Made by a program: the position numbers and the translations under genes
Shown here: piece by piece, positions 1 to 64,000 of the stretch
How positions within the stretch are numbered: the stretch's first letter is position 1
Layout: each line of letters starts with the position of its first letter
Notes under the pieces: model-generated
Seen by the model: the letters and a program-made list of their open reading frames with translations, nothing else
What the model was told of the DNA's origin: nothing
The model's database searches: none
From: an uncultured Phycisphaerales bacterium
GTDB taxonomy: Bacteria; Planctomycetota; Phycisphaerae; Tepidisphaerales; Tepidisphaeraceae
DNA length: 64,000 bases
Assembly (NCBI GenBank): GCA_963758525.1
Contig: CAVWVQ010000003.1
Coordinates: 768,001 to 832,000 of the forward strand
Reading direction: 5' to 3'

Positions 1-516
1 GCAAATGGCGGCAATCTCCACGGCGACGGTGTGGAACTCAATTTTGAAGCCCCGCTGAGAGATCGCGTCAAATTCTGGGCAAACGGCGCGTGGAACGATT
101 CCAAGCTTCACCTGTTCAACAAAGCTTTGTTCGGCCCCAACCCCGAGGCCAGCGCCGGTGGAACTGAGTCGATTCACACATACGTCAATGAACACGATCA
201 GATTATCGGATCGCCGAGCTATACCGCGAACGCGGGCGTGGAATACGAGATCACGAATCATCTGACTTTTTCGCCGTCACTCCGGTATTTCACGGATCAG
301 GCTGCCGCCAACGACGGGGCATACCTTACCATCCGGAATCGGTTTTATGTCGACGCCACATTCATGTGGAGAGAGATCGCGGGCAGGCACCTGGACTTCG
401 CGCTGTCCGGGTACAATCTTCTCGACAACCGGCAGTCGGTCGGTTCTCCGTTTAATGGAAATACATACAGACCCGGAGGTATCTCATTCGTCGCCTCGCT
501 GACACTGAGGTTCTGA
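1..516 (+). CDS. TonB-dependent outer-membrane receptor, C-terminal part (5' truncated by window)
   Basis: Alternating beta-strand pattern, GYNLLD motif and terminal aromatic residue (…SLTLRF*). Confidence 0.8.
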   Translation, partial: ANGGNLHGDGVELNFEAPLRDRVKFWANGAWNDSKLHLFNKALFGPNPEASAGGTESIHTYVNEHDQIIGSPSYTANAGVEYEITNHLTFSPSLRYFTDQAAANDGAYLTIRNRFYVDATFMWREIAGRHLDFALSGYNLLDNRQSVGSPFNGNTYRPGGISFVASLTLRF

Positions 517-520
517 GCTG

Positions 521-592
521 CAACCATCATCGGGAGGTCCGTCGGTTGAAATCCGCCGCAGCGTCTATGGGGCGATGACCCTCCGATGGTAG
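521..592 (+). pseudogene. Remnant 3' end of a paralogous TonB-dependent receptor gene
   Basis: Reads PSVEIRRSVYGAMTLRW* and aligns by eye with the 3' end of the next gene (2671-2752, PSVEIRRSVYGTVTYRW*). Confidence 0.75.
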
Positions 593-628
593 CATGGCGA
601 TGGGGGATCAGCGGAAAGGAGACTCGCG

Positions 629-2752
629 ATGACGTCCCCTGGCGCCAAGGATTCTGCGGGAGCGCTCTGGAGCCAACATTGGCGCAGCAAGTCCGCAGGG
701 GCGCGCGTCCGCCTGATTGGCGGGCTGCTGGCGCTGGCGGGCGGAGTGCAGAGCGGATCGGCCGCAGATCCCGCGACGCAGCCTGCATCTCCACAGATAT
801 CAGCCACCACATCAGAGGCTCCTGCCACCGGCACCTCGCCGGGAGTATTGAAGAAACTCAGCCTCGAGGAGTTGATGAACGTCGAGGTCACCACCGTCAC
901 GCGAACCGAAAGCACCGTCGGGTTGTCCCCAGCCGCCGTCTTCGTCATTACGCCAGAGATGATTGATCGCTCCGGTGCGCTGAGCCTCCCCGAGCTGTTC
1001 AGGATGGTGCCGGGGATGGACGTGGCGCGGGTTAATGGCAACACCTGGGCGGTCAGCTCGCGCGGGTACAGCTCGGCATTCGGGGCGGTTTTTCAGAACA
1101 ATCTGCTCGTCCAGGTGGACGGGCGAAGCGTCTACAATCCCATCTTCGGCGGGGTATTCTGGGACACCGTCGATTATCCGCTGCAGGACATCGAGCGCAT
1201 CGAAGTCGTCCGCGGGCCGGGCGGCACGGTCTGGGGGGACAACGCGGTCAACGGCGTCATCAACATCATCACCAAGCCCGCCGATGAAACCCAGGGCGGC
1301 CTCGTCAGCGGCGGCGCCGGAACGCTCGATCGCGGGTTCGGGTCGATCCGCTATGGGGGCAAAATCGGAGACAACACCTGCTACCGGGTTTATGGAAAAG
1401 GCCTGACCCGAGGAGATGATTTCGACTTCAAGGCCGAGCCCAACGACTCGTGGACTGTCGGAGACGGAGGCTTCCGCATCGACTCGCATCCGAGCGACGC
1501 CAATCAGTTCACCTTGCAGGGTGACTATGTTCATAGCGACGCCTCGAGCTTCGCTCAGGCTGGAACCAGGCCGTTCGACTTCACCAGCCAATTCACCGAG
1601 CGGTCCAACGGCACTGATGTGCTGGGCCGATGGACGCATCAGGTGGGCAAGGATTCCAGTTGGAGCCTGCAAACTTACTGGAATTACGTGGAACGCGACT
1701 CTTTTGACAACATTCTGAATCTCCGATGGAGCACGTACGATCTTGACTTTCAGCACAACTTCCTGATCGGCGACAATCAGAAGTTCAATTACGGGCTCGA
1801 ATACCGCTACAACGACTCGTTTCTGGGCCCCAGCTCGTCGAGCACGTTAACCGGGGTCACCAGAGCAAGGCAGAGCGTCTACAGCGGATTCCTCCAGGAC
1901 CAGATCGCGCTGGCGCCAGATCGGCTTTTCCTCACCCTCGGATCCAAGCTTGAATACAACACGTTTTCCCGGTTCGAATATCAGCCCAGCGGCCGGCTGC
2001 TGTGGAGCGTCGATCCTCGCCAATCCGTCTGGGCGGCCATTTCCCGCGCCGTGCATACTCCCGATGTATTCGAACGTGATGTGAGGTTCGTGGAGGCGGC
2101 CGTCCCGCCCGCGCCCGCCACGACTGTGATCGCTCCAAATATGGGCATCGATTCCGAGGCGGTGATTGCATACGAACTGGGCTATCGCGTTCAGGCGACC
2201 GAAACCGTTTCGCTGGACACCGCGGCCTTCTACAACGATTACACAAAAATCAGCCTTCTCGTGCCAGCCGGCGCTGCCCCCGTCCCCTTTATTTTCAAGA
2301 ACGCGATGCGGGGAAAGAGTTATGGTGTCGAGGTCGGGGCCACTTGGAAGCCCGCCGACTGGTGGCAGGTCCGTTCGGCATATACGTTCCAAACCGTTGA
2401 ACTGCACCCCGACCCCAGCCTTTCCCAAATGTTGCAATCCACCTACGGACAGGCTTCCAGGGAAACTCCGCAAAACCAGCTCTATCTTCAGTCCACCTGG
2501 AACCTCCCCCATCACGTCGACTTTGACTTGATGGCTCGATATGTCGAAACCACCGGCGGATTCGTCGGGCCCCAGCCCAATGTGCCCAGCTACATCTCGA
2601 TGGACGCTCGATTGGCCTGGAAACCACGTGACGATCTCGAACTGGCAGTCGTCGGGCAGAATCTGCTCGACAACCATCATCCCGAGTTTGGCGGAAGTCC
2701 GTCGGTGGAAATCCGACGCAGCGTCTATGGGACAGTTACCTACCGCTGGTAG
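629..2752 (+). CDS. TonB-dependent receptor (plug plus barrel), type found with YfiR
   Basis: LSLEELMNVEVTTV N-terminus, plug motif DIERIEVVRGPG…GDNAVNGVINIITK, C-terminal GQNLLD…YRW. Confidence 0.92.
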   Translation: MTSPGAKDSAGALWSQHWRSKSAGARVRLIGGLLALAGGVQSGSAADPATQPASPQISATTSEAPATGTSPGVLKKLSLEELMNVEVTTVTRTESTVGLSPAAVFVITPEMIDRSGALSLPELFRMVPGMDVARVNGNTWAVSSRGYSSAFGAVFQNNLLVQVDGRSVYNPIFGGVFWDTVDYPLQDIERIEVVRGPGGTVWGDNAVNGVINIITKPADETQGGLVSGGAGTLDRGFGSIRYGGKIGDNTCYRVYGKGLTRGDDFDFKAEPNDSWTVGDGGFRIDSHPSDANQFTLQGDYVHSDASSFAQAGTRPFDFTSQFTERSNGTDVLGRWTHQVGKDSSWSLQTYWNYVERDSFDNILNLRWSTYDLDFQHNFLIGDNQKFNYGLEYRYNDSFLGPSSSSTLTGVTRARQSVYSGFLQDQIALAPDRLFLTLGSKLEYNTFSRFEYQPSGRLLWSVDPRQSVWAAISRAVHTPDVFERDVRFVEAAVPPAPATTVIAPNMGIDSEAVIAYELGYRVQATETVSLDTAAFYNDYTKISLLVPAGAAPVPFIFKNAMRGKSYGVEVGATWKPADWWQVRSAYTFQTVELHPDPSLSQMLQSTYGQASRETPQNQLYLQSTWNLPHHVDFDLMARYVETTGGFVGPQPNVPSYISMDARLAWKPRDDLELAVVGQNLLDNHHPEFGGSPSVEIRRSVYGTVTYRW

Positions 2753-2765
2753 GCTGGAGAACCCG

Positions 2766-3350
2766 ATGGAACCACGTTTTGCTCGTGCACATCCTTCCTC
2801 GCAGCGATGCACCGCCGTCCGGCGGCTTCTGGGAGCCGTCGTGGCGGGCTGGATCGTCATGGGGCTGGCGCAAACTTCCGCGATGGCCGCCAGCAAGGAG
2901 TACGAGGTCAAGGCCGCGTTCCTCTTCCACTTCACTCAGTTTGTCGAGTGGCCCGACTCCGCGTTCGCCGATCCCAATGCCCCCTTCTGCATCGGCGTGC
3001 TCGGGGATGATTCGTTTGGGGGCGCGCTCGACGAAATCGTCAAGGACGAAAGCGTCGGCCGGCATAAGATCGTGATCAAGCGCTCCCGCCAGACGGCGGA
3101 CTTGAAAGGGTGCCAGATTCTCTTTATCAGCAACTCGGAGAAGGATCACGTCGCACAGATCCTCTCAAGCCTCGATGATTCGGGAATTCTCACGGTGGGC
3201 GAAACCGACGGTTTTGCCGGGCAAGGGGGAATCATCAACTTCTATCTCGAAGAGAACAAAGTGCGCTTCGAAATCAACCCCGGCACGGCAAAGCACCATG
3301 GGCTGAAGATCAGTTCTCAGTTGCTTGGCCTGGGCAGAATTGTCCGGTAA
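2766..3350 (+). CDS. yfiR: YfiR/HmsC family periplasmic protein (DUF4154)
   Basis: Signal peptide then [19 protein letters not shown]…KVRFEIN…LKISSQLL; start taken at ATG 2766. Confidence 0.9.
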
Positions 3351-3364
3351 GACGTTGGAGACAG

Positions 3365-5014
3365 ATGAACCGGCTGAGAGATCTTTCGATCCGATGGAAG
3401 CTGACGCTTCTGGTTTTGGGTTCGACCCTGAGCGTGCTGCTGCTGGCGTGCATTGCGCTGGTGGTGCGCGAGGTTGCTGCATTCCGCCATGGCATGGTGC
3501 AGGAGCTGACGGTGCTTGCCGACGTCGTCGGCGACAACAGCCGCGCGGCGATCTCCTTCGACAGCCGCGAAGACGCCGAGCGCACGTTGTCGAGCCTTGA
3601 AGTGGAGCCGCACATCATGGGCGCGTGCCTGTTCGGGAAACAGGGAACGCGCTTCGCCGAATACACCCGCGCGGGGGTCGCCCTGGCGTTCCCGGCAGCG
3701 CCGCCCGCAGACGGATCTTATTTTGAACGCGATGATCTGGTGCTGGTTCATCCCGTCATGCTGCATGAGGAGCGCGTCGCGACGATCTACATCGTTTCGG
3801 ATCTCCAGCAGATCAGCGATCAGCTCAAGTCGTATGCCGTGATTATCTGCCTGGTCGTGCTGGCGGCGTTTCTGGTCACGTTCGCGCTCTCGTTTCGTCT
3901 GCACCGCTTCATCTCCGAGCCGATTCTCCGCCTTGCCGAGACGGCGCGCATCGTCGCGGAGAAGAAGGATTATTCCGTCCGCGTCGCCGCCAAAGGCGGC
4001 AAAGACGAGATCGGCCTGCTGACTGGCGCGGTGAATCACATGCTCTCGGAAATTGAGGCCGGCCATACCGCGATGCAGCAGGCCAACCAGTCGCTCGAGG
4101 CCCAGGCGGTGCAGATCAGCGACGCCAAACGATCGCTGGAGGGGCAGGCCGCCCGCATCATGGAGACGGTGAGCGTGCTGGGTTCTTCGTCCAAGGAGAT
4201 CCTCAGTTCAAGCTCGCGGCTTGCCGCCAGCGCCGTCGAGACAGCCACCGCCGTCAACCAGACGACGACCACGGTTGAGGAGGTTCGCCAGACGTCGCTT
4301 CATTCCAGCCAGAAAACACGCCAGGTGTCAGAGAGCGCCCAGCGCGCCGCGGAAGTGTCCGAGCGCGGCAAGCAATCGACGGAACAGACGGCCGAGGGAA
4401 TGCATCGCATTCGCGAGCAGATGCAATCCATCTCCGCCAGCATGCTGCGCTTGAGCGAGCAGACGCAGACGATCGGCGGCATCATCAACACCGTGGAGGA
4501 TTTGGCGCAGCAATCGAACCTGCTGTCGGTCAATGCCGCCATCGAAGCCGCCAAGGCCGGGGAGCATGGAAAGGGATTTGGCGTGGTGGCGCAGGAAGTC
4601 AAATACCTGGCCGACCAGAGCCGCCAGGCAACGACGCAGGTGCGCACCGTCCTCAATGACATCCAGCGGGCGACCAACGCAGTCCTGCTCGCGATCGAGC
4701 AGGGATCCAAAGCGGTTGAAGCCGGGGTGGAGCAATCCGCTGAGGCCGGCAGATCGATCATCCTGTTGTCCCACAACGTCAGCGACGCCGCTCTCGCGTC
4801 CGCGCAAATCGCGGCTTCCAGCCAGCAGCAGGTTGTGGGAATGGATCAGGTGGCCCACGCGATGGAGAGCATCAAGCAAGCCAGCACGCAAAATGTCGAA
4901 AGCGCCAAGCAACTGGAAACCGCGGCGCAAGGCCTCAGCCAGTTGGGGAAGCAACTGGAAGAGCTGGTGGGGCGATATAAGGTGATCTCGAACCGGGGGG
5001 AGAAGGGGGTTTAG
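3365..5014 (+). CDS. Methyl-accepting chemotaxis protein with CHASE8-like periplasmic domain and HAMP
   Basis: Two TM segments flanking [17 protein letters not shown]…; HAMP DEIGLL; MCP tip [29 protein letters not shown]. Confidence 0.92.
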
Positions 5015-5059
5015 CGTGAGCGCCCTATCTCCTCTCGACGTGCCGCTCGCTGCGGGGAA

Positions 5060-5713
5060 TCAGTGGTTCAAGTCGTTCATCAAGGAGTGGAAGCTTTCGA
5101 CAGCGCGATGGGATACCGCGCTACGAACTCCCAATTCTGCGGGGAGCAGATTCTCTTTCTGGGGATTCTCGTTTACATATTTAATGCGGGAGCGCACCTC
5201 GTCGGGAGTGTATAAGAACTTCGAGTATGGGCGTTCGCCCCACACTCGGTGCCGATCCGAAAGATCCGCGACGGCGCGAAGCGATTCGCGAGCTCCCTCG
5301 GCGAAGGTGCGCCAGATGACTTCATGGGAATGTTTGTGTCGCTGGACCACGAGATGCGCGTGATTTCGGAGGATGGCGCACGCCCAAACGTTGTAGCCGA
5401 ATTGCTGGGCGGTTCGCGCGAAGCTTTCAGCGATGAGTTGACGCATGCGTGCATCGAACCAGAGGGTTTCGTGTTCCAACAAGGGCTGAGCTTCCGCGTG
5501 AAATTGCTTCAGCTCGGAGCGACTGGGTTGCCGCTGCTTTCTGCCAGGATGGATTTCGCCCAATGCCGCGAGGAGTTCTTTGCGAATTTCGTCGGAGCCG
5601 CTGCCGCGAATGTCGTTGGGGGGCCAATGTCCGTAGCCCATGAGTACTAAGTGATGAGCGATGACGATCCGATGGCGGGGTTGCCGGTGATTCATGCTGA
5701 TTTGGCGAAACAT
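5060..5713 (-). mobile_element. Y1 HUH transposase, RAYT/IS200-like
   Basis: HLVLMGYGHWPPND N-terminus, HUH motif NHAHLVV, catalytic Tyr in IKYVNENP; a probable indel near the 3' end would give …PQNWEFVARY… and a stop at 5080. Confidence 0.8.
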
Positions 5714-5944
5714 GGTCCGCGACGACGCGAAGCGACTGCCAGGCTCCGTCGGCAATCGAGCGGCAGATCACGCATTACAGTCTCGCTGCAGTGCTACGGT
5801 AGCGAACGACTGATTGAGAATCCAACGCTCTTCGGGGCCCACATTACTCGACCCTACTAATAACGCAGGTACCTGTTCACATCGGACTTCGTACATCGTG
5901 TTCCGCTGCGCGTCGCCGGCGCTCGCTTCGCGTCGTCGCGGACC
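5714..5944. repeat. 22-bp perfect inverted repeat pair upstream of the RAYT-like gene
   Basis: GGTCCGCGACGACGCGAAGCGA at 5714-5735 and its reverse complement at 5923-5944. Confidence 0.85.
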
Positions 5945-6005
5945 GTAGCACCCCAAGAGCCCAAGGAATTCATAACCCGACCCGAAATTGCGGTCCCGCT
6001 TCGAA

Positions 6006-7856
6006 TCACCCCCCCGCGCCTTCCTTCTCCGGCAACTCCCGCAATGGAAGATGCACCGTAAATCGTGAACCTTTCCCAGGCGTCGAGTCCACCTCGATCC
6101 TTCCCCCGTGGTCGGTGACAATTCCGTAGCTGATGCTCAACCCGAGCCCCGTCCCCTGCCCCAGAGGCTTGGTGGTAAAGAAGGGATCGAAAATCCGGCC
6201 GATCACGGCGGGCGGAATGCCGCAGCCGCAATCGGTGACGTCGATCGACAGTTCCGATGCATTAGCGCGGGTTCCGACGACGATCGTGGTGCCCGGTTCA
6301 GATGCATCGATCGCATTACCCAGCAAATTCATAATCACCTGATTGATCTTCGCGGGATAGCAGACCAGCGGGGGAACAGCGGGCAGGTTCATCTCGATCT
6401 TCACGCGCTTTTCCGTCGCGCGGTTGCGAATCAGGTTCACCGTTGACTCGATGCCGGCGTTGATATTCACGGCACTCAGGTCGCTCTCGTCGAGACGAGC
6501 GAAGTCGCGCAGGTCGGTCACGATATGCCGGATGCGATTCAAGCCGTCCTGCGAGCGGACGAGAATCTCCATCAGATTGTCCAGCGTGTAGTTCAGGTCG
6601 ATCCGGTCGCTCAGCTCGGCGATGGGTTCGAACAGATTGGATTGCTGCTGAATGATGCTGTCGGCGGCGCGGTACAGCATCAGGATCTGGCGGACGGAAC
6701 TGACGTCACGCCGCAGCACCGCGACGTTGTTGCTCACAAACGCCAGCGGGTTATTGATCTCGTGGGCGATGCCCGCAACCATCTGCCCCAGGCTCGCCAG
6801 TTTCTCGGTCTGCACCATCTGCGCTCGGGCGCGCTTCAGCGCCTGGTGCGCTTCACGCTCGGATCGGGCGGCGTCTTCAAGAAGATGGTTTTGCTGTTGC
6901 AGCTGCGCTTCGGTGCGCTTCCGCTCCGTGACATCGCGCACCACCGTGCACAACACCTGCCGGCGGCCATACGTGATGACGCCGGCACTGGCTTCGACGG
7001 TCACCAGCGATCCATCCTTGCGGCGGTACTGCCGCTCCCCGAAGGAATGCGAGCCGGCAGCGAGCACCTCCTCGAAGCGCGCATCCACGTTTTCGCGGTC
7101 GTGTCCGACAAAAACGTAGATGCTCATATTCTGCATCTCCTGGGCGCTGTAACCCAGAAGCCGCTGGAACGCTGCGTTGGACTCGACGACCTGCCGATTG
7201 TCCGCATCGACCAGATAAATCCCCTCGGCAGTTTGCTCCACCACGGCGCGGTATCGCTCCTCGCTCTGCTTGAGCTTCCGCGCCTGGTCGACCAGTTCCA
7301 TGTTCAGCAGCGTGAGCTCGCGCTTCGTCCGCGAAAGCTCGGTGTTCCGCTGCACCGCCGCGGCGTACGTCGAAAGCAGGAGATTGAGAATCTGCCGACG
7401 GTCCGCCGAAATGACGTGCGTTTCCCCGTTAAAGACAACCTCGACGGGGGAGGATTCCGCAATCCCCGTCGGAGCGGGATTGGCCAGGATCGACTCGACC
7501 CGTGCCAGCAATTGAGCCGGGTCGTAAGGCTTGGTCAGGTAATAGTCCGCCCCCACTTCCAGTCCGCGCAGCACGTCCGACGCTTCGGACAACGACGTAA
7601 GAAGGATCACCGGAATATCCCGCAGTTGCGGATCCTGCTTGATGGCGTGACACATCTCGTAGCCACCCATGATCGGCATTTCCACGTCGCTGATAATGAA
7701 CGTGGGCTTGCGTGTCCGGGCCGCGGCGAGCGCCTGTTCGCCATCCTCGGCAACCGTCACGCTGTAGCCGCACGCCTCCAGCAGATGAAGCAGGACATTG
7801 GCCTGCGTCGGACTGTCCTCGGCGATCAGGGCCTCGACAGGATTGGAAGCGCTCAC
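6006..7856 (-). CDS. Hybrid sensor histidine kinase (REC-PAS-HisKA-HATPase)
   Basis: LIAEDS/SDVEMP receiver, PAS, H-box AGIAHEINNPL, FFTTKP and GTGLGL. Confidence 0.93.
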   Translation of the reverse strand: MSASNPVEALIAEDSPTQANVLLHLLEACGYSVTVAEDGEQALAAARTRKPTFIISDVEMPIMGGYEMCHAIKQDPQLRDIPVILLTSLSEASDVLRGLEVGADYYLTKPYDPAQLLARVESILANPAPTGIAESSPVEVVFNGETHVISADRRQILNLLLSTYAAAVQRNTELSRTKRELTLLNMELVDQARKLKQSEERYRAVVEQTAEGIYLVDADNRQVVESNAAFQRLLGYSAQEMQNMSIYVFVGHDRENVDARFEEVLAAGSHSFGERQYRRKDGSLVTVEASAGVITYGRRQVLCTVVRDVTERKRTEAQLQQQNHLLEDAARSEREAHQALKRARAQMVQTEKLASLGQMVAGIAHEINNPLAFVSNNVAVLRRDVSSVRQILMLYRAADSIIQQQSNLFEPIAELSDRIDLNYTLDNLMEILVRSQDGLNRIRHIVTDLRDFARLDESDLSAVNINAGIESTVNLIRNRATEKRVKIEMNLPAVPPLVCYPAKINQVIMNLLGNAIDASEPGTTIVVGTRANASELSIDVTDCGCGIPPAVIGRIFDPFFTTKPLGQGTGLGLSISYGIVTDHGGRIEVDSTPGKGSRFTVHLPLRELPEKEGAGG

Positions 7857-8956
7857 AAGCTCCCCCCCTTCAGATGAACTTTTTGATCCGCCGCTGCCTC
7901 AAGCAAGGCGGCAATGCGCTCGGGACTCAGAACAAACGCAGCCGCGTCCAGCTTGACGGCCTCGCCCGGCATCCCGAACACCAGACTGCTTTCCCGGTCC
8001 TGGGCGATCGTCATCGCGCCGCCATCCCGCATCATTTTCAACTGCTCGGCTCCGTCTCTTCCCATCCCCGTGAGTAGCACGCCCGCGGCAAAGGCGCCAT
8101 ACACGCGCGAGACCGATTCGAAGAGATGAGCCACCGACGGTCGCAACCCCGCATCCGGCGCCGCAAGACTCAGAACCAGCCTTCGATCGACGGCAACGCC
8201 CATGTGAAAACCATCGGGGGCGAGATAGGCGTGTCCGGGAAGCGCCTGCTCGCCGGCGCCGGCAATGCTCACGCGAAACCCGGTTGTAGCGGCGAGCCAA
8301 TCGACCAGGCCCTGCAGAAACCCGACGGCGATATGCTGCACGATCAGAATCGGAGCGGGAAACTCAGGCCGCAGCCCGCGCAGGATCGTCTGCAGCGCCA
8401 ACGGACCGCCAGTGGATGCGCCGATGGCAACCACTTCGGGGTGCGGGGTCTTTTGTGTCGGGGATGGAACGAACTGTCGCGCGGGAACGGCGGTCGGACG
8501 CGTCGGCGCGACCGCTGCCCGCGGGCGGGACCACCGCCGCACCATCTTCACCTCCGACATCGCTTTGACGGTCTGCACCAGATATCTCGCATCGCGCTCG
8601 TGGTCCCGATGGCCCGGCCCGTGAGGCTTCCCGACGATGGCAACCGCACCGGCTTCAATGGCTTTGAACGTCGTCGCCACCTCTTCCGGCCGCCAGTTGG
8701 CCGTGACGATCACGATCGGCACGGGCTGGTTTTCGATGATGCGGCGGGTCAACTCAAAACCATTCATTCCAGGCATATTGATGTCGACGGTCACCAGATC
8801 GGGAACGCCATGGCTCAAAGCCTCCAGCGCATCGGCGCCGTTCGCGGCGGTCCCCACAACGCTGATGTCGGGATCGGCGCTGAGGATGCCCTGCAGCAGT
8901 TCCCGCATCACTGCTGAATCCTCGACGATGAATATCCTGATCCGGTGATTCTGCAT
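7853..8956 (-). CDS. cheB: Chemotaxis methylesterase CheB (REC plus esterase)
   Basis: GASTGG, VQHI, RPSV and LTGMGRDGA motifs. Confidence 0.95.
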   Translation of the reverse strand: MQNHRIRIFIVEDSAVMRELLQGILSADPDISVVGTAANGADALEALSHGVPDLVTVDINMPGMNGFELTRRIIENQPVPIVIVTANWRPEEVATTFKAIEAGAVAIVGKPHGPGHRDHERDARYLVQTVKAMSEVKMVRRWSRPRAAVAPTRPTAVPARQFVPSPTQKTPHPEVVAIGASTGGPLALQTILRGLRPEFPAPILIVQHIAVGFLQGLVDWLAATTGFRVSIAGAGEQALPGHAYLAPDGFHMGVAVDRRLVLSLAAPDAGLRPSVAHLFESVSRVYGAFAAGVLLTGMGRDGAEQLKMMRDGGAMTIAQDRESSLVFGMPGEAVKLDAAAFVLSPERIAALLEAAADQKVHLKGGSL

Positions 8957-8959
8957 TCG

Positions 8960-9006
8960 CTCTCAAATGAATGTTCGCGAGTTCTCTCAAATGAATGTTC
9001 GCGAGT
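8960..9006. repeat. 23-bp tandem direct repeat immediately upstream of cheB
   Basis: CTCTCAAATGAATGTTCGCGAGT at 8960-8982 and 8984-9006. Confidence 0.9.
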
Positions 9007-9129
9007 ACGCGATCATGCCGGTCGATCCGCTGCCCGGAGGGCAGCCGCTGAACGATTGCTAAACGCTGCCAAACGTTGACGGAACCGTGCGATGGCGCGG
9101 GGTCTTTCAGCCCCGCGCAGCCGCGTCGC

Positions 9130-11742
9130 TCAAACAAGCCGTCGAACCACGTCCACGAGATTGCTCTGATCGAAACTTCCTTTCACGATATACGCGTTGG
9201 CCCCGACGTCGGCTCCCCGCTCGCGATCCGCGCGAGGCCAGGGCAGTCACCAGCACCACCGGAAGCTCCGCCAATCGCTTGTCGCGGCGGATCGCCGCCG
9301 TCAGATCGAATCCATTCATCCGCGGCATCTCGACGTCACTGACCACCACGTCAAACACTTCCGTGCGCAAGATCGCAAAGGCGTCGACCCCGTCCACCGC
9401 GGTCTTCACGCGATGTCCGGCGGACTCCAGGATGTTTTTGAGCAGCATCCGGGAGGTGATCGAATCCTCCACCACGAGCACCGACTTCCGCGACCTGGCC
9501 GAATCTTCGCCGGAGGGGCGGGCGGCCGCTGCCGGCCGCGCTTTCATCGCCGATTTCATCAAGTCCGCCACATTTAAAATCGGCACCGCGTGACCAGATC
9601 CAAGCACTGTCGCTCCCGCAATATTTCGCACGCGCGATAGCGGTTTGCCCAACTGCTTCACCAACACTTCCTGCTCATTCAACACCGCGTCGACCCGCAT
9701 GGCGATCCGCTTCTCCGCCGATCCGATCACCACCGCCGGCGCGAACCGGGTGGTTTCGTGGCCGGACGGACGGGACAAATCCAGCAGGTCTTCCAGCCGC
9801 ACCAGGGAAACCGTCCGGTCGTCGAGCACCATCATTTCCCGTCCCTCGACCGTCTTCACCTGATCGGGCCGCACGCTGGTGACGCGCTCCACGTGCGTGG
9901 TCGGAAGCACGAACAGTTGGTGAACGACTTCCACCAGAATCCCGCGAAACGTCGCCAGTGTCAGCGGCAACAGGAGCCGAAACGACGTGCCGGCTCCCGG
10001 GCGCGTCTCCAGCGTGACGCGTCCGCCGAGCTTCTCCACTTTCTCCTGCACGATCGCCAGGCCCAGGCCGCGCCCGGAGATTTCGGTGATCGTGTCGCGC
10101 GTCGAAACCTCCGGCTCGAAAATCAGATTCAGCGCTGCGGCGTCCGCCAGTTCATTGGCCTGCGCCTCCGTGAGGTTGCCGTGACGAACCGCTGCCGCGC
10201 GAACGCGGGCGACGCTGATGCCTTGGCCGTCGTCGGAAATCAATATTTCAACTTTGTTTCCGTCCGCCTGGGAGACGGCAAGGTCGATGGTCCCGCGCCA
10301 GGCTTTCCCGCCGCCGTCCGCTGCTGCGGCGTCTCGATGCCATGATCGATGCAGTTTCGCAGGAGGTGAATCAGCGGATCCTTGAGATCTTCAAGAATCC
10401 GCTTGTCAATTTCGCTGTCTTCCCCGCGAATCACCAGCTCGATCTCCTTTCCCATGTCCCTGGATAACTCGCGGACGAGCCTGGGAAACGCGGCAAACAG
10501 GGTGCTGAACGGGAGCATCAGCAGGCGCTTGGATTCTTCCAGCAGAAGGTCGACCCGGGCGGCGGTGTCACGCCGATCGCGGTCGGCGAGCTTCGCCACC
10601 GTTCGGAGCTGATCCTCCGCGGAGCGGACAAACGACTGATTCCAGTCGAAAAACTCCAGCAGCCTGGCCGCAAGCGACGCGGGCACTACGCAATCGCGGC
10701 TGTCGTTTTCCGCCACGCTCCGGCCGTCAGCGCCCGCCGCGGTCATTTGCCGCAGGCTCTGGATGTCGGCCGTCAGCGACGTCCATTGCTTTTCCCATCC
10801 CGCCCACATCACGGTGACATCGCGAAGGTCCGAAGCGCGCTGATCAGCGTTGAGCTTCAGCGCCAACAGTTCCTCGGCGTGCAGCAGGAGCGCATCGAGT
10901 TTGTCAGTTGAAATCCTCAGCGTCTGCGACAGCGAAGACCGCGGAACCGCCCCGCGGTCCCGCGGCGAAGGTGCCGCCTCAGGGGCAGGCGACGCTGCTG
11001 TCTCAGGGGCAGACGACGCTGCTGCCGCAGGGGCAACGGCCGGTGCCGCGGCCGCGGCCGGCGCCTGGCGTGCTGTGAATCCTGTTTCCTGCGAAACGCC
11101 TCTGGTCCCCTCTCCCGGTATCCCGGGAGAGGGATAGGGTGAGGGTGATTTTGGATTGGCAACGGTCGCTCGAACTTCCGAATCACCCTCACCCCTGCCC
11201 TCTCCCGGCGTACCGGGAGAGGGAGCAGTCGGCTCTTGCGACATTGCGCGGTCGCTCGCCCGAACCGGGTCGTCTTGCGGCTTCGTCTCAACCGGCGCCG
11301 CGGCACGCTCAGTGCGCCGCGGCGCAGGCCGTGCCACTTCCAGAGCGGCAAGCTCCTCCTGGACCTTGAACAGCTCGTCGCGCTCGACTTCCGACGCCGC
11401 GCCCCGCGAAGTCGGCAGCAGCCTTTCCACCACCTTGACGGCGCGATGCAGCGGATCCAGCAGCTCCGGAGCCGCCCCCGCGTCACGCCGCTTCCAGGCG
11501 GAGAAGACGCCTTCCAGGGCCTGACAGACCATTTCGATCTCCGCAAGGTTCACCGCGCGGGCGGCGCCTTTGAGACTATGAGCGTCGCGGAAAATGCTCG
11601 ACACGATCTCCTGTCGGCGCGGAGCCTCCGAAGTTTTCTCCAACGCCAGCAATCCCGCGGTAATGGCCTGCAGATGCTCTTCGGCCTCCACGCGGAATGC
11701 GGCCTGCAGTTTGCCGAGAAATTCGTCGTCAGACGACTTCAT
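9130..11742 (-). CDS. cheA: Hybrid CheA/WspE-like kinase (Hpt-dimer-HATPase-CheW-REC), split by apparent frameshifts near 10290 and 9230
   Basis: IFRDAHSLKGAA Hpt, HLLRNCIDHGIE, SDDGQG, SGRGLGL, C-terminal receiver; shifted frame ends …NAYIVKGSFDQSNLVDVVRRLV* at 9130. Confidence 0.9.
11106..11225. repeat. Double-hairpin palindromic element (CCCTCTCCC…GGGAGAGGG type) in-frame within cheA
   Basis: Two ~43-bp inverted arms, each with an internal hairpin; encodes PSPGTPGEGRGEG…PSPYPSPGIPGEG. Confidence 0.85.
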
Positions 11743-12274
11743 GAGGGATCACCGTTCACTTCTTCATGCACAACGATCGACTCGTCTTCCATGATCCTGG
11801 CCGCGTCGAGGACGATCAGTTGCTGGTCCGTGACGCCCAGCAAATATCTCGCGCCACGCCGGTGAGCGTTGAGGGCGCCGGCCGAATTTCGCTGCTGCAA
11901 AGCGACCGGACCCCGAGAATGGCGTCGGCAAGGACGCCGAGCTCGCCTTCGTGATGCTCGATCACAATCACCTTGTTCAAATCGGTCAGACCTTTGATCG
12001 GCAAGTCAAAAAACCGCCGCAGATCGATCACCGTGAGGATCTGCCCGCGCACATTGATGATTCCCAGCACGAATGAAGGCGTGCAGGGAAGCGGTGTCAG
12101 CTCCTTGATGGGGTACACCTCGCGCACCCGGATGCTTTCGATCGCATACTGTTCGTCCGCAAGGCGGAAAACGACGACTTCCAGCGAATTTGTCGTCTCA
12201 TCGGTCGAGCGAATCTCCCTCGCCAGATCGTGCGCGCGTGACTTGAGGATTTCCTTTTTGCTGGAGAGATTCAT
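11739..12274 (-). CDS. cheW: CheW coupling protein (WspD-like), frameshift near 11850
   Basis: LPCTPSFVLGIINVRGQILTVIDL; shifted frame continues YLLGVTDQQLIVLDAARIM…DPS* and overlaps the cheA start (ATGA). Confidence 0.9.
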
Positions 12275-13681
12275 ACCGATAAGCCCCCGTCAACAATCGT
12301 ATGGATGATCTCGGCGAGCCGACCCACGGCCATCCCGTCCGAGTCGGGCACCGGCTCGTCCCGCGAGCGTCCGTGAAGCAGTTCGAGCGCGTTGGCAAAA
12401 TGCCTGCTCATCTGCGACAGCTCACCCTGGTGACGCGCAAGATGCGCCAGCGCGAAGTGGGCCATGACGAACGTCGGATCCAGATAGACGGCCCGGTTGA
12501 ATGAGGCCGCCGCTCCGCGAAAGTCGGCCATTTCCATCAGCATGCTTCCGCGCAGGTAGTGAAAGCTGGGATTCATTTTCTCCGCGTCAATGGCGCGCTG
12601 GCTCAATTCCAGCGCGGCCGCGAGCTTTCCCTGATTGGCATGCGCCTGCGCCATCAAGGCGAGAACGCCCGGAGGGGGATTGAGCCGGGCGGCAATGGGC
12701 TTCAGCCAATGCACCACCTCCGCATATCGCCCCTTCTCGAACAGCGCCGCGGCATGAGCCAGCGCGTCAGCGTCGACATCGACGGGCGCGAGATTCGGCG
12801 CGGGCTCATTGGAACGCTCCGGTTCTTCAAGGACGGCGGCGCCTTTTTGGAATACGACAATCCCCGGATAACTGGCCGTTGTGAGTTCTTTGGACTGGAC
12901 AAATGCGGTCTCCGCTGCGCCGACCAGCAGCCATCCATCTTCGCAAAGGCAGCGGCTGAATTTTTCCACGAGGCGTTCGATCTGCGCCGCAGCGAGGTAG
13001 ATCATGACATTGCGGCACATGATCAGATCCATCGCATTGGTGTTGTTCAGCAACGAAGGAAAGGCGTCCTGGGCCAGGTTGAGATAATCGAAGCTCACCA
13101 TTCTTCGAATTTCTTTGCGCACCTCGAGTTGTCCGTCGCCCGCCGGAGTGAAAAATCGATCCTTGATCTCCGGCGGCAAATTCCGAAATGACCAGTCGCC
13201 AAAAACTCCGGCAGCGGCCTTCTGCAGGAAGCGCGGGTTGATGTCCGTCGCCAGCAGCGTGATGTCCCAATCGTTCACATCGGGCAGGAGCCGGGCCAGC
13301 GTGATGGCCAGGGAATACGGCTCTTCGCCGGTGCAGCATCCGGCCGTCCAGATTCTCAGCCGCCGCTGCTCCGATCTGCGCGCAGAATCAGCGCCGGCAG
13401 AATTTCCTGGGCGAGAATCTCGAAGCTTCGCTGCTCCCGGAAAAAGTAGGTTTCGCCGACCGTGAGATGGCTGGCGAGAATCTCGATCTGCCGTTGGTCC
13501 AGCCGCGCGGAGCAGAGCCACACCGCGCAGCTCTCGGCATCATCAAAGCCGAATTCGCATGCAGCCGCCGCAACGCCGCGCATCAGATCCGCATGCCGTT
13601 CGGCGCGAAGTGAAGCCCCATGCTCGCTTCGATCACTTTGCTCAATTGCCCGGGAAGCAATTGGCGGATGGGGTCGGTCAT
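12271..13681 (-). CDS. cheR: CheR methyltransferase with C-terminal TPR (WspC-like), frameshifts in the 5' part
   Basis: TVGETYFFRE, RIWTAGCCTGEEPYSLA, DLIMCRNVMIY, TPR helices; ATG 13681 overlaps the upstream cheW stop. Confidence 0.9.
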
Positions 13682-14154
13682 GACGCCCCCGTGGCTCGAT
13701 GGTGTTCGTCGATTGCCCCGGTTAACGATAGTTCGTCATTGCCCGACAGGAGGGAATCGAGGTCGTACACCAGGATCATCTCATCCGATCGCCTGAAGAC
13801 CGTCTGCGAGTAATCCAGCGCCGAAGCGATCTGCTCGACGGGGATCAATTCGTCGGCGGCGCACGCGATCACCTCGCTCGAATCGACGATAAAAGCGACG
13901 GTCCGCCTGGAGGTGTGGGCGATGACTAGCTGATGATCGAGTTCGATCTCGCGGTCCACCAGACCGCAGCGACGGCGCAGATTCAGAACCGGCACGATTT
14001 CGCCATGAACGTTGACGATGCCAGCCACGATCGGCGGCGCCTCCGGCAGCGGCGTTACGTACACGACGCGAACCACGCGGTCGACGGCCGCTACCGGCAA
14101 CGCGAAGCGCTGTTCATCCAACGCGACAACCACGAAATGCGAAACAGCCGCCAT
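13678..14154 (-). CDS. cheW: CheW coupling protein (WspB-like)
   Basis: TPLPEAPPIVAGIVNVHGEIVPVLNLR. Confidence 0.9.
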   Translation of the reverse strand: MAAVSHFVVVALDEQRFALPVAAVDRVVRVVYVTPLPEAPPIVAGIVNVHGEIVPVLNLRRRCGLVDREIELDHQLVIAHTSRRTVAFIVDSSEVIACAADELIPVEQIASALDYSQTVFRRSDEMILVYDLDSLLSGNDELSLTGAIDEHHRATGAS

Positions 14155-14251
14155 ACTCGACCCTCGGACGGCGACGCGAACGGGATTCTAAACCGAACGA
14201 AAATGCTCCAACTCCGCAATTAAGTTACCGACATCTGTCTCCCAAGGCGAA

Positions 14252-15079
14252 TCATTCAACAGTTGATACTACCACCCCCGTATGCACATCCATTCCCATC
14301 GCCTGAAAGATTTTATCGCGCGTCCGCAGATACTGCGGGGAATCGATGTCGCGCGGGCGCGGCAAGTCGACTGGCACCACGTCGCGGACAGTGGCCGGAC
14401 GATTGCTCATCACCAGCACGCGATCGGCCAGTTGCACCGCTTCTTCGATATCGTGCGTGACGAACAGGACGGTTTTCTTCTCGCCCTGCCAGATGCGGAT
14501 GAGATCGGCGCGCATCTTCAGGCGGGTGAGAAAGTCGAGCGCGCCGAACGGCTCATCCATATAAATGATGTCGGGATTGGCGGCGAGCGCGCGGGCGATC
14601 TCAACGCGCTGACGCATTCCGCCGGACAATTCGCGCGGGTAGGAGCGCTCGAAGCCGTCCAGGCCGACCATGTCAACATAATGCGCGACGATCCGGTTTC
14701 GCTCGGTCGCGCTGAGGCGCGACAGGCCAAAACCGATGTTTTGTTCGACGGTCAGCCAGGGGAAAACCCCATTTTCCTGGAAGACGAAGATGCGCCGATG
14801 GTCGGGGCCGGAAACGGGCTGTCCCTCGACGATCACGTCGCCGCGGGTTGGGGTCAGGAAGCCGGCGATGATGTTGAGCAGCGTTGATTTGCCGCAGCCG
14901 GACGGGCCGACGATGCAGACGAACTCGCCGGGGGAGACGTCGATGCTGACTGACTCCAGCACGTGAACCTGCTCGTCGCGTCGCTTGCCGGCAAAGCTCA
15001 TCCACAGATCGCGCACGACCACGATGGGGCCGGCAGGAATGACCTTTTGCGTCAAGATTGAGCTCCCCGGCTGCTTCAT
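14252..15079 (-). CDS. ABC transporter ATP-binding protein (NitT/TauT family)
   Basis: Walker A GPSGCGKST, LSGGMRQR, MDEPFGALD. Confidence 0.95.
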   Translation of the reverse strand: MKQPGSSILTQKVIPAGPIVVVRDLWMSFAGKRRDEQVHVLESVSIDVSPGEFVCIVGPSGCGKSTLLNIIAGFLTPTRGDVIVEGQPVSGPDHRRIFVFQENGVFPWLTVEQNIGFGLSRLSATERNRIVAHYVDMVGLDGFERSYPRELSGGMRQRVEIARALAANPDIIYMDEPFGALDFLTRLKMRADLIRIWQGEKKTVLFVTHDIEEAVQLADRVLVMSNRPATVRDVVPVDLPRPRDIDSPQYLRTRDKIFQAMGMDVHTGVVVSTVE

Positions 15080-15912
15080 CGCGTTCCATACCCCCAGCGG
15101 ACCTCGTCAAACTTCTCCAGTTGGCGAACGAGCAGATCGAGCACCAGTCCGATGATGCCGATCATGACCATCCCCGCAACGACCAGGTCGTAGCGCCGGC
15201 CGGCGTTGCGCGCGTCGATGATGAGGTAGCCCAGGCCGGAGTTCACGGCGATCATCTCCGCGGCGACGACCACGAGCCACGCCACGCCAAGGGCGATGCG
15301 AATGCCGGTAAGAATCTGCGGCAGCGCCGCCGGGAGAATCACGCGGGCGAACAATTGCACGCGCGACAGCCCGAAGTTGCGTGCCGCCCGCACGTACACC
15401 TGCTGCATGTTTTGCACCGCGGCAATCGCCGCCACGATGATCGGGAACAGGCTGGCCAGGAAAATGAGGAAGATCGGTGCCAAGTCGGAAACGCCGAACC
15501 AGAGAATCGCGACGGGAATCCAGGCGATGGGTGAAATCGGGCGAAACACCTGAAGGATCGGATTGAACGCGTCGAAGGCTTTGCCGAACCATCCGAGGAG
15601 AAGTCCGATCGGCACGCCCACGAGCACGGCTGCGAGAAATCCGCAGGTGACACGGAAGAGCGACGCGACGATGTACTTCAACAGCACGCCATCGCGGGCG
15701 AGTTCGGCAATTCCCTTTGCGACCGCGACGGGCGTGGGAAAAATCTGCGTGCCGGACACGTGCACCGCGCCGTCCCAGCCGAGCAGAAACACGACCGCCA
15801 CTGCCGCAGGGAGGAGGATTTTCTGCAAGGCGATGCCATCGGCAGACCTGCGCGCTGGAGCGGGCCGGGATCGCGCTATTGCCCGCGACTTTGCCTGAAC
15901 CGTTGTCTCCAT
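15076..15912 (-). CDS. ABC transporter permease (NitT/TauT family)
   Basis: RPISPIAWIP, AARNFG, VVAAEMIA; start taken at ATG 15912. Confidence 0.92.
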   Translation of the reverse strand: METTVQAKSRAIARSRPAPARRSADGIALQKILLPAAVAVVFLLGWDGAVHVSGTQIFPTPVAVAKGIAELARDGVLLKYIVASLFRVTCGFLAAVLVGVPIGLLLGWFGKAFDAFNPILQVFRPISPIAWIPVAILWFGVSDLAPIFLIFLASLFPIIVAAIAAVQNMQQVYVRAARNFGLSRVQLFARVILPAALPQILTGIRIALGVAWLVVVAAEMIAVNSGLGYLIIDARNAGRRYDLVVAGMVMIGIIGLVLDLLVRQLEKFDEVRWGYGTR

Positions 15913-15989
15913 GAGCTTCTTTCTCTTTTCCAATACGATCGTGTCGATTGTAGCGATGGCGTCGTTCCATCCGTAATTTCTTGGGCTTC

Positions 15990-16011
15990 GTAGGGCGGGA
16001 TTCATCCCGCC
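15990..16011 (+). repeat. GTAG-type REP (family A), single copy
   Basis: GTAGGGCGGGATTCATCCCGCC, matches the pair at 26318-26406. Confidence 0.85.
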
Positions 16012-16274
16012 GCAGTCCGAGGAGTTGCGATAGGGCGGCGGAACCGCACTGGTGATCAATGCCAATAGCTCCGGGACCGTCAAACAGCGGCTCGATCCCT
16101 GGCCGACGTTTCGTTTCTACCTCACGCCGTTCTGTGTTTCGAGCTTTGCGGCACTGGTGAAAGGGAAGGGCTTTGTCCTCGTCTTCTCGCCGCACGCTTC
16201 TGAAATGGTCGTTGCCCTGCTCCTGTGCGCCGTGCTCTGGAGTGCATCGCGGGTTGCGCGCGGCGGCCGCGGCG

Positions 16275-17321
16275 TTACTGCTTCCCATCCCAATTCCAAG
16301 CCGTGAGCTGCGCGTCATCCTTGCAGAACGACGGATCGCAGTAGTCCTCAAAATGCGCGGTGCCCTGCAGAATGCCCGCCTCGCAGCCGAGCCGCTCGAT
16401 CTCCTCGAAATCCTTTTGATGCAGCGCCAGGTTCGTGTACTTCACGCGATCAGGCGGCTTGCTCAGGACGAACCGGAGCAGTTTGGGATCCTGGTTGTAA
16501 TAGTTCTGCGCCACAAACTGCGACGCCTCCATGCGATGGTCCATCGATTGATCGATCCACTTGCCGCTTTTGGCGATGCCATCGACCAATTGCTGCACCA
16601 CGTCGCGATGCTGTTTGATCATGTCTTCGTTAACGGCCAGCACGCACGAAATGAAGTCCGGCCACACGTCTTTCGTCAGATAAAGCACGCGGCCGTAACC
16701 GTCCAACTCCGTCTCCCCCATGAATGGCTCCCCGGAGGTGATCGCGTCCACCGCCTTGACGGACAGCGCCGCTGGCATATCCGGCGGAGGCATTTCGACC
16801 AGGTGAACATCGTTGATCGTCATCCCATGCTCGCGCAACGCCTTAAACACCAGCAGCCGCTGGTTTGAATAACGATTCGGCACGGCGATCGTTTTCCCGC
16901 GCAGATCTTCGATGCGATAAATCTGCGAGTCCTTGTGCACCATCATCGCGGTGCCGTCGCGATGGCCCAGATAGACAATTTTGATCTTCACCCCCTGCTC
17001 GCGCAGCGCCATCGCCATCGGCGCCAGGATAAACGTCGCCGGCGTGTAACCGGAGAGATGCGCCTCCTTGAGTTCCGGCCAGCCGTTAAATCGCACCGGC
17101 GTGAAGAGGCCTTGGCCGGCCATTTGATGATTGATGTAATCGGTCACCGGGCAGGTGAGATGGCACGTCACGGGAAGGTAGCCAAGCTTGTATTTCTCTT
17201 CGGCAACCTGCGCCGCGGCGCGGGAGAACGGCCGGACATTCCAATTCAGCCACGCATGCGCGGCGGTGATCGCAAGCACCCAGAGGGTCAGGGAGAAGAT
17301 GATGGATTTTTGCAGGGACAA
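16275..17321 (-). CDS. ABC transporter substrate-binding protein (NMT1/CmpA-NrtA-like)
   Basis: LGHRDG, DLRGKTIAVP, MPPPDMPAAL, EPF motifs; upstream of permease and ATPase. Confidence 0.88.
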   Translation of the reverse strand: MSLQKSIIFSLTLWVLAITAAHAWLNWNVRPFSRAAAQVAEEKYKLGYLPVTCHLTCPVTDYINHQMAGQGLFTPVRFNGWPELKEAHLSGYTPATFILAPMAMALREQGVKIKIVYLGHRDGTAMMVHKDSQIYRIEDLRGKTIAVPNRYSNQRLLVFKALREHGMTINDVHLVEMPPPDMPAALSVKAVDAITSGEPFMGETELDGYGRVLYLTKDVWPDFISCVLAVNEDMIKQHRDVVQQLVDGIAKSGKWIDQSMDHRMEASQFVAQNYYNQDPKLLRFVLSKPPDRVKYTNLALHQKDFEEIERLGCEAGILQGTAHFEDYCDPSFCKDDAQLTAWNWDGKQ

Positions 17322-17429
17322 GGCGATCTCGTGCGGGGCAATATACGGTCGGAGGCCGCGGAGACAAGCGAGCCGCGACTTCGATAAACGTGCGGTAGCT
17401 GATTACGAATGACGTGGGCTGCGGAGTGG

Positions 17430-17522
17430 AATTTCAAATTTCAAATCTCAAATTTGGAATCCAGAACCGTTGCGAACATTTGGCTCAACCAGGATAAATT
17501 CTCAAATCTGAGATTTCAAATC
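17430..17522. repeat. AT-rich heptamer repeat element (ATTTCAA/ATCTCAA)
   Basis: aatttcaaatttcaaatctcaaatttgg … tctcaaatctgagatttcaaatc in a GC-rich background. Confidence 0.7.
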
Positions 17523-17555
17523 TTCCCTGCGTTTTCTTAAACGCGAGTCTCCATC

Positions 17556-17738
17556 TCAAAGGTAGTTCCGTACGACGAAAAAGTAGAACACCATGAAGAC
17601 GAAGACGAACACCATGCCCGTGACGAGCATGGCCGTCACTCCTCCAAACGTGACGGACGCCACCATGGCCGGCCCGATCAGCAGCAGGCCGATCAGCGCC
17701 GCGAATTTGACCCGCGTGGGAATTTTGTCGAACGTCAA
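17556..17738 (-). CDS. Small two-TM membrane protein
   Basis: 60-aa hydrophobic ORF with GGAGG just upstream, following the NIPSNAP gene. Confidence 0.55.
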   Translation of the reverse strand: MTFDKIPTRVKFAALIGLLLIGPAMVASVTFGGVTAMLVTGMVFVFVFMVFYFFVVRNYL

Positions 17739-17759
17739 AGCAGCCTCCGGAGAAGTCTC

Positions 17760-18551
17760 TTATAACTGAGACGCCTCGGACGGGCGCAGGAACCGGGAGA
17801 CGATGTTGGAAACATTATCCTGGTACATCGGATCGCCCTTGAGTTTTCGCCAGGCAGGGTTACTGCTAAAGGCGTCCCAGTTTTTCTTCGACGCCGCCTG
17901 GTTCTCGTGAAATAACATGTAGGTGAGATGCGGCAGATTCGGCCCCGCGAAGGCTTCGCCGAAGAAGACCCCCGGCATTCCCGCTTCGGTGAAGAGGGGG
18001 ATTTCGCCGGAATTGAACATCTTCATCTTGTTGAGCGCGCGCTCCTCGTTGGGATTTTCGTATTGCCGCAGCTCAAACACGCGATCGGGATTCTTTGCCG
18101 GCGGCGTCAGCCTGGGATGCCCGGCAAATGCATAGAGCAACTGTGTTTCAAAGCGGGTGAACGCGGGGTCGTCCTTTCCAGCCAGCAGGATCTCCTTCCC
18201 GGCAGTCTGGAACTCTGCATCGGCAGCAAGACGCGGCTCTAGATCGATGACCGACTGCACAGACTCGTGCGGCAGGAAGAGCCACGCATCCTTCGCTTCC
18301 GACGCCTTCTGATCCGCCAGCGTGAAGATGCCAACCGGCTGAATGCCGAGCCGATTGAGCGCGGGCAGCATGGCGTCGCCGAGGAATTTCTCGAACGCGT
18401 CGCGTTTCTCGACGGTTTTGAAGTGGTACGTCCGCAATTCGTAGATCTGTGGCTTTTCCGCATCGCCCGCCGTCTGCTCTCCGCGCGACGCCGTCGACAG
18501 CAAACCCAAACCCGCCGTCGCCGAGAGTTGAAGAAACGCACGTCGTCGCAT
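17760..18551 (-). CDS. NIPSNAP family protein with Tat signal
   Basis: MRRRAFL signal; two YELRTY/FELRQY repeats; PHLTYML. Confidence 0.88.
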   Translation of the reverse strand: MRRRAFLQLSATAGLGLLSTASRGEQTAGDAEKPQIYELRTYHFKTVEKRDAFEKFLGDAMLPALNRLGIQPVGIFTLADQKASEAKDAWLFLPHESVQSVIDLEPRLAADAEFQTAGKEILLAGKDDPAFTRFETQLLYAFAGHPRLTPPAKNPDRVFELRQYENPNEERALNKMKMFNSGEIPLFTEAGMPGVFFGEAFAGPNLPHLTYMLFHENQAASKKNWDAFSSNPAWRKLKGDPMYQDNVSNIVSRFLRPSEASQL

Positions 18552-18706
18552 GAAGACTCCCTGTGAATGGATGAGAAGCAAGCGTTCCGCCGTACTGATG
18601 ATAATGCGCCGGTCCCCGGAATGTTGAATGGGTAATCGGAAGCCGTGCAGTATTTGCAGCCGCGGATATACTGCGGGTCAAGCCGCAACCAGCAACGAGG
18701 TATTGC

Positions 18707-19297
18707 ATGCCATCGACCCCAGCCAAGCGTCCGATTCTGATCGTCGATGACGAGCCGGACATGCTCCATTCGCTGAAGAATCTGCTCCGGCATGACTACC
18801 AGGTCTTCAGCGCGTCCAGCGGCGCGGAGGGAATCCGGATATTGGAGCGGGAGATCATTCATCTGGTGATGACCGATCAGCGCATGCCGGAAATGACCGG
18901 GGTCGAGCTGCTCAAGCACGTCAAAAGCGAGCACCCGGCCGCCATCCGCCTGATCTTCACCGGCTACGCCGACGTGAAAGCCGTCATTGCCGCGATCAAT
19001 CAGGGGAATGTCTTTCGCTTTCTCAGCAAGCCATGGGAGCCCGAAGAGCTGATGTCGGTGCTGCAGGAAGCCGGCGAGCACCATGACCACATCGTTCAGC
19101 GCGACACGCTGCTGAATGACATTGCCCGTTACGAGCAGGACTCCAACCAATTTCGCGATGACGTGCTTGCGGGGAAGTTTGGCTCCCTTACCAGGGAAGG
19201 CGCCGAAAAAACCGAGCAATTGCTGGCGACCAGCCGCCAACTGCTCGGCCGCCTGGAGCAATCCCTCGCCGCCGCGATGCGCAGGCCGATGCGCTGA
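18707..19297 (+). CDS. Response regulator (REC plus helical tail)
   Basis: ILIVDDE, MTDQRMPEMTG, FLSKPW. Confidence 0.9.
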   Translation: MPSTPAKRPILIVDDEPDMLHSLKNLLRHDYQVFSASSGAEGIRILEREIIHLVMTDQRMPEMTGVELLKHVKSEHPAAIRLIFTGYADVKAVIAAINQGNVFRFLSKPWEPEELMSVLQEAGEHHDHIVQRDTLLNDIARYEQDSNQFRDDVLAGKFGSLTREGAEKTEQLLATSRQLLGRLEQSLAAAMRRPMR

Positions 19298-19388
19298 GCT
19301 TCGCGCCCGATACCTTTTCAGTGCAGAACTGCTTTCAGAACCGAAACCGCAGAGCTGCCCCCGAGTTTCCAACGATACGCAGTCACCC

Positions 19389-19495
19389 GGTTAGCCGCGA
19401 CGCGAAGCGGAGCGCGTATTTGTGGTGATTGCGCGAGGGCAACATTGCGCCGTCTCTCGTTCGAATACGCGCTCCGCTGCGCGTCGCGGCTAACC
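19389..19495. repeat. REP-like inverted pair (family C, GTTAGCCGCGACGCG…)
   Basis: GGTTAGCCGCGACGCGAAGCGGAGCGCGTATT … AATACGCGCTCCGCTGCGCGTCGCGGCTAACC between convergent genes. Confidence 0.88.
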
Positions 19496-19511
19496 TTGGG
19501 CGGCCGTCGCA

Positions 19512-20956
19512 CTACACGGACCGTGCAACGCTTCTTCGCTCTTCCTGCGGCGCGGGCGGGACCAGCGGCAAAAAGACCACAAAGCATGTCCCTTTGCCGG
19601 CGCCGGTTTCAAACCGGATCGAGCCGCCGTGATCGGCGACGATGCCGTGGCTGATGCTCAGGCCAAGCCCCGTCCCCTTTCCCTGCGGCTTGGTCGTGAA
19701 GAACGGATCGAAAACCCGGGCGCGCACTTCGGGGGCGATCCCGGTGCCCGAATCCCTCACCCACACTTCCACGCCCCCTTCGGCGGCGCGGCTGCCGATG
19801 ACGACCTTGCCGCCTTCGGGACTGGCGTCGATCGCGTTGGTGATCAGATTGAGAATCACCTGGTTGATGCGCGAGGGATAACAGGCGATGCCCGGAATCG
19901 GCGTCAACTCCAGTTCCAGCTCGACGCCGCGACCTTTGGCCTGACCGCGAACGATGTTGACGGTGGCGGTAATGCCCGGATTCAACTCCGTCCCCTGCTG
20001 CACCCCGCCGATCACTTCCTGCGCGAAAATTCCCGCAGGTCGCGAACAATCTGCTGAATCCGGCTCAATCCTTCGCGCGAACGCACCAGCGTGTCGTCGA
20101 GATTTTCCAGGATGTACGCGATGTCCATCCGCTCGGCCGCATCGCGGATATTCCGCAACGCCTCGGGGTCGGCGCGATCGAGCACCGCTTCGGTCGCGCG
20201 GTACAGCTCAATCAGTTTTTTGACCTCGGCAAAGTCGCGCTGAAGGATCGCAACGTTGTTGGTGACAAATGCCAGCGGATTGTTCACCTCGTGCGCGACG
20301 CCTGCGACCAGGCTTCCCAGCGCCGCCAGTTTTTCAGATTGAAGCATGCGGCCCTGTGCATGCTTCAGCTCCTCATGCGCCTCCTGCTCGGAGCGAATGG
20401 CCTGCTCAAGCTGAAGGTTCTTCTCCTCCAACTGCCGCATCACCTGCTTTCGCTCCGTGATGTCCCGGGAAATGCCCAGCAGATAGCGCGGCACGCCCTG
20501 CTCATCGAGCAGCGGTATTTTCTTGGTATGCAGATAGCGAACGCCCCTGGCGGTGTGGCAGGTCTCCTCGGGAATATCGAGCATCTTCCCGCTGGCGAGC
20601 ACCGCGCGATCGATGCGGGTGAAGAAATCCGCCTCGTCCCTGGGGAATACGTCATAGTCGGTGTGACCGATGACTTGCTCGCGCGGCCGGCAATGATAAT
20701 CTTCGATTGCCACGCGGTTGAGCCGAACCCAGCGCAGTTGCTCCGCATCCTTCACGAACACCATGTCGGGGATGTTCTCCACGATCGAATCGGCAAACCA
20801 TTCGACCTGTCGCAGCCGTTGGTTCTCCGCCAGCAAATCGGCCACGCGCTGGGTGAGAAGCTCCACCGACCGACGAAGGTCGGCTGCGTCGGTGGAATCG
20901 ACCGCCGACGCCAAAGCGCCTCCGCGTTCCTCGCTGCCGGCCGAATCGTTGGCCAT
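19512..20956 (-). CDS. PAS sensor histidine kinase, frameshift near 20020
   Basis: [27 protein letters not shown], then HATPase [15 protein letters not shown] in the shifted frame. Confidence 0.88.
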
Positions 20957-21071
20957 CTGCCGCTTTCCGGAAAAGACATGCCTCGCCCGCACCGCGATTG
21001 TACCAAAGCGCGGCGGGAGAATGTAAAAGAAATCACAGGACAATCCCGCAGTTTGCGCGGATTGAAGCACG

Positions 21072-22214
21072 ATGCCCGATGACATTCCCCAACCACGGCC
21101 GCGCCTCCCCCAACTCGCCTGGTTCTTCCTCCAGCTCGGCACGCTCGCCTTCGGCGGCCCTGCCGCGCATATCGCGATGATGGAGGATCAAATCGTCCGC
21201 CGACGGCAATGGCTCGCCCGCCAGGATTTTCTCGATCTGCTCGGCGCGGCCAATCTGCTGCCCGGACCAAGCTCCACCGAGCTTGCCATCTACATCGGCT
21301 ACCGCCTCAACGGCTTGCCCGGCCTGCTGGTCGCGGGCGTCTGCTTCATTCTCCCGGCGGCGCTGATCGTCTGTGCTCTCGCCTGGGGATATGTCCGTTA
21401 CGGAGCTTTGCCGGAAACCGCCGCCTTGCTCTATGGCGTCAAGCCCGTCGTGATCGCTCTGGTCGTACAGGCGCTGTGGCGGCTGGGACGAACCGCCGTC
21501 AAGACGCGATACCTTGCCCTCGTCGGCTTCATCTGCATCGCCCTGGCGATGATCCCGCTCAATCCCCTGGCGATCCTCTGCGTCGGCGGAGTGCTCTCCG
21601 CAATCGTCGCGGATCTCATCGACCCCGCCGCGTCTGCCCCCCTCCCCGCGCTGAGCAGCCTCAGCCTTCCTGCCGCGACGCTCTCCGCCGCGCAAATCGG
21701 GCTGGCGCCTCTCTTCGGCGCGTTTCTCAAAATGGGCTGCGTCATCTTCGGCAGCGGCTACGTCCTGCTCGCATTCCTACAGGACGATCTCGTGCAAAAA
21801 CGCCACTGGCTCACATCGAATCAACTGCTCGACGCCGTCGCCGTCGGGCAATTCACGCCGGGTCCCGTCTTCACCACCGCCACCTTCATCGGCTACCTGC
21901 TCGCCGGCCCGCGCGGAGCGGCGGTTGCGACGGTCGGCATCTTCCTCCCCGCATTCGTGCTGGTCGCCGCGACCGGCCGATTCATTCCGCGCCTGAGAAA
22001 ATCGCGCTATGCCGGCGCCTTTCTCGACGGCCTCAACGTCGCCTCCCTCGGGCTCATGGTGGTCGTGCTGGCATCGCTGGCGCGGTCCGCGCTGCTGGAT
22101 CCACTCACGATTTCCATCGCCATCATCAGCACCGTTCTGTTGTTCACGACAAAACTCAATTCAGCCTGGCTGCTTGCAGTTGCAGCAATGCTCGGACTGG
22201 CATGGCGTCGATGA
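21072..22214 (+). CDS. chrA: Chromate efflux transporter
   Basis: [34 protein letters not shown]. Confidence 0.93.
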
Positions 22215-22412
22215 AGGACGGAACAGAATGATTAGAACGAGAAACGTTTTCCGCGCTCCGCGAAGGGCAAGCCACAAGCTGCGCGAGTAGAAAGTCCACA
22301 GGAGACGAAGAGAATACCACCTCCGTCGCGGAGCGTCCTCCCCTTCGTGCCTCCGTGCCGCAGTTTAGTCGCCGCGGCGACTGCCTCCGTCCCTCTGTCC
22401 CTTTCTCCCTCC

Positions 22413-23921
22413 CTACTTCCCCTCCTTCAACCCAATCTTCTCCAAAAATATCTCCCCCTTGCGCAAGATCAGCAGATGCAACTTGTCGTTGGCGTCGAAA
22501 TCGGGGGCCTCTCCGGAGAGTCGCGCGTCGAACTCCTGCTCGGTGTTAACGCCGTCGATCACCAAGTGAGTATGACCCGCCTGCCGGGCGAGATAGACGA
22601 CGTGCCTGCTGTCGGGGCTGAAGACAATCGGGCCGATCGCTTCCAGCGCGGGTGAAATCTTTCCATCGACGTCGGCATAGAATTTTCCCTGATCGATGCA
22701 GCGGAACGCGACACGCTTTCCGTCGGGGCTGAAGCCGGGCTGCGCGATCGAATCGAAGGGGCCGATTTCCGTGCGCTGCTTGCCGTCCCATACCACGAGG
22801 ATCCACTTGCCGTCATGTCTGCAGCCGAAGAGAAGCCGGGAGCTGTCGGCGCTGAAGATCGGCGTGCCGACAAGGCCGCCTTCAAAGGCGTCCAGCTTGA
22901 CGTCATCGAGAATGATCCGGCTCTTGCCATCGACGACCGCCTCGTACGTCAGATGGCGCGAGTCAGGGCTGAAGTGCAGCGTGGCATTGGCGAGGTTGTC
23001 GAACGACTGGCCGGCCGATTTATCGCGAATCACCATGCTCTTGTCGCCGCGTTTCACGCCGTACGCGAGATGATTGCCATCGGCGCTGAAGGTGAGGTCG
23101 CCGGCAATGAGGCCGTCAAATGGCGCCTGCTCTTTGCCGTCGAGCACGACGAGCGTCTTGCCGCCCTTGACGATGACCGTCGCCAGGTGATTTCCTTCCG
23201 CGCTGAAGCCCGGTCCCAGCAGAATTTTTTCGCATGGCGGACTTTCAACACCGTCGAGCACCACGTGAGTCATGCCGGCTTCGATGATGCCGTAGGCGAA
23301 ATGCTTTCCGTCCGGGCTGAAGACCATCGTGCCCTCGATGATTCCATCAACCGCCGTCTGCGGCTGACCATCGAGGACAACAAACTGCTGCTTCCCCTTG
23401 GCGGCACGATACGCCAGGTGCGTGCCGTCCGGGCTGAACATGGGCCAGTCGATCCCGTCATACGTCGGCCCGCTCGATCCGTCGGTCACGAATTGGACTC
23501 CCTTGTCCAGATCGCCGAGCTGCGCCACATAGGCAAACCGCTTTCCCTGACGAGTGAGAATAATGCGATTGCCCCCGATGCCGAAGCAAGGCGCACCCGG
23601 CGTGCCGTCGACAACGGGAATGGTCTGCGTCGCCGACTGAACGATATAAGCGCAGCGCGACCCGTCGGGGGTAAGCACCAGGCTGGAGGGAATGACCCAG
23701 TTGTACGGCTGGCTCTCGACGCCGTCGCGAACGACCCACTGCTGGTTTCCGCGCACCCCGATGAACGCCGCGCGCAGGCCGTCGCTGCTGACGACCACGA
23801 CTTTGATTTTGTCGAACGCACTGAGCTTGCCGAGCGATTTTTCCTCGATGCTGACCGGTGCAGTTGCCGCCCCCGCTGCCAGAACAGAGCGACACGAGAG
23901 CAGCCCGAAAATGACCAGCAC
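22413..23921 (-). CDS. Secreted WD40/TolB-like beta-propeller repeat protein
   Basis: Many FSPDGxHxAY…VVLDG repeats, N-terminal signal. Confidence 0.85.
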   Translation of the reverse strand: MLVIFGLLSCRSVLAAGAATAPVSIEEKSLGKLSAFDKIKVVVVSSDGLRAAFIGVRGNQQWVVRDGVESQPYNWVIPSSLVLTPDGSRCAYIVQSATQTIPVVDGTPGAPCFGIGGNRIILTRQGKRFAYVAQLGDLDKGVQFVTDGSSGPTYDGIDWPMFSPDGTHLAYRAAKGKQQFVVLDGQPQTAVDGIIEGTMVFSPDGKHFAYGIIEAGMTHVVLDGVESPPCEKILLGPGFSAEGNHLATVIVKGGKTLVVLDGKEQAPFDGLIAGDLTFSADGNHLAYGVKRGDKSMVIRDKSAGQSFDNLANATLHFSPDSRHLTYEAVVDGKSRIILDDVKLDAFEGGLVGTPIFSADSSRLLFGCRHDGKWILVVWDGKQRTEIGPFDSIAQPGFSPDGKRVAFRCIDQGKFYADVDGKISPALEAIGPIVFSPDSRHVVYLARQAGHTHLVIDGVNTEQEFDARLSGEAPDFDANDKLHLLILRKGEIFLEKIGLKEGK

Positions 23922-24008
23922 TGCGCCAACCGCCGTGCTGTTGCGCCAGTGCCCCGCATCACCTGAATCCGTTGGCCGGAAGATCTTATTTCCTGGGAAC
24001 GCGTACCC

Positions 24009-24117
24009 GTGGCACGGGCTTCCAGCCCGTGTTGAGTGCGCAGTGCGCAGGTGACCTGCCGATAGCCGATGTTGCTTCTATCCCGCGGCCTCAGCAGGGG
24101 ATGGAAGCCCGTGCCAC
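24009..24117. repeat. GTGG-type REP inverted pair (family B)
   Basis: GTGGCACGGGCTTCCAGCCCGTG … CAGGGGATGGAAGCCCGTGCCAC. Confidence 0.85.
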
Positions 24118-24212
24118 GCGCGAGCACGTCAACCATCGCCCGCATTTTTGGAAATCGGCGTGAACTGCAGCTGTTGAATCTCACTTTCAAACGCATATCC
24201 ATGTCGCGCAGT

Positions 24213-24530
24213 TTAGCGTTCCAGCTCCAGAAGCGGCAGGCCGCCGGTTTGCGGCAGGCAATCGCAGCCAACTTCGGTGGCTCCGCTCCGAAACTCATAG
24301 CGCAAGGAAAAGCGATGTCCGCGCGAGCAGAACAGCCGCAGTTCGACACGATATTCGCCGAGTGTTCGCGGCCCCTCGATGGTGAGCACGTGCCGTCGGG
24401 CGACAGCCACCTCAAGCCCGCTTTGACAGACTGCCACGGTTTGAACGTGACAGCAATCGATCCCGCAATCCGGACAGGCAACCCGCAACGCTTCCCCGCG
24501 AAACCGCAGCCAAGGCACGTCGTGTGACAT
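24213..24530 (-). CDS. Small Cys/His-rich hypothetical protein, possibly Zn-binding
   Basis: CPDCGIDCCH … FCSRGH. Confidence 0.5.
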   Translation of the reverse strand: MSHDVPWLRFRGEALRVACPDCGIDCCHVQTVAVCQSGLEVAVARRHVLTIEGPRTLGEYRVELRLFCSRGHRFSLRYEFRSGATEVGCDCLPQTGGLPLLELER

Positions 24531-24587
24531 GTCGGCGGGATAGCCGATTTCGGGGGAGGGGTTCAACGTTGACTGTAGAGAAAATAA

Positions 24588-24822
24588 ACCCGAATGACGA
24601 AACCAGAAACCAGAATCAAGTCCGAATGACGAATGTCCAGACCCCGGAAATTCACGCGATTGTCAGCATAAGTCGGGGGTACCGCGCTTCGGTGTGCACG
24701 ACACATGCTGTAGGTGACTTTCATTCGTCATTCGTCATTCGGATTTGATTCTTTGATTCTGGTTTCTGGTTTCGTCATTCGGATTTGATTCTGGTTCCTG
24801 GTTTCTGGTTTCGTCATTCGGA
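24588..24822. repeat. Palindromic heptamer element (GAATGAC/AAACCAG arms) after the lpdA stop
   Basis: cccgaatgacgaaaccagaaaccagaatcaa arm opposed by tcattcg/tggtttc arms. Confidence 0.85.
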
Positions 24823-24839
24823 CTTCCCGCCCCCAGCGG

Positions 24840-26237
24840 TCAAAGGTGTATCGCCCTCTTATCCGCGGCCATCGCCGCCTCCTTGATTGCCTCGGGCATC
24901 GTCGGATGAGCGTGCGTCGACCGCGCGATATCTTCCAGGCTCGAAGCCAACTCAATCGCCACAGCTCCCTCGGCGATAATGTCGCTGGCCCGCGCGGAGA
25001 GAATGTGCATGCCCAGCAGACGATCGGTCTTTGCATCGCCGATCACTTTCACCAGGCCCTCGGCAGCCCCCATCGCGCAGGCGCGGCCGAGGGCGGCCAT
25101 CGGGAATTTTCCCACCCGGATCTCGCCGCGGGCGGCGGCTTCCTCTTCGGTCATCCCGACGCTGGCCAGCTCGGGAAAGGTATAAACGACGCTGGGAATC
25201 GCGCGGTAGTTCACATGACCGGCCTTCCCCGCGATCAGTTCGGCGACGGCAACGCCTTCGTCCTCAGCCTTGTGAGCTAGCATCATTCCGCCGGTCACGT
25301 CGCCGATCGCCCAGACCCCCGGAACACCGGTCCCGAAATGTTCATCGATCACGATGAACCCCTTGCGGTCGACTTTCACGCCGATGGGCTCGAGGCCCAA
25401 CCCGTCCGAGTAGGGCCGCCGGCCAACGCTGATCAGAATGGTGTCGCATTCCTCCACGCCGTTCTCGGTGTCGGACTTCCATTCGAGCAGAACTCGCCCA
25501 TTTTCAATCCTTGCCGCGCCGGCCGCGGTCTTGAGGCGGAATCGCAGCCCCTGTTTCTCCAGCGAACGCTGCAGTTGCGTGGTCATCTCACGATCCATCA
25601 GCGGGAGGATGCGATCCATGAACTCGATCACCAGCACCTCGCTGCCGAGCCGGCTCCAGACCGAGCCCAGCTCGAGGCCGATCGCGCCCCCGCCGATGAC
25701 CACCATCTTCTTCGGCACGTTCGGCAGAGCGATGGCATCGGTGGAATTGATGAAAAACTTCCCGTCGAACTTCATCGAGGGAAGCTCCACCGGCGCGCTG
25801 CCGGTCGCGATAATCACATTGTTGGCGGTCAATGTCAGCTTGCCGTCGGCTCCGTCGACTTCAATCGTTTTTGAGGACGTGAAACGCCCGGTGCCGCGGA
25901 CGTATTCGATCTTGTTTTTCTTGAAGAGCGTGGCGACGCCGCGATTGAGGGTCTGCACCACGCTGTCTTTGCGGGCCATCATGGCGGCCAGATCCAGCGA
26001 GACGTCGGCGACCTTGATCCCGTGCTTCGCGAACGAAGTTTTCGCCTCGTGATAGAGCTCGCTGGAATCGAGCAGCGCCTTGCTCGGGATGCATCCCCAG
26101 TTGAGGCAGGTTCCGCCCAGCGCCGATTCCTTTTCAACGCAGGCCACGTGCATGCCCAATTGCGCGGCGCGAATTGCAGCAACATATCCGCCGGGACCGG
26201 CGCCGATAACGATCAGGTCGTAAGTGTTCTTATCCAT
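24840..26237 (-). CDS. lpdA: Dihydrolipoyl dehydrogenase
   Basis: GAGPGGY, GGTCLNWGCIPSK, HAHPTMPE; start taken at MDKNTYDL. Confidence 0.97.
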   Translation of the reverse strand: MDKNTYDLIVIGAGPGGYVAAIRAAQLGMHVACVEKESALGGTCLNWGCIPSKALLDSSELYHEAKTSFAKHGIKVADVSLDLAAMMARKDSVVQTLNRGVATLFKKNKIEYVRGTGRFTSSKTIEVDGADGKLTLTANNVIIATGSAPVELPSMKFDGKFFINSTDAIALPNVPKKMVVIGGGAIGLELGSVWSRLGSEVLVIEFMDRILPLMDREMTTQLQRSLEKQGLRFRLKTAAGAARIENGRVLLEWKSDTENGVEECDTILISVGRRPYSDGLGLEPIGVKVDRKGFIVIDEHFGTGVPGVWAIGDVTGGMMLAHKAEDEGVAVAELIAGKAGHVNYRAIPSVVYTFPELASVGMTEEEAAARGEIRVGKFPMAALGRACAMGAAEGLVKVIGDAKTDRLLGMHILSARASDIIAEGAVAIELASSLEDIARSTHAHPTMPEAIKEAAMAADKRAIHL

Positions 26238-26317
26238 GCTCTTGTGATTGTAGCTGGTCGCGCGGTGCAATGCCGCGCCGTACGCGTGAGGACCCGTGAG
26301 GACAATGCGAAACTGCT

Positions 26318-26563
26318 GTAGGGCGGGATTTATCCCGCCGGACTCGTCCCCGTTCCTTGCCATCTCCAGCTCGACCACCCGAACGGCGGGATGAATCCCG
26401 CCCTACATTGCTGCCCATGCGGCCCAACGGCTTCCCCGCCAAGCGTGGCATGGGCGTCCCGCGCGTCCCGCGCATGCTGGCGACGTGGCGGTAAAGAGAA
26501 CCCTTGTTAGGAAAAACTTTTTTATGTCCCGCGCAGCGAACACGGGCAGGATGCCCGTGCCAC
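26318..26563. repeat. Two adjacent REP inverted pairs (family A 26318-26406; family B 26445-26563)
   Basis: GTAGGGCGGGATTTATCCCGCC…GGCGGGATGAATCCCGCCCTAC; GTGGCATGGGCGTCCC…CACGGGCAGGATGCCCGTGCCAC. Confidence 0.88.
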
Positions 26564-26597
26564 GACTGCGCGTTCCGCACATTGTGGGCACGCGGCG

Positions 26598-27305
26598 TTG
26601 TCGCGTACATTCGCGGGGGTGAATCAAACGGAAATCAGGTTTGGGAGAACGTTGCGCCGCCCGGCAGTCATCGTGATCGGCCTCTGCGCCATCCTGTGGG
26701 CCGGCGGGTGCGCGACCATTCGTGTGACGGACCCTCCCCGATCGGCAGATGAGCAGTTCCTGCTGACCGAAGCCACCCGCCGGTCCGTCGCGCAATTGGC
26801 GTTGGACGCGCTGCGCGATCGCTCGGTCTGGATCGAAACGGGATACGCGTTGTCGACGACCCAGCCCTACGATCACTCTTTTCTCACCAACGAAGTTCGC
26901 CAGCCGAGCTTCGAGGAACTCTTTGTCGTTGCGGAGTTGCGGGCGCGGCTGCTGCGCTCGGGCGTTCGACTGGCGCCGTCCCGGCAGGCGGCGCAGGTCG
27001 TTCTCGAACTGCGCATCGGCGCAGTGAGCAACAATCGCGAGGAGTTTCTCCTGGGCATTCCTGCGACGGCCATTCCCACCGGCACCGAAACCGCAAACCT
27101 CGCGGTCGCGACCCCCGAGATCGCGATTCTCAAGAAAACCACCCAGCGCGGATTTGCCAGCATCGCGTTCGTCGCCTACTGGGCGGATTCGGGCGAGTTG
27201 CTCACGCTTTCAGGACCATTCGTCGGCCGCAGCCTGCGGAAGGACACTTGGATTTTTGGAATCGGCCCCAATACCGTCGGAGACATCCCCCCCGCCCAAC
27301 CCTGA
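26598..27305 (+). CDS. Lipoprotein, DUF6655-like (start uncertain)
   Basis: Lipobox-like AGGC followed by TDPPRSADEQFLL. Confidence 0.7.
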   Translation: MSRTFAGVNQTEIRFGRTLRRPAVIVIGLCAILWAGGCATIRVTDPPRSADEQFLLTEATRRSVAQLALDALRDRSVWIETGYALSTTQPYDHSFLTNEVRQPSFEELFVVAELRARLLRSGVRLAPSRQAAQVVLELRIGAVSNNREEFLLGIPATAIPTGTETANLAVATPEIAILKKTTQRGFASIAFVAYWADSGELLTLSGPFVGRSLRKDTWIFGIGPNTVGDIPPAQP

Positions 27306-27317
27306 CGGGTCATTGTC

Positions 27318-30300
27318 ATGCGCCGCCTGCTGCTTCGCATCCTCATTGTTCTCGCCGCCATCATCGGGCTGGCGGCCCTCGTTGTGCAAATCGTGCTCTG
27401 GACGAATGTCCCGCGCAATATCGTGGTGCGCCAACTGGAAACGCAACTGCACATGCGCGTCCTCACGGGCTCGCTTTCGACGACCTGGTTCGGACATACC
27501 ACGTTGCACGACGTTTCATTTTCATTGCCGCTGGCGGATCACCCGGTGCTGAGCATGGAGACGCTCAAGGTCAGCCACACCTGTCTTATCCCCCTGCTGC
27601 TCGGCGAGGATCTGACGATTTCGCGTCTCGAACTCCAGAAGCCGGCAATTCGAATTGTCCGCACCGGCGACGGGCGCTGGAACGTGGAGCAACTGGCGGC
27701 GCTGCTGAACCGCGGAAAAAGCAAGTCGCCGGATGCATCACCGCCGCTGCTCCCGACGGTGGAACTCGTTGACGGCACGATCGAGGTGATCGACGGCAGC
27801 CGCCAGGCAACGATCGACGGGCTGAATTTCAAGGGAGAACCCGACGGCGCGATTGCCTGGAAGCTCAATCTCTCGATCGGGGATCGCGTGCGGGCGGCCG
27901 GCCGGCTCGCTCCCGGCGGCGGCTGGGAGCATGAAGCGACGCTCAAAGTGAGCGACGTGGCGCCCTGGTTCCGTCCCTGGATTGCGCTGCCGAGCGACTT
28001 GTCCGCCGATGCGCGCTGGCGCGGACGGCTGACGCCCGCCGGGGTTCGGGGCCGGCTCGATGCGCCTGACGTAAAAGCGGGCGGCTGGAACGCCAGCGGC
28101 GCGCTCGATGTCGCTCAGCAGGAAGACGCGATCGAAGTTCACCCCGATCACCTGCGCATCACCGCTCCATCCGCCGCATTGAACAGCGTGACGGCGCTCT
28201 CCGGAGCGGTTCGCTATCAGAAGAACGTCATCCGGGCGCAGTCGCTGCAACTGAACGTCTACGGAGGACCGGCCACGCTCACCGGCTACTACGATCTTGC
28301 GGCACGCGATGGCGAACTTACCGCCGGCTGGGACAAGCTCGCCCTGCCCGGCGGAATACTGCACGGCGGCAATCTGACGTTGAGCGTGCACCGGCCTTTC
28401 CCGACGCAAATCGTTGCGGAGGGAACGCTCTTTTCCTACGCGACCACTCCGCAGGGACCATGGCGGGCCACTCTGAATTTCGGCGGGCAGGGAGACGCGC
28501 AATCGGATTTCGCCTGGCACTTGAACGCATCCGAGCTGGCATGGAATCGCCGGACGCCCATTCGGCTTGACGGACTCGCGCTGCTGGGAAGCATTCATCG
28601 CGCAACCGGCGCGGCGCCGACGCTGACACTGGCCTCGGCGCATCTTGCCGATGCGCAGGCGATGTCGGGCAGCGGGTTTTACAACTTCGCCGATCGCTCC
28701 TGGGCGATGAAGTTCTGGGGCAACCGCTTTCCGTTGCAGGTGATTCAAAACGCCGCCATCGGCTTTCATCTCGACGCCGCCGGGAACGCTTCGGTGGTGA
28801 ATCTCAACACATTTACGCTCACGCAGGCGGAAAGCTCGCTCTCGGTGAAAGGCACGTACCGTTACGGCTTGCCCAAGCCTGTGAGTGCCACCGTTTCCTT
28901 CAGCAGCACCCAGCAGGATGAGGCGGAAACGGGGTCGCCGCAAATCGTGCAAGGCGCAATTCACGGCGCAACCGTTCTCGAGGGAACGCTGCTTCCGCTT
29001 CAGCTCAATGCAGGCGGGCAGCTTTTCGGGCGAGCGGTGCGCGTCGCCGGCCGCGAACTGGGTGACGTCGCGCTGAAATTGACCGGCGAAGTGAATCCGG
29101 AGCACGCCCAGATCGAAACCGAGCGGCTCCGCGCCCTGGGCGGCGAGTGGTCGCTGCGCGCGACCTACGCGTTTGCCGAGCAGCTTTTGGATGCGGATCT
29201 GAAAGTCGGCGGCCTCCCGTTGGAAGACGTCGAATCGGCAGCCAATGCGAAGCTTGTCAGCGGCACGCTCGCCGGGGAGTGGGACGCGTATGTGCTGAGC
29301 TTCCCGCTGAATCCGCGCAACATCCGCCTGACGGGCCAGGGGTGGATTCATGGGCTGGGTTGCGAGGGGCTGGGGGCCGATGATGTCCACTTCACGATGA
29401 CGATGGACAACGGCCTGCTCAGCGTGGACCCCATCACATTCGCCAGCGGCACCGAGGGGCGCGGCAGCGCGAGTTTGGAATGGGACATCCGCCAGCCGCG
29501 CCGTCTGGAAGGAATGGTGGCGCTATCCGATTGGCCGCTGGAAAATGCGGTGGGATCGGCGACAGTGAAGCTGGACGTGCCGGCGTTTGCAATCGATTTG
29601 CCGCAGGCCGCGACCGGCTCAACGCCGGTAATGCCGCTGCAGATCATGGCCGATGCGATCAAAGCGCAGATCGCACTGCGAACCGAGAAGGAGCAGATCG
29701 GCAACCTGACGCTGGCGGCAGAGATTAACGGTCAATTCGCGACGCTCGACGATCTCCACGGCTCGCTTTTGGATGCGCCCGTCTCCGGATCGGCATTCTT
29801 CAACCTGGCTCGGCCGCTCCAGTCGCACGGCTCGCTCACCTTCGAGAAGCTGGACGCGGGCCGGCTCGTGAAACTTTTCCCCGAGGCGAAAGGCCTTTCC
29901 GGATCGCTGCACGGAACCGCCTCCCTGGGCCCGGCCACCGCCGAGCACCCTCTGGAACCGCTGTCCCTGCACACGCAGACGGCATTCGACCATGGCAGTT
30001 TTCGCGGGCTGCGGCTGGGTATCTTGAATCTGAACGCATTCATGAATACCGATCGCGCGGTCCTCGACGACCGCCCTGGCAACGACAGCAACCTCCAGAT
30101 CGCCGGAGGCAGCGTCCGGCTATGGGGGCGGGTCGGCAGGCCCGCGCCGGACGTGCTCTCCTCGCAGTTGGAGATGCAACTGACTGATTTGGATTTGAAT
30201 CAGATCATGCAGGCCGCCAAACCGGGCAAAAAACCGACGCCGGGAAAACTCAGCGGAAACGTGATGTTGCTCTATAACTCCCGCTCCGGTTCCACGATCG

Positions 30301-30815
30301 ACGCGACGCCCTCTCACACCACTCGCCGCGCCGTCAGTCCCGCCGTGCGAAAGTTCATCGACACGCTGTACGGCGAGGGACGGCTCGAGTTGAAGCAATC
30401 CGACATTGCCACCGTCCCGATCTTCGCCGATCTGTACAACCTGATGAGTCTCGGGCAGGCGGGGCGCGGCCCGATCGGATACGGGTCGGCCGACCTGCGG
30501 ATGGAAAACGGGACACTATTCGTCACGGAGATCAGCTACTTCAACCGCGGCATCGACGCCCGCGTTCGACTGCGAAGCCCGCAGATGTGGGATTTCCCCG
30601 ACAACCCCGTCTCGGGAACCGCCGTCGGCTCCGCCCAGCCGCTGGCGGCGTTAAAACTTCCCCTCGTAGCAGATCTGTCCGGCGCTGGATGCCCTGCAGG
30701 CAAACTTCACCTCCCTGCGGATCGGCGGCACGTGGAAGAAGATGACCATCACCCCGACCGCATTCGCCAACATCGGCAAAGAGATGAAAGACCTTCTGAT
30801 CGGAGACATCAATAA
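27318..30815 (+). CDS. Large AsmA-like beta-rich envelope protein (3' end probably frameshifted)
   Basis: N-terminal TM anchor, DGRWNV motif, long beta-repeat body; last ~45 aa look out of frame. Confidence 0.75.
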   Translation: MRRLLLRILIVLAAIIGLAALVVQIVLWTNVPRNIVVRQLETQLHMRVLTGSLSTTWFGHTTLHDVSFSLPLADHPVLSMETLKVSHTCLIPLLLGEDLTISRLELQKPAIRIVRTGDGRWNVEQLAALLNRGKSKSPDASPPLLPTVELVDGTIEVIDGSRQATIDGLNFKGEPDGAIAWKLNLSIGDRVRAAGRLAPGGGWEHEATLKVSDVAPWFRPWIALPSDLSADARWRGRLTPAGVRGRLDAPDVKAGGWNASGALDVAQQEDAIEVHPDHLRITAPSAALNSVTALSGAVRYQKNVIRAQSLQLNVYGGPATLTGYYDLAARDGELTAGWDKLALPGGILHGGNLTLSVHRPFPTQIVAEGTLFSYATTPQGPWRATLNFGGQGDAQSDFAWHLNASELAWNRRTPIRLDGLALLGSIHRATGAAPTLTLASAHLADAQAMSGSGFYNFADRSWAMKFWGNRFPLQVIQNAAIGFHLDAAGNASVVNLNTFTLTQAESSLSVKGTYRYGLPKPVSATVSFSSTQQDEAETGSPQIVQGAIHGATVLEGTLLPLQLNAGGQLFGRAVRVAGRELGDVALKLTGEVNPEHAQIETERLRALGGEWSLRATYAFAEQLLDADLKVGGLPLEDVESAANAKLVSGTLAGEWDAYVLSFPLNPRNIRLTGQGWIHGLGCEGLGADDVHFTMTMDNGLLSVDPITFASGTEGRGSASLEWDIRQPRRLEGMVALSDWPLENAVGSATVKLDVPAFAIDLPQAATGSTPVMPLQIMADAIKAQIALRTEKEQIGNLTLAAEINGQFATLDDLHGSLLDAPVSGSAFFNLARPLQSHGSLTFEKLDAGRLVKLFPEAKGLSGSLHGTASLGPATAEHPLEPLSLHTQTAFDHGSFRGLRLGILNLNAFMNTDRAVLDDRPGNDSNLQIAGGSVRLWGRVGRPAPDVLSSQLEMQLTDLDLNQIMQAAKPGKKPTPGKLSGNVMLLYNSRSGSTIDATPSHTTRRAVSPAVRKFIDTLYGEGRLELKQSDIATVPIFADLYNLMSLGQAGRGPIGYGSADLRMENGTLFVTEISYFNRGIDARVRLRSPQMWDFPDNPVSGTAVGSAQPLAALKLPLVADLSGAGCPAGKLHLPADRRHVEEDDHHPDRIRQHRQRDERPSDRRHQ

Positions 30816-30863
30816 CGGCAATCCGCCGCCGGGAGGACCATGAGGGCGGAACTGATGCCAAAA

Positions 30864-31079
30864 CCCGAATGACGAGATCCGAAATCAGAATCAAACCCGA
30901 AGCCCGAATGTCGAAACAAACTCCGCACGACCAAGTCCTTTGAAATATGCGTCGTTCCCCAACAACGAGTGAACGTCAATGAACCGAACCGCGCGACAGA
31001 CCGGCGGTGCGTCATTCGGTCATTCGGCATTCGAGTTTGATTCTTTGATTCTGGTTTCTGGTTTCGTCATTCGGATTTC
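30864..31079. repeat. Palindromic heptamer element, same family as 24588-24822
   Basis: Shares tttgattctttgattctggtttctggtttcgtcattcggattt with the 24.7-kb copy; lies between convergent genes. Confidence 0.85.
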
Positions 31080-31084
31080 CCCCT

Positions 31085-31981
31085 TTACCCCTCAAACGGC
31101 ACCGCCGGCAATCCCCGGACTCCGGGTCTGACAGCGAAGATTCCCCCGGAGAGCGGCGCGGCTTGCAGTTGCGCCGGCGTCATGGTTTCGCGCGGAGGTG
31201 ATGAAAAGCGTCCCCAGATCATCGCCGCCGAACATGCAGCCTACCGCCCTGGGAACAGGAAGCAGAACCTGCCGTTCGATGCGGCCGGCGGGATCGTAGC
31301 GAACCACCCGGCCGATGCCGACCTGGTTGCTCCAGACGTGTCCCTGGGCATCCACACACAGCCCGTCGGGAAAGGCGCCGAGCTTGCGATCAACCTCCGC
31401 GAAGACGCGACGATTGGTGACCGAGCCGGTCTGGGCATCGAATTCATACGCGAAGATCACGTAACGAAAACTCTCGGTGTGATACATCGTTCTGCCGTCA
31501 GGGCTCCACGCGGTCCCGTTGGAACACACAAGCTGGGTGCAGGTTTGCGTGACCGTCAAATCCGGATCCAATCGGTACAGGCTGCCGACCGGGGCATCCC
31601 AGGCGGGATCGCCGATCGTGCCGGCCCAGAAGCGGCCTTGCGGGTCGACTCGCCCGTCATTGAAGCGATTCCCCGGCGTATCGCCTTCGACAGTTGCCAG
31701 CATCTCCAGTTTGTCCGACTCGGGATCGAAGAACGCAAAATTCTTGCGAAGCGTCAGCAGCAGGCCGCCCTGCTTGCGAAACGCCAGACACGTCACCAGG
31801 TCGGGCAGGCTGAACGTTTCGTTGTGTCCGCTGTCGGGATCGAACCGGTGAACTTTTTTGCCGTGAATGTCGACCCAGTAGAGCCGGCGCTGTGCGCATG
31901 CCAGAGAGGAGATTCGCCCACGATGGCGTCCCATTTGAGGACGCACCGAACGTCGTCGCCAGATATTGTTGAGATTGCCAT
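31085..31981 (-). CDS. SMP-30/gluconolactonase/LRE family protein, two apparent frameshifts
   Basis: GESPLW, LYWVDI, NRFNDG, SNGTAWSPDG, PDGLCVD, LFITSA. Confidence 0.88.
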
Positions 31982-32398
31982 AATCCTTCCCAGGGCATTT
32001 GACGCAGCAATTGGGGCGTTCCAATGGCAATCTCAAGCCCCAATTTCGCGGAGAAACGCCACGGGGCTGACGATGCGAAGGTTCGGATAGAGGGTGAGTC
32101 ATGGCTTGGAATCCCGACGTTCCTGCCATGCTTCATCGCGGAGCCCTTCGTAGAATTCGTCCAAATCTTCCCCGCTCATTCGGCTCTCGGCAACTTACTT
32201 CCGGAAAGGCGCGAGAATCTCATCGATGGTGCGCGGCGCCTGAAGCTTTTCCTCCAGCGCTCTCGCGCAAACGTAGTGGCATCCTTCCCGAGATCGGCGG
32301 CGCGCTGCCGAAGTTTGTCTTCTAAATCGGGTGGAAGTGTGATGATCAAATCCATCGCTGGATTTTACGCCGGTTGTTTAGCCGGAACAAACTCGGTC

Positions 32399-33955
32399 TT
32401 ATTTCATCCGCTCGATCAGATGATCCGCGACGCGAATCGCGTTGGCGATGATCGTCAGCGAAGGATTCACCGCCCCGCAGGAAGGGAAGAACGCCGCGTC
32501 AACGACATACAGATTATCCAGATCGTGCGCTTTGCAGTTCAGGTCGAGAACCGATTGGGTTGGATCGGTTCCGAACCGGCAGGTGCCGTTCTGATGACCG
32601 ACGCCCTCGATGGGAATATCTTTCTTGAAATAGGCGTGCCAGTCGAAAACCGCGTGGGCATGGCCGGAGCGCTTCAGGACATCCACCCATCGGTCCTTGA
32701 GACGTTTGAACGACGTGAGGTTATTCGGCTTGTATTCGAGTCGAATCCCGCCGTCGACGATGCGCACGCGATTGTTGGGATCAGGAAGATCTTCGGTCAT
32801 GAGCCACCAGGGAACCGTGTGATTCTTTGCGATCTGGAGGGCGAAGCCGGGCGTCAGCGCCGGAGCATCGCTTTTCATCATCTCCTTCTGAAACGAACCC
32901 ACCGGCTGCACGCTCCCCATCGGATAGGCATACCCCGGCTCGCCGAAGTAGAAATCGTTGATGCCGAAGGTCTTCATGTATTTGCTGGGGTTTTCGTCGG
33001 TCGACAGCGCGACCATGGCGTTGGAATTGTGATACATGAAGTTGCGGCCGACCATGTCAGACGTATTGGCCAAACCCGTCGGGAAGCGGTCGCTGGCGCT
33101 TTGCAGCAGCAGAGCGGCCGAGTTAATCGCGCCGCACGCCAGCACGATCACATCCCCGGTAAAGCTCGCCGGGCCCTTGCGGCCGCTGGCCGGATCATCC
33201 ATCTCCACTTCGACGCCGGTGACGGAAGTGCCGGTCGGATTCGTCACCACGCGCGTCACCTTTGTGCTGGTCAGGAGCGTGACGTTGGGCAGATCCATCA
33301 CGGGTCGCACGCAGTCGATATCCGCGTCGGCCTTCGCATGGATCAAACAGGGAAATCCGTCACAGGTATCGCAGCGAATGCAGGCGCTGCGGAGCCGGTC
33401 GGCTTCGTTGAGCTTCAGTCCGAGGGGAACCGGAAACGGCTTGTACCCAAGGGCGGCGACGCCATCCTGAATCTCCTGCATCCGCGGCTCGTTGGACACC
33501 GCGGGAAATGGATACTCCTCGCTGCGCGGCGGTTCCGTCGGATCGATCCCGCTCTTCCCATGCACGCAGAAGAGCTTCTCGGCACGCGTGTAATACGGTT
33601 CAAACACGTCATATTTGAGCGGCCACTCCGGCGAGATGCCCCCTTCGTGCTGGAGTGTCTCGAAGTCCTGCACGCGCAGGCGGAACATTGCCGCGCCGTA
33701 GACCTTGGTGTTGCCCCCGACCCAGTAACCGGTGCCGGGGCAAATTTTCTTCCCGTTGTGGTCCGTCCAGGTTTCGGTCGTGTGATAGCGATTTTTCAGG
33801 AAGACGGCGGTCGTGTCCCAGTTTTCCTTTTCCCGCGGAAGAAACGGGCCGCGCTCCAGGACCAGCAGCTTTTTGCCCGCTCGCGCCAACTCATGAACCA
33901 GCGTTCCCCCGCCGGCGCCGGTCCCCACGATGATCACGTCGTAATGCTCGCCCAT
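32399..33955 (-). CDS. GMC family oxidoreductase
   Basis: GTGAGGG FAD motif, CIRCDTCDGFPC, HQNGTCRFG, NPSLTI. Confidence 0.93.
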   Translation of the reverse strand: MGEHYDVIIVGTGAGGGTLVHELARAGKKLLVLERGPFLPREKENWDTTAVFLKNRYHTTETWTDHNGKKICPGTGYWVGGNTKVYGAAMFRLRVQDFETLQHEGGISPEWPLKYDVFEPYYTRAEKLFCVHGKSGIDPTEPPRSEEYPFPAVSNEPRMQEIQDGVAALGYKPFPVPLGLKLNEADRLRSACIRCDTCDGFPCLIHAKADADIDCVRPVMDLPNVTLLTSTKVTRVVTNPTGTSVTGVEVEMDDPASGRKGPASFTGDVIVLACGAINSAALLLQSASDRFPTGLANTSDMVGRNFMYHNSNAMVALSTDENPSKYMKTFGINDFYFGEPGYAYPMGSVQPVGSFQKEMMKSDAPALTPGFALQIAKNHTVPWWLMTEDLPDPNNRVRIVDGGIRLEYKPNNLTSFKRLKDRWVDVLKRSGHAHAVFDWHAYFKKDIPIEGVGHQNGTCRFGTDPTQSVLDLNCKAHDLDNLYVVDAAFFPSCGAVNPSLTIIANAIRVADHLIERMK

Positions 33956-34037
33956 GAGTCCTTCCTGAATCGCAGTTGGTTCAATGCGTCGCTGTCGCAG
34001 TTGCCGCAGGCCGCAGTTTAGGCGTTATAATGCGCGG

Positions 34038-34829
34038 ATGCACGCGAGCCCCTTTCCAGGAATGGACCCATACCTTCAATCGCGCTGGCCGGACGTGCAT
34101 GCGAAGTTGATTGCCTGCATCGGCGAGGCACTGCAGCCTCTGCTCCCCGGAGATTTGCGGGCGCGTTCAGAGGAAAGAATCCTTCTTGAGTCGTTTGAGG
34201 GACAGACCCCAAGACGATATCGCGGCGATGTCGCGATCGTCGAGGGGAGATCTGCTCCCGCGTCACGCATCGTGGCGGGCGCCGCGACGATTGAGCCAAT
34301 CATCATCGAGTTCTCTGACGAGCCGCGCGTGGACCGCCTCGTCCAGATCATCGACATCGCCAATGGAGGGCGCGTGGTGACGGCAATCGAGGTTCTCAGT
34401 CCATGGAATAAAGCCGCCGGTCGGCTGAACGACGGCTACCTGCGCGAACTGGAAGATTATGCCCGAGCCGGTGTCAGCGTCGTCGAGATCGACCTGCTGC
34501 GAGGTTCGCGCTCGCGGATGATCGTGACGGATGACGACCTGCCTGCCGATCGACGCTCGGAGTATCTGCTAGCCTTGCGGCGTGGATGGGCGGGCCATCG
34601 ATGGGAAGTGTATCCCATCCCGCTCAGGCAGCGGCTGCCAGCCGTCCCCATCCCGTTGCGGGAGACAGGGCCGGACGTGCTCCTGGATTTGCAGCCTTTG
34701 ATCGAGCGCGTGTATATCGCGGGAGGACACGACGATATTGATTACGACAAACCAATTGATCTGCCTCTCGACGACGCCGACGCCCAGTGGGCACGAGAGT
34801 TGGTTCGAGGTCGGAACGATCGATGTTGA
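34038..34829 (+). CDS. DUF4058 family protein
   Basis: SPFPGMDPYL, VVTAIEVLSPWNK, VEIDLLRG, IDYDKP. Confidence 0.88.
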   Translation: MHASPFPGMDPYLQSRWPDVHAKLIACIGEALQPLLPGDLRARSEERILLESFEGQTPRRYRGDVAIVEGRSAPASRIVAGAATIEPIIIEFSDEPRVDRLVQIIDIANGGRVVTAIEVLSPWNKAAGRLNDGYLRELEDYARAGVSVVEIDLLRGSRSRMIVTDDDLPADRRSEYLLALRRGWAGHRWEVYPIPLRQRLPAVPIPLRETGPDVLLDLQPLIERVYIAGGHDDIDYDKPIDLPLDDADAQWARELVRGRNDRC

Positions 34830-34880
34830 TGGCGAGGGCCAATAGTCTTTTTCATCGGCGATTCCATCAATACGCTGGGA

Positions 34881-35884
34881 TCACCTCCGAAACTCCCCAA
34901 TCAGCGCCGCCAGCGTCGACTTGACGTCATCCAGCGTCCCCACCGCCAGCAGAATGCGATATTGATACTCACCAAATACACCCTTGGTATCCCGGACCCG
35001 GTACACGCAGTTCCACTTCACAACCTGCTGAGCTTTGAATTTCCACCGGCCGTAGCGAGGACCAACTTCGCCCCGCGGCGCGTCCGAGCCGGGGAAAAAG
35101 TGCCCATCGCAAATCGGCCGTCCGCCGTCGAGAAGACGATGGGCAGAGTTTGCTCTCCCGGACCGTCGTCCAGTGAATCGAGTTCGTTTTTACTCGCGTC
35201 ATACGTCCAGAACTTCTCAAACTCAGGCGGCATGTATCCCGTCAACGCCTCCATTACACAGGAGGTATCGCGCTCGCCTGCCGGAATCGTCACCGTCACG
35301 CGATAATCAATCGCGTGCGGCAGACCAGGCATGCCAATCTGCACGCGCTTGGCCAGCAGATGATCCGAGAGAAGGATCTTGTTCCGCGCGGGATGCCCGC
35401 CCGACGTTTCCCCCGGCTTCAGCCAGAACGCGGGCCGCGAAAGCGTGGTCAGAATATTCCTCTCGGCATGCAATTGCAGAAGTTTGCTGGAGGAAGTTGG
35501 TCCAGCCCCATCATCCCGCGCGCCCGCTTCGGTGGGATTGAGCGTCTCGGATTGAATCGGGGTAATCCCGGCATCGGCGTTCCAAGCGGTCTGCAGTTGC
35601 CGGCCATGGTCGGCAGAGTTGATAAACTCCTGTCCGCCCCACGTCAGAGAATGAATCGCGCCCCCCACTCGCGAGGTGGTCGTAATCACGATTTCCGATT
35701 CGCCAACCTTGGCACGAATCACGGAGTCGCCGCTGACCTCTTTGTCGCGGTCGCCTTCGGCGGCACCGCCGGCAAGGATGGCGCGAAAGACAATAGCAAC
35801 AAAACCCATCGCCCGAATCCGCAACCACCACACGCATCGCTGCTTCGTTCCGCGTCGCCCGGTCGATATGTCTTTGCACGACAA
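34881..35884 (-). CDS. Conserved secreted hypothetical protein, frameshift near 35060 (start uncertain)
   Basis: GQEFINSADHGRQLQ, NPTEAG; shifted frame continues VVKWNCVYRVR…EFRR* to 34881. Confidence 0.65.
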
Positions 35885-36120
35885 TGGTTATCTCCTGGTC
35901 ATCGGACCGTGGGCTTACACCCCGAGCCATTGTTGTTTTTTTGTCCGCATTGACGGCTTTCGGATTACGCCGCGACTTTCCGGGTCGCCGGGCGTCATGC
36001 AAACGCAATTCTAGAACGTGCCCACAAACAGAGCGGAGCCGCGGATGTACATCCGCGGCTTCTTGTCCCACGGACGCGGCTGATCCGATCGAGCTTTAAA
36101 AAATAGTTACCCGGCTCGCG

Positions 36121-36462
36121 CTATTGGTGGCCGACGCCTTGATCGACCGACACAATCGCCGATCGGGTCGCGCCGGTGAGCGAGCACTTGGGGTCCAGCA
36201 CGCCGGTTTGGAAATACTTGATCGCCGCGGCCTTGCATTCCGGACACACTTTGTTGCCCGCGGAGCACATAACGACCGGCTCGTTGGGGTCGACCGAAGA
36301 CAGGTAGACCGTGTAGTTACCGGTGTTGCCGCCGCTGACAACGATCGCACGCTGCGGCGAAGCCATCGCCTGCGCGGTCGTGGGACCGGAACTCTGACAG
36401 CTTGCAAGAATCAGCATCGCCAATGCGGCGGCGGCGACGAGACCGGTGCGTTGCATGAACAT
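36121..36462 (-). CDS. Small lipoprotein with CxxC
   Basis: RBS AAAGGAGAG, lipobox LASC, VCPECK. Confidence 0.65.
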   Translation of the reverse strand: MFMQRTGLVAAAALAMLILASCQSSGPTTAQAMASPQRAIVVSGGNTGNYTVYLSSVDPNEPVVMCSAGNKVCPECKAAAIKYFQTGVLDPKCSLTGATRSAIVSVDQGVGHQ

Positions 36463-36840
36463 GATGAACTCTCCTTTGGAAATTCCGTGTTCGTCGTTGC
36501 GACGCCGCAGACGACGATCATCCTTCACCGTTCCAAAGCGGCATGGATTCTATTTGGAGCAATTATCGCAGCGGCAGTTGAAACGACTTCATCGCGCCGC
36601 CAACGACCTCACTTTACCTTCAATCCCCGACAGCCCCGAAATATTTCGTGAATACCGCACATCAGTTACACCATGCCCGCCAATTCGCGAGCGATCATTC
36701 TCGTCGCTGCATGTACTTTCCCCTCAATCTCTCCGAAAATCGTAGGCCGCTGGCGCACTCCAGAGACGTTCCACTAAATGACCTTACGCGAACACGCGCT
36801 GCCAATCTCCGAGGATCCGCGCGAACCCGTGAAGCGGGAA

Positions 36841-36923
36841 CACGAATCTGCACGAATTCGCACGAATAAACGCGGAGGAAATCTGCTTCGTGAAGATTCG
36901 TGCGAATTCGTGTCGATTCGTGT
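36841..36923. repeat. Palindromic short-period element (CACGAAT / ATTCGTG arms)
   Basis: cacgaatctgcacgaattcgcacgaat … attcgtgcgaattcgtgtcgattcgtg. Confidence 0.8.
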
Positions 36924-37049
36924 TCTGCATTTCCCGGTCACTCCAGACCGGGCGGGATCGCGCACAGCCATTTAGTTTAGGCTGGCAGCGTCAGACGCAA
37001 GCCGAACCCGCACGGAGTTTTCAGACAGAGCGTGGCCCCATGACAAGAG

Positions 37050-38043
37050 TCATTCCCTCGGCCGCAGGTAGTTCCGCCGAATGCGCGGCCGGTACGTGGC
37101 CGTCGCGCCTTCACCCGTCGCCAGCTTCGGGAACACCTGCAGATGCACGACCACTTTTTCGTTCCACACGAGCGAAGCCGCAGCGAGATCACTCTCTTCC
37201 ATCCGCCATTCCTTGCCGTCGCCCGGCGGGCTGAAGCTCTCCCATTTCGCGGCGATCAGACGATCCAGCGTCGAGCGGATGACCTGCCCCTCATCCGACT
37301 CCGGCAAGGCCGGATCGACCGGAGCTTCGAGCAGATCGATGGCATAACTGTCTACCAGCGATTCCCAAAAATACTTGAGCGTCGAATGCCGATCGAACAG
37401 ATCGAGCCCCTGGAACGTTCCCGCGTGAAATACTGCCACCCCAACTGCTTCGGCGGGCAATTGCAGACTGACGCGGAATGCACGCAGATCGACATCTCGC
37501 TTCGCGTAGGCATCGCTCAATGCGCTCGTCGGACTGCTGGCGCCGGATGCGTGCAATGACTCCTGCACTTCGTTCCAGACCGCTCTCTGGTCGGCGTCGT
37601 GTCCTCCCCCCGATTTGAGATTCTCATGCACACGCGCGAGCTTCGCGGACCGCACGCGATGACTCGCGGACTTGCCGCTGGAGAAACGCCTGGCTGACAT
37701 GATGCCATCGTCCCTGCTCGACACAACTGACCGGAATCTTCAGTGTCGAGCTGGCGGGAACCAGTACATCGGTGTTCAAGATGCGATTCTGCTTCGCTCC
37801 AACGAGTTCCTGACCATCCATCAGGAACACCCTCACGTCGAGCTTGTTCTCGACTTGCAGCTCCGGCACGCTTCCGCTCTGGCTGATCTCCGTGACGACC
37901 ACGCAGCTCAGCGTCTCCGGTCGCAATAGTTCGTACGGCGGCCGCTCATGCGAGCGGCCCAGGATCGGAATGAACTTGAGCTTCTGCCCCTGGCTGCGGT
38001 CAGGAGAGACTGTCTTGGCCCGGTTGGAAATTGCTTTTGGCAT
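37050..38043 (-). CDS. ARPP-1 (DUF6569)-like protein, frameshift near 37685
   Basis: GSVPELQVEN…LMDGQELVGAKQNRILN…IPVSCVEQGRW; DQRAVWNEV; RBS AAAAGGAG before ATG 38043. Confidence 0.8.
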
Positions 38044-38084
38044 CGTGCTCCTTTTTGTTGCCCCCCCTTCAATAGCAGACGCTC

Positions 38085-38102
38085 CTGACAACAGTGTGTC
38101 AG
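38085..38102. promoter_or_regulatory. Candidate operator palindrome CTGACA-N6-TGTCAG
   Basis: Perfect 6-bp inverted half-sites between the divergent ARPP-1 and WYL genes. Confidence 0.55.
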
Positions 38103-38223
38103 TGAGCCGGCAAGATTAATTTGGCGAATCCATTCTGGCGGTTACGATCTCGCTCACCATTCGCTGTCGTGCATGAATTGATCAGTTTATTCCTGCCCGG
38201 TTTCTGATCGCGGGGTAACAGAT

Positions 38224-39213
38224 ATGGCTGCGAATTACTCCCGGATTCATCGGCTGCTTAAAATTCTCACGCTCATTCAGGGCTCCAAAGGCTGGACGCC
38301 AAAACACCTGGCGCACGAATGCAAGGCCGCTGAGCGGACGATTTACCGCGACATGAAAATGCTCGGCGCCGCGGGCATCCCCTGCTTCTATGACGATGAT
38401 GCCAAGTGCTATGGCGTCCAGCGCGATTTCTTCATGCCGCCCGTGCAGTTGACGCTCGACGAATCCCTCGCTCTGGCGGCCCTGGCCGAGCATGTCGGCG
38501 GGCAGGAGCAGGTTCCATTCACCAAAGCCGCTGCCCGTGCAATCAGCAAGATTCGCGGCCAGCTCCCTGCGCCCATTCGCCGGGAGCTTGAGCAGATCGA
38601 GGACCACGTCGCCATCAAGCTCGCGGCAACGCACCCGCCCGAGGCCTCTGCCGACGTCTACGAAAAGATACGGTCGGCTCTTTCGCAAAAGCTGGCGCTG
38701 CGATGCCAGTACGAATCCGTTTCAAGCGGCGCGAAGAAAAACGGCCAGGCTTTCCTCCTCAAACCCTACACGCTCTTCTTCAATCAGCGGGCGTGGTACG
38801 TCGCCGGCCATCACAGCAAGCACGATGACATTCGCTGCCTGAAATTGAACCGATTCAGCCGCGTCCAGCCAACGGATCACCCCTACTCGATTCCCAAGTC
38901 CTACTCACTGGACAAACACCTCGGCAACGCCTGGCGGATGATTCGCGGCGACAGCACGTTCAAAGTGGAACTGCACTTCGATCCAGGGTTTGCCGAGACG
39001 ATCGCCGATACGCACTGGCATGCGACTCAGGATGTGATCTGGAACGATGATGAGTCAATCACGTTCCGATGCAAAGTGGACGGGCTGGAGGAGATTATCT
39101 GGTGGGTATTGAGCATGGGCCCGCACTGCACGGTGAAGAAGCCAATGGAACTGATCGAGAAGGTGAAGACGCTGACGGCGGCAATGGCCGCCAAATATTC
39201 CGCGCCCGCCTGA
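38224..39213 (+). CDS. HTH-WYL-WCX transcriptional regulator (YafY/PafC-like)
   Basis: wHTH ERTIYRDM, WYVAGH…RCLKLNR, C-terminal WWVLSMGPHCTVKKP. Confidence 0.93.
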   Translation: MAANYSRIHRLLKILTLIQGSKGWTPKHLAHECKAAERTIYRDMKMLGAAGIPCFYDDDAKCYGVQRDFFMPPVQLTLDESLALAALAEHVGGQEQVPFTKAAARAISKIRGQLPAPIRRELEQIEDHVAIKLAATHPPEASADVYEKIRSALSQKLALRCQYESVSSGAKKNGQAFLLKPYTLFFNQRAWYVAGHHSKHDDIRCLKLNRFSRVQPTDHPYSIPKSYSLDKHLGNAWRMIRGDSTFKVELHFDPGFAETIADTHWHATQDVIWNDDESITFRCKVDGLEEIIWWVLSMGPHCTVKKPMELIEKVKTLTAAMAAKYSAPA

Positions 39214-39672
39214 CACGACGTAGACAGCGCGCCTGTCAGGATTTTCAACATGACCAGGGGGACACGATTCGGCAGGGACGCCGTGAAGCGCAGAAATTCA
39301 GAATACCGGGCGGTTCGTCTCGCACTGCTGCGCACGCTGCGCGACCTGCGACGGTCGGTGATCGCGGGCAGACCGATGACGCTGCCGAATTGCCTGCGGC
39401 TTTGCCGGAGGCGTTTGGCGGGAAAGGAGAATGATTCGAATGTGCTGCGGTTGCTGGCATCGATTTATCGGCGACATCAGCCGTTTAGGTTAGGGGCGCA
39501 TGTGATCCGCATCGGGGGGAATGAAACGTGAGGCGGCAGCCGTAGACCGCGCGGGCCTTTCTTGTGCGGGCCGGCATCCTGAATAAAAAGGGGAAGGGAC
39601 TGGCCAAATATCATTGCAAAAGCAGCGTCCGATGCGAAAGGCGCCCATTCCAAGAGGCATCAGAAACGCGAT

Positions 39673-39695
39673 AACCCCGTAATTCAACGGGGCTT
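39673..39695 (-). terminator. Hairpin just downstream of tRNA-Thr
   Basis: AACCCCGT-aattca-ACGGGGCTT stem-loop about 10 nt past the tRNA 3' end. Confidence 0.4.
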
Positions 39696-39704
39696 ACCTT
39701 TAAT

Positions 39705-39777
39705 AGCCACCTATCAGAGTCGAACTGATAACCCCCGCTTTACAAAAGCGGTGCTCTGCCAATTGAGCTAAGGTGGC
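39705..39777 (-). tRNA. tRNA-Thr(TGT)
   Basis: GCCACCTTAGCTCAATTGGCAGAGCACCGCTTTTGTAAAGCGGGGGTTATCAGTTCGACTCTGATAGGTGGCT; all four stems pair, anticodon TGT, CCA not encoded. Confidence 0.95.
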
Positions 39778-39867
39778 GCGAATGGAACGGAAAAATCTTA
39801 TCTCGCGGATCGGCGCACGTCCATGCTGAGTTGCTGACAGTGTTGACGATGCCGTCCTGGGTGTGCA

Positions 39868-39977
39868 TCTTTAGCCGCCTCGCTTGCGGGGCGTGTCCAG
39901 CGGCGCGGGTCCTCAGCATGGCGCGGTTTGCGACAGTAGCGCAGTCGGACACGCCTCGCAAGCGAGGCGGCTAAAGA
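39868..39977. repeat. REP-like inverted pair (family D, TTTAGCCGCCTCGC…)
   Basis: TCTTTAGCCGCCTCGCTTGCGGGGCGTGTCC … GGACACGCCTCGCAAGCGAGGCGGCTAAAGA. Confidence 0.85.
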
Positions 39978-40017
39978 ACTTCGAGTGCTGCGCACACGGC
40001 GAGCTCTGAAACGCTTT

Positions 40018-40866
40018 CTAAACTGATGGTACATCCTCCGGCAGCGCCAGCGCCTCGCGCAGATTCGCGCCGAGGATTTTCGCTTGATCCTCTTCGCTCA
40101 AATCCAGCGCGCGGATCGTATTGATCGCGGTCTCGATCTGGCTCTCCAGGTTGTACGGAAAATCGAGGCCGAAGATGAGCTGATCGACGCCGGCCTGGAG
40201 AATCAACTCGTTGAGCCGTTCGGGCGGGAGATACCAGAACCGAAGATGGCGCGGCGTCAGGCAACTGGTCAGCCCGGCGTAGACCCTGCAGCGCCGGCCG
40301 GGGACGGGAGGGTAGGGAATGTGATTGACGATGACGGCAAGCGCCCCGGGGAAGAAGCTGTAGCCGCCGACGTGCTCCATGCTGAAGCGCAGATCGGGGA
40401 ACTTCCAGGCGATTTCGTCAAAGTGCCGCACGTCGACCCCTTTGAGCGGATAGCGGTGCACGCCGGAGTGGAAGGTGATGAATAATTCCTGCGCCTCGGC
40501 GGCGGCGTACGCCTTAAGCGCGGGCGGAGAGAGCAGATCGAATTTCTGGGCGTTGGGATGGAGCTTGAGCCCGCGCAGGCCCAGGGACTTGGCGTGGCGG
40601 ACCTGCGCTTCGATGTCGGGGAGCGTGAGATCGAGCGTGCCGAAGCCGAAGAGGCGGGGTTGTCCCCATATTTCCCGCGCGAGCCAGTCGTTGGGTTGCG
40701 CCTGGTGGAAGCCGGCTTTTTCAAACTGATGGGGAAACGGCGCGAAGCAGACGGCCTGGTCGATGCCGGTGTTGTCGAGGAGTTTGAGCAAGCGGTCGAT
40801 GGTGCCGTCGGGGTTGACCGAAGCGGGAAAGACGTGGGCGTGATTCGCGAAGATGCGGATGGGCAT
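40018..40866 (-). CDS. Amidohydrolase family protein (Amidohydro_2)
   Basis: NHAHVF, GLKLHP, FHSG, EHVGG, FGLDFPY. Confidence 0.9.
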   Translation of the reverse strand: MPIRIFANHAHVFPASVNPDGTIDRLLKLLDNTGIDQAVCFAPFPHQFEKAGFHQAQPNDWLAREIWGQPRLFGFGTLDLTLPDIEAQVRHAKSLGLRGLKLHPNAQKFDLLSPPALKAYAAAEAQELFITFHSGVHRYPLKGVDVRHFDEIAWKFPDLRFSMEHVGGYSFFPGALAVIVNHIPYPPVPGRRCRVYAGLTSCLTPRHLRFWYLPPERLNELILQAGVDQLIFGLDFPYNLESQIETAINTIRALDLSEEDQAKILGANLREALALPEDVPSV

Positions 40867-40898
40867 AGGAATGGGGAGGAGTCAGGAGGGAATACGGG

Positions 40899-41054
40899 GA
40901 GGAGCCAGAAGTCAGGAGCAAGGAGCCAGAAGGGAAGAGGAAAATGCAAATCGGCCGTCGTCTCTTCGCTTCTGACTCCTGACTGAGGAGCCAGAAGTCA
41001 GGAGCAAGGAGCCAGAAGGGAAGAGGAAAATGCAAATCGGCCGTCGTCTCTTCG

Positions 41055-41070
<16 letters not shown>
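40899..41070. repeat. 86-bp perfect tandem duplication
   Basis: gaggagccagaagtcaggagc…tctgactcctgact at 40899-40984 and 40985-41070. Confidence 0.9.
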
Positions 41071-41540
<470 letters not shown>

Positions 41541-43410
41541 CTATTCAACTGTCACGCTCTTGGCGAGGTTGCGCGGCTTATCGACGTTGCAGCCGCGCAC
41601 GCAGGCGGCGTGATATGCCAGCAGTTGCAGCGGCACGACGCTCAGCAGGGGCTGCAGGGGCTCGGGCGCGTCGGGAATGTAGACCACGTGCTTGGTGTAC
41701 TGCTGAATCTGCCGGTCGCCCTCGGTGGCGACGGCAATCACCTGGCCGCCGCGGGCACGCACCTCTTCAATGTTGCTGATCACCTTGTCGTATTGAAGGC
41801 CCTTAGTCGCAACGAAGACGCAGGGCATTCCTTCCGTTATCAGCGCGATCGGCCCGTGCTTCATCTCGGCCGCGGGCATTCCCTCGGCATGAATGTAGCT
41901 GATTTCCTTCAGCTTCAGCGCGCCTTCGAGCGCGATCGGATAGTGATAGCCGCGGCCGAGAAACAGCCAGTTCTCGCGGTTGGAAAATTTCGAGGCGATG
42001 TCTCTGATCTGTTCGCTCTGCTTGAGCGTCTGCTGGATGCTGTCGGGAATCGCCACCAGCCCGTCGACGATCTCCTGGCACTGCGACTGGCTCATGAAGC
42101 GTCGCCGGCCGACGTACACCGCCAACATCGTGAGCACGGCGCACATGCAGGTGAACGCCTTGGTGCTGGCGACGCCGATTTCAGGGCCAGCGTGAAGATA
42201 AATGCCGCCGTGCGTCTCGCGCGATCGTGCTGCCGACGACGTTGATCACGCCCAGCGCCATCGCCCCCTTTTCCTTGCCCTCGCGGAGGGCCGCCAGCGT
42301 GTCGGCGGTTTCGCCCGACTGACTGATGGCAACCAGCACGGTCCCCTCTTCGACCAGCGGATTGCGATAGCGAAACTCGCTGGCGTAGGTGCATTCGGTG
42401 ACGACCTTGGCGAGATCCTCCATCAGATAGTCGCCGACGAGTCCGGCATGCCAGGCCGTTCCCTGGCCGGTGAGGATGAAGCGGCGCGCCTTGGTCAGAT
42501 CGCGGGAGTGGTCTGCGAGGCCGCCCAGCACGATGCGCCCTTCGCGCTGATCGAGGCGCCCGCGGAGGCAGTTGGCCACGGATGTGGGCTGCTCCATGAT
42601 CTCCTTGAGCATGTAATGCTCGTAGCCGCCCAGCTCGTATTCCTCGATCTTGTGTTCCAGCAGCGAGACGACCGGGCTGACAACGATGTCGTCGATTGTG
42701 GTCGTGCGAAATTCGTTGGGCTTCAGAACCGCCATCTCATTGTCGTTGAGGTAGACGACGCGCGAGGTGTGCTCGACAATCGCGCTCGGATCGGAAGCCA
42801 CGATGTATTCATGCTGGCCGACGCCGATGATCAGCGGCGAACCTTTGCGAGCGACGACCAGCGTGTCGGGCTCTTCCTTGCAGATGACGGCAATGCCGTA
42901 GGTTCCCTCCACTTCGTGCAAAGCCCCCTGCACGGCGCGCTGCAGGATCGATATGCCGGCAGGATTGTGATTCTTGAGTTGAAGCTCGGTGTACAGATGA
43001 CCGATCAGGACGGCCAGCACTTCAGTATCGGTCTGGCTCTGAAAGGTATGCCCGCGCTCGCTGAGCACCTTCTTCAGGGCGGCGTAGTTTTCGATGATGC
43101 CGTTGTGAACCAGGGCAATGCGCCCGGTATCGTCCACGTGAGGGTGGGCATTGGTTTCGTTGGGCGCGCCGTGGGTGGCCCAGCGGGTGTGGGCCATGCC
43201 CAGATGAGACGCGGGAAATTTCTTGCCGTTGTGCAGGGAGCTTTCGAGCACGCTGATTCGGCCGACCGAGCGCCGCAGGTGCAGTTCGCCGGCGTTGTCG
43301 ATGACAGCGATACCCGCGGAATCGTAGCCGCGATATTCAAGCCGTTTGAGCCCCTCGATGAGCACCGGCTGGGCAATTTTTCGACCGACGTACGCGACGA
43401 TCCCGCACAT
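41541..43410 (-). CDS. glmS: Glutamine--fructose-6-phosphate transaminase, frameshift near 42210
   Basis: MCGIV, LEYRGYDSAG, HTRWATHG, SQSGETADT, KPRNLAKSVTVE. Confidence 0.96.
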
Positions 43411-43443
43411 GAATCTCCTATCTTGGGCTGAACTCTACACCAA

Positions 43444-43506
43444 GTTAGCCGCGACGCGCAGCGGAGCGATCAATCAATACGCGCTCCGCTGCGCGTCGCG
43501 ACTAAC
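43444..43506. repeat. REP-like inverted pair (family C)
   Basis: GTTAGCCGCGACGCGCAGCGGAGCG … CGCTCCGCTGCGCGTCGCGACTAAC. Confidence 0.85.
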
Positions 43507-43661
43507 CCGGGAGGGATCGCCCCAGGTTTTTGAAACTGCTTCCTGGGGGAAGCAGCCATATACGTCATCGTCCGGCTCCTCAGGTCGCTGAGCATGCCGG
43601 CATGGCGATTTCTTCCCCTGGCACGTTAGCCTAGAGTGTATCGGACGTTCGCTTCCCGGCA

Positions 43662-45116
43662 ATGCAACAGGCCAAGGCCGCCATGGACCTCTTTCACGAC
43701 AGTCGCCAGAAGAACCTCGATCGCGTCGCACCCTTGGCGGTTCGCATGCGACCGCGAAACCTCGACGAATTTGTTGGACAACAGCATTTTCTCGGAAAGG
43801 GAATGCTCCTGCGACGCATGCTCGAAGCGGATCGGCTCACGAGCGTAATCTTCTTCGGGCCGCCCGGCACGGGCAAAACGACGCTCGCGAGCTTGATCGC
43901 CCAATACACGAAGAGCCATTTCGAGCAGGTGAACGCCGCCGCCGTCGGCGTGAAAGAAGTTCGATCGCTGCTCGACTCGGCCAAAGACAGGCTGGGAAAC
44001 TCCGGGCAGCGCACCGTTCTCTTTCTCGACGAGATTCACCGCTTCAACCGCGCCCAGCAGGACATTCTGCTGCCCGACGTCGAGGCTGGGCAGATCATCC
44101 TGGTGGGCGCGACAACGGAAAATCCGTTCTTCGCGGTGAACTCGCCTCTGGTGAGCAGGAGCCAGCTTTTTCAATTCGCCGCGCTGACCGAAAGCGACAT
44201 CAAGGCGGTGATCGAGCGCGCAGTCAAGGATAAAGCCCGAGGTTTCGGCAAGTTAGACCTGCAGATCGATCCTGCGGCAATCGACCTGTGGGCGACCATG
44301 TCCGACGGTGACGCCAGGCGAGCGCTGATGGGATTGGAAGTGGCGGTGTTGTCGCAGCTTGAGGAGGAAGGGACTGAGGGACAAAGGGACGAAGGGACAA
44401 AGGGGGAGGAGACGGGTGCATCTGGTCACGTTCCACGTTCCAATCACCAGCTCCACATCACCCTCGACATTGCCGAGCAGTCGATGCAGCGCAAGGCGAT
44501 CGTCTACGACGGCACCGGCGATGAGCACTACGACGCGGCCAGCGCGTTGATCAAATCCATGCGGGGAAGCGACCCCGATGCAGCCGTCTACTGGGTGGCC
44601 CGAATGCTGGAGGCGGGCGAAGATCCAAGATTTATCGCGCGGCGGATCGCGATTCTCGCCAGTGAAGACATCGGAAATGCCGATCCTCGTGCAATCATCG
44701 TGGCGGCGGCGGCATTCGATATTGTGGAAAAGATCGGAATGCCCAAAGCGCAATTAACTCTTGGACAAGCCGCGATTTACATGGCAACAGCCCCCAAATC
44801 AAACGCCTCGGCGCTGGCGATCTGGGCCGCGATGAAAGACGTGCGCGAGGGACGGACTTTGCCCGTTCCCAAACACTTGAAAGACTCGCATTACCAAGGC
44901 GCCAAGCGGCTGGGACATGGCGAAGGTTATCAATATTCCCATGACTTTGAGGGAGCATCTGTTCGACAAGACTACCTTGGTGTGGATAAAACATATTACT
45001 TGCCTGTCGATCGTGGGTATGAAGCACAGATTATGCAGCGGTTAAGAGAGATCAAAGACAAGACCAGCGAGCCACAGGCGTCGGGGAACGACACCTCGGC
45101 CCCGAAGAGCGGGTAA
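43662..45116 (+). CDS. rarA: Replication-associated recombination protein A (RarA/MgsA)
   Basis: [42 protein letters not shown]. Confidence 0.96.
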
Positions 45117-45145
45117 TTTCAAACAAGGTTGCGGGAAGAAACGTA

Positions 45146-45739
45146 ATGAGTGACATGAAGAGCAAAGCTGTCATTCGGAAAGAATTGCGCGAAGTGCTCG
45201 CGTCGATGAGCGAGACGGAGCAGCATCAGAAGAGCATCGCGGCGTGCAATCTGCTTTGCCGGACGCCCGAGTTTATGTCTGCCCGCGTGGTGATGCTCTA
45301 CCTGAGCACTGCGCACGAAGTCGATACCGCCACCCTGGCGCTCAAGTGCTGGCAGGACGGAAAGACGGTTGTGGTTCCGAAAGTCAGTTGGGATCAGCGC
45401 CGCATGCTCCCGGTCGAAATCGCGACCCTGCAGTCGGGACTGACCACCACCGGCCACGGCGTGCGCGAGCCGATCACCGGCAAACCCATCCCTGTCGATA
45501 TGATCGATCTGGTTGTCGTTCCCGGCGTCGGATTTACCTTGACGGGACACCGCATCGGCCGGGGAATGGGCTTCTACGATCGCTTCCTGGCACAGAGCGA
45601 ATTCCTCGGCGTTTCCTGCGGACTGGGATTCGAAGAACAAGTCGTCGAGCAGTTCCCCGTTCTTGACCATGACATCCCGCTGAGTATGCTGGCGACCGAT
45701 CGGCGCATCCATCGCTTCGCCTCCGTGGGAAGCTGCTGA
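45146..45739 (+). CDS. ygfA: 5-formyltetrahydrofolate cyclo-ligase
   Basis: DLVVVPGVGF…RIGRGMGFYDRFL, HDIP. Confidence 0.93.
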   Translation: MSDMKSKAVIRKELREVLASMSETEQHQKSIAACNLLCRTPEFMSARVVMLYLSTAHEVDTATLALKCWQDGKTVVVPKVSWDQRRMLPVEIATLQSGLTTTGHGVREPITGKPIPVDMIDLVVVPGVGFTLTGHRIGRGMGFYDRFLAQSEFLGVSCGLGFEEQVVEQFPVLDHDIPLSMLATDRRIHRFASVGSC

Positions 45740-45776
45740 TCCAACCCGACAACCCGTAGAGAACAGGGAGGTTCTC

Positions 45777-46967
45777 ATGCAGCGTGATCGACGAGCCAGC
45801 CGGCCCCTCTTTTTGGCCTTGGCGGCTCTCATTTCCCTGGGCCTGTGCGGCTACGCACTCAAGATCAACCATGCGCGGGCCGTGGCGCTTCACCAGGCCG
45901 AGACGCATATTCCCGCGTCAGAATCTACTCCCGCGGTGGCCTTTACGGCGCCATCGCCGCAGACGCAGTCCGTGCTCCCGCTGCTGGCCGCGGTGACTGC
46001 CACGCCACCCGCGCCGGCGCCGCCCGTCGATCCCCCCGTTGCGCCCCTCATCACCAGCACTCCGCCGATCAATGCAACGGCCGTCGCACAGGCTGAGCCG
46101 ACCACGCGCCCCGCGGCGCTGCTGGCAACCGATCTGACTGCGACCCAGCGCCAGCCACCTCTCACAGTGGCGTTGCCGGCGCCCGCAACAGCGCCCGTGG
46201 CCTCCGGCGATGTCATCAACGACTCGAAGCAAAAGAAGGAAACCGGCGATCTCGTCGCGGCACGCGAGGAATTGAACAACGCGCTGCTGTCGGGCCATCT
46301 GTCCGAAGCCGACGCCGACGCGGTTCGCCATAACATCGCCCAGATCAACCAGACGCTGGTCTTCTCCTCCGAGCGCACCCTCAACGATCCCTGGGCAGCA
46401 GCCTATCCCGTGCAAAGCGGCGAACGCCTCTCCACGATCGCCGGCAAAAATAGTGTCACCTGGCAGCTCCTCTCCCGCATCAATCACGTCGATCCCAAGC
46501 GCCTGCGCTCCGGCTCCACGATCAAAATCGTCAAGGGACCCTTCTTCGCAGTGGTTTCCAAGAGCAAGTTTCGGATGGACATCTTCTTCGGCGCGCCCGG
46601 GGGGCCGGGGTCGATGTACGTCACATCCTTCGGCGTAGGCCTGGGAAAAAATGATTCGACTCCAACCGGCACCTGGCAGGTCCAATCCGGCAACAAGATC
46701 CTGCACCCCCGATACTACAGCCCAAACAATGCCGGCGTGATCGACGCCGACGATCCGAAGAATCCCCTCGGCGGATATTGGATCGGCCTGGAAGGTCTCG
46801 ACGGACAGGCCGTCGATCAACACTCCTACGGAATCCACGGCACCATCGACCCCGACTCCATCGGCAAGCAAGCCTCCCTCGGCTGCATCCGCATGGGACA
46901 CGACGACATCGAACTCGCCTTCGAGCTCCTGGTCGAAGTGAAAAGCAAGATTGTTGTCGTTCAGTAA
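45777..46967 (+). CDS. LysM-containing L,D-transpeptidase (YkuD family)
   Basis: TM anchor, Pro/Ala linker, LysM YPVQSGERLSTIA, catalytic YGIHGT…SLGCIRM. Confidence 0.9.
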   Translation: MQRDRRASRPLFLALAALISLGLCGYALKINHARAVALHQAETHIPASESTPAVAFTAPSPQTQSVLPLLAAVTATPPAPAPPVDPPVAPLITSTPPINATAVAQAEPTTRPAALLATDLTATQRQPPLTVALPAPATAPVASGDVINDSKQKKETGDLVAAREELNNALLSGHLSEADADAVRHNIAQINQTLVFSSERTLNDPWAAAYPVQSGERLSTIAGKNSVTWQLLSRINHVDPKRLRSGSTIKIVKGPFFAVVSKSKFRMDIFFGAPGGPGSMYVTSFGVGLGKNDSTPTGTWQVQSGNKILHPRYYSPNNAGVIDADDPKNPLGGYWIGLEGLDGQAVDQHSYGIHGTIDPDSIGKQASLGCIRMGHDDIELAFELLVEVKSKIVVVQ

Positions 46968-47204
46968 GATGGGTGTGGGCCGGCTGAGGTACTGGTGTTC
47001 ACACCCGACGAGTGGGATCTCTCGGAGGAATCAGACACCGAATGAATCGCGGTCGGAACGCCGTGATCGGGTGAAGACTGCTCGTTCGTCACTCACTGGC
47101 AGCAGGCTCGCGCTGAGCCAGCTTCTCGTTCAGCGTCCGCTGGGCGACGGCTGAATATCCTGTCAGCTTATTGCGAAGATGCCGGCCGGTGCTGTGGAAC
47201 GACC
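46494..47204 (+). repeat. Left copy of long imperfect direct repeat
   Basis: 3' half of the L,D-transpeptidase gene, intergenic DNA and 3' end of the YtxH-like gene; recurs at 51869-52684. Confidence 0.95.
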
Positions 47205-47211
47205 AATGGAA

Positions 47212-48291
47212 TCAAACGGCCACGGGCAATAGCGCTCGGGGCCTGGATTTGGGCTCGTTCTCGGCGAGGGCGAGGAGTGCTCCTGCTTTCTCGTCTGCTT
47301 CGAGTCGATCACCTGCATACTCGCACTGGCCGGCAACGCGGGTCAGGGCGTCCACAAGCGAAAAGATCGTGAATCGACCTTGTCGCTCGGCGAGTAAAAG
47401 GGCCTGCTTCGCAAGATCACGGGGGATGCCGTGTTTGAATAGCACCTTGGCTACGTCTTCAGCGTTGTCGCCAAGACGAGTCTCGAATGCCTTCTTCATT
47501 ACTCGGGCAAAACCGTCGCGTCGCTCATCTCGTCTTTCGACAAGCTGCGCGATGATGCGGCGGATTTCGCGGAGTGAATCCGAAACATTCGCTGTGTGTT
47601 TGCGAGAAAAGTCGACGACTTCCACCGCATCCCACACAATGTGATTCTGACACACGGCCTGGAACCAGAATGTCTGAACACCGACGGAGCGGCGACCGAC
47701 CTCCGAATTCCAAAGAAAGAATCCTGGCGCGAATGCCTCGCCTTCGATTTCGGCCCAGCCGGTCGGGTCGATGAGGAAAACGAACATGTCCTGCTCACCG
47801 CAGTACAAGCCCGTTGCCCCGTTCATCCCGGTTTGCGGCGGCTGGAATTCCGTCGCAAATTCTTTCACGATGGCCAGCAAATCCAGGTTATGGAGCCGGG
47901 TGTAGCTCGCGCCATGAATGGAGCGAACGGCCCGGTCCAGCGTGAGCACCTGCATCGGCTTGCCACCCTGGGGAAGCGTCTCGGCCAGCACGCGGCCCGC
48001 GGTATCGGCTGACACCTTGTTGACTGTGTCTTTGCTGACGCCCGCGAGCTTGCACAACTGCGAAAAACTCCAGTCATTGAGGCGATAGCTTTCGCCGTCG
48101 CCTCCGAGCTTGAGGTCAAGCCTGCTGCTCATCGGCGCCGTGAGTATCTCGGCCGGAGAATGCCAACGGTCGGTCGAGCGTTCCTTGAAATCCTGGCAGT
48201 GACGCCAGAGATCGTCGAGGCTCGCGAACCGTTCGTCGGCAGCCCGCCGGAATAATTCGCGGCTGGCTTGAGTCAGATTCTGCTTCTGCAT
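47212..48291 (-). CDS. DUF932-like protein (phage/plasmid-type)
   Basis: ELFRRAADERFASL, LNDWSFSQLC, GFFLWNSEVG…FQAVCQNHIVW; start taken at MQKQNL. Confidence 0.75.
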   Translation of the reverse strand: MQKQNLTQASRELFRRAADERFASLDDLWRHCQDFKERSTDRWHSPAEILTAPMSSRLDLKLGGDGESYRLNDWSFSQLCKLAGVSKDTVNKVSADTAGRVLAETLPQGGKPMQVLTLDRAVRSIHGASYTRLHNLDLLAIVKEFATEFQPPQTGMNGATGLYCGEQDMFVFLIDPTGWAEIEGEAFAPGFFLWNSEVGRRSVGVQTFWFQAVCQNHIVWDAVEVVDFSRKHTANVSDSLREIRRIIAQLVERRDERRDGFARVMKKAFETRLGDNAEDVAKVLFKHGIPRDLAKQALLLAERQGRFTIFSLVDALTRVAGQCEYAGDRLEADEKAGALLALAENEPKSRPRALLPVAV

Positions 48292-48532
48292 GGGAAGCTC
48301 CTTTCGGAAAGAGGAATGGGAAAAACAAGAAATGAAACCTTTTGCCAACTGCACCACCGGTCTCTCTGCCCGCGCGACGGCAATCACGCCGACAGAGAAT
48401 CGGTGAGCGTTCTTCTTCCCGAAATGGAGATGTGAATGAGCAGCCTAAAACGGCGTTCTGAATTGAGTTCTGACACGACCGGCGGCGCTAGTCAACGTCG
48501 AAGAATCGAAGCGGGCTCGATATCGGCAAGCG

Positions 48533-48558
48533 GCGGTTCAAATCCCCTTGGCTCCACT
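48533..48558 (+). other. tRNA 3'-end fragment (Ala-like), possible att-site scar
   Basis: GGTTCAAATCCCCTTGGCTCCACT resembles a T-loop plus acceptor 3' strand; no 5' half upstream. Confidence 0.5.
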
Positions 48559-48743
48559 AAATTCCCCGAAAACGGCTGATAGCGCCCCAATCAGTCATAT
48601 CTCACGATCTGGTAATTACTTATTACAATTTGCGGGCAGTTCAATCATATGGCGGGCTCTGCGAAAAACGTAGACTTGCGCTTGGCAGGGAGCGGGATTT
48701 GAACTCTCAAAGATTCCCTTGTAGCAATACATAGCGAATTTCG

Positions 48744-49544
48744 ATGATCTTGTGGAACCTTATAAGGCGAGAACCGAGAAATCGTATGGAAGCAGCCGAC
48801 GCAAGGAATCCAAACGTTCCGCCTTCATCACTGACTCGTTCAGACTTGATCAGTCGATTGTTTCCAGGCGTCGCGATGGTCGAGGATCACTCCGCGCCGG
48901 GTCGTGATCGGGTTGTCGGGAGGAATATTCGCGGCACCGCGTTCGTTGCTGATGAACGCGGCTATTTTTTCACTGCAAAGCACGTAACCCGAGGCCTTGA
49001 CCCGCGCAAGATGGAATTGCGAACAGTGTACAGCCGGCATAATCCGGATGTGTACGCAATGAACGCGTGTCGATCGATTGAAGCCATATATCCTCATCCT
49101 TACTTGGATGTCGCAGTTATCGCTGTCGGTGCGTCACATACGGTTGGGCGCGCTCAACTACCATTCCGCGCCGGCGGGCTCCGCCTCGGCGACGATGTCC
49201 TTCTTGTCGGATACGCGCATGGAACCGAGATTGTGTTTGCTGACGACATTCTTGGTGACGCGAGCCCCAAATCATTGTCCCCAGTCGCGCTTGCCGGGAT
49301 GATTTGTGCCCGTATTCCGGATGACGGGCGAAGGGTGCGGCTTCTCGCCTATGATTGTACGACTTTTCCGGGTTGCAGCGGCGGTCCAATCGTCTCGTCA
49401 GCGCTCGGTGGCGCTGTCGTTGGACTGCATCTAAGAGGGCTCACTAATCGGATCGGTTACGCTGTTCCCATCGAGGATTGCAATATGTTTGTCGAGGCGG
49501 TCGCAGAGGTGCATGAGGCGGGTCGTTCTACTGCACGTCGTTGA
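48744..49544 (+). CDS. Trypsin-like serine protease (start uncertain)
   Basis: Catalytic triad motifs FTAKHV, LDVAV, GCSGGP; no signal peptide. Confidence 0.85.
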   Translation: MILWNLIRREPRNRMEAADARNPNVPPSSLTRSDLISRLFPGVAMVEDHSAPGRDRVVGRNIRGTAFVADERGYFFTAKHVTRGLDPRKMELRTVYSRHNPDVYAMNACRSIEAIYPHPYLDVAVIAVGASHTVGRAQLPFRAGGLRLGDDVLLVGYAHGTEIVFADDILGDASPKSLSPVALAGMICARIPDDGRRVRLLAYDCTTFPGCSGGPIVSSALGGAVVGLHLRGLTNRIGYAVPIEDCNMFVEAVAEVHEAGRSTARR

Positions 49545-49568
49545 TAATCTTGATTTGAAGGAATCATC

Positions 49569-50105
49569 ATGGCCAAAGAATTGACCACCGAAGAATTGTC
49601 CGCGCAACTCGTTCAGTTCGTTGCCAAGGGTACCGCCGTTGCCGCGCGTCTGGCCTCTGAACGAAAATTGCCAATCAAATATGACCATGTGCAGCAAGCA
49701 TTGGAGGAAGTGCTCGCTGTGCGGCGATCAGAGCACTTGCTGTCCGAAGATTTGAGCGAAGACCGGATGCTGGAATTGCTGCGTGACTATAAGTTCGAAG
49801 GGCTGTTTCCGGTTGTACTTGAAGAGATTACTTTGGATGAGGCCGTTATTCCCCCCGGTGCCCTCCGACGACTGGAGGAGCGGACTGTCAAGGCGTCTGG
49901 CGAAGTGTGGAGAGTGCATAAGAATGACGCTGATCCATTTCCGTCTAATCCGCATGCGCACAATCTCGATTCGGGTCTAAAGCTGCACCTCGGCACGGGT
50001 GAGCTTTTCCTGAAGCGGCAGCTTGCTGGCAAAATCCAGAGTAAGGATCTGCTTGCGATACGTGCACAACTTACAAAGTTCACGCTGCCGGCCCTGGCGG
50101 TGTGA
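49569..50105 (+). CDS. Hypothetical protein with His-rich C-terminal motif
   Basis: RBS GAAGGA; WRVHKNDADPFPSNPHAH. Confidence 0.75.
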   Translation: MAKELTTEELSAQLVQFVAKGTAVAARLASERKLPIKYDHVQQALEEVLAVRRSEHLLSEDLSEDRMLELLRDYKFEGLFPVVLEEITLDEAVIPPGALRRLEERTVKASGEVWRVHKNDADPFPSNPHAHNLDSGLKLHLGTGELFLKRQLAGKIQSKDLLAIRAQLTKFTLPALAV

Positions 50106-50402
50106 ATCATTCTTCAAGGGACCGTCAGATTAGCAAAGGACTGGCAGTTGTAGGATTTTGGAAATTACCCCTCCCTCTGGCTCCGGCTCTGAAGCAGCGG
50201 TGTAAACACCTTCACCACCACCATCGGTCGGGCCGCTCCCGATTTTAGCCGCTTTGCGGCATGAGTCGCTGTATACCTCGACCGACGGCGATAGCGACGA
50301 AGCAGAGGAGTTAGGCCAGGGGCTACCATTAGCCCATTTCGACGCAACCATTCCGTAGCAGTAGAATAAGGCGGGATAACCTGTCCTTTCAGGAGGTTAG
50401 CT

Positions 50403-51422
50403 ATGTCCACGAACGCGGCCTCTTCGCTTGCGCATCTCGCACCACAACCGTTTTACGAAGCCGCTATTGCAGCCATTCAGCGGGCGAAAGAGGCCGGGGA
50501 ACATCGCCTTTACCTCGCGAAGCTCCACGGAGTGACTGAGAAACGACCGGAACCCAAGCCGATGGCACCGTGGGTAATAGGGCTCATGCGGGCGGTCGAA
50601 TCGTGTATCGACGCAAATTGGGAAGTTCACATTATCGAGAGGGTAGAAGATCGCGACCGTCTGGAATTCCTTTTGAAGGGCATCAAGCGATTCGACAAGG
50701 CCGAAGATTATTCGGTGAAGGCCATTCTAGGCGCTGAGGGACTACCCTTTCTGAACGTGCTCATTGCTGGACACGGTCAGAGCTTTCTTGCCCTAGACGA
50801 TCCACGTTATCGCCTCGCAAGGATGGGGCTGGAACTCCCCGCAGGCGATATTGCCAAAGTCATCGAAGCGTACTGGAAGGACCTCTGGGAGCGATGCCCA
50901 TACTGGGTTCGCAAGTCGTCGGGGCTCTACCATGGCGCAGGAGGCGTGGACGCGCTTCGCGACGTACTTGAAAGGTCTATTCGTAATCCTGCATTTGTCG
51001 CAATGTGGTTTGGTGACGATTCCACTCCGGAGACAGTCGCGTACATGGCGCGATTGTTCCATGACCACATCCAACCTGCGATCGAGCGCGCCGGTTACAA
51101 GGCGTCGAGGGTTGACTTGGTGCCACACAACGAGTTCATCATGGAGAGAGTCTTGCGCATGATTCGCGAGGCGCCTTTCGTTGTTGCCGACTTCACAGGC
51201 AATCGGAACGGCGTCTATTTCGAAGCAGGCTTCGCGCGTGCAATCAATATTCCCGTCATCCACCTGTGTCGCGACACGCATTTTGCACTCGCCCATTTCG
51301 ACATCAAGCAAATCAATACCACCGTTTGGAACAGTCCTGTGCAAATCGACTCGGAGTTGTCGAACCGCATCGTCCAATCAGTCGGAATCGGTCCGTATGC
51401 ACCGGTCGCATCGAAGCCATGA
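50403..51422 (+). CDS. Two-domain protein with C-terminal nucleoside 2-deoxyribosyltransferase/TIR-like domain
   Basis: RBS AGGAGG; AFVAMWF…PAIERAGY…RVD…FVVADFTGNRNGVYFEAGFA…PVI…FDI. Confidence 0.8.
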   Translation: MSTNAASSLAHLAPQPFYEAAIAAIQRAKEAGEHRLYLAKLHGVTEKRPEPKPMAPWVIGLMRAVESCIDANWEVHIIERVEDRDRLEFLLKGIKRFDKAEDYSVKAILGAEGLPFLNVLIAGHGQSFLALDDPRYRLARMGLELPAGDIAKVIEAYWKDLWERCPYWVRKSSGLYHGAGGVDALRDVLERSIRNPAFVAMWFGDDSTPETVAYMARLFHDHIQPAIERAGYKASRVDLVPHNEFIMERVLRMIREAPFVVADFTGNRNGVYFEAGFARAINIPVIHLCRDTHFALAHFDIKQINTTVWNSPVQIDSELSNRIVQSVGIGPYAPVASKP

Positions 51423-51466
51423 GGGGATACGGGCCGGTCGGACAGAACGAAAGGTGCTCCATCTCT

Positions 51467-51720
51467 TCATGTCCCATGATCGCCCTTCAGCAAACGGGTG
51501 AGTTCGTCGTAGTCCAATACACCTAACTTGTGACGATAAGTATCGACTAGCATGTGCGCTCCATGGGTCAAGTACGAGCTTATCACGATCAGACCCCGTG
51601 CGGCCCTACGGATGTCCGTATCCATGAGCAATTGCTTCATGATGGGCCTTCCGACCTTGTGATCAAGCGCGTGGCGCTTGCACTGAACGATCACCTTTTC
51701 AACTCCCAGCGCATGCTCAA
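51467..51720 (-). pseudogene. Mrr-like restriction endonuclease, C-terminal fragment
   Basis: VIVQCKRH…KVGRP…GLIVISSYLT…LDYDEL; the N-terminal half is missing and repeats start at 51724. Confidence 0.75.
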
Positions 51721-51723
51721 TGA

Positions 51724-51860
51724 GGGAAGTCATACGGGGGGAAGTCATACGGGGACGCAGCTAGTTCTGGGGAAGTCATACGGGGACGCAGCTAGTTCTG
51801 GAAGTTATAAGGGGGAAGCTAGTGCGTGCGGATCAACTAGCTGCGTCCCCGTTTCACTTC
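51724..51860. repeat. Nested tandem plus inverted repeat (GGGGACGCAGCTAGTT type)
   Basis: GAAGTCATACGGGG x3, GAAGTCATACGGGGACGCAGCTAGTTCTGG x2, opposed by AACTAGCTGCGTCCCCGTTTCACTTC. Confidence 0.9.
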
Positions 51861-51868
51861 CCCAAGCG

Positions 51869-52684
51869 CCCAAGCGCCTGCGCTCCGGCTCCACGATCAA
51901 AATCGTCAAGGGACCCTTCTTCGCAGTGGTTTCCAAGAGCAAGTTTCGGATGGACATCTTCTTCGGCGCGCCCGGGGGGCCGGGGTCGATGTACGTCACA
52001 TCCTTCGGCGTAGGCCTGGGAAAAAATGATTCGACTCCAACCGGCACCTGGCAGGTCCAGTCCGGCAACAAGATCCTGCACCCCCGATACTACAGCCCAA
52101 ACAATGCCGGCGTGATCGACGCCGACGATCCGAAGAATCCCCTCGGCGGATATTGGATCGGCCTGGAAGGTCTCGACGGACAGGCCGTCGATCAACACTC
52201 CTACGGAATCCACGGCACCATCGACCCCGACTCCATCGGCAAGCAAGCCTCCCTCGGCTGCATCCGCATGGGACACGACGACATCGAACTCGCCTTCGAG
52301 CTCCTGGTCGAAGTGAAAAGCAAGATTGTTTGTCGTTCAGTGAGATGGATGCGCGGATCGATCATTTCCCCCTCGTTTCGTGGAATGAGAGATTCCGAGC
52401 GGCAGCAACGGGTCTGGGATGTGCTCCATGCGGAATATGGACCGCAATCCTTTCATCGCGTGGGAACGCTTCTGGTGTTCACACCCGACGAGTGGGATCT
52501 CTCGGACGACTCAGACATCGAATGAATCGCGGTCGGAACGCCGTGATCGCGTGAAGACCGCTCGGTCGTCACTCACTGGCAGCAGGCTCGCGCTGAGCCA
52601 GCTTCTCGTTCAGCGTCCGCTGGGCGACGGCTGAATATCCTGTCAGCTTATTGCGAAGATGCCGGCCGGTGCTGTGGAACGACC
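51869..52684 (+). repeat. Right copy of long direct repeat, including a start-less L,D-transpeptidase catalytic-domain fragment
   Basis: Near-identical to 46494-47204 in the coding parts; 105 bp longer, with several substitutions in the middle. Confidence 0.95.
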
Positions 52685-53234
52685 GGCTGGTCTGATTCAA
52701 GATGCGTTGACCCTGCTGCGTGAGCCGGGCGCGACGGGTTCGGCCCTGGTCCGGATCCAGAAGCCACATCAATCCAACGCCGGCGGCGCAGAATCCCACC
52801 GCGGTCAGCGCGACCGGCAGCACGTGGCTGGAGGGCTCTTCTCCGCGCAACGCCGACGCGGCATGGCGTCCGCGATGCCGCAATTCATCAATGGCAGACT
52901 GGGCATCACTGATAACTCGCGAAACAACATCCCGCGCATCGGCGGCCACGCCCGCCGCATCGGCCAGATGCGCCTTGGCTGCATCCTGGAGCGGAGCCGC
53001 CGCGTCCTTCACGGCGCCGGCAGCAGCATCGTGGGCCCGTTCGGCTTGGTCACGCGCCACCGCAGCCAGCGTCTCAATCTGCCCCTTGAGCTTATCGATC
53101 GCTTCGCCCGCCAGCCCGCTCAGTCGCTGGCGACGTTCCTGGCCGGCCTCAGGATCCAGCAGGTAAAGTGCCAGCGCGCCGCCCGCGGCGCCAACCAGGG
53201 CTGTCGTGAAACTCATCGTCTTGGACGTATTCAT
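52569..53234 (-). CDS. YtxH-like membrane protein
   Basis: Two GxxLxxLLDPxxGxxRR motifs; RBS AAGGAGAGG. Confidence 0.75.
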   Translation of the reverse strand: MNTSKTMSFTTALVGAAGGALALYLLDPEAGQERRQRLSGLAGEAIDKLKGQIETLAAVARDQAERAHDAAAGAVKDAAAPLQDAAKAHLADAAGVAADARDVVSRVISDAQSAIDELRHRGRHAASALRGEEPSSHVLPVALTAVGFCAAGVGLMWLLDPDQGRTRRARLTQQGQRILNQTSRSFHSTGRHLRNKLTGYSAVAQRTLNEKLAQREPAASE

Positions 53235-53744
53235 GGCACCTCTCCTTGGGTTTCCGCGGCGCGTTCCGCCGTCGGCGGTCAGTTGAATCCCGGATCGTAA
53301 GCCTTTGGTCTCGTCCTGCGAACCCCTAATTTTCGATCTTCCTGCGGTCCCGCACAACTACAGGCCTGCAGCCCGTGCGCCACGACATCCGTTCCCGGTC
53401 CGATAACTGCTCATGCTTCAAGGTCCGGTCGGCCGAAGATACATCCGTCGGGAAAGCCAATCAGCAAAGGAGATCGCCATGACGCACGGGCGTAAAATGT
53501 TGCTTGAAACGCTGGCCGGTCACATCGCGCTGCTCGAGTCAGTCAACCCCAGGAAAGCCAGCTCACCGGTTGCGAGGAAGACTCGCCGGTACATCAAGGC
53601 ATGTCTGAAACGCCAGGACGGGTTCGCGCGTCCTCTGGCAGCGTGAGGCCAAGGCGTGCAAGAGTATCCACGGCCGCGGACCAAATCTTAGTGCTCGCGC
53701 ACAAATAACTGGATCAGCTTCGAAACCATAAGTGATGCAATTAT

Positions 53745-53799
53745 GTAGCACGGCCGTCTCGGCTGTGGCCCCAAATCACAGCCGGGACGGCTGTGCCAC
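53745..53799. repeat. GTAG/GTGG-type REP inverted pair
   Basis: GTAGCACGGCCGTCTCGGCTGTG … CACAGCCGGGACGGCTGTGCCAC. Confidence 0.8.
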
Positions 53800-53857
53800 A
53801 GCGGAATCGCCCTGATGAACGAGGGTCGAAAATGAGCGCCGCGAAAAAAACTCGGGC

Positions 53858-55114
53858 TCACCCTGCTGAGGAAGTGACTCTCTCCTTCCGCAACAGCACT
53901 GCCGCCAGCAGCGCGATCACGCCCTCCACTCCCGCGAACGCCAGCAGCGCCAGCGAAAGCCTCGGCGTCAGCAGCAGTTGAAAGAGGACCGACCCCAATC
54001 CGAATCCGGTGAAGAGGAAGAAGGCATTGAGACCCATCGCCTGCCCGCGACGGAGCGGATCGAGCGAGGTGATGATTCCGGCCAGCGGCGGATGGCTCAT
54101 GTCAAATCCGAGCGAGAGTGCCGTCACGATCAGTGCCGCGGCGACGAGGGGAACCTCCGGCGCCAGTGCCGCGCCGGCAACCGCGGAGATGAGCAGGCCG
54201 GCGGGGATGATAAGACTGCGTCCAAACCGATCGGCGGCACGCCCGATCAGCGGACCCAGAAGCATTCCGGGAATCCCATATCCCAGCAGCGCCAACCCGA
54301 TCCCGCGATCCCCAAGCCCGTAACGTCGCGAAAAGTAAAACCCCAGCCATGAGAAGACGCCAGACTGAAAGACCGCGTTGAAGAAGATCAGCAGATATCC
54401 TCGTGCGCCGCGCGGGTTTTGCAGAAGCGAGACATATCCGCGAATCGCCTCAAGCGCCCCGGGCTGATGAGTCGACTTGCGCCCCCGAAGAAACGCCCGA
54501 TGCCTCCACGCGAAGCCGAGATTGACGACGCTCGCCACGCCCAGCGCCGCGAGTTCGACGCGCCAGCCCACAATCGGGTTGAGAATCGCCCCCAGCGTCG
54601 AGCCGAACGCCATCCCGCCGGCAATCGCGCCGAAGATCCACCCGATCGCCCTGCCGCGCTGCTGATAGGGGAACAGGTCGCCCAGCAGCGCCAGCGTGAT
54701 CGGAATAATTCCGCCCGACGCCAGCCCCGCCGCGATCCGCCAGGCCAGCAGCCCGCCAAGCGACGTGGCGCTTGCCGCGCCAAAGGTCGCGACGTTCAGC
54801 ACCGCCAGCATCCCCAGCAGCACCGCCTTGCGGCCGACCCGGTCGGAAAGCGGCCCGTAAAACAGCGTTGAGCATCCGTAGGGCAACAGGTAGCCCGGCA
54901 CCAGCATCCCCACTCTCTGGGCGGAGACGTGAAACTGCAGCGACAGCGCCGGAATCAGCGGCGCGATCAGATACGCCTGGAACATGATGAGAAACGAAGC
55001 CGCCGACATCACGCGCAGCACGACCTCGCGCTCGTGGTGTTCCAGAAGTTGATTCGAATAGACCTCGGTTTCCAAACGTTTTCCGGAAGAAGAACCCGCG
55101 GAGTGTAGGCGCAA
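53858..55114 (-). CDS. MFS transporter
   Basis: GPLSDRVGRK and GRAADRFGR motif A; many TM segments. Confidence 0.92.
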   Translation of the reverse strand: MRLHSAGSSSGKRLETEVYSNQLLEHHEREVVLRVMSAASFLIMFQAYLIAPLIPALSLQFHVSAQRVGMLVPGYLLPYGCSTLFYGPLSDRVGRKAVLLGMLAVLNVATFGAASATSLGGLLAWRIAAGLASGGIIPITLALLGDLFPYQQRGRAIGWIFGAIAGGMAFGSTLGAILNPIVGWRVELAALGVASVVNLGFAWRHRAFLRGRKSTHQPGALEAIRGYVSLLQNPRGARGYLLIFFNAVFQSGVFSWLGFYFSRRYGLGDRGIGLALLGYGIPGMLLGPLIGRAADRFGRSLIIPAGLLISAVAGAALAPEVPLVAAALIVTALSLGFDMSHPPLAGIITSLDPLRRGQAMGLNAFFLFTGFGLGSVLFQLLLTPRLSLALLAFAGVEGVIALLAAVLLRKERVTSSAG

Positions 55115-55245
55115 TTGCGATCCCGACCTCGATCATAATTACTTTGTTTGGAGTCGACGCCAGCTATTCGGGTACGCCTGCGCACCGAATCTTGCCGCGG
55201 CGCGAGTTTTCAAAAGTGCATCCGAATTGACGGCGATATCCGCTC

Positions 55246-55368
55246 CTGCCCTCTCCCCTGGTACTCCGGGGGAGAGCTGGGGTGGGGGTTCGTCCATCTG
55301 GCGGGAAACCGCAGGTTCGCGATATCTATCCCGAACCTCAGTCCCCCCGGGCACGAGGGAAGGAGGCA
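55246..55368. repeat. Degenerate CCCTCTCCC-type palindromic element
   Basis: cctgccctctcccctggtactccgggggagagctggggtggggg…, similar to the element inside cheA. Confidence 0.55.
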
Positions 55369-55410
55369 AGAAGACGCTCTCCGAAAAAGCGCCAAGCCCA
55401 CCGCGGAGTA

Positions 55411-56421
55411 TTAACTCTTGGGACCCGGCCGATCCTGCTCAGCCGGCGCCGCCGGTTCCGTCGTCGGCACTCTGAACGATCGCTCGACCATATCGTGCGC
55501 ATCGTACGACCTCGGATAATCCCGCCAGAGCCAACGCATCATTTCCGGGAGAATCGCCCCGCCCTGCTTCTGCCCGTGGAGGCCGATGCCCCAGCAATAG
55601 TTCACGTCGTATCCCTTCTTCGTCATCGCTTCTTCAAGGCGGACGTTTTGCAAATGCCAATCGCGATCGGGATCGTAGTGATCCCCTTTCAGCGCCCGAT
55701 TGTCATTCACGCCGTCCTGAAAAAACATGCGGATCGGTTTCCTGTCGGCCGCCATCACTCGTTCGGGATAAACCTGGCCCCCGCGCAAGTTGACGAAGCT
55801 GCCCACCATGCTGATGACTTTACGGAACTGATCGGGCCTTTCCCAGGCAACGGAAAACGCCGCGATCGCGCCCGAGCTGGCTCCGCCGATCGCGTGCATG
55901 TCGGGATCCGGGGAAATGTTGTATTGCTTCGTGATGGCCGGCATCAGCTCATCGACAATCACGCGCGCGTAAGCGTCGTTCGGCGTGTTGTATTCCGCCG
56001 GGCGGTTCGTGTTGCGATCGCCCCAGTCGTGCGGCGTCGGCTCCGGCTGATCGGGCCGCCGGCCAGGATTGATGAAGACGCCGATCATCACCGGGATCTC
56101 GCGCCGAAAGATCAGATTGTCCAGCACATTCTGCGTTCGCACGTCGCCGGTCGGATTGATGAACGCCTGCCCGTCGTTAAAGACCATCAGTGCCGCCGGC
56201 TGCGCGGCGTCATATTGTGCCGGGACATACACCCAGTAGGTGTGCGACGTGCCGGGAAACACATTGCTGGGAAGCGTCGTCGGGCCGACGAGCTTCCCAG
56301 TCGGAACCCCCTCCTGCGGCAGCGAATCCGGCCCCAGTTTGTAGTAGTTGTCTTCGCCAACGGCGAAAAGGCTCGAAGCCAGCATGAGATGAGCCACCAA
56401 AAATGCGCGTCGCGTTTTCAT
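55411..56421 (-). CDS. Secreted esterase (enterochelin esterase-like alpha/beta hydrolase)
   Basis: [19 protein letters not shown] nucleophile motif. Confidence 0.88.
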
Positions 56422-56585
56422 GTCGCTCCATCTTACCGCATCACCGCTCAGACCTGCCCCACTGGTTTGAGAGGCAACAATTGGATCGGATTGGCTTGCG
56501 AAAAATCGATCGGCTGGAAGGTGATCTTCACGACCAGGGCGGCCATCAAGAGAGAATGAGCCCGCGATGACTCGCGCGCGCCCCT

Positions 56586-58470
56586 TTACTTCGCGCTCAC
56601 CGCAAGCGGGCCGGCGTGAACCGCGATCACCCGCACCACCACGCAGTCCACCGGCCGCGTGCCTTCGATTTTGCCCAGCACGTTCATGTGCTCATCCTTC
56701 ACTTCGCTGGTGTAGCGCCGACTGGCAGTGCCCGCGCCCTCGATCACGGCAATGACGTCCCAGTCGATGTGGTCGTCCACGCTGTCGCCGATCTGCTGGG
56801 CGGCATCGGCAAACGCCTTTCTGATCTTCCGGTCGTACGTGCCGGCGACAGGCTGGCCGTCGACCCACATCACCAGATCGTACGTGCCATCGAAATCCCA
56901 GCCGGAGCGATTGCGGATGCCTTTAAAGAGGAAGGTCTTTCCCTTCATCGACGCGGCGTCGGTGGGATGAAACCCTTCCTGCGCGGGAATGGATGAGACG
57001 ATGCTGGGCCAGGCGGCGTTGGCGTCGGCGGTCATCTTGCGCAATGCTTCGTCGTGCTGCTGCTTGAGCGCGGCCAACTCGTCCTGCCAGCGCTGATCCA
57101 GTTTTTTGCCACGGGCGACGTCGGCGTCGTGGAACTTCGAGCCGGCCAGATGGTCATCGGCCCAGCGGACCATGTCGCCGGCGGCGCCGATGTCGAAACG
57201 ATCTTCGCCCTGCGGACGCGGTTGTTTCTCGGCGGCGTCCATCCACAGATTGAAGGCGCTGTCGAGCTTGGCCTGCGCATCGGCCAGCGTTTTGTCCGCG
57301 TCGCTGATCGCCCCCGCGGCCTTCGGCAGGTCCGCCTGCTTCTGGCGGGCAGCGACGGTCTCCTTCTCTTCCAGGAAAAACTTCGTCTGCTGCACGGCTT
57401 GCTCGGTCTTGGGCACGTTCGGCTTCTCGAACGCCCGATTCGGCGCGGCTTCGCTCTCGCTCTGCCAACCGTCGAAGCCCTGAGCGTAATACTTCCAACG
57501 GTTCACCACGGCCGCCTCGACATTGGCCGCGGCCCAGGCTGACTCGTATCCGTCGATCTTCGCCTGCGCCGCCGCCAGCCGATCCTCGTTGGTCTTCCGA
57601 TCGGCGTCTCCTTCGGGAATGCGGGACAACTGATACGCGGCTCGCGAACGCAGCGCCTGCAGCTCGTCGGTCACTTTGTAAGCCGAGTTCGAATCCGTTC
57701 CCTGGAAGGGATCGGAAGTCAGCCGTTGTTCGAGTGCGGCGATCGCCGGCGTCGCGCGGTCCAGTGCGTCCTTCTTAATCACGCCGGCAAATTTCGCCTC
57801 CGAGCTGGCGAGACTGGCGCAGGCGCTGCATCGTCGCGTCGTCGAGCTTCTGCTTTGCCTCATCGGACGCCAGGTATTTCGCCGCTTCATCCAGCCGCGT
57901 GCGCGCGAAACGCTGGTCATTGCCGCCGTTCTCATCGGCGGCGCGCAAATCGCTCTCGACGCGCTGGGCGAACCGAGCGGCCTCCTCGCTCTTTTTGCCC
58001 CCATTGAGCTTCGCCTGCAGCGCATCCACGCGGGCCTGCAGCTTCACACGGGCGTCGGCATTCAGATTCTTCTTCGCGTCGTCGGTGTTCAGCGCATCCA
58101 CCGCCTGGGCGAGCTCCGTCGCGGCACTGTTCACATTGGAATCGGCATCTCCCTCGGCAAAAGTCAGGAAGCGGGCGACGTCGCGCTCGATCTTGCCGGA
58201 GACTTCGGGGTCCACCGTGCTCGCGAGCTTCTGCCGCAGGTCGGCAATGCTCTTCACGATCGGCGCCTTCTCCTCATCAGTCAGGCCGTCGAGAAACGTC
58301 TCGGCCTCCTTGAGCTTGTCGAGCGCATCGTCCTTCTGATTTTTGTCCGCGTAATCCTGCGCCTGCACGACCCGGCTCCTCGCCGCGCTCACGCTCCCGG
58401 CCCAAGCCGGCACGGCAAAAATCAGGAACGCTAAAATCACCGACAGGATCGACCGATTCAGGTTGCGCAT
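56586..58470 (-). CDS. Large secreted helical hypothetical protein, frameshift near 57815
   Basis: Signal peptide [24 protein letters not shown]; two overlapping ORFs with continuous composition. Confidence 0.7.
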
Positions 58471-58604
58471 GAGGTTCCTTTAGATAGAGATGGATCGGGG
58501 AGAATTCTAACACCGGTCGAGCCGCCGCTCAAAGCATTTGCAGCCGGATATGTTCTTACGGCCATCGCGTATACTATACTGATGTTTGATCGGCGGGAGT
58601 CACC

Positions 58605-59222
58605 ATGAGTAAGAGAGATTTTCTCGACAATCTCCGCCTCGCGCGAAGTCTCTTCGTACACGGGCGCGCAACGAGCAACAGCCGCAAACTCGATCCTGCC
58701 GCTTTGAAGCAGGCGATCATACGAGCGGCCATATGGCTGACTCCGAAGGCGGTCGAAGACTTCAACGAAGCTGACTTCGCCGAACTCGGGTCCGCGCGTC
58801 AACGGGCGCTGGGAGACGCCGTTCGGGAGTTCGAGCTGGTCGCAGGACAGGTTCCGCAAGACGCGCCCCCGAGCGACGCGCAGGTCAGCCAAGCCGGTGA
58901 CGCTCTTCGTCGGATACTGGAGATCGTTGGCAACTACCTCCCCGCTCACGAAGAGGAGCTTCAGATCCAGAATGCATTGGCGCACTTGGACTACCCGTCA
59001 TGGGTTCGCAACTGGGATTTTGAGCCGGGAAGCAATGGGGACGGCGAGCCATCATTGTGGGTTACGCTTTACGCGGATGATGGTGCAGTGCCGCCCGAGC
59101 TTCTCGGCAAGCGCGCCACGGATATGATCCCGATGATCCGCGCCGCCTTAAAAGGGGCCGGTGTGCGAAGGTGGCCGTACCTGCGGGTGTGGACTGCGCG
59201 AGAGTACCAGACGCAGTCGTGA
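58605..59222 (+). CDS. Hypothetical protein with C-terminal MNT-like domain (putative antitoxin)
   Basis: WDFEPGSNGDGEPSLWVTLYADD…WPYLRVWTAREY; directly upstream of a HEPN gene. Confidence 0.6.
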   Translation: MSKRDFLDNLRLARSLFVHGRATSNSRKLDPAALKQAIIRAAIWLTPKAVEDFNEADFAELGSARQRALGDAVREFELVAGQVPQDAPPSDAQVSQAGDALRRILEIVGNYLPAHEEELQIQNALAHLDYPSWVRNWDFEPGSNGDGEPSLWVTLYADDGAVPPELLGKRATDMIPMIRAALKGAGVRRWPYLRVWTAREYQTQS

Positions 59223-59234
59223 AGTGGGAAAGGA

Positions 59235-59777
59235 ATGGCACTTCACGACGATCTGTTGAACCTGGCCCTCGGTATGGTCACGGCGACTGCGGCTCCGCCC
59301 GCACCGACGGCGCCTGCCTTGCCAGGTCCTCCGTCCGTCGTCCCGCCAGCGACTCCGAAGACGGAGGCGGAACTGCGCCGTGGGATTTCAACGGCGTATT
59401 ACGCGCTGTTCCACTTGCTCATCGACGTCGCGACAACCCGAGGAGTAGCGACAGCGGCACTTCGCGCACATGTTGCGAGGAATTTCGAACATCGAAATAT
59501 GACGGCAGTCTGCAGGAAATACACCAACCTTCCGACGGACAAGGCGGGTCACCCCGTGCCGCTTGAGATCCAACGCATCGCCGAACGCTTCGTGCAACTT
59601 CAGGAATCCAGGCATAAAGCGGACTACAATGTGAAGGACCCGGTGACGTCCGTTGAGGCTCGAACCTCGGTGCAAATGGCACAGGACGCCTTTAACGACT
59701 GGAGAAACATCTCCTCAAACGTCGCGGCCGACGTGTTTCTGACGGAACTGCTTGTCGGTGGTATCAAAGATCGCTGA
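59235..59777 (+). CDS. HEPN domain protein
   Basis: LRRGISTAYYALFH and LQESRHKADY motifs. Confidence 0.8.
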   Translation: MALHDDLLNLALGMVTATAAPPAPTAPALPGPPSVVPPATPKTEAELRRGISTAYYALFHLLIDVATTRGVATAALRAHVARNFEHRNMTAVCRKYTNLPTDKAGHPVPLEIQRIAERFVQLQESRHKADYNVKDPVTSVEARTSVQMAQDAFNDWRNISSNVAADVFLTELLVGGIKDR

Positions 59778-59816
59778 TTGAGCGACTCATGCACAATCAG
59801 GCGCTTCGTCTTCAAA

Positions 59817-60098
59817 TCAGCGGGCAGCGCCGAACGTCATGACAACGTTACTCAGCGTGACGGAGCGGACGCTCAACACGCTGAAGGTCAGACGAAGCTT
59901 GCGTATCAGCAGCGGCCGAGAAGCGACATCCGCAAATTCCAGAATCAAGTCTTGGCTCAGGCACAGGCGGATTCGCGCCTCGCGAACAGCTTGGAAACAC
60001 GCGCCGGCCGGTCCGTTGGCGCTCGACATCGCCTGCAGCAGCACATTATTGTCGAACCCGGCCCGGATTGGCGCTTCAGTTGGATCGTTCACCGGCAT
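59817..60098 (-). pseudogene. Truncated PIN-domain toxin
   Basis: RAGFDNNVLLQA…LSQDLILEFADVASRP; the C-terminal acidic motifs are absent. Confidence 0.65.
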
Positions 60099-60260
60099 CT
60101 ATTCCGGGAGCGCCGGATCGCGTTCGTACGGGACGCCCCGCATGGCGTGGGTTTCAACTTCCAGAAATGCCGCCAGCTCGTCATCGGTCATCCCGCTGGC
60201 GGAAAAGGCTTCGCGGGTCGGTTTGAGAGCCTCGTCCGTACGCCGGGCCAACTCCGCGAA
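60099..60260 (-). pseudogene. Antitoxin remnant upstream of the PIN gene
   Basis: FAELARRTDEALKPTREAFSASGMTDDELAAFLEVETHAMR…* with an in-frame stop just before it; its stop abuts the PIN ATG. Confidence 0.5.
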
Positions 60261-60498
60261 CTAAGTGGTTTCGACCACAGGCCGCTCTTCGATCAACGTC
60301 CAGGCAGGCGACGGCAATTCGGACTGAAGCGTACAATAGGCACTGGCGGCTTGCGCGCGTGTGGCGAAGCGGATGTCAAACGCATTGCCAACTCGCACCT
60401 GTACGCCCCCGGCCTTCTGCATCGCCTTTTCCAGCTTGGTTCCGCGGCCGTGAAAATAATGGTTGCTGGTCGATTCACGCCGCGCGTCATCCGGCCTA

Positions 60499-61467
60499 TC
60501 AAACCTTCAGCGCCAGCTTCCCCAGGTAATGCGTGTCCAGCATCCGCTGCGCATCGGCTGCCTGTTCCAGCGGGAACGACTTGGCAACATGCACGGTAAA
60601 TGGAGCATTTCCAACCAGGCGATGAAGCCGGGCGAACAACTCGGGTTCGGGATCGCAATCGAATGCGGTGGCGGTGATGCCGGCCGGGGGTTTTGGGATG
60701 GGCTCAACGCCGTTGGGATAGGCGACGCGGCCGGTCGATTTGAGCGTGGTGAGCGCCTTGTCGGCGGCGGGGCCGCCGGCGGCGAGCAGGGCGGTGTCGA
60801 TGCCAGAAGGGGCAAACCGTTTGGCTTCCGAAACGACATCATCCGCGCGGCCGTTGATCGCCATGTCTGCGCCGACGCGCTTGCAAAGCTCGACGCCGTC
60901 AGAACCGGAGGCGACGGCGAACACTTTGGCGCCCATGCGCTTTGCGAGTTGGACCGCCAGATGTCCCAGGCCGCCGCCGGCGCCGAAGATGAGGATGGAC
61001 TCGCCGGATTTGAGGTGCAACACGTCGTCCAGGCCGCGCAGGGCGGTGCCGGCGTCCACGACGTAGGTGCTGGCCTGCTCGGCGGTCATGCTCGGCGGAA
61101 GCGGGTGCGTCATGTCGGCTTTCACCGCGGCATATTCAGCGTAAAAGCCGCCCTTGGGATTGAGGAAGCCGACCGCATAGACCTGATCGCCAACGCGCGG
61201 GGTCGTCACACCGCTGCCAACGGCCACCACTTCGCCAGCCCCTTCGCTTCCGAGGATCAGCGGGAACTTGGGCTGCAGATTCATCATCTGCGCAAAGTAG
61301 CCTTCGCGCTCGATCGGATCCCACACCGCGACACCGGCGTAGCTGACGCGGATCAGCACCTCGCCGGCATCGGCCTTGGGCACGGGCAGCGTCTGCAAGC
61401 GCAGCTTGTCCACGCCGCCGAATGAATCGATCGCGATCGCCCGCATCTGTGTTGCAATAGCTGCCAT
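60499..61467 (-). CDS. NADP-dependent oxidoreductase (MDR/quinone oxidoreductase)
   Basis: GEVLIRV, PLILGSEGAG, GAGGGLG, GKLAL. Confidence 0.92.
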   Translation of the reverse strand: MAAIATQMRAIAIDSFGGVDKLRLQTLPVPKADAGEVLIRVSYAGVAVWDPIEREGYFAQMMNLQPKFPLILGSEGAGEVVAVGSGVTTPRVGDQVYAVGFLNPKGGFYAEYAAVKADMTHPLPPSMTAEQASTYVVDAGTALRGLDDVLHLKSGESILIFGAGGGLGHLAVQLAKRMGAKVFAVASGSDGVELCKRVGADMAINGRADDVVSEAKRFAPSGIDTALLAAGGPAADKALTTLKSTGRVAYPNGVEPIPKPPAGITATAFDCDPEPELFARLHRLVGNAPFTVHVAKSFPLEQAADAQRMLDTHYLGKLALKV

Positions 61468-61700
61468 GTGAAGTCTCCGGTTTGGTGCCGAATGAACGCT
61501 CGCCTTCAGCTACGCAGGTGCCGTCTGGGCAGCGGCTAAGCGAGAGTCGAAAACGCCTACCGGCGCACACTAACTTGCCCATTGTTGGCCGCTTGGACGG
61601 GAGAAGGCAAATCGCTTCGGCCGCTGATCATCGAAGACCTGATGCGATGCCGTATCCGGTCATTCCAGTTCGTCAAACCGCGGAATGATTGAAAGTTCAC

Positions 61701-62069
61701 TTACGGTTGCGTGCTGGGGACGAACTGCTCGCTGACGGTCTTTTCGACAAACGACACACTGGCCACGGGAACAATGGACAGCGTCTTGCGGTCATCCACG
61801 CCAGTCACCCCATTCGTTTTGCCGCATAATTCTTTAATCTCACCGGATACTTCAAAGGAAGTGCCGTCAAACCCGATCAGGGTGCCCGCAACGCAGTCCA
61901 TCGTTGAGGTGCCATGTTGAAGGTACAACCGGACCTCGTCGCCGGTATGAAGATTGCGCCGCAACGCCGTCGCTGAATCGGTGGCACCTGTCGCGGCCGG
62001 CGCGGGCTGTCGGCACCACACCACGGTCAAGCAGCATACGACGATCGCCAGCAAGAAGATCTTTCGCAT
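61701..62069 (-). CDS. Small secreted hypothetical protein
   Basis: RBS GGAGG, signal peptide. Confidence 0.6.
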   Translation of the reverse strand: MRKIFLLAIVVCCLTVVWCRQPAPAATGATDSATALRRNLHTGDEVRLYLQHGTSTMDCVAGTLIGFDGTSFEVSGEIKELCGKTNGVTGVDDRKTLSIVPVASVSFVEKTVSEQFVPSTQP

Positions 62070-62159
62070 GAAACCTCCGGATCGCTTCTTCTATAGCTCG
62101 TTCAAATGTTGGCGACAACGCCGATTCTGCCGCATATGCGAAGGACGTTGGATCGCCCG

Positions 62160-63611
62160 CTACGGCATCCGCTGTCCGATCAGCTTCCCCAGCGTGGGGA
62201 TCGCCTGCTCCACCTGCGGGGTCCAGAGGAGTCCGCAATTGATGCGCACGCAGTTTCGGTATTTCCCGGCTGCGGAGAAGACGACGCCGGGGCAGATGGA
62301 GATGCCGGCCTGGATAGCGCGGTTGTGGAGATCGACTGAATCGATCGCTTCGGAAAGCTCGGCCCACAGGAGAAAGCCTCCCTGGGGACGGGTGACACGG
62401 GTGTCGCCGGGGAAGTGCTCGGCCAACAGTTCGCTCATCCGGTCGACCTGCCGATGGTAGATCGCGGTGACTTTTCTCAGATGGCGTTCATAGCTGCCAT
62501 TCTCCATGAATTGCGCCAACGCCAGTTGCGGCAGCGTGGGAGCGGCGATGTTGAGCCAGGCCTTCATGCGGGCGACTTCCTTGATCCATTTGCCGGGGAT
62601 GCACCAGCCGATGCGCAGACTGGGGGCGATGGTCTTGGAGAAGCCGCCGCAGACCATCACATGGCTCATTGCCGAAGCGTCGTCGTAACTTCGGCAGGCG
62701 CGCGGTCTGGCTGGTGCGTATCCCAGGTCCGCGTAGATGTCGTCCTCGATCAGCGCGACGTCGGCCTTGCGGATCATTGCTACGAGCCGGGCGCGGTTTT
62801 CCTCCGGCATGATCGAACCGAGAGGATTATGCACCGTCGGAATCAGCACGACGGCCTTCACGAGGTTTTGGCCCAGGACGACTTCCAGCGCATCAAGCGA
62901 CGGGCCGGTGCGCGGATGGGTCGGAATTTCCAACGCTTTGAGGCCGAGCATTTCGATGGTCTGCAGAATGCCCCAATAGGTGGGGGATTCCAGCGCGATC
63001 GTATCGCCCGGCTGGGTGACGGCGCGGAGACAGAGGTGAATCGCCTCAAGGGCTCCGCAGGTGATCACGACATCTTCCGGCGAGATTGCGCAGCCGGCCC
63101 GGACGTACCAGCGCGCCACCTGGCGGCGCAGACTCGGCATCCCCGCGGGCGGCGCGTAGGCCGCCGACAGCAGCGGCTGCGATCGGCTGATCGAATTCAT
63201 CAGCGAGTGGACCGCCTTGGTCGACCAGTCGGACACCGCTCCGTTGGAGGCGCCCATGGCGATGATCCCGGGCTGGCCGAACTCGGTGAGCAGCAACAGC
63301 CGCAAGTCCCCCACCGTTACCGCCGAGGCGGTTTCGGGCGGGCGCGACATCAGCGGCTCTTCGACGTTCTCCCGCCGCAATGCGCGAACGTAGAATCCCG
63401 ACTGCGGCCGGGCCTGCAATCGGCCACGCTCTTCCAGCACGCGATACGCCGCAATCACGGTCGAAATCGACACCTTCAGTTGCGCTCCGAGCGAACGGAC
63501 CGAGGGCACCCGGCTGCCTACAGCCAACGCGCCGCTATCGATCATGTGAACGATTTGCGCCGCAACTTCTTCGTATAGCGGGACTTTTGCACCAGTCCGC
63601 ATTTCGGGCAT
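62160..63611 (-). CDS. MocR/GntR family regulator with PLP aminotransferase-like domain
   Basis: GSRVPSVR wHTH, RPQSGFYV, HNPLG, IEDDIY, FSKTIAPSLRIGW; start taken at ATG 63611. Confidence 0.93.
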   Translation of the reverse strand: MPEMRTGAKVPLYEEVAAQIVHMIDSGALAVGSRVPSVRSLGAQLKVSISTVIAAYRVLEERGRLQARPQSGFYVRALRRENVEEPLMSRPPETASAVTVGDLRLLLLTEFGQPGIIAMGASNGAVSDWSTKAVHSLMNSISRSQPLLSAAYAPPAGMPSLRRQVARWYVRAGCAISPEDVVITCGALEAIHLCLRAVTQPGDTIALESPTYWGILQTIEMLGLKALEIPTHPRTGPSLDALEVVLGQNLVKAVVLIPTVHNPLGSIMPEENRARLVAMIRKADVALIEDDIYADLGYAPARPRACRSYDDASAMSHVMVCGGFSKTIAPSLRIGWCIPGKWIKEVARMKAWLNIAAPTLPQLALAQFMENGSYERHLRKVTAIYHRQVDRMSELLAEHFPGDTRVTRPQGGFLLWAELSEAIDSVDLHNRAIQAGISICPGVVFSAAGKYRNCVRINCGLLWTPQVEQAIPTLGKLIGQRMP

Positions 63612-63620
63612 CGGCTCATC

Positions 63621-63706
63621 CAGTACAGTTTTGACTCGACAAAGCCAGCACAGATTTCCCCAGGAACTACTGTACCGGTCACAATTTCTATTTTCTGATA
63701 CTGTAC
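63621..63706. promoter_or_regulatory. Candidate MocR operator (CTGTAC direct and inverted repeats)
   Basis: GTACAG 63623, GCACAG 63648, CTGTAC 63670 and 63701 in the divergent intergenic region. Confidence 0.6.
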
Positions 63707-63826
63707 TCAAATCGATGTGGGATGTCTACTATTCAGTCCCTGCAAGCGTAGGCATCGCACCGAGAGGGTCTCAGTGTGTTTCAGTTGCGCCGGCGCGAAG
63801 CAATGGGAGATTCGAGGAGTTGTATT

Positions 63827-64000
63827 ATGGTAGAGGATCGAAACAACCAGAGCCGCTTCGGCGGCGAGTACATGATTCAGGATAGCGATCACATGAGCGA
63901 GATCCCTCAGTCAACGGACAAAGCCAACCGCGGCGTCCGCCAGGCGGAGCAGTCTCATTCAGAGAGCCGCCAGCAAGGCGGCGATCAAGGCGAAGGCGCC
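63827..64000 (+). CDS. Divergent gene, 5' part (truncated by window)
   Basis: RBS GAGGAG, ATG 63827, frame open to the window end. Confidence 0.5.
   Translation, partial: MVEDRNNQSRFGGEYMIQDSDHMSEIPQSTDKANRGVRQAEQSHSESRQQGGDQGEGA

Follow-up and report, generated by a model that had tools for sequence, protein, structure and literature searches.

A TonB-dependent receptor, a YfiR-like protein and a CHASE8 chemoreceptor facing an ACF-type che operon in an uncultured Phycisphaerales bacterium

How could a signal from outside the cell reach a chemosensory pathway whose operon encodes no chemoreceptor? The question is raised by a locus in a 64,000-nucleotide stretch of contig CAVWVQ010000003.1 (here, the window), in which an operon for a TonB-dependent receptor, a YfiR-like protein and a methyl-accepting chemotaxis protein (MCP) faces a che operon. 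The initial annotation had read the locus as a YfiR module rewired onto a chemoreceptor, through which an outer-membrane receptor could gate an otherwise receptor-less pathway. Our analysis confirmed the gene observation and partly supported this interpretation.

Gene content of the two operons

Profile search and sequence agreed on the annotated plus-strand order of receptor, yfiR and MCP genes, with intergenic gaps of 13 and 14 nt and a GGAG preceding the ATG at both. The receptor (629..2752; plug and barrel, model pLDDT of 90) is TOL_0244-like, NF053590 being by far its best-matching family. It is followed by a 194-amino-acid (aa) YfiR-like periplasmic protein (2766..3350, mature part 2889-3347; PF13689, 157.6 bits) and a TM-CHASE8-TM-HAMP-MCPsignal chemoreceptor (3365..5014) with an ACF-length signalling hairpin. 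Domain profiles placed CHASE8 at residues 41-143 (E value of 1.8e-14), HAMP at 179-231 and MCPsignal, the output domain, at 324-505, while HisKA, HATPase and GGDEF were not found on this sensor. Another TonB-dependent receptor gene, distant and missing from the initial annotation, ends 112 nt upstream on the same strand (3′ part, 1..516; full gene G000:C3:766354-768516); its product also has an LSLE-type N-terminal motif. A promoter scan returned 0 sigma-70-like sites, and terminator-like matches occurred at chance level.

On the minus strand, profiles and sequence likewise bore out the annotated operon, which contains no MCP gene. Domain profiles identified a first CheW (13678..14154), CheR-TPR (12271..13681), a second CheW (11739..12274), a WspE/ACF-type CheA (9130..11742; Hpt, HATPase, CheW and REC), CheB (7853..8956; REC and methylesterase, intact in homologue alignment) and a hybrid output kinase (6006..7856; REC-PAS-HisKA-HATPase). 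ATGA overlaps join cheW to cheR, cheR to the second cheW and the latter to cheA, and a GTGA overlap joins cheB to the kinase gene; two of these four stop/start overlaps are visible only when frameshifts are read through. The CheA linker carries an in-frame, REP-like palindrome (11108-11224). Between the operons lie REP-like inverted repeats (5714-5740 and 5918-5944) and an open reading frame (ORF) resembling a REP-associated tyrosine transposase (5060..5755, minus strand, likely start 5695; NF047646 E value of 9e-09, below the cut-off), which is outside the pathway. Neither this ORF nor the frame changes described below had been annotated.

Comparison with intact homologues by tblastn located frame changes near 13386 in cheR, 11850 in the second cheW, and 10300 and 9234 in cheA, and a probable fifth, near 13600 in cheR, was found by eye. 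These 4-5 frameshifts within 4.6 kb exceed the background (P of about 0.03, with the rate corrected for missed breaks), whereas none occurs in the other seven genes here. Together with the transposase-like gene at the operon junction and a facing arrangement unseen in other loci, this would fit a che operon that, following rearrangement by transposase insertion and REP insertion in cheA, has decayed in this strain and left the cassette without a working output here. However, the aligned che regions are free of in-frame stops, the segments beyond the breaks are still 45-79% identical to homologues, the cheW/cheA ATGA overlap bears no deletion scar, and the breaks resemble, by eye, losses of 1-2 bases in short runs. 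Moreover, the same method flagged frameshifts in 18 of 114 other genes, a total of 20 breaks over 132 kb, versus 2 breaks in 9.6 kb here. Among sequencing runs, one of soil DNA shared 9% of the words and no RNA run was listed; contigs of the soil run were 95-100% alike in places, and none spans the frameshift sites. We consider decay very unlikely and the frameshifts in cheR, cheW and cheA probable assembly errors.

The chemoreceptor of the che operon

The pathway is not receptor-less, as first proposed, but split across two operons, because the genome encodes just two MCPs, one of them within a che cluster of its own and the other being the CHASE8 chemoreceptor on the facing strand, which is of ACF length and belongs to a type whose cassette stands in line with che genes in 12 of 19 CHASE8-MCP loci. 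Judged by its tip-to-end distance of 138 aa, which equals that of all 116 locus MCPs with a resolved pattern (106 with other sensors and 10 with CHASE8), the protein falls into a length class that we take to be 40H and fits the ACF cluster. Its signalling domain is 65-70% identical to those of in-operon ACF MCPs, and with frameshifts read through the facing operon supplies the ACF set of CheR-TPR, two CheW, CheA with REC, CheB and a multidomain response regulator. Linkage in relatives was also found: che genes lie in the same locus in 14/19 cases, and one genome of the same genus carries the series cheW-receptor-yfiR-MCP-cheA-kinase on a single strand, with identities of 71% for the receptor and 61% for the kinase. 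In another genome (G188), no MCP besides the CHASE8 one was found. Collectively, these sequence comparisons make the CHASE8 chemoreceptor the likely receptor of the facing ACF-type operon. The facing arrangement itself occurs in 0 of the other 19 loci; the split is a local rearrangement.

The initial annotation had set the hybrid-kinase output against WspR. Such an output is not unusual: a hybrid kinase follows cheB in 62 of 76 non-CHASE8 ACF loci, and about 40% of the regulators of CheR-TPR clusters carry a kinase (PMC3447774). The class definition of ACF used here rests on PMC3447774 and PMC6943060; class-specific HMMs for CheA, CheB and CheR (MiST3) are absent from Pfam (PMC6943060).

YfiR and the N-terminal motif of the receptor

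The yfiR gene adjoins the CHASE8 MCP gene in 17/17 loci with upstream room. The modelled YfiR-like protein matched solved YfiR structures (4yn9, 5eb1 and 4zhu) with Foldseek TM scores of 0.69-0.75 and a profile E value of 2e-11, at 16-17% identity. One cysteine is invariant in the family (113/113) and a second is present in 45/113, while equivalents of Cys145-Cys152, the redox disulfide of Pseudomonas aeruginosa YfiR, are absent from the protein studied here. The MCP retains a YfiR-binding-type patch, AAISF at residues 61-65 (AAVVF in YfiN), and across 54 rows the A, A and F of A-A-x-x-F are conserved 41, 37 and 45 times, respectively. In P. aeruginosa, YfiR binds YfiN and loss of YfiR activates YfiN, which marks it as a repressor (PMC3375315). 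By analogy, the YfiR-like protein likely holds the CHASE8 chemoreceptor in check.

The proposed YfiR module on a chemoreceptor was thus upheld as to the YfiN-type sensor and its patch, but not as to novelty. The locus is less new than claimed because NCBIfam already holds the trio, kinase outputs are common, and a YfiN homologue with MCP output was noted in 2012 (Polaromonas, Table S4, alongside kinase and GGDEF/EAL outputs; PMC3375315). The main text of that paper contains the word TonB 0 times. A search for YfiR/DUF4154 with TonB receptor, chemotaxis or histidine kinase, with subscription journals mostly outside its reach, returned no paper testing the trio. While the relay itself is catalogued, what is new here is a receptor N-terminal motif that tracks YfiR.

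This motif, LSLEELM (residues 77-83; 857..877, plus strand), is a predicted short periplasmic helix, modelled with low confidence (pLDDT 53-66, residues 1-20), just before the TonB-box-like strand of the receptor. A receptor gene lies directly upstream of yfiR in 12/17 loci, and three of the 17 cassettes (L018, L093 and L094) have no receptor in the locus. Among Pseudomonadota, motif-bearing receptors were found in 35 of 37 genomes with YfiR-like proteins versus 0 of 84 others, and in the window's phylum in 17 of 20 versus 1 of 131, with a search profile that included sequences from 1 of the 35 and 2 of the 17 positive genomes; the motif-inclusive match was missing in 2/37 and 3/20 YfiR-like genomes, respectively. 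At the genome level, this co-occurrence is mostly plain operon linkage.

The motif is common to receptors only 22-27% identical, and sister receptors carry E-x-x-L-[FWY]-x-[ED] instead; the genome studied here has receptors of both types. An ABC_sub_bind-like gene lies near 10 of 14 receptors of the latter type versus 0 of 10 LSLE receptors. On a tree of 32 hand-picked rows, at least 4 motif changes are forced and the partner tracks the motif in 4/4 independent pairs (P of 0.125, underpowered); the motif labels combine column counts with hand labels, a strict pattern having mislabelled 26 of 125 receptors and five rows elsewhere. The alternative that the motif marks a single receptor clade was recovered in 0% of bootstrap trees. 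One receptor (L254) passes NF053590 with 662 bits, but its match begins only at position 14 of the profile; its gene adjoins genes for binding proteins, and its genome lacks yfiR. Because the motif tracks YfiR, the sister motif goes with an ABC-type partner and at least four swaps lie on the tree, the comparisons point to LSLEELM as a predicted adaptor-docking peptide. We infer gating by the outer-membrane receptor, the odds of which are raised by the motif co-variation.

The same receptor could instead hand over a ligand: it would import a ligand for YfiR or CHASE8, and loaded YfiR would switch the MCP by delivery rather than by removal of a repressor, possibly still docking at the motif. The receptor retains a TonB-box-like strand with full plug and barrel in the model, and the genome has TonB genes. 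After YfiR, the YfiR-like protein matches best in fold a single-domain substrate-binding protein and members of ABC_sub_bind. In sister cassettes the partner is a two-domain ABC_sub_bind-like protein, and PahP is described as passing from receptor to kinase depending on ligand (PMC10570129). However, YfiR has a single lobe and hence no cleft between two lobes, where typical binding proteins take up ligand (PMC10805632), and the MCP retains the repressor-binding motif, in line with the P. aeruginosa genetics cited above (PMC3375315); we regard hand-off as rather unlikely. Quite improbable, in our assessment, is a receptor that is only a co-regulated transporter, with YfiR-MCP sensing the envelope state alone and the motif, as a TonB-box extension or folding element, hitch-hiking with the operon. 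YfiNR pairs without YfiB are indeed common and YfiR can itself be the input (PMC3375315), and no receptor adjoins two cassettes (L018 and L094) or the yfiR-kinase pairs of three genomes (G009, G031 and G040). Yet these genomes have motif-bearing receptors elsewhere, the motif changes with partner class within one receptor family (L254), and the P. aeruginosa redox disulfide is absent here.

A proposed relay and its relation to known systems

On balance, we favor a relay in which the CHASE8 MCP serves the facing ACF operon and is checked by YfiR, which the receptor would capture through its N-terminal periplasmic helix upon binding an outside ligand. Gene content, domains, cassette-che linkage, MCP length and motif/partner co-variation were observed, and the mechanistic steps build on them. 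YfiR would bind CHASE8 at its AAISF patch, just as it binds YfiN in P. aeruginosa; ligand and TonB engagement would expose the LSLEELM helix beside the TonB box; and the exposed helix would sequester YfiR, the role of YfiB in YfiBNR. The freed MCP would then alter CheA activity via the two CheWs, with adaptation by CheR-TPR and CheB, and CheA would phosphorylate the hybrid kinase on its REC domain; the kinase may pass the signal on to a further regulator.

Tentatively, and with somewhat less confidence than the relay itself, we propose that a short docking code on TonB-dependent receptors picks the periplasmic adaptor, LSLEELM-type motifs selecting YfiR and E-x-x-L-[FWY]-x-[ED]-type motifs ABC_sub_bind-like proteins. 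Bacterial YfiR signalling might then run mainly through receptor-YfiR relays rather than through YfiB (compare 35/37 sampled Pseudomonadota genomes with YfiR-like proteins), a single YfiR could take input from several receptors in trans, and the chemoreceptor array here may be gated from outside by two such receptors. Receptor-YfiR cassettes occur in about 30% of sampled Pseudomonadota genomes and in 13% of those in the window's phylum; if the receptor gates YfiR, they would constitute a common, sigma-factor-free route for outside signals through both membranes to kinases, cyclases and adaptive chemoreceptor arrays. The single locus, a rearranged copy within a family of >100 proteins, adds little alone, but its LSLEELM motif makes the relay cheaply testable.

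The closest curated relative is the NCBIfam trio of NF053590 (TOL_0244 family TonB-dependent receptor), NF053591 (TOL_0243 family YfiR-like protein) and NF053592 (sensor histidine kinase, YfiR-like protein-associated). The locus has the three components in the same order, and both its YfiR-like protein (166 versus 125 bits) and its sensor region (residues 8-231; 219.2 versus 194 bits) exceed the curated cut-offs. In contrast, its output is an MCP signalling domain rather than a histidine kinase, and its receptor, matched over positions 2-603 of the 604-position profile, stays under the cut-off (590.6 versus 645 bits). A kinase-output copy of the trio lies elsewhere in the same genome (C3:1523366-1528407).

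In FecA/FpvA-type signalling, the element N-terminal of the TonB box is a folded domain that contacts an anti-sigma factor. The candidate motif here would occupy the analogous place; however, it spans 7 residues, and Pfam detects no such folded domain. With YfiBNR of P. aeruginosa (PMC3375315; PMC4655355) the locus shares a YfiR fold beside a TM-CHASE8-TM-HAMP sensor with an AAxxF patch, but it lacks the YfiB OmpA/Pal-like lipoprotein, having two TonB receptors upstream, as well as the GGDEF domain of the sensor and the Cys145-Cys152 pair. Since YfiB engages YfiR by extending a beta-sheet (PMC4655355) and not by a helix, the YfiB analogy is loose. ACF clusters with CheR-TPR, such as Wsp of Pseudomonas (PMC3447774), have the same cheW, cheR-TPR, cheW, cheA with C-terminal REC, cheB and multidomain response regulator; here, the facing strand encodes the MCP, whose sensor is of the type presumably controlled by YfiR, and the output is REC-PAS-HisKA-HATPase instead of the REC-GGDEF of WspR. 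Finally, PahS-PahP-PahK/PahR of Cycloclasticus sp. P1, an experimental precedent in that direct binding between receptor, periplasmic protein and kinase is reported, likewise combines an outer-membrane beta-barrel receptor, a periplasmic partner and an inner-membrane signalling protein in one cluster (PMC10570129). In that system the partner is PahP, a ligand-binding protein of 318 aa, PahK reportedly has no periplasmic sensor and the output is a two-component system (PMC10570129), whereas the partner here is a 194-aa YfiR-like protein in place of a two-lobe binding protein.

Layout and reading frames of the facing operons

Domain searches placed a TonB-dependent receptor gene at 629-2752 on the + strand, followed on the same strand by a yfiR-like gene (2766-3350) and a gene for a chemoreceptor with CHASE8, HAMP and MCPsignal domains (3365-5014); the sequence gaps are 13 nt (receptor/yfiR) and 14 nt (yfiR/MCP). 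The facing - strand operon comprises cheW, cheR-TPR, cheW, cheA, cheB and a REC-PAS-HisKA-HATPase kinase gene, four-base stop/start overlaps occur within it, its cheA ends in a C-terminal REC, and no MCP gene lies within it. The initial annotation, which had described this cassette opposite an MCP-free che operon, was thus borne out in domains, gaps and overlaps. It did not record a second TonB receptor upstream (3′ end at 516) or the frameshifts in cheR, cheA and the second of the cheW genes.

Using intact homologues from five loci, tblastn located frame changes near 13386, 11850, 10300 and 9234 and revealed no in-frame stops in the che alignments; a fifth change, near 13600, was found by eye. 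These frameshifts likely represent assembly error, while decay of the che genes may account for them instead. Applied to 114 other genes of this 6-contig assembly, a single automatic method detected frameshifts in 18, with 20 breaks over 132 kb, compared with 2 breaks in 9.6 kb at this locus. When the background rate was adjusted for breaks that the method misses, the 5 breaks counted by hand in 4.6 kb gave a P of ~0.03, and the count over the whole 13 kb a P of 0.55. None of the frameshift sites was bridged by contigs of one sequencing run.

The region also contains several repeats and mobile elements. Between the operons lies a REP-associated tyrosine transposase-like open reading frame with REP-like repeats (5060-5944), likewise missing from the initial annotation; a pair of 27-nt inverted repeats precedes the gene, which itself contains a third copy. 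The genome holds approximately 10 related copies, and the repeat core has 22 matches genome-wide. A palindromic REP-like element of the CCCTCTCCC...GGGAGAGGG type (172 strand-wise matches in the genome) forms an in-frame insertion in the CheA linker at 11108-11224 and is adjoined by a 24-nt threefold repeat (10964-11035). The 174 nt between cheA and cheB include an exact 23-nt direct repeat (8960-9006) close to the start of cheB, which may be a binding site for a regulator or a duplication made in assembly. An ABC transporter of the NMT1/sulfonate type (14252-17321) immediately precedes the first cheW, with the same orientation and a 97-nt gap. Candidate downstream partners of the output hybrid kinase are a PAS histidine kinase that resembles it (18707-21187, interrupted by a change of frame near 20030) together with the receiver-like gene that follows it, and a receiver-domain gene that lies shortly before the window and is oriented divergently to the upstream receptor gene (G000:C3:765586-766206; G000 is the source genome).

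Chemoreceptor and che pathway

The genome encodes two MCPs, and the other one resides within a separate che cluster. Between the hairpin tip and the final conserved aromatic, this MCP has 138 residues, as do all 116 MCPs of the loci in which the pattern was resolved. A CHASE8-MCP is encoded in 19 of the 157 loci examined; yfiR adjoins it in 17/17 loci with upstream room, and in 12 of these 17 a receptor gene immediately precedes yfiR. Of the 19 loci, 14 also contain che genes (12 in line, 2 divergent). In a same-genus genome, the cassette is collinear with cheW, cheA and a kinase gene whose product is 61% identical. In several loci, L081 and L091 among them, the cassette sits exactly in the MCP slot, in the order cheW-cheR-cheW-receptor-yfiR-MCP-cheA-cheB; cheW and cheA flank an MCP in 106/108 loci, a count biased by the way the loci were found. 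Collectively, the MCP count, the matching length, the locus linkage and the cassette in the MCP slot argue for a pathway split by local rearrangement and against the receptor-less pathway originally proposed. The MCP very probably belongs with the che operon of the ACF class, an assignment we regard as well supported. The CHASE8-HAMP-MCP family is not rare; among the 120 homologues listed, query counted, 117 share this architecture.

In locus L101, a receptor-yfiR-CHASE8 kinase set directly precedes a complete ACF operon that encodes MCPs of its own, an arrangement that may represent an intermediate toward the sensor-MCP fusion. Three verrucomicrobial cassettes (L015, L025 and L042) carry a second, longer receptor type beside yfiR (766-812 codons of open frame), and L025 contains two yfiR-like genes and two MCPs.

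A receptor N-terminal motif as putative YfiR docking site

Our main lead, new in this analysis and placed above the points stressed by the initial annotation, is an LSLEELM-type motif (residues 77-83) that may dock YfiR. It lies just before the TonB-box-like strand of the receptor family (L82 in 118/125 rows, E80 in 106/125), was modelled with low confidence as a short helix, and is common to the upstream receptor and the second receptors of L015, L025 and L042 despite 22-27% likeness. Among 41 relatives, motif receptors occurred in 6/6 genomes with yfiR versus 0/9 receptor-bearing genomes without it, a count that omits a single plug match located where a contig begins. Taking a profile start at position ≤7 with an E value of 1e-6 or better as a motif-inclusive match, we found one in 17 of 20 genomes of the phylum with a YfiR-like gene versus 1 of 131 without (151 in all; 93 of the 131 have receptors, and the lone exception is a 198-codon fragment), and in 35/37 versus 0/84 of 121 Pseudomonadota genomes; related genomes are not independent in these counts, and three positive genomes contributed to the profile. 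Much of this co-occurrence is operon linkage. Yet 8/10 motif receptors examined in longer loci are solitary although their genomes carry yfiR, and one genome with no receptor next to its yfiR-MCP pair encodes two motif receptors at other sites.

Sister receptors bear another motif, E-x-x-L-[FWY]-x-[ED], and an ABC_sub_bind-like gene adjoins 10/14 of them versus 0/10 LSLE receptors (7 neighbours confirmed by Pfam PF04392, 3 by a profile that we made from five of them). One such receptor, in a genome without yfiR, passes the NCBIfam receptor model NF053590 but aligns from profile position 14 only. In a tree of 32 hand-picked receptors, built without the motif columns, neither motif forms one clade, well-supported branches force at least 4 motif changes, and the partner follows the motif in 4/4 independent pairs (p 0.125). 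As read from sequences, this relation is co-variation, not binding. The two systems may be homologous, since fold comparison likens YfiR to a single lobe of ABC_sub_bind proteins. The source genome itself has a sister cassette (L261, G000:C1:22135-28115) in which an ABC_sub_bind-like gene accompanies a receptor bearing the alternative motif and a BarA/TorS-like hybrid kinase.

Proposed mechanism and known counterparts

YfiR on a CHASE8 patch would most likely set the state of the MCP, and YfiR control of the MCP is likely. Ligand at the receptor would expose the helix beside the TonB box, which would pull YfiR away; the MCP would then signal via CheW and CheA, with adaptation by CheR-TPR and CheB, and CheA would pass its output to the REC of the hybrid kinase. 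TonB genes are present in the genome, and in translation CheA, CheB, CheR and the kinase each show their catalytic motifs. That the receptor gates the pathway through the motif appears slightly better than an even proposition. The receptor may instead hand ligand to YfiR in place of sequestering it, and receptor gating by sequestration or hand-off, counted together, is more probable than gating through the motif.

Parts of this chain have precedents. Direct binding is reported along a chain of receptor, periplasmic protein and kinase (PMC10570129), and PMC4655355 has YfiB and, by prediction, YfiN occupying one surface of YfiR. Single-domain binding proteins occur near MCP genes, as described in PMC10805632, and the protein concerned was the next match after YfiR itself in a fold search with the YfiR-like protein. 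PMC3447774 places a kinase module in ~40% of regulators of cheR-TPR clusters; a kinase follows cheB in 62/76 loci examined here.

A kinase-output paralogue (G000:C3:1523366-1528407) consists of a receptor frameshifted near its end, yfiR and a CHASE8 hybrid kinase, followed by REC and GGDEF/EAL-like genes. NCBIfam curates the components of the trio together; our YfiR-like protein and sensor passed the cut-offs of NF053591 and NF053592, and the receptor narrowly missed that of NF053590. The catalogued receptor-YfiR-sensor cassette has a variant with chemoreceptor output that recurs across genomes, and this locus is a genuine, though rearranged, example of it.

Follow-up and report, generated by a model that had tools for sequence, protein, structure and literature searches.

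Within the window that we analysed, a stretch of 64,000 nucleotides, a block of cargo genes lies between two copies of the junction at which the 3' end of an L,D-transpeptidase gene (ldt) approaches the 3' end of a ytxH-like gene (Table 1). The direct duplication of this ldt-3'/spacer/ytxH-3' junction is found by repeat search, by pairwise alignment and by self-BLAST of the genome. Both copies are collinear and point the same way, and each adjoins the cargo directly; the order is intact ldt, spacer A, ytxH stub, cargo, ldt 3' fragment, spacer B and intact ytxH-like gene. Each host gene is present in one intact and one dead copy: ldt is intact at the left and truncated at the right, and ytxH the reverse.

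Table 1. Features of the duplicated junction and the enclosed cargo (positions in the window)
Feature	Position	Strand	Details
Intact ldt, LysM-YkuD L,D-transpeptidase	45777..46967	+	396 aa; Pfam YkuD E 1.3e-10 (residues 259-387), LysM E 7.7e-6
Left junction copy	46494..47204		711 nt; ldt codons 240-396, spacer A, ytxH 3' stub
Small-gene remnant, left copy	46992..47045	+	last ~17 codons and stop; tblastn with right-copy ORF, translation
Dead 3' stub of ytxH-like gene	47089..47204	-	last ~38 codons
Cargo	47205..51868		4,664 bp
DUF932 (phage/plasmid-like) gene	47212..48387	-	Pfam DUF932 E 2.1e-6; phrog_1362 E 6.4e-17
Trypsin-like serine protease	48744..49544	+	266 aa; Pfam Trypsin_2 E 2.9e-12; PADLOC RT-Protease_XI protease part, E 2.1e-7
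178-aa protein, unnamed family of defence islands	49569..50105	+	43 metagenome relatives
Conserved structured element, RNA or single-stranded DNA	50161..50312	-	~150 nt
Effector, C-terminal nucleoside 2-deoxyribosyltransferase / Rcl-DNPH1-like domain	50403..51422	+	339 aa; Pfam Nuc_deoxyrib_tr E 4.6e-7; phrog_16139 E 4.2e-23
Mrr-type restriction endonuclease gene, 5'-truncated fragment	51467..51748	-	Pfam Mrr_cat E 1.2e-9, profile positions 42-115 of 115
REP cluster	51727..51865		two direct and one inverted unit of ~30 nt; abuts right joint
8-nt word CCAAGCGC, tandem x2	51862..51877		at cargo/right-copy joint; read from sequence
Right junction copy	51869..52684		816 nt; ldt 3' fragment, spacer B, ytxH 3' end
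Dead ldt 3' fragment	51869..52343	+	silent SNP at 52060; old stop TAA->TGA; +1 T at 52329
Small-gene remnant, right copy (longer)	52349..52525	+	58 codons; paralog 54% aa identity, E 6e-15
Intact ytxH-like gene	52569..53357	-	Pfam YtxH E 7.4e-12

Two copies of one junction

The two copies are nearly identical outside the spacer. In the alignments, the block 46494-46953 is identical at 459 of 460 positions, the block 46992-47204 at 207 of 213, and the ytxH coding part at all 116. Spacer B is about 105 nt longer than spacer A, with alignment gaps at 52352-52437 and 52445-52467. A repeat of 0.7 kb at 99% identity cannot have arisen by chance, and the length (0.7-0.8 kb) of the duplication and its near identity outside the spacer imply that the scar is young or has been kept uniform.

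A previous sequence-only reading of this DNA had described a duplication of host sequence around a cargo at 46494..52684, and that description agrees with the repeat search, the alignments and the self-BLAST. The order it gave for genes and spacers is the one obtained from ORFs, Pfam and alignment; its statements that the coding parts are nearly identical while the spacers differ by about 105 bp and by substitutions, and that both host genes stay intact, were likewise confirmed, since ldt and the ytxH-like gene are both complete. Two of its details need adjustment. The right copy was said to hold the 3' half of ldt; a 3' part is indeed duplicated, but it comprises the last 157 of 396 codons (∼40%). 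Similarly, the region between the genes is duplicated as described, but it is not an empty spacer, because it contains the remnant of a small gene.

The whole YkuD domain sits within the duplicated part of ldt, and in the right fragment the extra T shifts the frame of the last codons. The paralog of the small gene is an ORF of ∼100-108 aa behind a 150-aa ORF at 3.57 Mb of contig C3. The left remnant is 70% identical to the right-copy ORF over residues 39-58 (tblastn), and its 5' part was removed by a deletion of ∼105 bp.

We searched 60 relatives, none of which exceeds ∼70% nucleotide identity. In the ldt loci of 10 relatives that were read, ldt adjoins hyp237 in all 10, and ytxH is adjacent to ldt in none. 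A metagenome scan with Ldt as query found no relative.

Genes of the cargo

The GC content of the cargo is 0.555, compared to 0.60-0.62 in the flanks; the cargo is foreign in composition, and its genes recur elsewhere. At its left end, the stop codon of the DUF932 gene lies 7 nt from the joint. Homologs of this gene with 61-72% amino acid identity are found in 5 genomes, beside a TrwC relaxase, ParA-like genes (in two of them) or an integrase, and the gene is of a type known from conjugative elements. None of these five DUF932 loci adjoins a homolog of ldt or ytxH.

The remaining genes are of defence-island type. The surroundings of the 178-aa family abound in defence genes, among them those for Shedu, HipA, KAP NTPase, type I RM, HamA, SIR2 and Mrr, and the pair of protease and 178-aa partner is preserved in 1 of 43 loci (L111). 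The 339-aa protein is scored by PADLOC as Effector TIR (E 2.8e-8); the best Foldseek match of its structural model, which is of low confidence outside residues 195-335, is DNPH1/Rcl (4fyh_A, E 2.7e-3, probability 0.98). PADLOC reported no full described defence system in the cargo, the matches being at domain level (the protease part of RT-Protease_XI and the TIR effector). The protease and 178-aa gene were absent from all 22 effector-domain loci, and the structured element of ∼150 nt had no match in Rfam. We predict that the cargo acts in phage defence or a similar conflict, via the protease with its partner and the Rcl/DNPH1-like effector, which would cleave nucleotides.

Joints and differences between the copies

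The right joint is marked by repeats. Units of the REP cluster match at about eight further places on contig C3, and they flank, in inverted orientation, a frameshifted IS200-like gene at C3:470.9-471.9 kb, which is in three frame pieces and has a weak match to Y1_Tnp (E 2.4e-4). With this arrangement, the repeats at 51727-51865 fit REP / REPIN sequences with a RAYT, and the cluster is of host type; REP sequences as a class have long been associated with rearrangement joints. The word CCAAGCGC, which stands twice in tandem at the right joint, occurs once in the left copy, and this tandem form is not like the product of simple microhomology joining.

Substitutions between the copies are unevenly distributed (Fisher p = 4.4e-5): the spacer has 6 in 97 positions, and the coding parts have 1 in 587. 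Ten of the 11 fall inside 120 nt (binomial 1.9e-7), even though each segment has one non-functional copy. The ldt part has two substitutions, CAA/CAG at codon 303 and TAA/TGA at the stop, both of them silent. Because the differences cluster in the spacer and the ldt substitutions are silent, the copies look more like two alleles than like one sequence that decayed in place. The ∼6% divergence of the spacer beside flanks of 99.8-100% identity needs an additional assumption, either a short imported patch that separates two strains or later conversion.

Proposed single-crossover integration and its alternatives

The locus bears the marks of a Campbell-type event: a direct duplication flanks the insert, the genes occur in intact and truncated pairs, and there is neither a recombinase nor a transposon end. 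A Pfam scan of 44 ORFs (a set of 13, 10 small ORFs of the cargo and 21 of the region 31-64 kb) found no integrase, transposase or resolvase domain; the earlier claim that none lies inside the block is upheld, and none was found in the surroundings. A terminal inverted repeat is absent from the cargo ends (score 6.5 versus a shuffle mean of 6.9), and the repeat search found no inverted repeats of at least 40 nt in 44-55 kb. We rejected a transposon or IS, given the lack of a transposase and of terminal inverted repeats and the doubling of the 8-nt word at one joint only. A site-specific island or prophage remnant is also a poor match, given that no recombinase gene was found in or beside the cargo, that the repeats are of 711/816 nt instead of a short att core, and that the five DUF932 loci lie at other sites.

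The cassette was probably placed by a Campbell-type single crossover with a circle that carried the cargo and its own copy of the junction. This reading is supported because the topology is exactly that expected from a circle with the cargo and one junction copy. The sequence-only reading had proposed single-crossover integration with an arm from a related strain, and in part this holds up: the topology, the lack of a recombinase, the clustered differences and the silent ldt changes all fit. The circle, presumably non-replicating and comparable with an F-prime or with a specialised transducing genome, would have arisen in a related strain, where illegitimate recombination would have cut it out and placed one joint at the REP cluster. 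The host would then have integrated it by one homologous crossover of the RecA type, with no integrase; our guess is that the crossover fell inside the 460-nt ldt block, which would leave the host's spacer B beside the intact ytxH. Because the copies keep perfect runs of 268, 191 and 119 nt, host recombination between them is predicted to amplify the cargo or to remove it and leave a single junction.

Campbell insertion-duplication is familiar from suicide vectors with a homology arm, and also from F-prime plasmids and specialised transducing genomes, which enter via the host DNA that they carry. The arm is duplicated directly, cut genes are left as intact and truncated copies, and host recombination reverses the product. 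The present locus is alike in that the arm is duplicated around the insert, the cut genes are intact and truncated, and the element has no recombinase. It differs from laboratory events in being natural, in having a cargo without vector, marker or replication functions, and in having an arm internal to two convergent genes, so that neither gene is disrupted.

If the cassette instead arose in place, repair of a break or of a stalled fork at this junction would have brought in a templated or captured insert; the route could have been a template switch, staggered cuts at a distance of 0.7 kb, or homology-facilitated illegitimate recombination with a sister chromosome. The copies would have been identical at first, and one spacer would later have been altered by deletion and a short imported or error-prone patch. 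The 99.8-100% identity of the flanking blocks, the REP cluster exactly at the right joint and the tandem 8-nt word there, as from slippage or template switching, are what such a duplication might leave, and homology-facilitated illegitimate recombination is an established route for foreign DNA (PMC3240628). However, at least two extra events would be needed in one segment, a deletion of 105 nt and a cluster of 10 substitutions within 120 nt, while the other dead segments are clean, and both ldt substitutions are silent. When illegitimate recombination is anchored at one side, recipient DNA is as a rule deleted or replaced, and 0.7 kb of it is not duplicated. We therefore consider an origin in place unlikely.

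An island that moved by a site-specific recombinase, since lost or acting in trans, could also have left substitute 3' ends for its target genes, with the integrase later deleted. Elements that insert at the ends of genes are as a rule flanked by partial duplications of those ends; an example is e14, which in Escherichia coli K-12 sits between icd and the C-terminal pseudogene icdC and is lost by recombination of the two copies (PMC13626634). Similarly, the H47 island of E. coli (microcin H47), which has no recombinase, is reported to excise and integrate by host functions between extensive imperfect direct repeats (PMC3191183, PMC5426353). In addition, the truncated gene at the cargo end means that material was lost here. 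Our locus resembles e14 in having the intact gene at one side of the insert and a C-terminal pseudogene copy at the other, and the H47 island in being small, without a recombinase gene and between extensive imperfect direct repeats. However, e14 has its own site-specific system and SOS-induced excision, whereas here no recombinase was found and the repeat is far longer, spans two genes and is almost identical to the host. H47 recombination is RecA-independent and takes place within a few short identical segments. The H47 repeats, att-like sequences, are spread among strains, whereas the repeats here were copied from parts of two host genes. A repeat of 711-816 nt that covers parts of two genes and a spacer, and whose coding parts match the host at 99.8-100%, does not look like an attP that has travelled far. 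The scan of 31-64 kb found no recombinase gene, the five DUF932 loci elsewhere do not adjoin homologs of either host gene, and none of the 60 relatives searched showed a second partial ldt copy; a decayed island of this kind thus seems very unlikely.

We give equally little weight to an assembly artefact, in which the chromosome has a single junction and the assembler threaded in the cargo and second copy from a separate circle or a second strain. Contig C6 duplicates C3:52517-60748 at 99.87% (8 mismatches, 3 gaps), which implies more than one haplotype or unpolished reads, and the differences between the two copies are like those between alleles. However, the novel joints, from ytxH stub to cargo and from REP cluster to mid-ldt, are both real sequence that is possible only in the tandem form or in a circle, and a circle of 5.4 kb with no recognisable replication gene would not be expected to persist. 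The assembly has no separate contig with the junction, the cargo or the empty site. Moreover, C3 (5.04 Mb) resolves repeats of 1.5-2.0 kb at 100% and of 5.5 kb at 99.2%, and evidently reads longer than the 6.2-kb structure were used.

With single-crossover integration as the preferred reading, the locus shows cleanly how genes can be gained in nature by ordinary homologous recombination, with no dedicated mobile-element enzyme. The insertion damages neither host gene, and the scar is young enough that reversal or amplification ought still to be measurable. By itself the locus is one more instance rather than a new principle, this type of event being well known from the laboratory. Should such scars prove common, defence genes would in part pass between strains without an integrase, and tools that seek recombinases would overlook this part. 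A much bolder extension, which we think quite doubtful, is a recombinase-free shuttle for defence genes: illegitimate recombination linked to REP/RAYT would free circles of accessory genes with a piece of core genome, which would enter by RecA only and could leave again. If this were true, captured homology arms of kilobase scale would be a general vehicle for defence islands in Planctomycetota.

The recurrence of the cargo was seen in other datasets: at 90% clustering, the protease and the effector each group with members from such datasets, and the 178-aa protein occurs in identical form on 2 contigs. Of the flank proteins, only Ldt and MgsA were checked, and both are singletons at 90% clustering. 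Within the present assembly, the small contig C6 indicates that perfect clonality does not apply to the sample or to the assembly. In X1, the only public run found, contigs of 150-477 nt match 48189-50397 at 95-98.5% identity; this run contains a relative of the cargo and not the genome of the window.

The duplicated junction and the differences between its copies

The cargo is bracketed by two direct copies of the junction between the 3' ends of ldt and the ytxH-like gene, 4,664 nt apart. The duplication had been called in the sequence-only reading and is real, as a direct repeat search, alignments and a self-comparison of the genome agree (assembly of 6.47 Mb in six contigs; C3, the contig that holds the window at 768001-832000, is 5.04 Mb alone). 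We also find the order that had been claimed: intact ldt, spacer A, ytxH stub, cargo, ldt fragment, spacer B and intact ytxH. Of every segment one copy is dead: ldt is a fragment on the right, whereas on the left ytxH is a stub and a small gene a remnant. As to other close direct-repeat pairs in the genome, the single pair inspected (C3:4292693/4298348) apparently consists of paralogous genes and is not a cassette.

Features of the duplicated junction, the cargo and their surroundings (positions in the window)
Feature	Position	Strand	Remarks
Second accessory patch	33984-39213		DUF4058, split ARPP-1, WYL/WCX regulator
ARPP-1 gene in two ORFs	37050-37724 and 37624-38091
tRNA-Thr	39705-39777		sole tRNA of the window
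7-nt unit GCTCCTG x69	40899-41536		two copies of an 86-nt unit ahead
Intact ldt, LysM-YkuD L,D-transpeptidase	45777-46967		396 codons, last 157 inside duplicated segment
Left copy (spacer A)	46494-47204		711 nt
DUF932 gene			in cargo, stop codon 7 nt from left joint; Pfam E 2.1e-6; phrog_1362 E 6.4e-17
REP-like half-site	47207-47224		left cargo end
Trypsin-like protease			in cargo; Trypsin_2 E 2.9e-12
178-aa protein			in cargo; without family match
339-aa effector, C-terminal domain			in cargo, to the right of the structured element; Nuc_deoxyrib_tr E 4.6e-7; PADLOC TIR-effector model E 2.8e-8; phrog_16139 E 4.2e-23
Conserved structured element, ~150 nt	50161-50312	minus	sharply bounded; in cargo, single copy in the genome
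Mrr-type endonuclease gene, 5'-truncated			profile positions 42-115 of 115
Chimeric ORF, predicted	51554-52525	plus	323 codons
Cluster of ~30-nt repeats	51727-51865		abuts right joint
Right copy (spacer B)	51869-52684		816 nt
ORF in spacer B	52349-52525		58 codons
ytxH-like gene, intact, convergent	52569-53357	minus	last ~38 codons inside duplicated segment

The differences between the two copies are concentrated in the spacers. Over the first 460 nt there is a single substitution (A at 46685, G at 52060), which is silent (CAA versus CAG at codon 303). An additional T at 52329 shifts the frame in the final codons of the right ldt fragment, and the former ldt stop is TAA in the left copy and TGA in the right. 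The spacers differ by an indel of ~105 nt, to the right of which six substitutions fall in 97 alignable positions, and the ytxH coding part (116 nt) has zero differences. The substitutions are thus spread unevenly (6/97 versus 1/587; Fisher p = 4.4e-5), with 10 of the 11 inside 120 nt (binomial 1.9e-7). Because each segment has one dead copy, uniform decay after an in-place duplication would not give such clustered substitutions. Both substitutions in the ldt part are silent, as would be expected of two functional alleles from separate lineages; with two sites only, this is weak evidence.

The ORF in spacer B has a paralog elsewhere on the contig, a ~100-108-aa ORF (C3:3570237-3570392; 54% identity, E = 6e-15). 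The spacer-B ORF aligns to the C-terminal half of this paralog only, which suggests that it is probably itself what is left of an older insertion. A deletion of ~105 nt has reduced the small gene in spacer A to its last 17 codons, so that spacer A is a shortened derivative of spacer B. The full paralog directly follows a 150-aa ORF (locus L074, 3187-3929, equal to C3:3569686-3570428), and neither ORF has a Pfam match; the two look like a module of two genes that survives in the window as a remnant only. In the predicted chimeric ORF, a +1 frameshift joins the dead ldt fragment in frame to the small-gene remnant; its ldt part is the whole YkuD domain (E = 1.6e-10), and its frame is open upstream across the repeat cluster and antisense Mrr sequence.

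Origin of the arrangement

The best reading of the arrangement, and in our judgement a fairly probable one, is that already proposed from the sequence, a single crossover with a circle, an event type well known from genetics. The simplest single event giving the observed order would be a reciprocal crossover in which the chromosomal junction recombined with a circle composed of the cargo and one junction copy. The further proposal that the homology arm came from a related strain is supported by the allele-like difference between the copies, but it needs an added assumption, that the donor and host strains differed mainly by the short spacer patch. The circle may have originated by illegitimate excision from a larger element beside this junction in the donor, as suggested by the truncated Mrr gene and the repeat cluster at one joint; its origin would then be like that of F-primes and specialised transducing genomes, which are formed by illegitimate excision. 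Given the runs of perfect identity between the copies (268, 191 and 119 nt), host recombination is predicted to excise or amplify the cargo.

The block had been described as lacking an integrase and, indeed, none of the 44 ORFs scanned is a recombinase gene. There is no tRNA at the insertion site, and terminal inverted repeats were not found at the cargo ends. The half-site at the left cargo end is marginal, since 5% of random windows score equally. At the right joint, CCAAGCGC occurs twice in tandem, and the left copy has it once.

If the junction had instead been duplicated in place and one spacer changed later, more events would be needed and the silent ldt changes would be left unexplained, and we consider this unlikely. 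Also disfavoured is a site-specific island of the e14/icd type (PMC13626634) that has since decayed, or an island moved by host functions, of the H47 type (PMC3191183; PMC5426353); the length of the repeat and its near identity to the host speak against either, and neither a recombinase (44 ORFs scanned) nor a shared target (five DUF932 loci in other genomes) was found. An assembly artefact, in turn, would be in keeping with some heterogeneity in the assembly, in which the 8.2-kb contig C6 is a 99.87% copy of another segment of C3 (C3:52517-60748; 8 mismatches, 3 gaps) and represents either a haplotype left over, a true second copy or assembly residue. However, both novel joints must be present in real molecules, the assembly resolved exact repeats as long as 1.5-2.0 kb as well as one repeat of 5.5 kb, and the cargo or the empty site is found on no other contig; we consider an artefact unlikely.

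Comparison with relatives indicates that the junction is an older synteny break too. In the 60 relatives searched, DNA identity is at most ~73%. The adjacency of hyp237 and ldt is found at all 10 of the relatives' loci examined, with MgsA beside it in 8, while ytxH and the MFS gene are downstream of ldt at none of the 10. In two congeners (G001 and G002; loci L028 and L029), ldt is followed by AsmA/DUF748-like, transglutaminase-like and nuoG genes; in the genome under study, nuoG is 1.7 Mb away and gene order breaks directly after ldt (46968 onward). It is this difference in the order downstream of ldt that marks the break. A metagenome scan with Ldt gave 230 pattern matches, none of them a relative. 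The relatives carry DUF1559/N_methyl, hallmark domains of planctomycetes.

Cargo genes and their relatives elsewhere

The GC content of the cargo is 0.555, compared to 0.60-0.62 for the flanks. The model of the effector is confident for residues ~195-335 only (mean pLDDT 50.2; residues 1-194 poor), and the domain in this model resembles the nucleotide N-glycosidases DNPH1/Rcl and MilB (best E = 2.7e-3, prob 0.98). PDB sequence searches with three cargo proteins gave a weak Rcl match only (phmmer E = 0.058). In a promoter and terminator scan nothing exceeded shuffles, and Rfam over 44-55 kb returned miRNA rows at chance level only. About eight further sites on C3 have the ~30-nt repeats as well, and at one (locus L003, C3:470942-471881) a frameshifted IS200-like gene (Y1_Tnp E = 2.4e-4) stands between repeats in inverted orientation; these other sites and the flanked gene identify the repeats as REP-type and of the host lineage. 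The layout at L003 is that of a RAYT with its REPs.

Based on the neighbours that its genes have elsewhere, the cargo appears to be a piece left from a conjugative or integrative element with defence-island genes. Five genomes of the class have homologs of the DUF932 protein (61-72% amino acid identity), which lie beside a TrwC relaxase, ParA-like genes (in two) and an integrase, as well as restriction-modification and ubiquitin-like defence genes; ldt or ytxH homologs are beside them in none of the five. Of 400 other genomes sampled within the phylum, one has the 178-aa protein, which also has 43 relatives on metagenome contigs. Over 20 loci and 55 proteins (two from another locus of the genome under study), the neighbours of this family include Shedu SduA, HipA, HEPN/Toprim, KAP NTPase and type I restriction-modification domains, together with Mrr, EVE-HNH, SIR2, HamA and Zeta-toxin domains. 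The protease is directly upstream of the 178-aa relative in one of the 43 (55% and 46% identity), and at the 22 loci that have the effector's C-terminal domain, it is joined to other N-termini and the other two genes are absent. We found no support for a conserved three-gene defence module. The cargo matches no described multi-gene system, and a blastn search of plasmids and phages with the cargo sequence gave no match. An effector paralog in the same genome (58% identity over 139 aa; locus L075, C3:2634000-2641000) adjoins an intact ARPP-1 gene and a 768-aa AAA_16 ATPase, and this trio may be a three-gene conflict system.

Exact look-ups place Ldt and MgsA in single-member 90% clusters, seen nowhere but on the contig of this genome. 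Three more proteins, which come from three additional sources (contigs of 1,188, 3,955 and 2,025 nt), belong to the protease cluster, and the effector cluster has two more, for both of which the longest contig is 3,955 nt; these two probably represent a frameshifted copy that shares its contig with one of the proteases. The 178-aa protein, matched exactly, occurs on two contigs. In X1, the one public sequencing run listed (with a share of 0.07), contigs of 150-477 nt are 95-98.5% identical to 48189-50397. Among the pieces listed, the long ones at at least 94% identity cover this stretch only and none is long over the flanks, an absence that says nothing about the host. These matches, on short contigs without context, fit a cargo core that is mobile beyond this species.

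The structured element and other features of the window

The ~150-nt element, the most unusual thing seen in the analysis, has no Rfam match; of 141 genomes belonging to the family, 16 have it (counting the genome under study and the unpublished G004), at up to 10 copies per genome. Over 28 distinct sequences, pairing holds in 90% of cells, and both sides have changed in 14 of 40 pairs, a number that none of 500 shuffles reached. Frequent G-U pairs point to one strand. In one genus, the element lies 17-32 nt after paralogous ~204-aa membrane-anchored ORFs, in tandem units ~1.2 kb apart; outside that genus, it is found among defence genes. We rejected an integron-like reading, as there is no integrase domain in 52 ORFs around four arrays and the attC box consensus is not conserved in the element alignment.

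Two further features lie to the left of the cargo: an accessory patch beside the tRNA-Thr gene, and an array of a 7-nt unit preceded by two copies of a longer one (Table).
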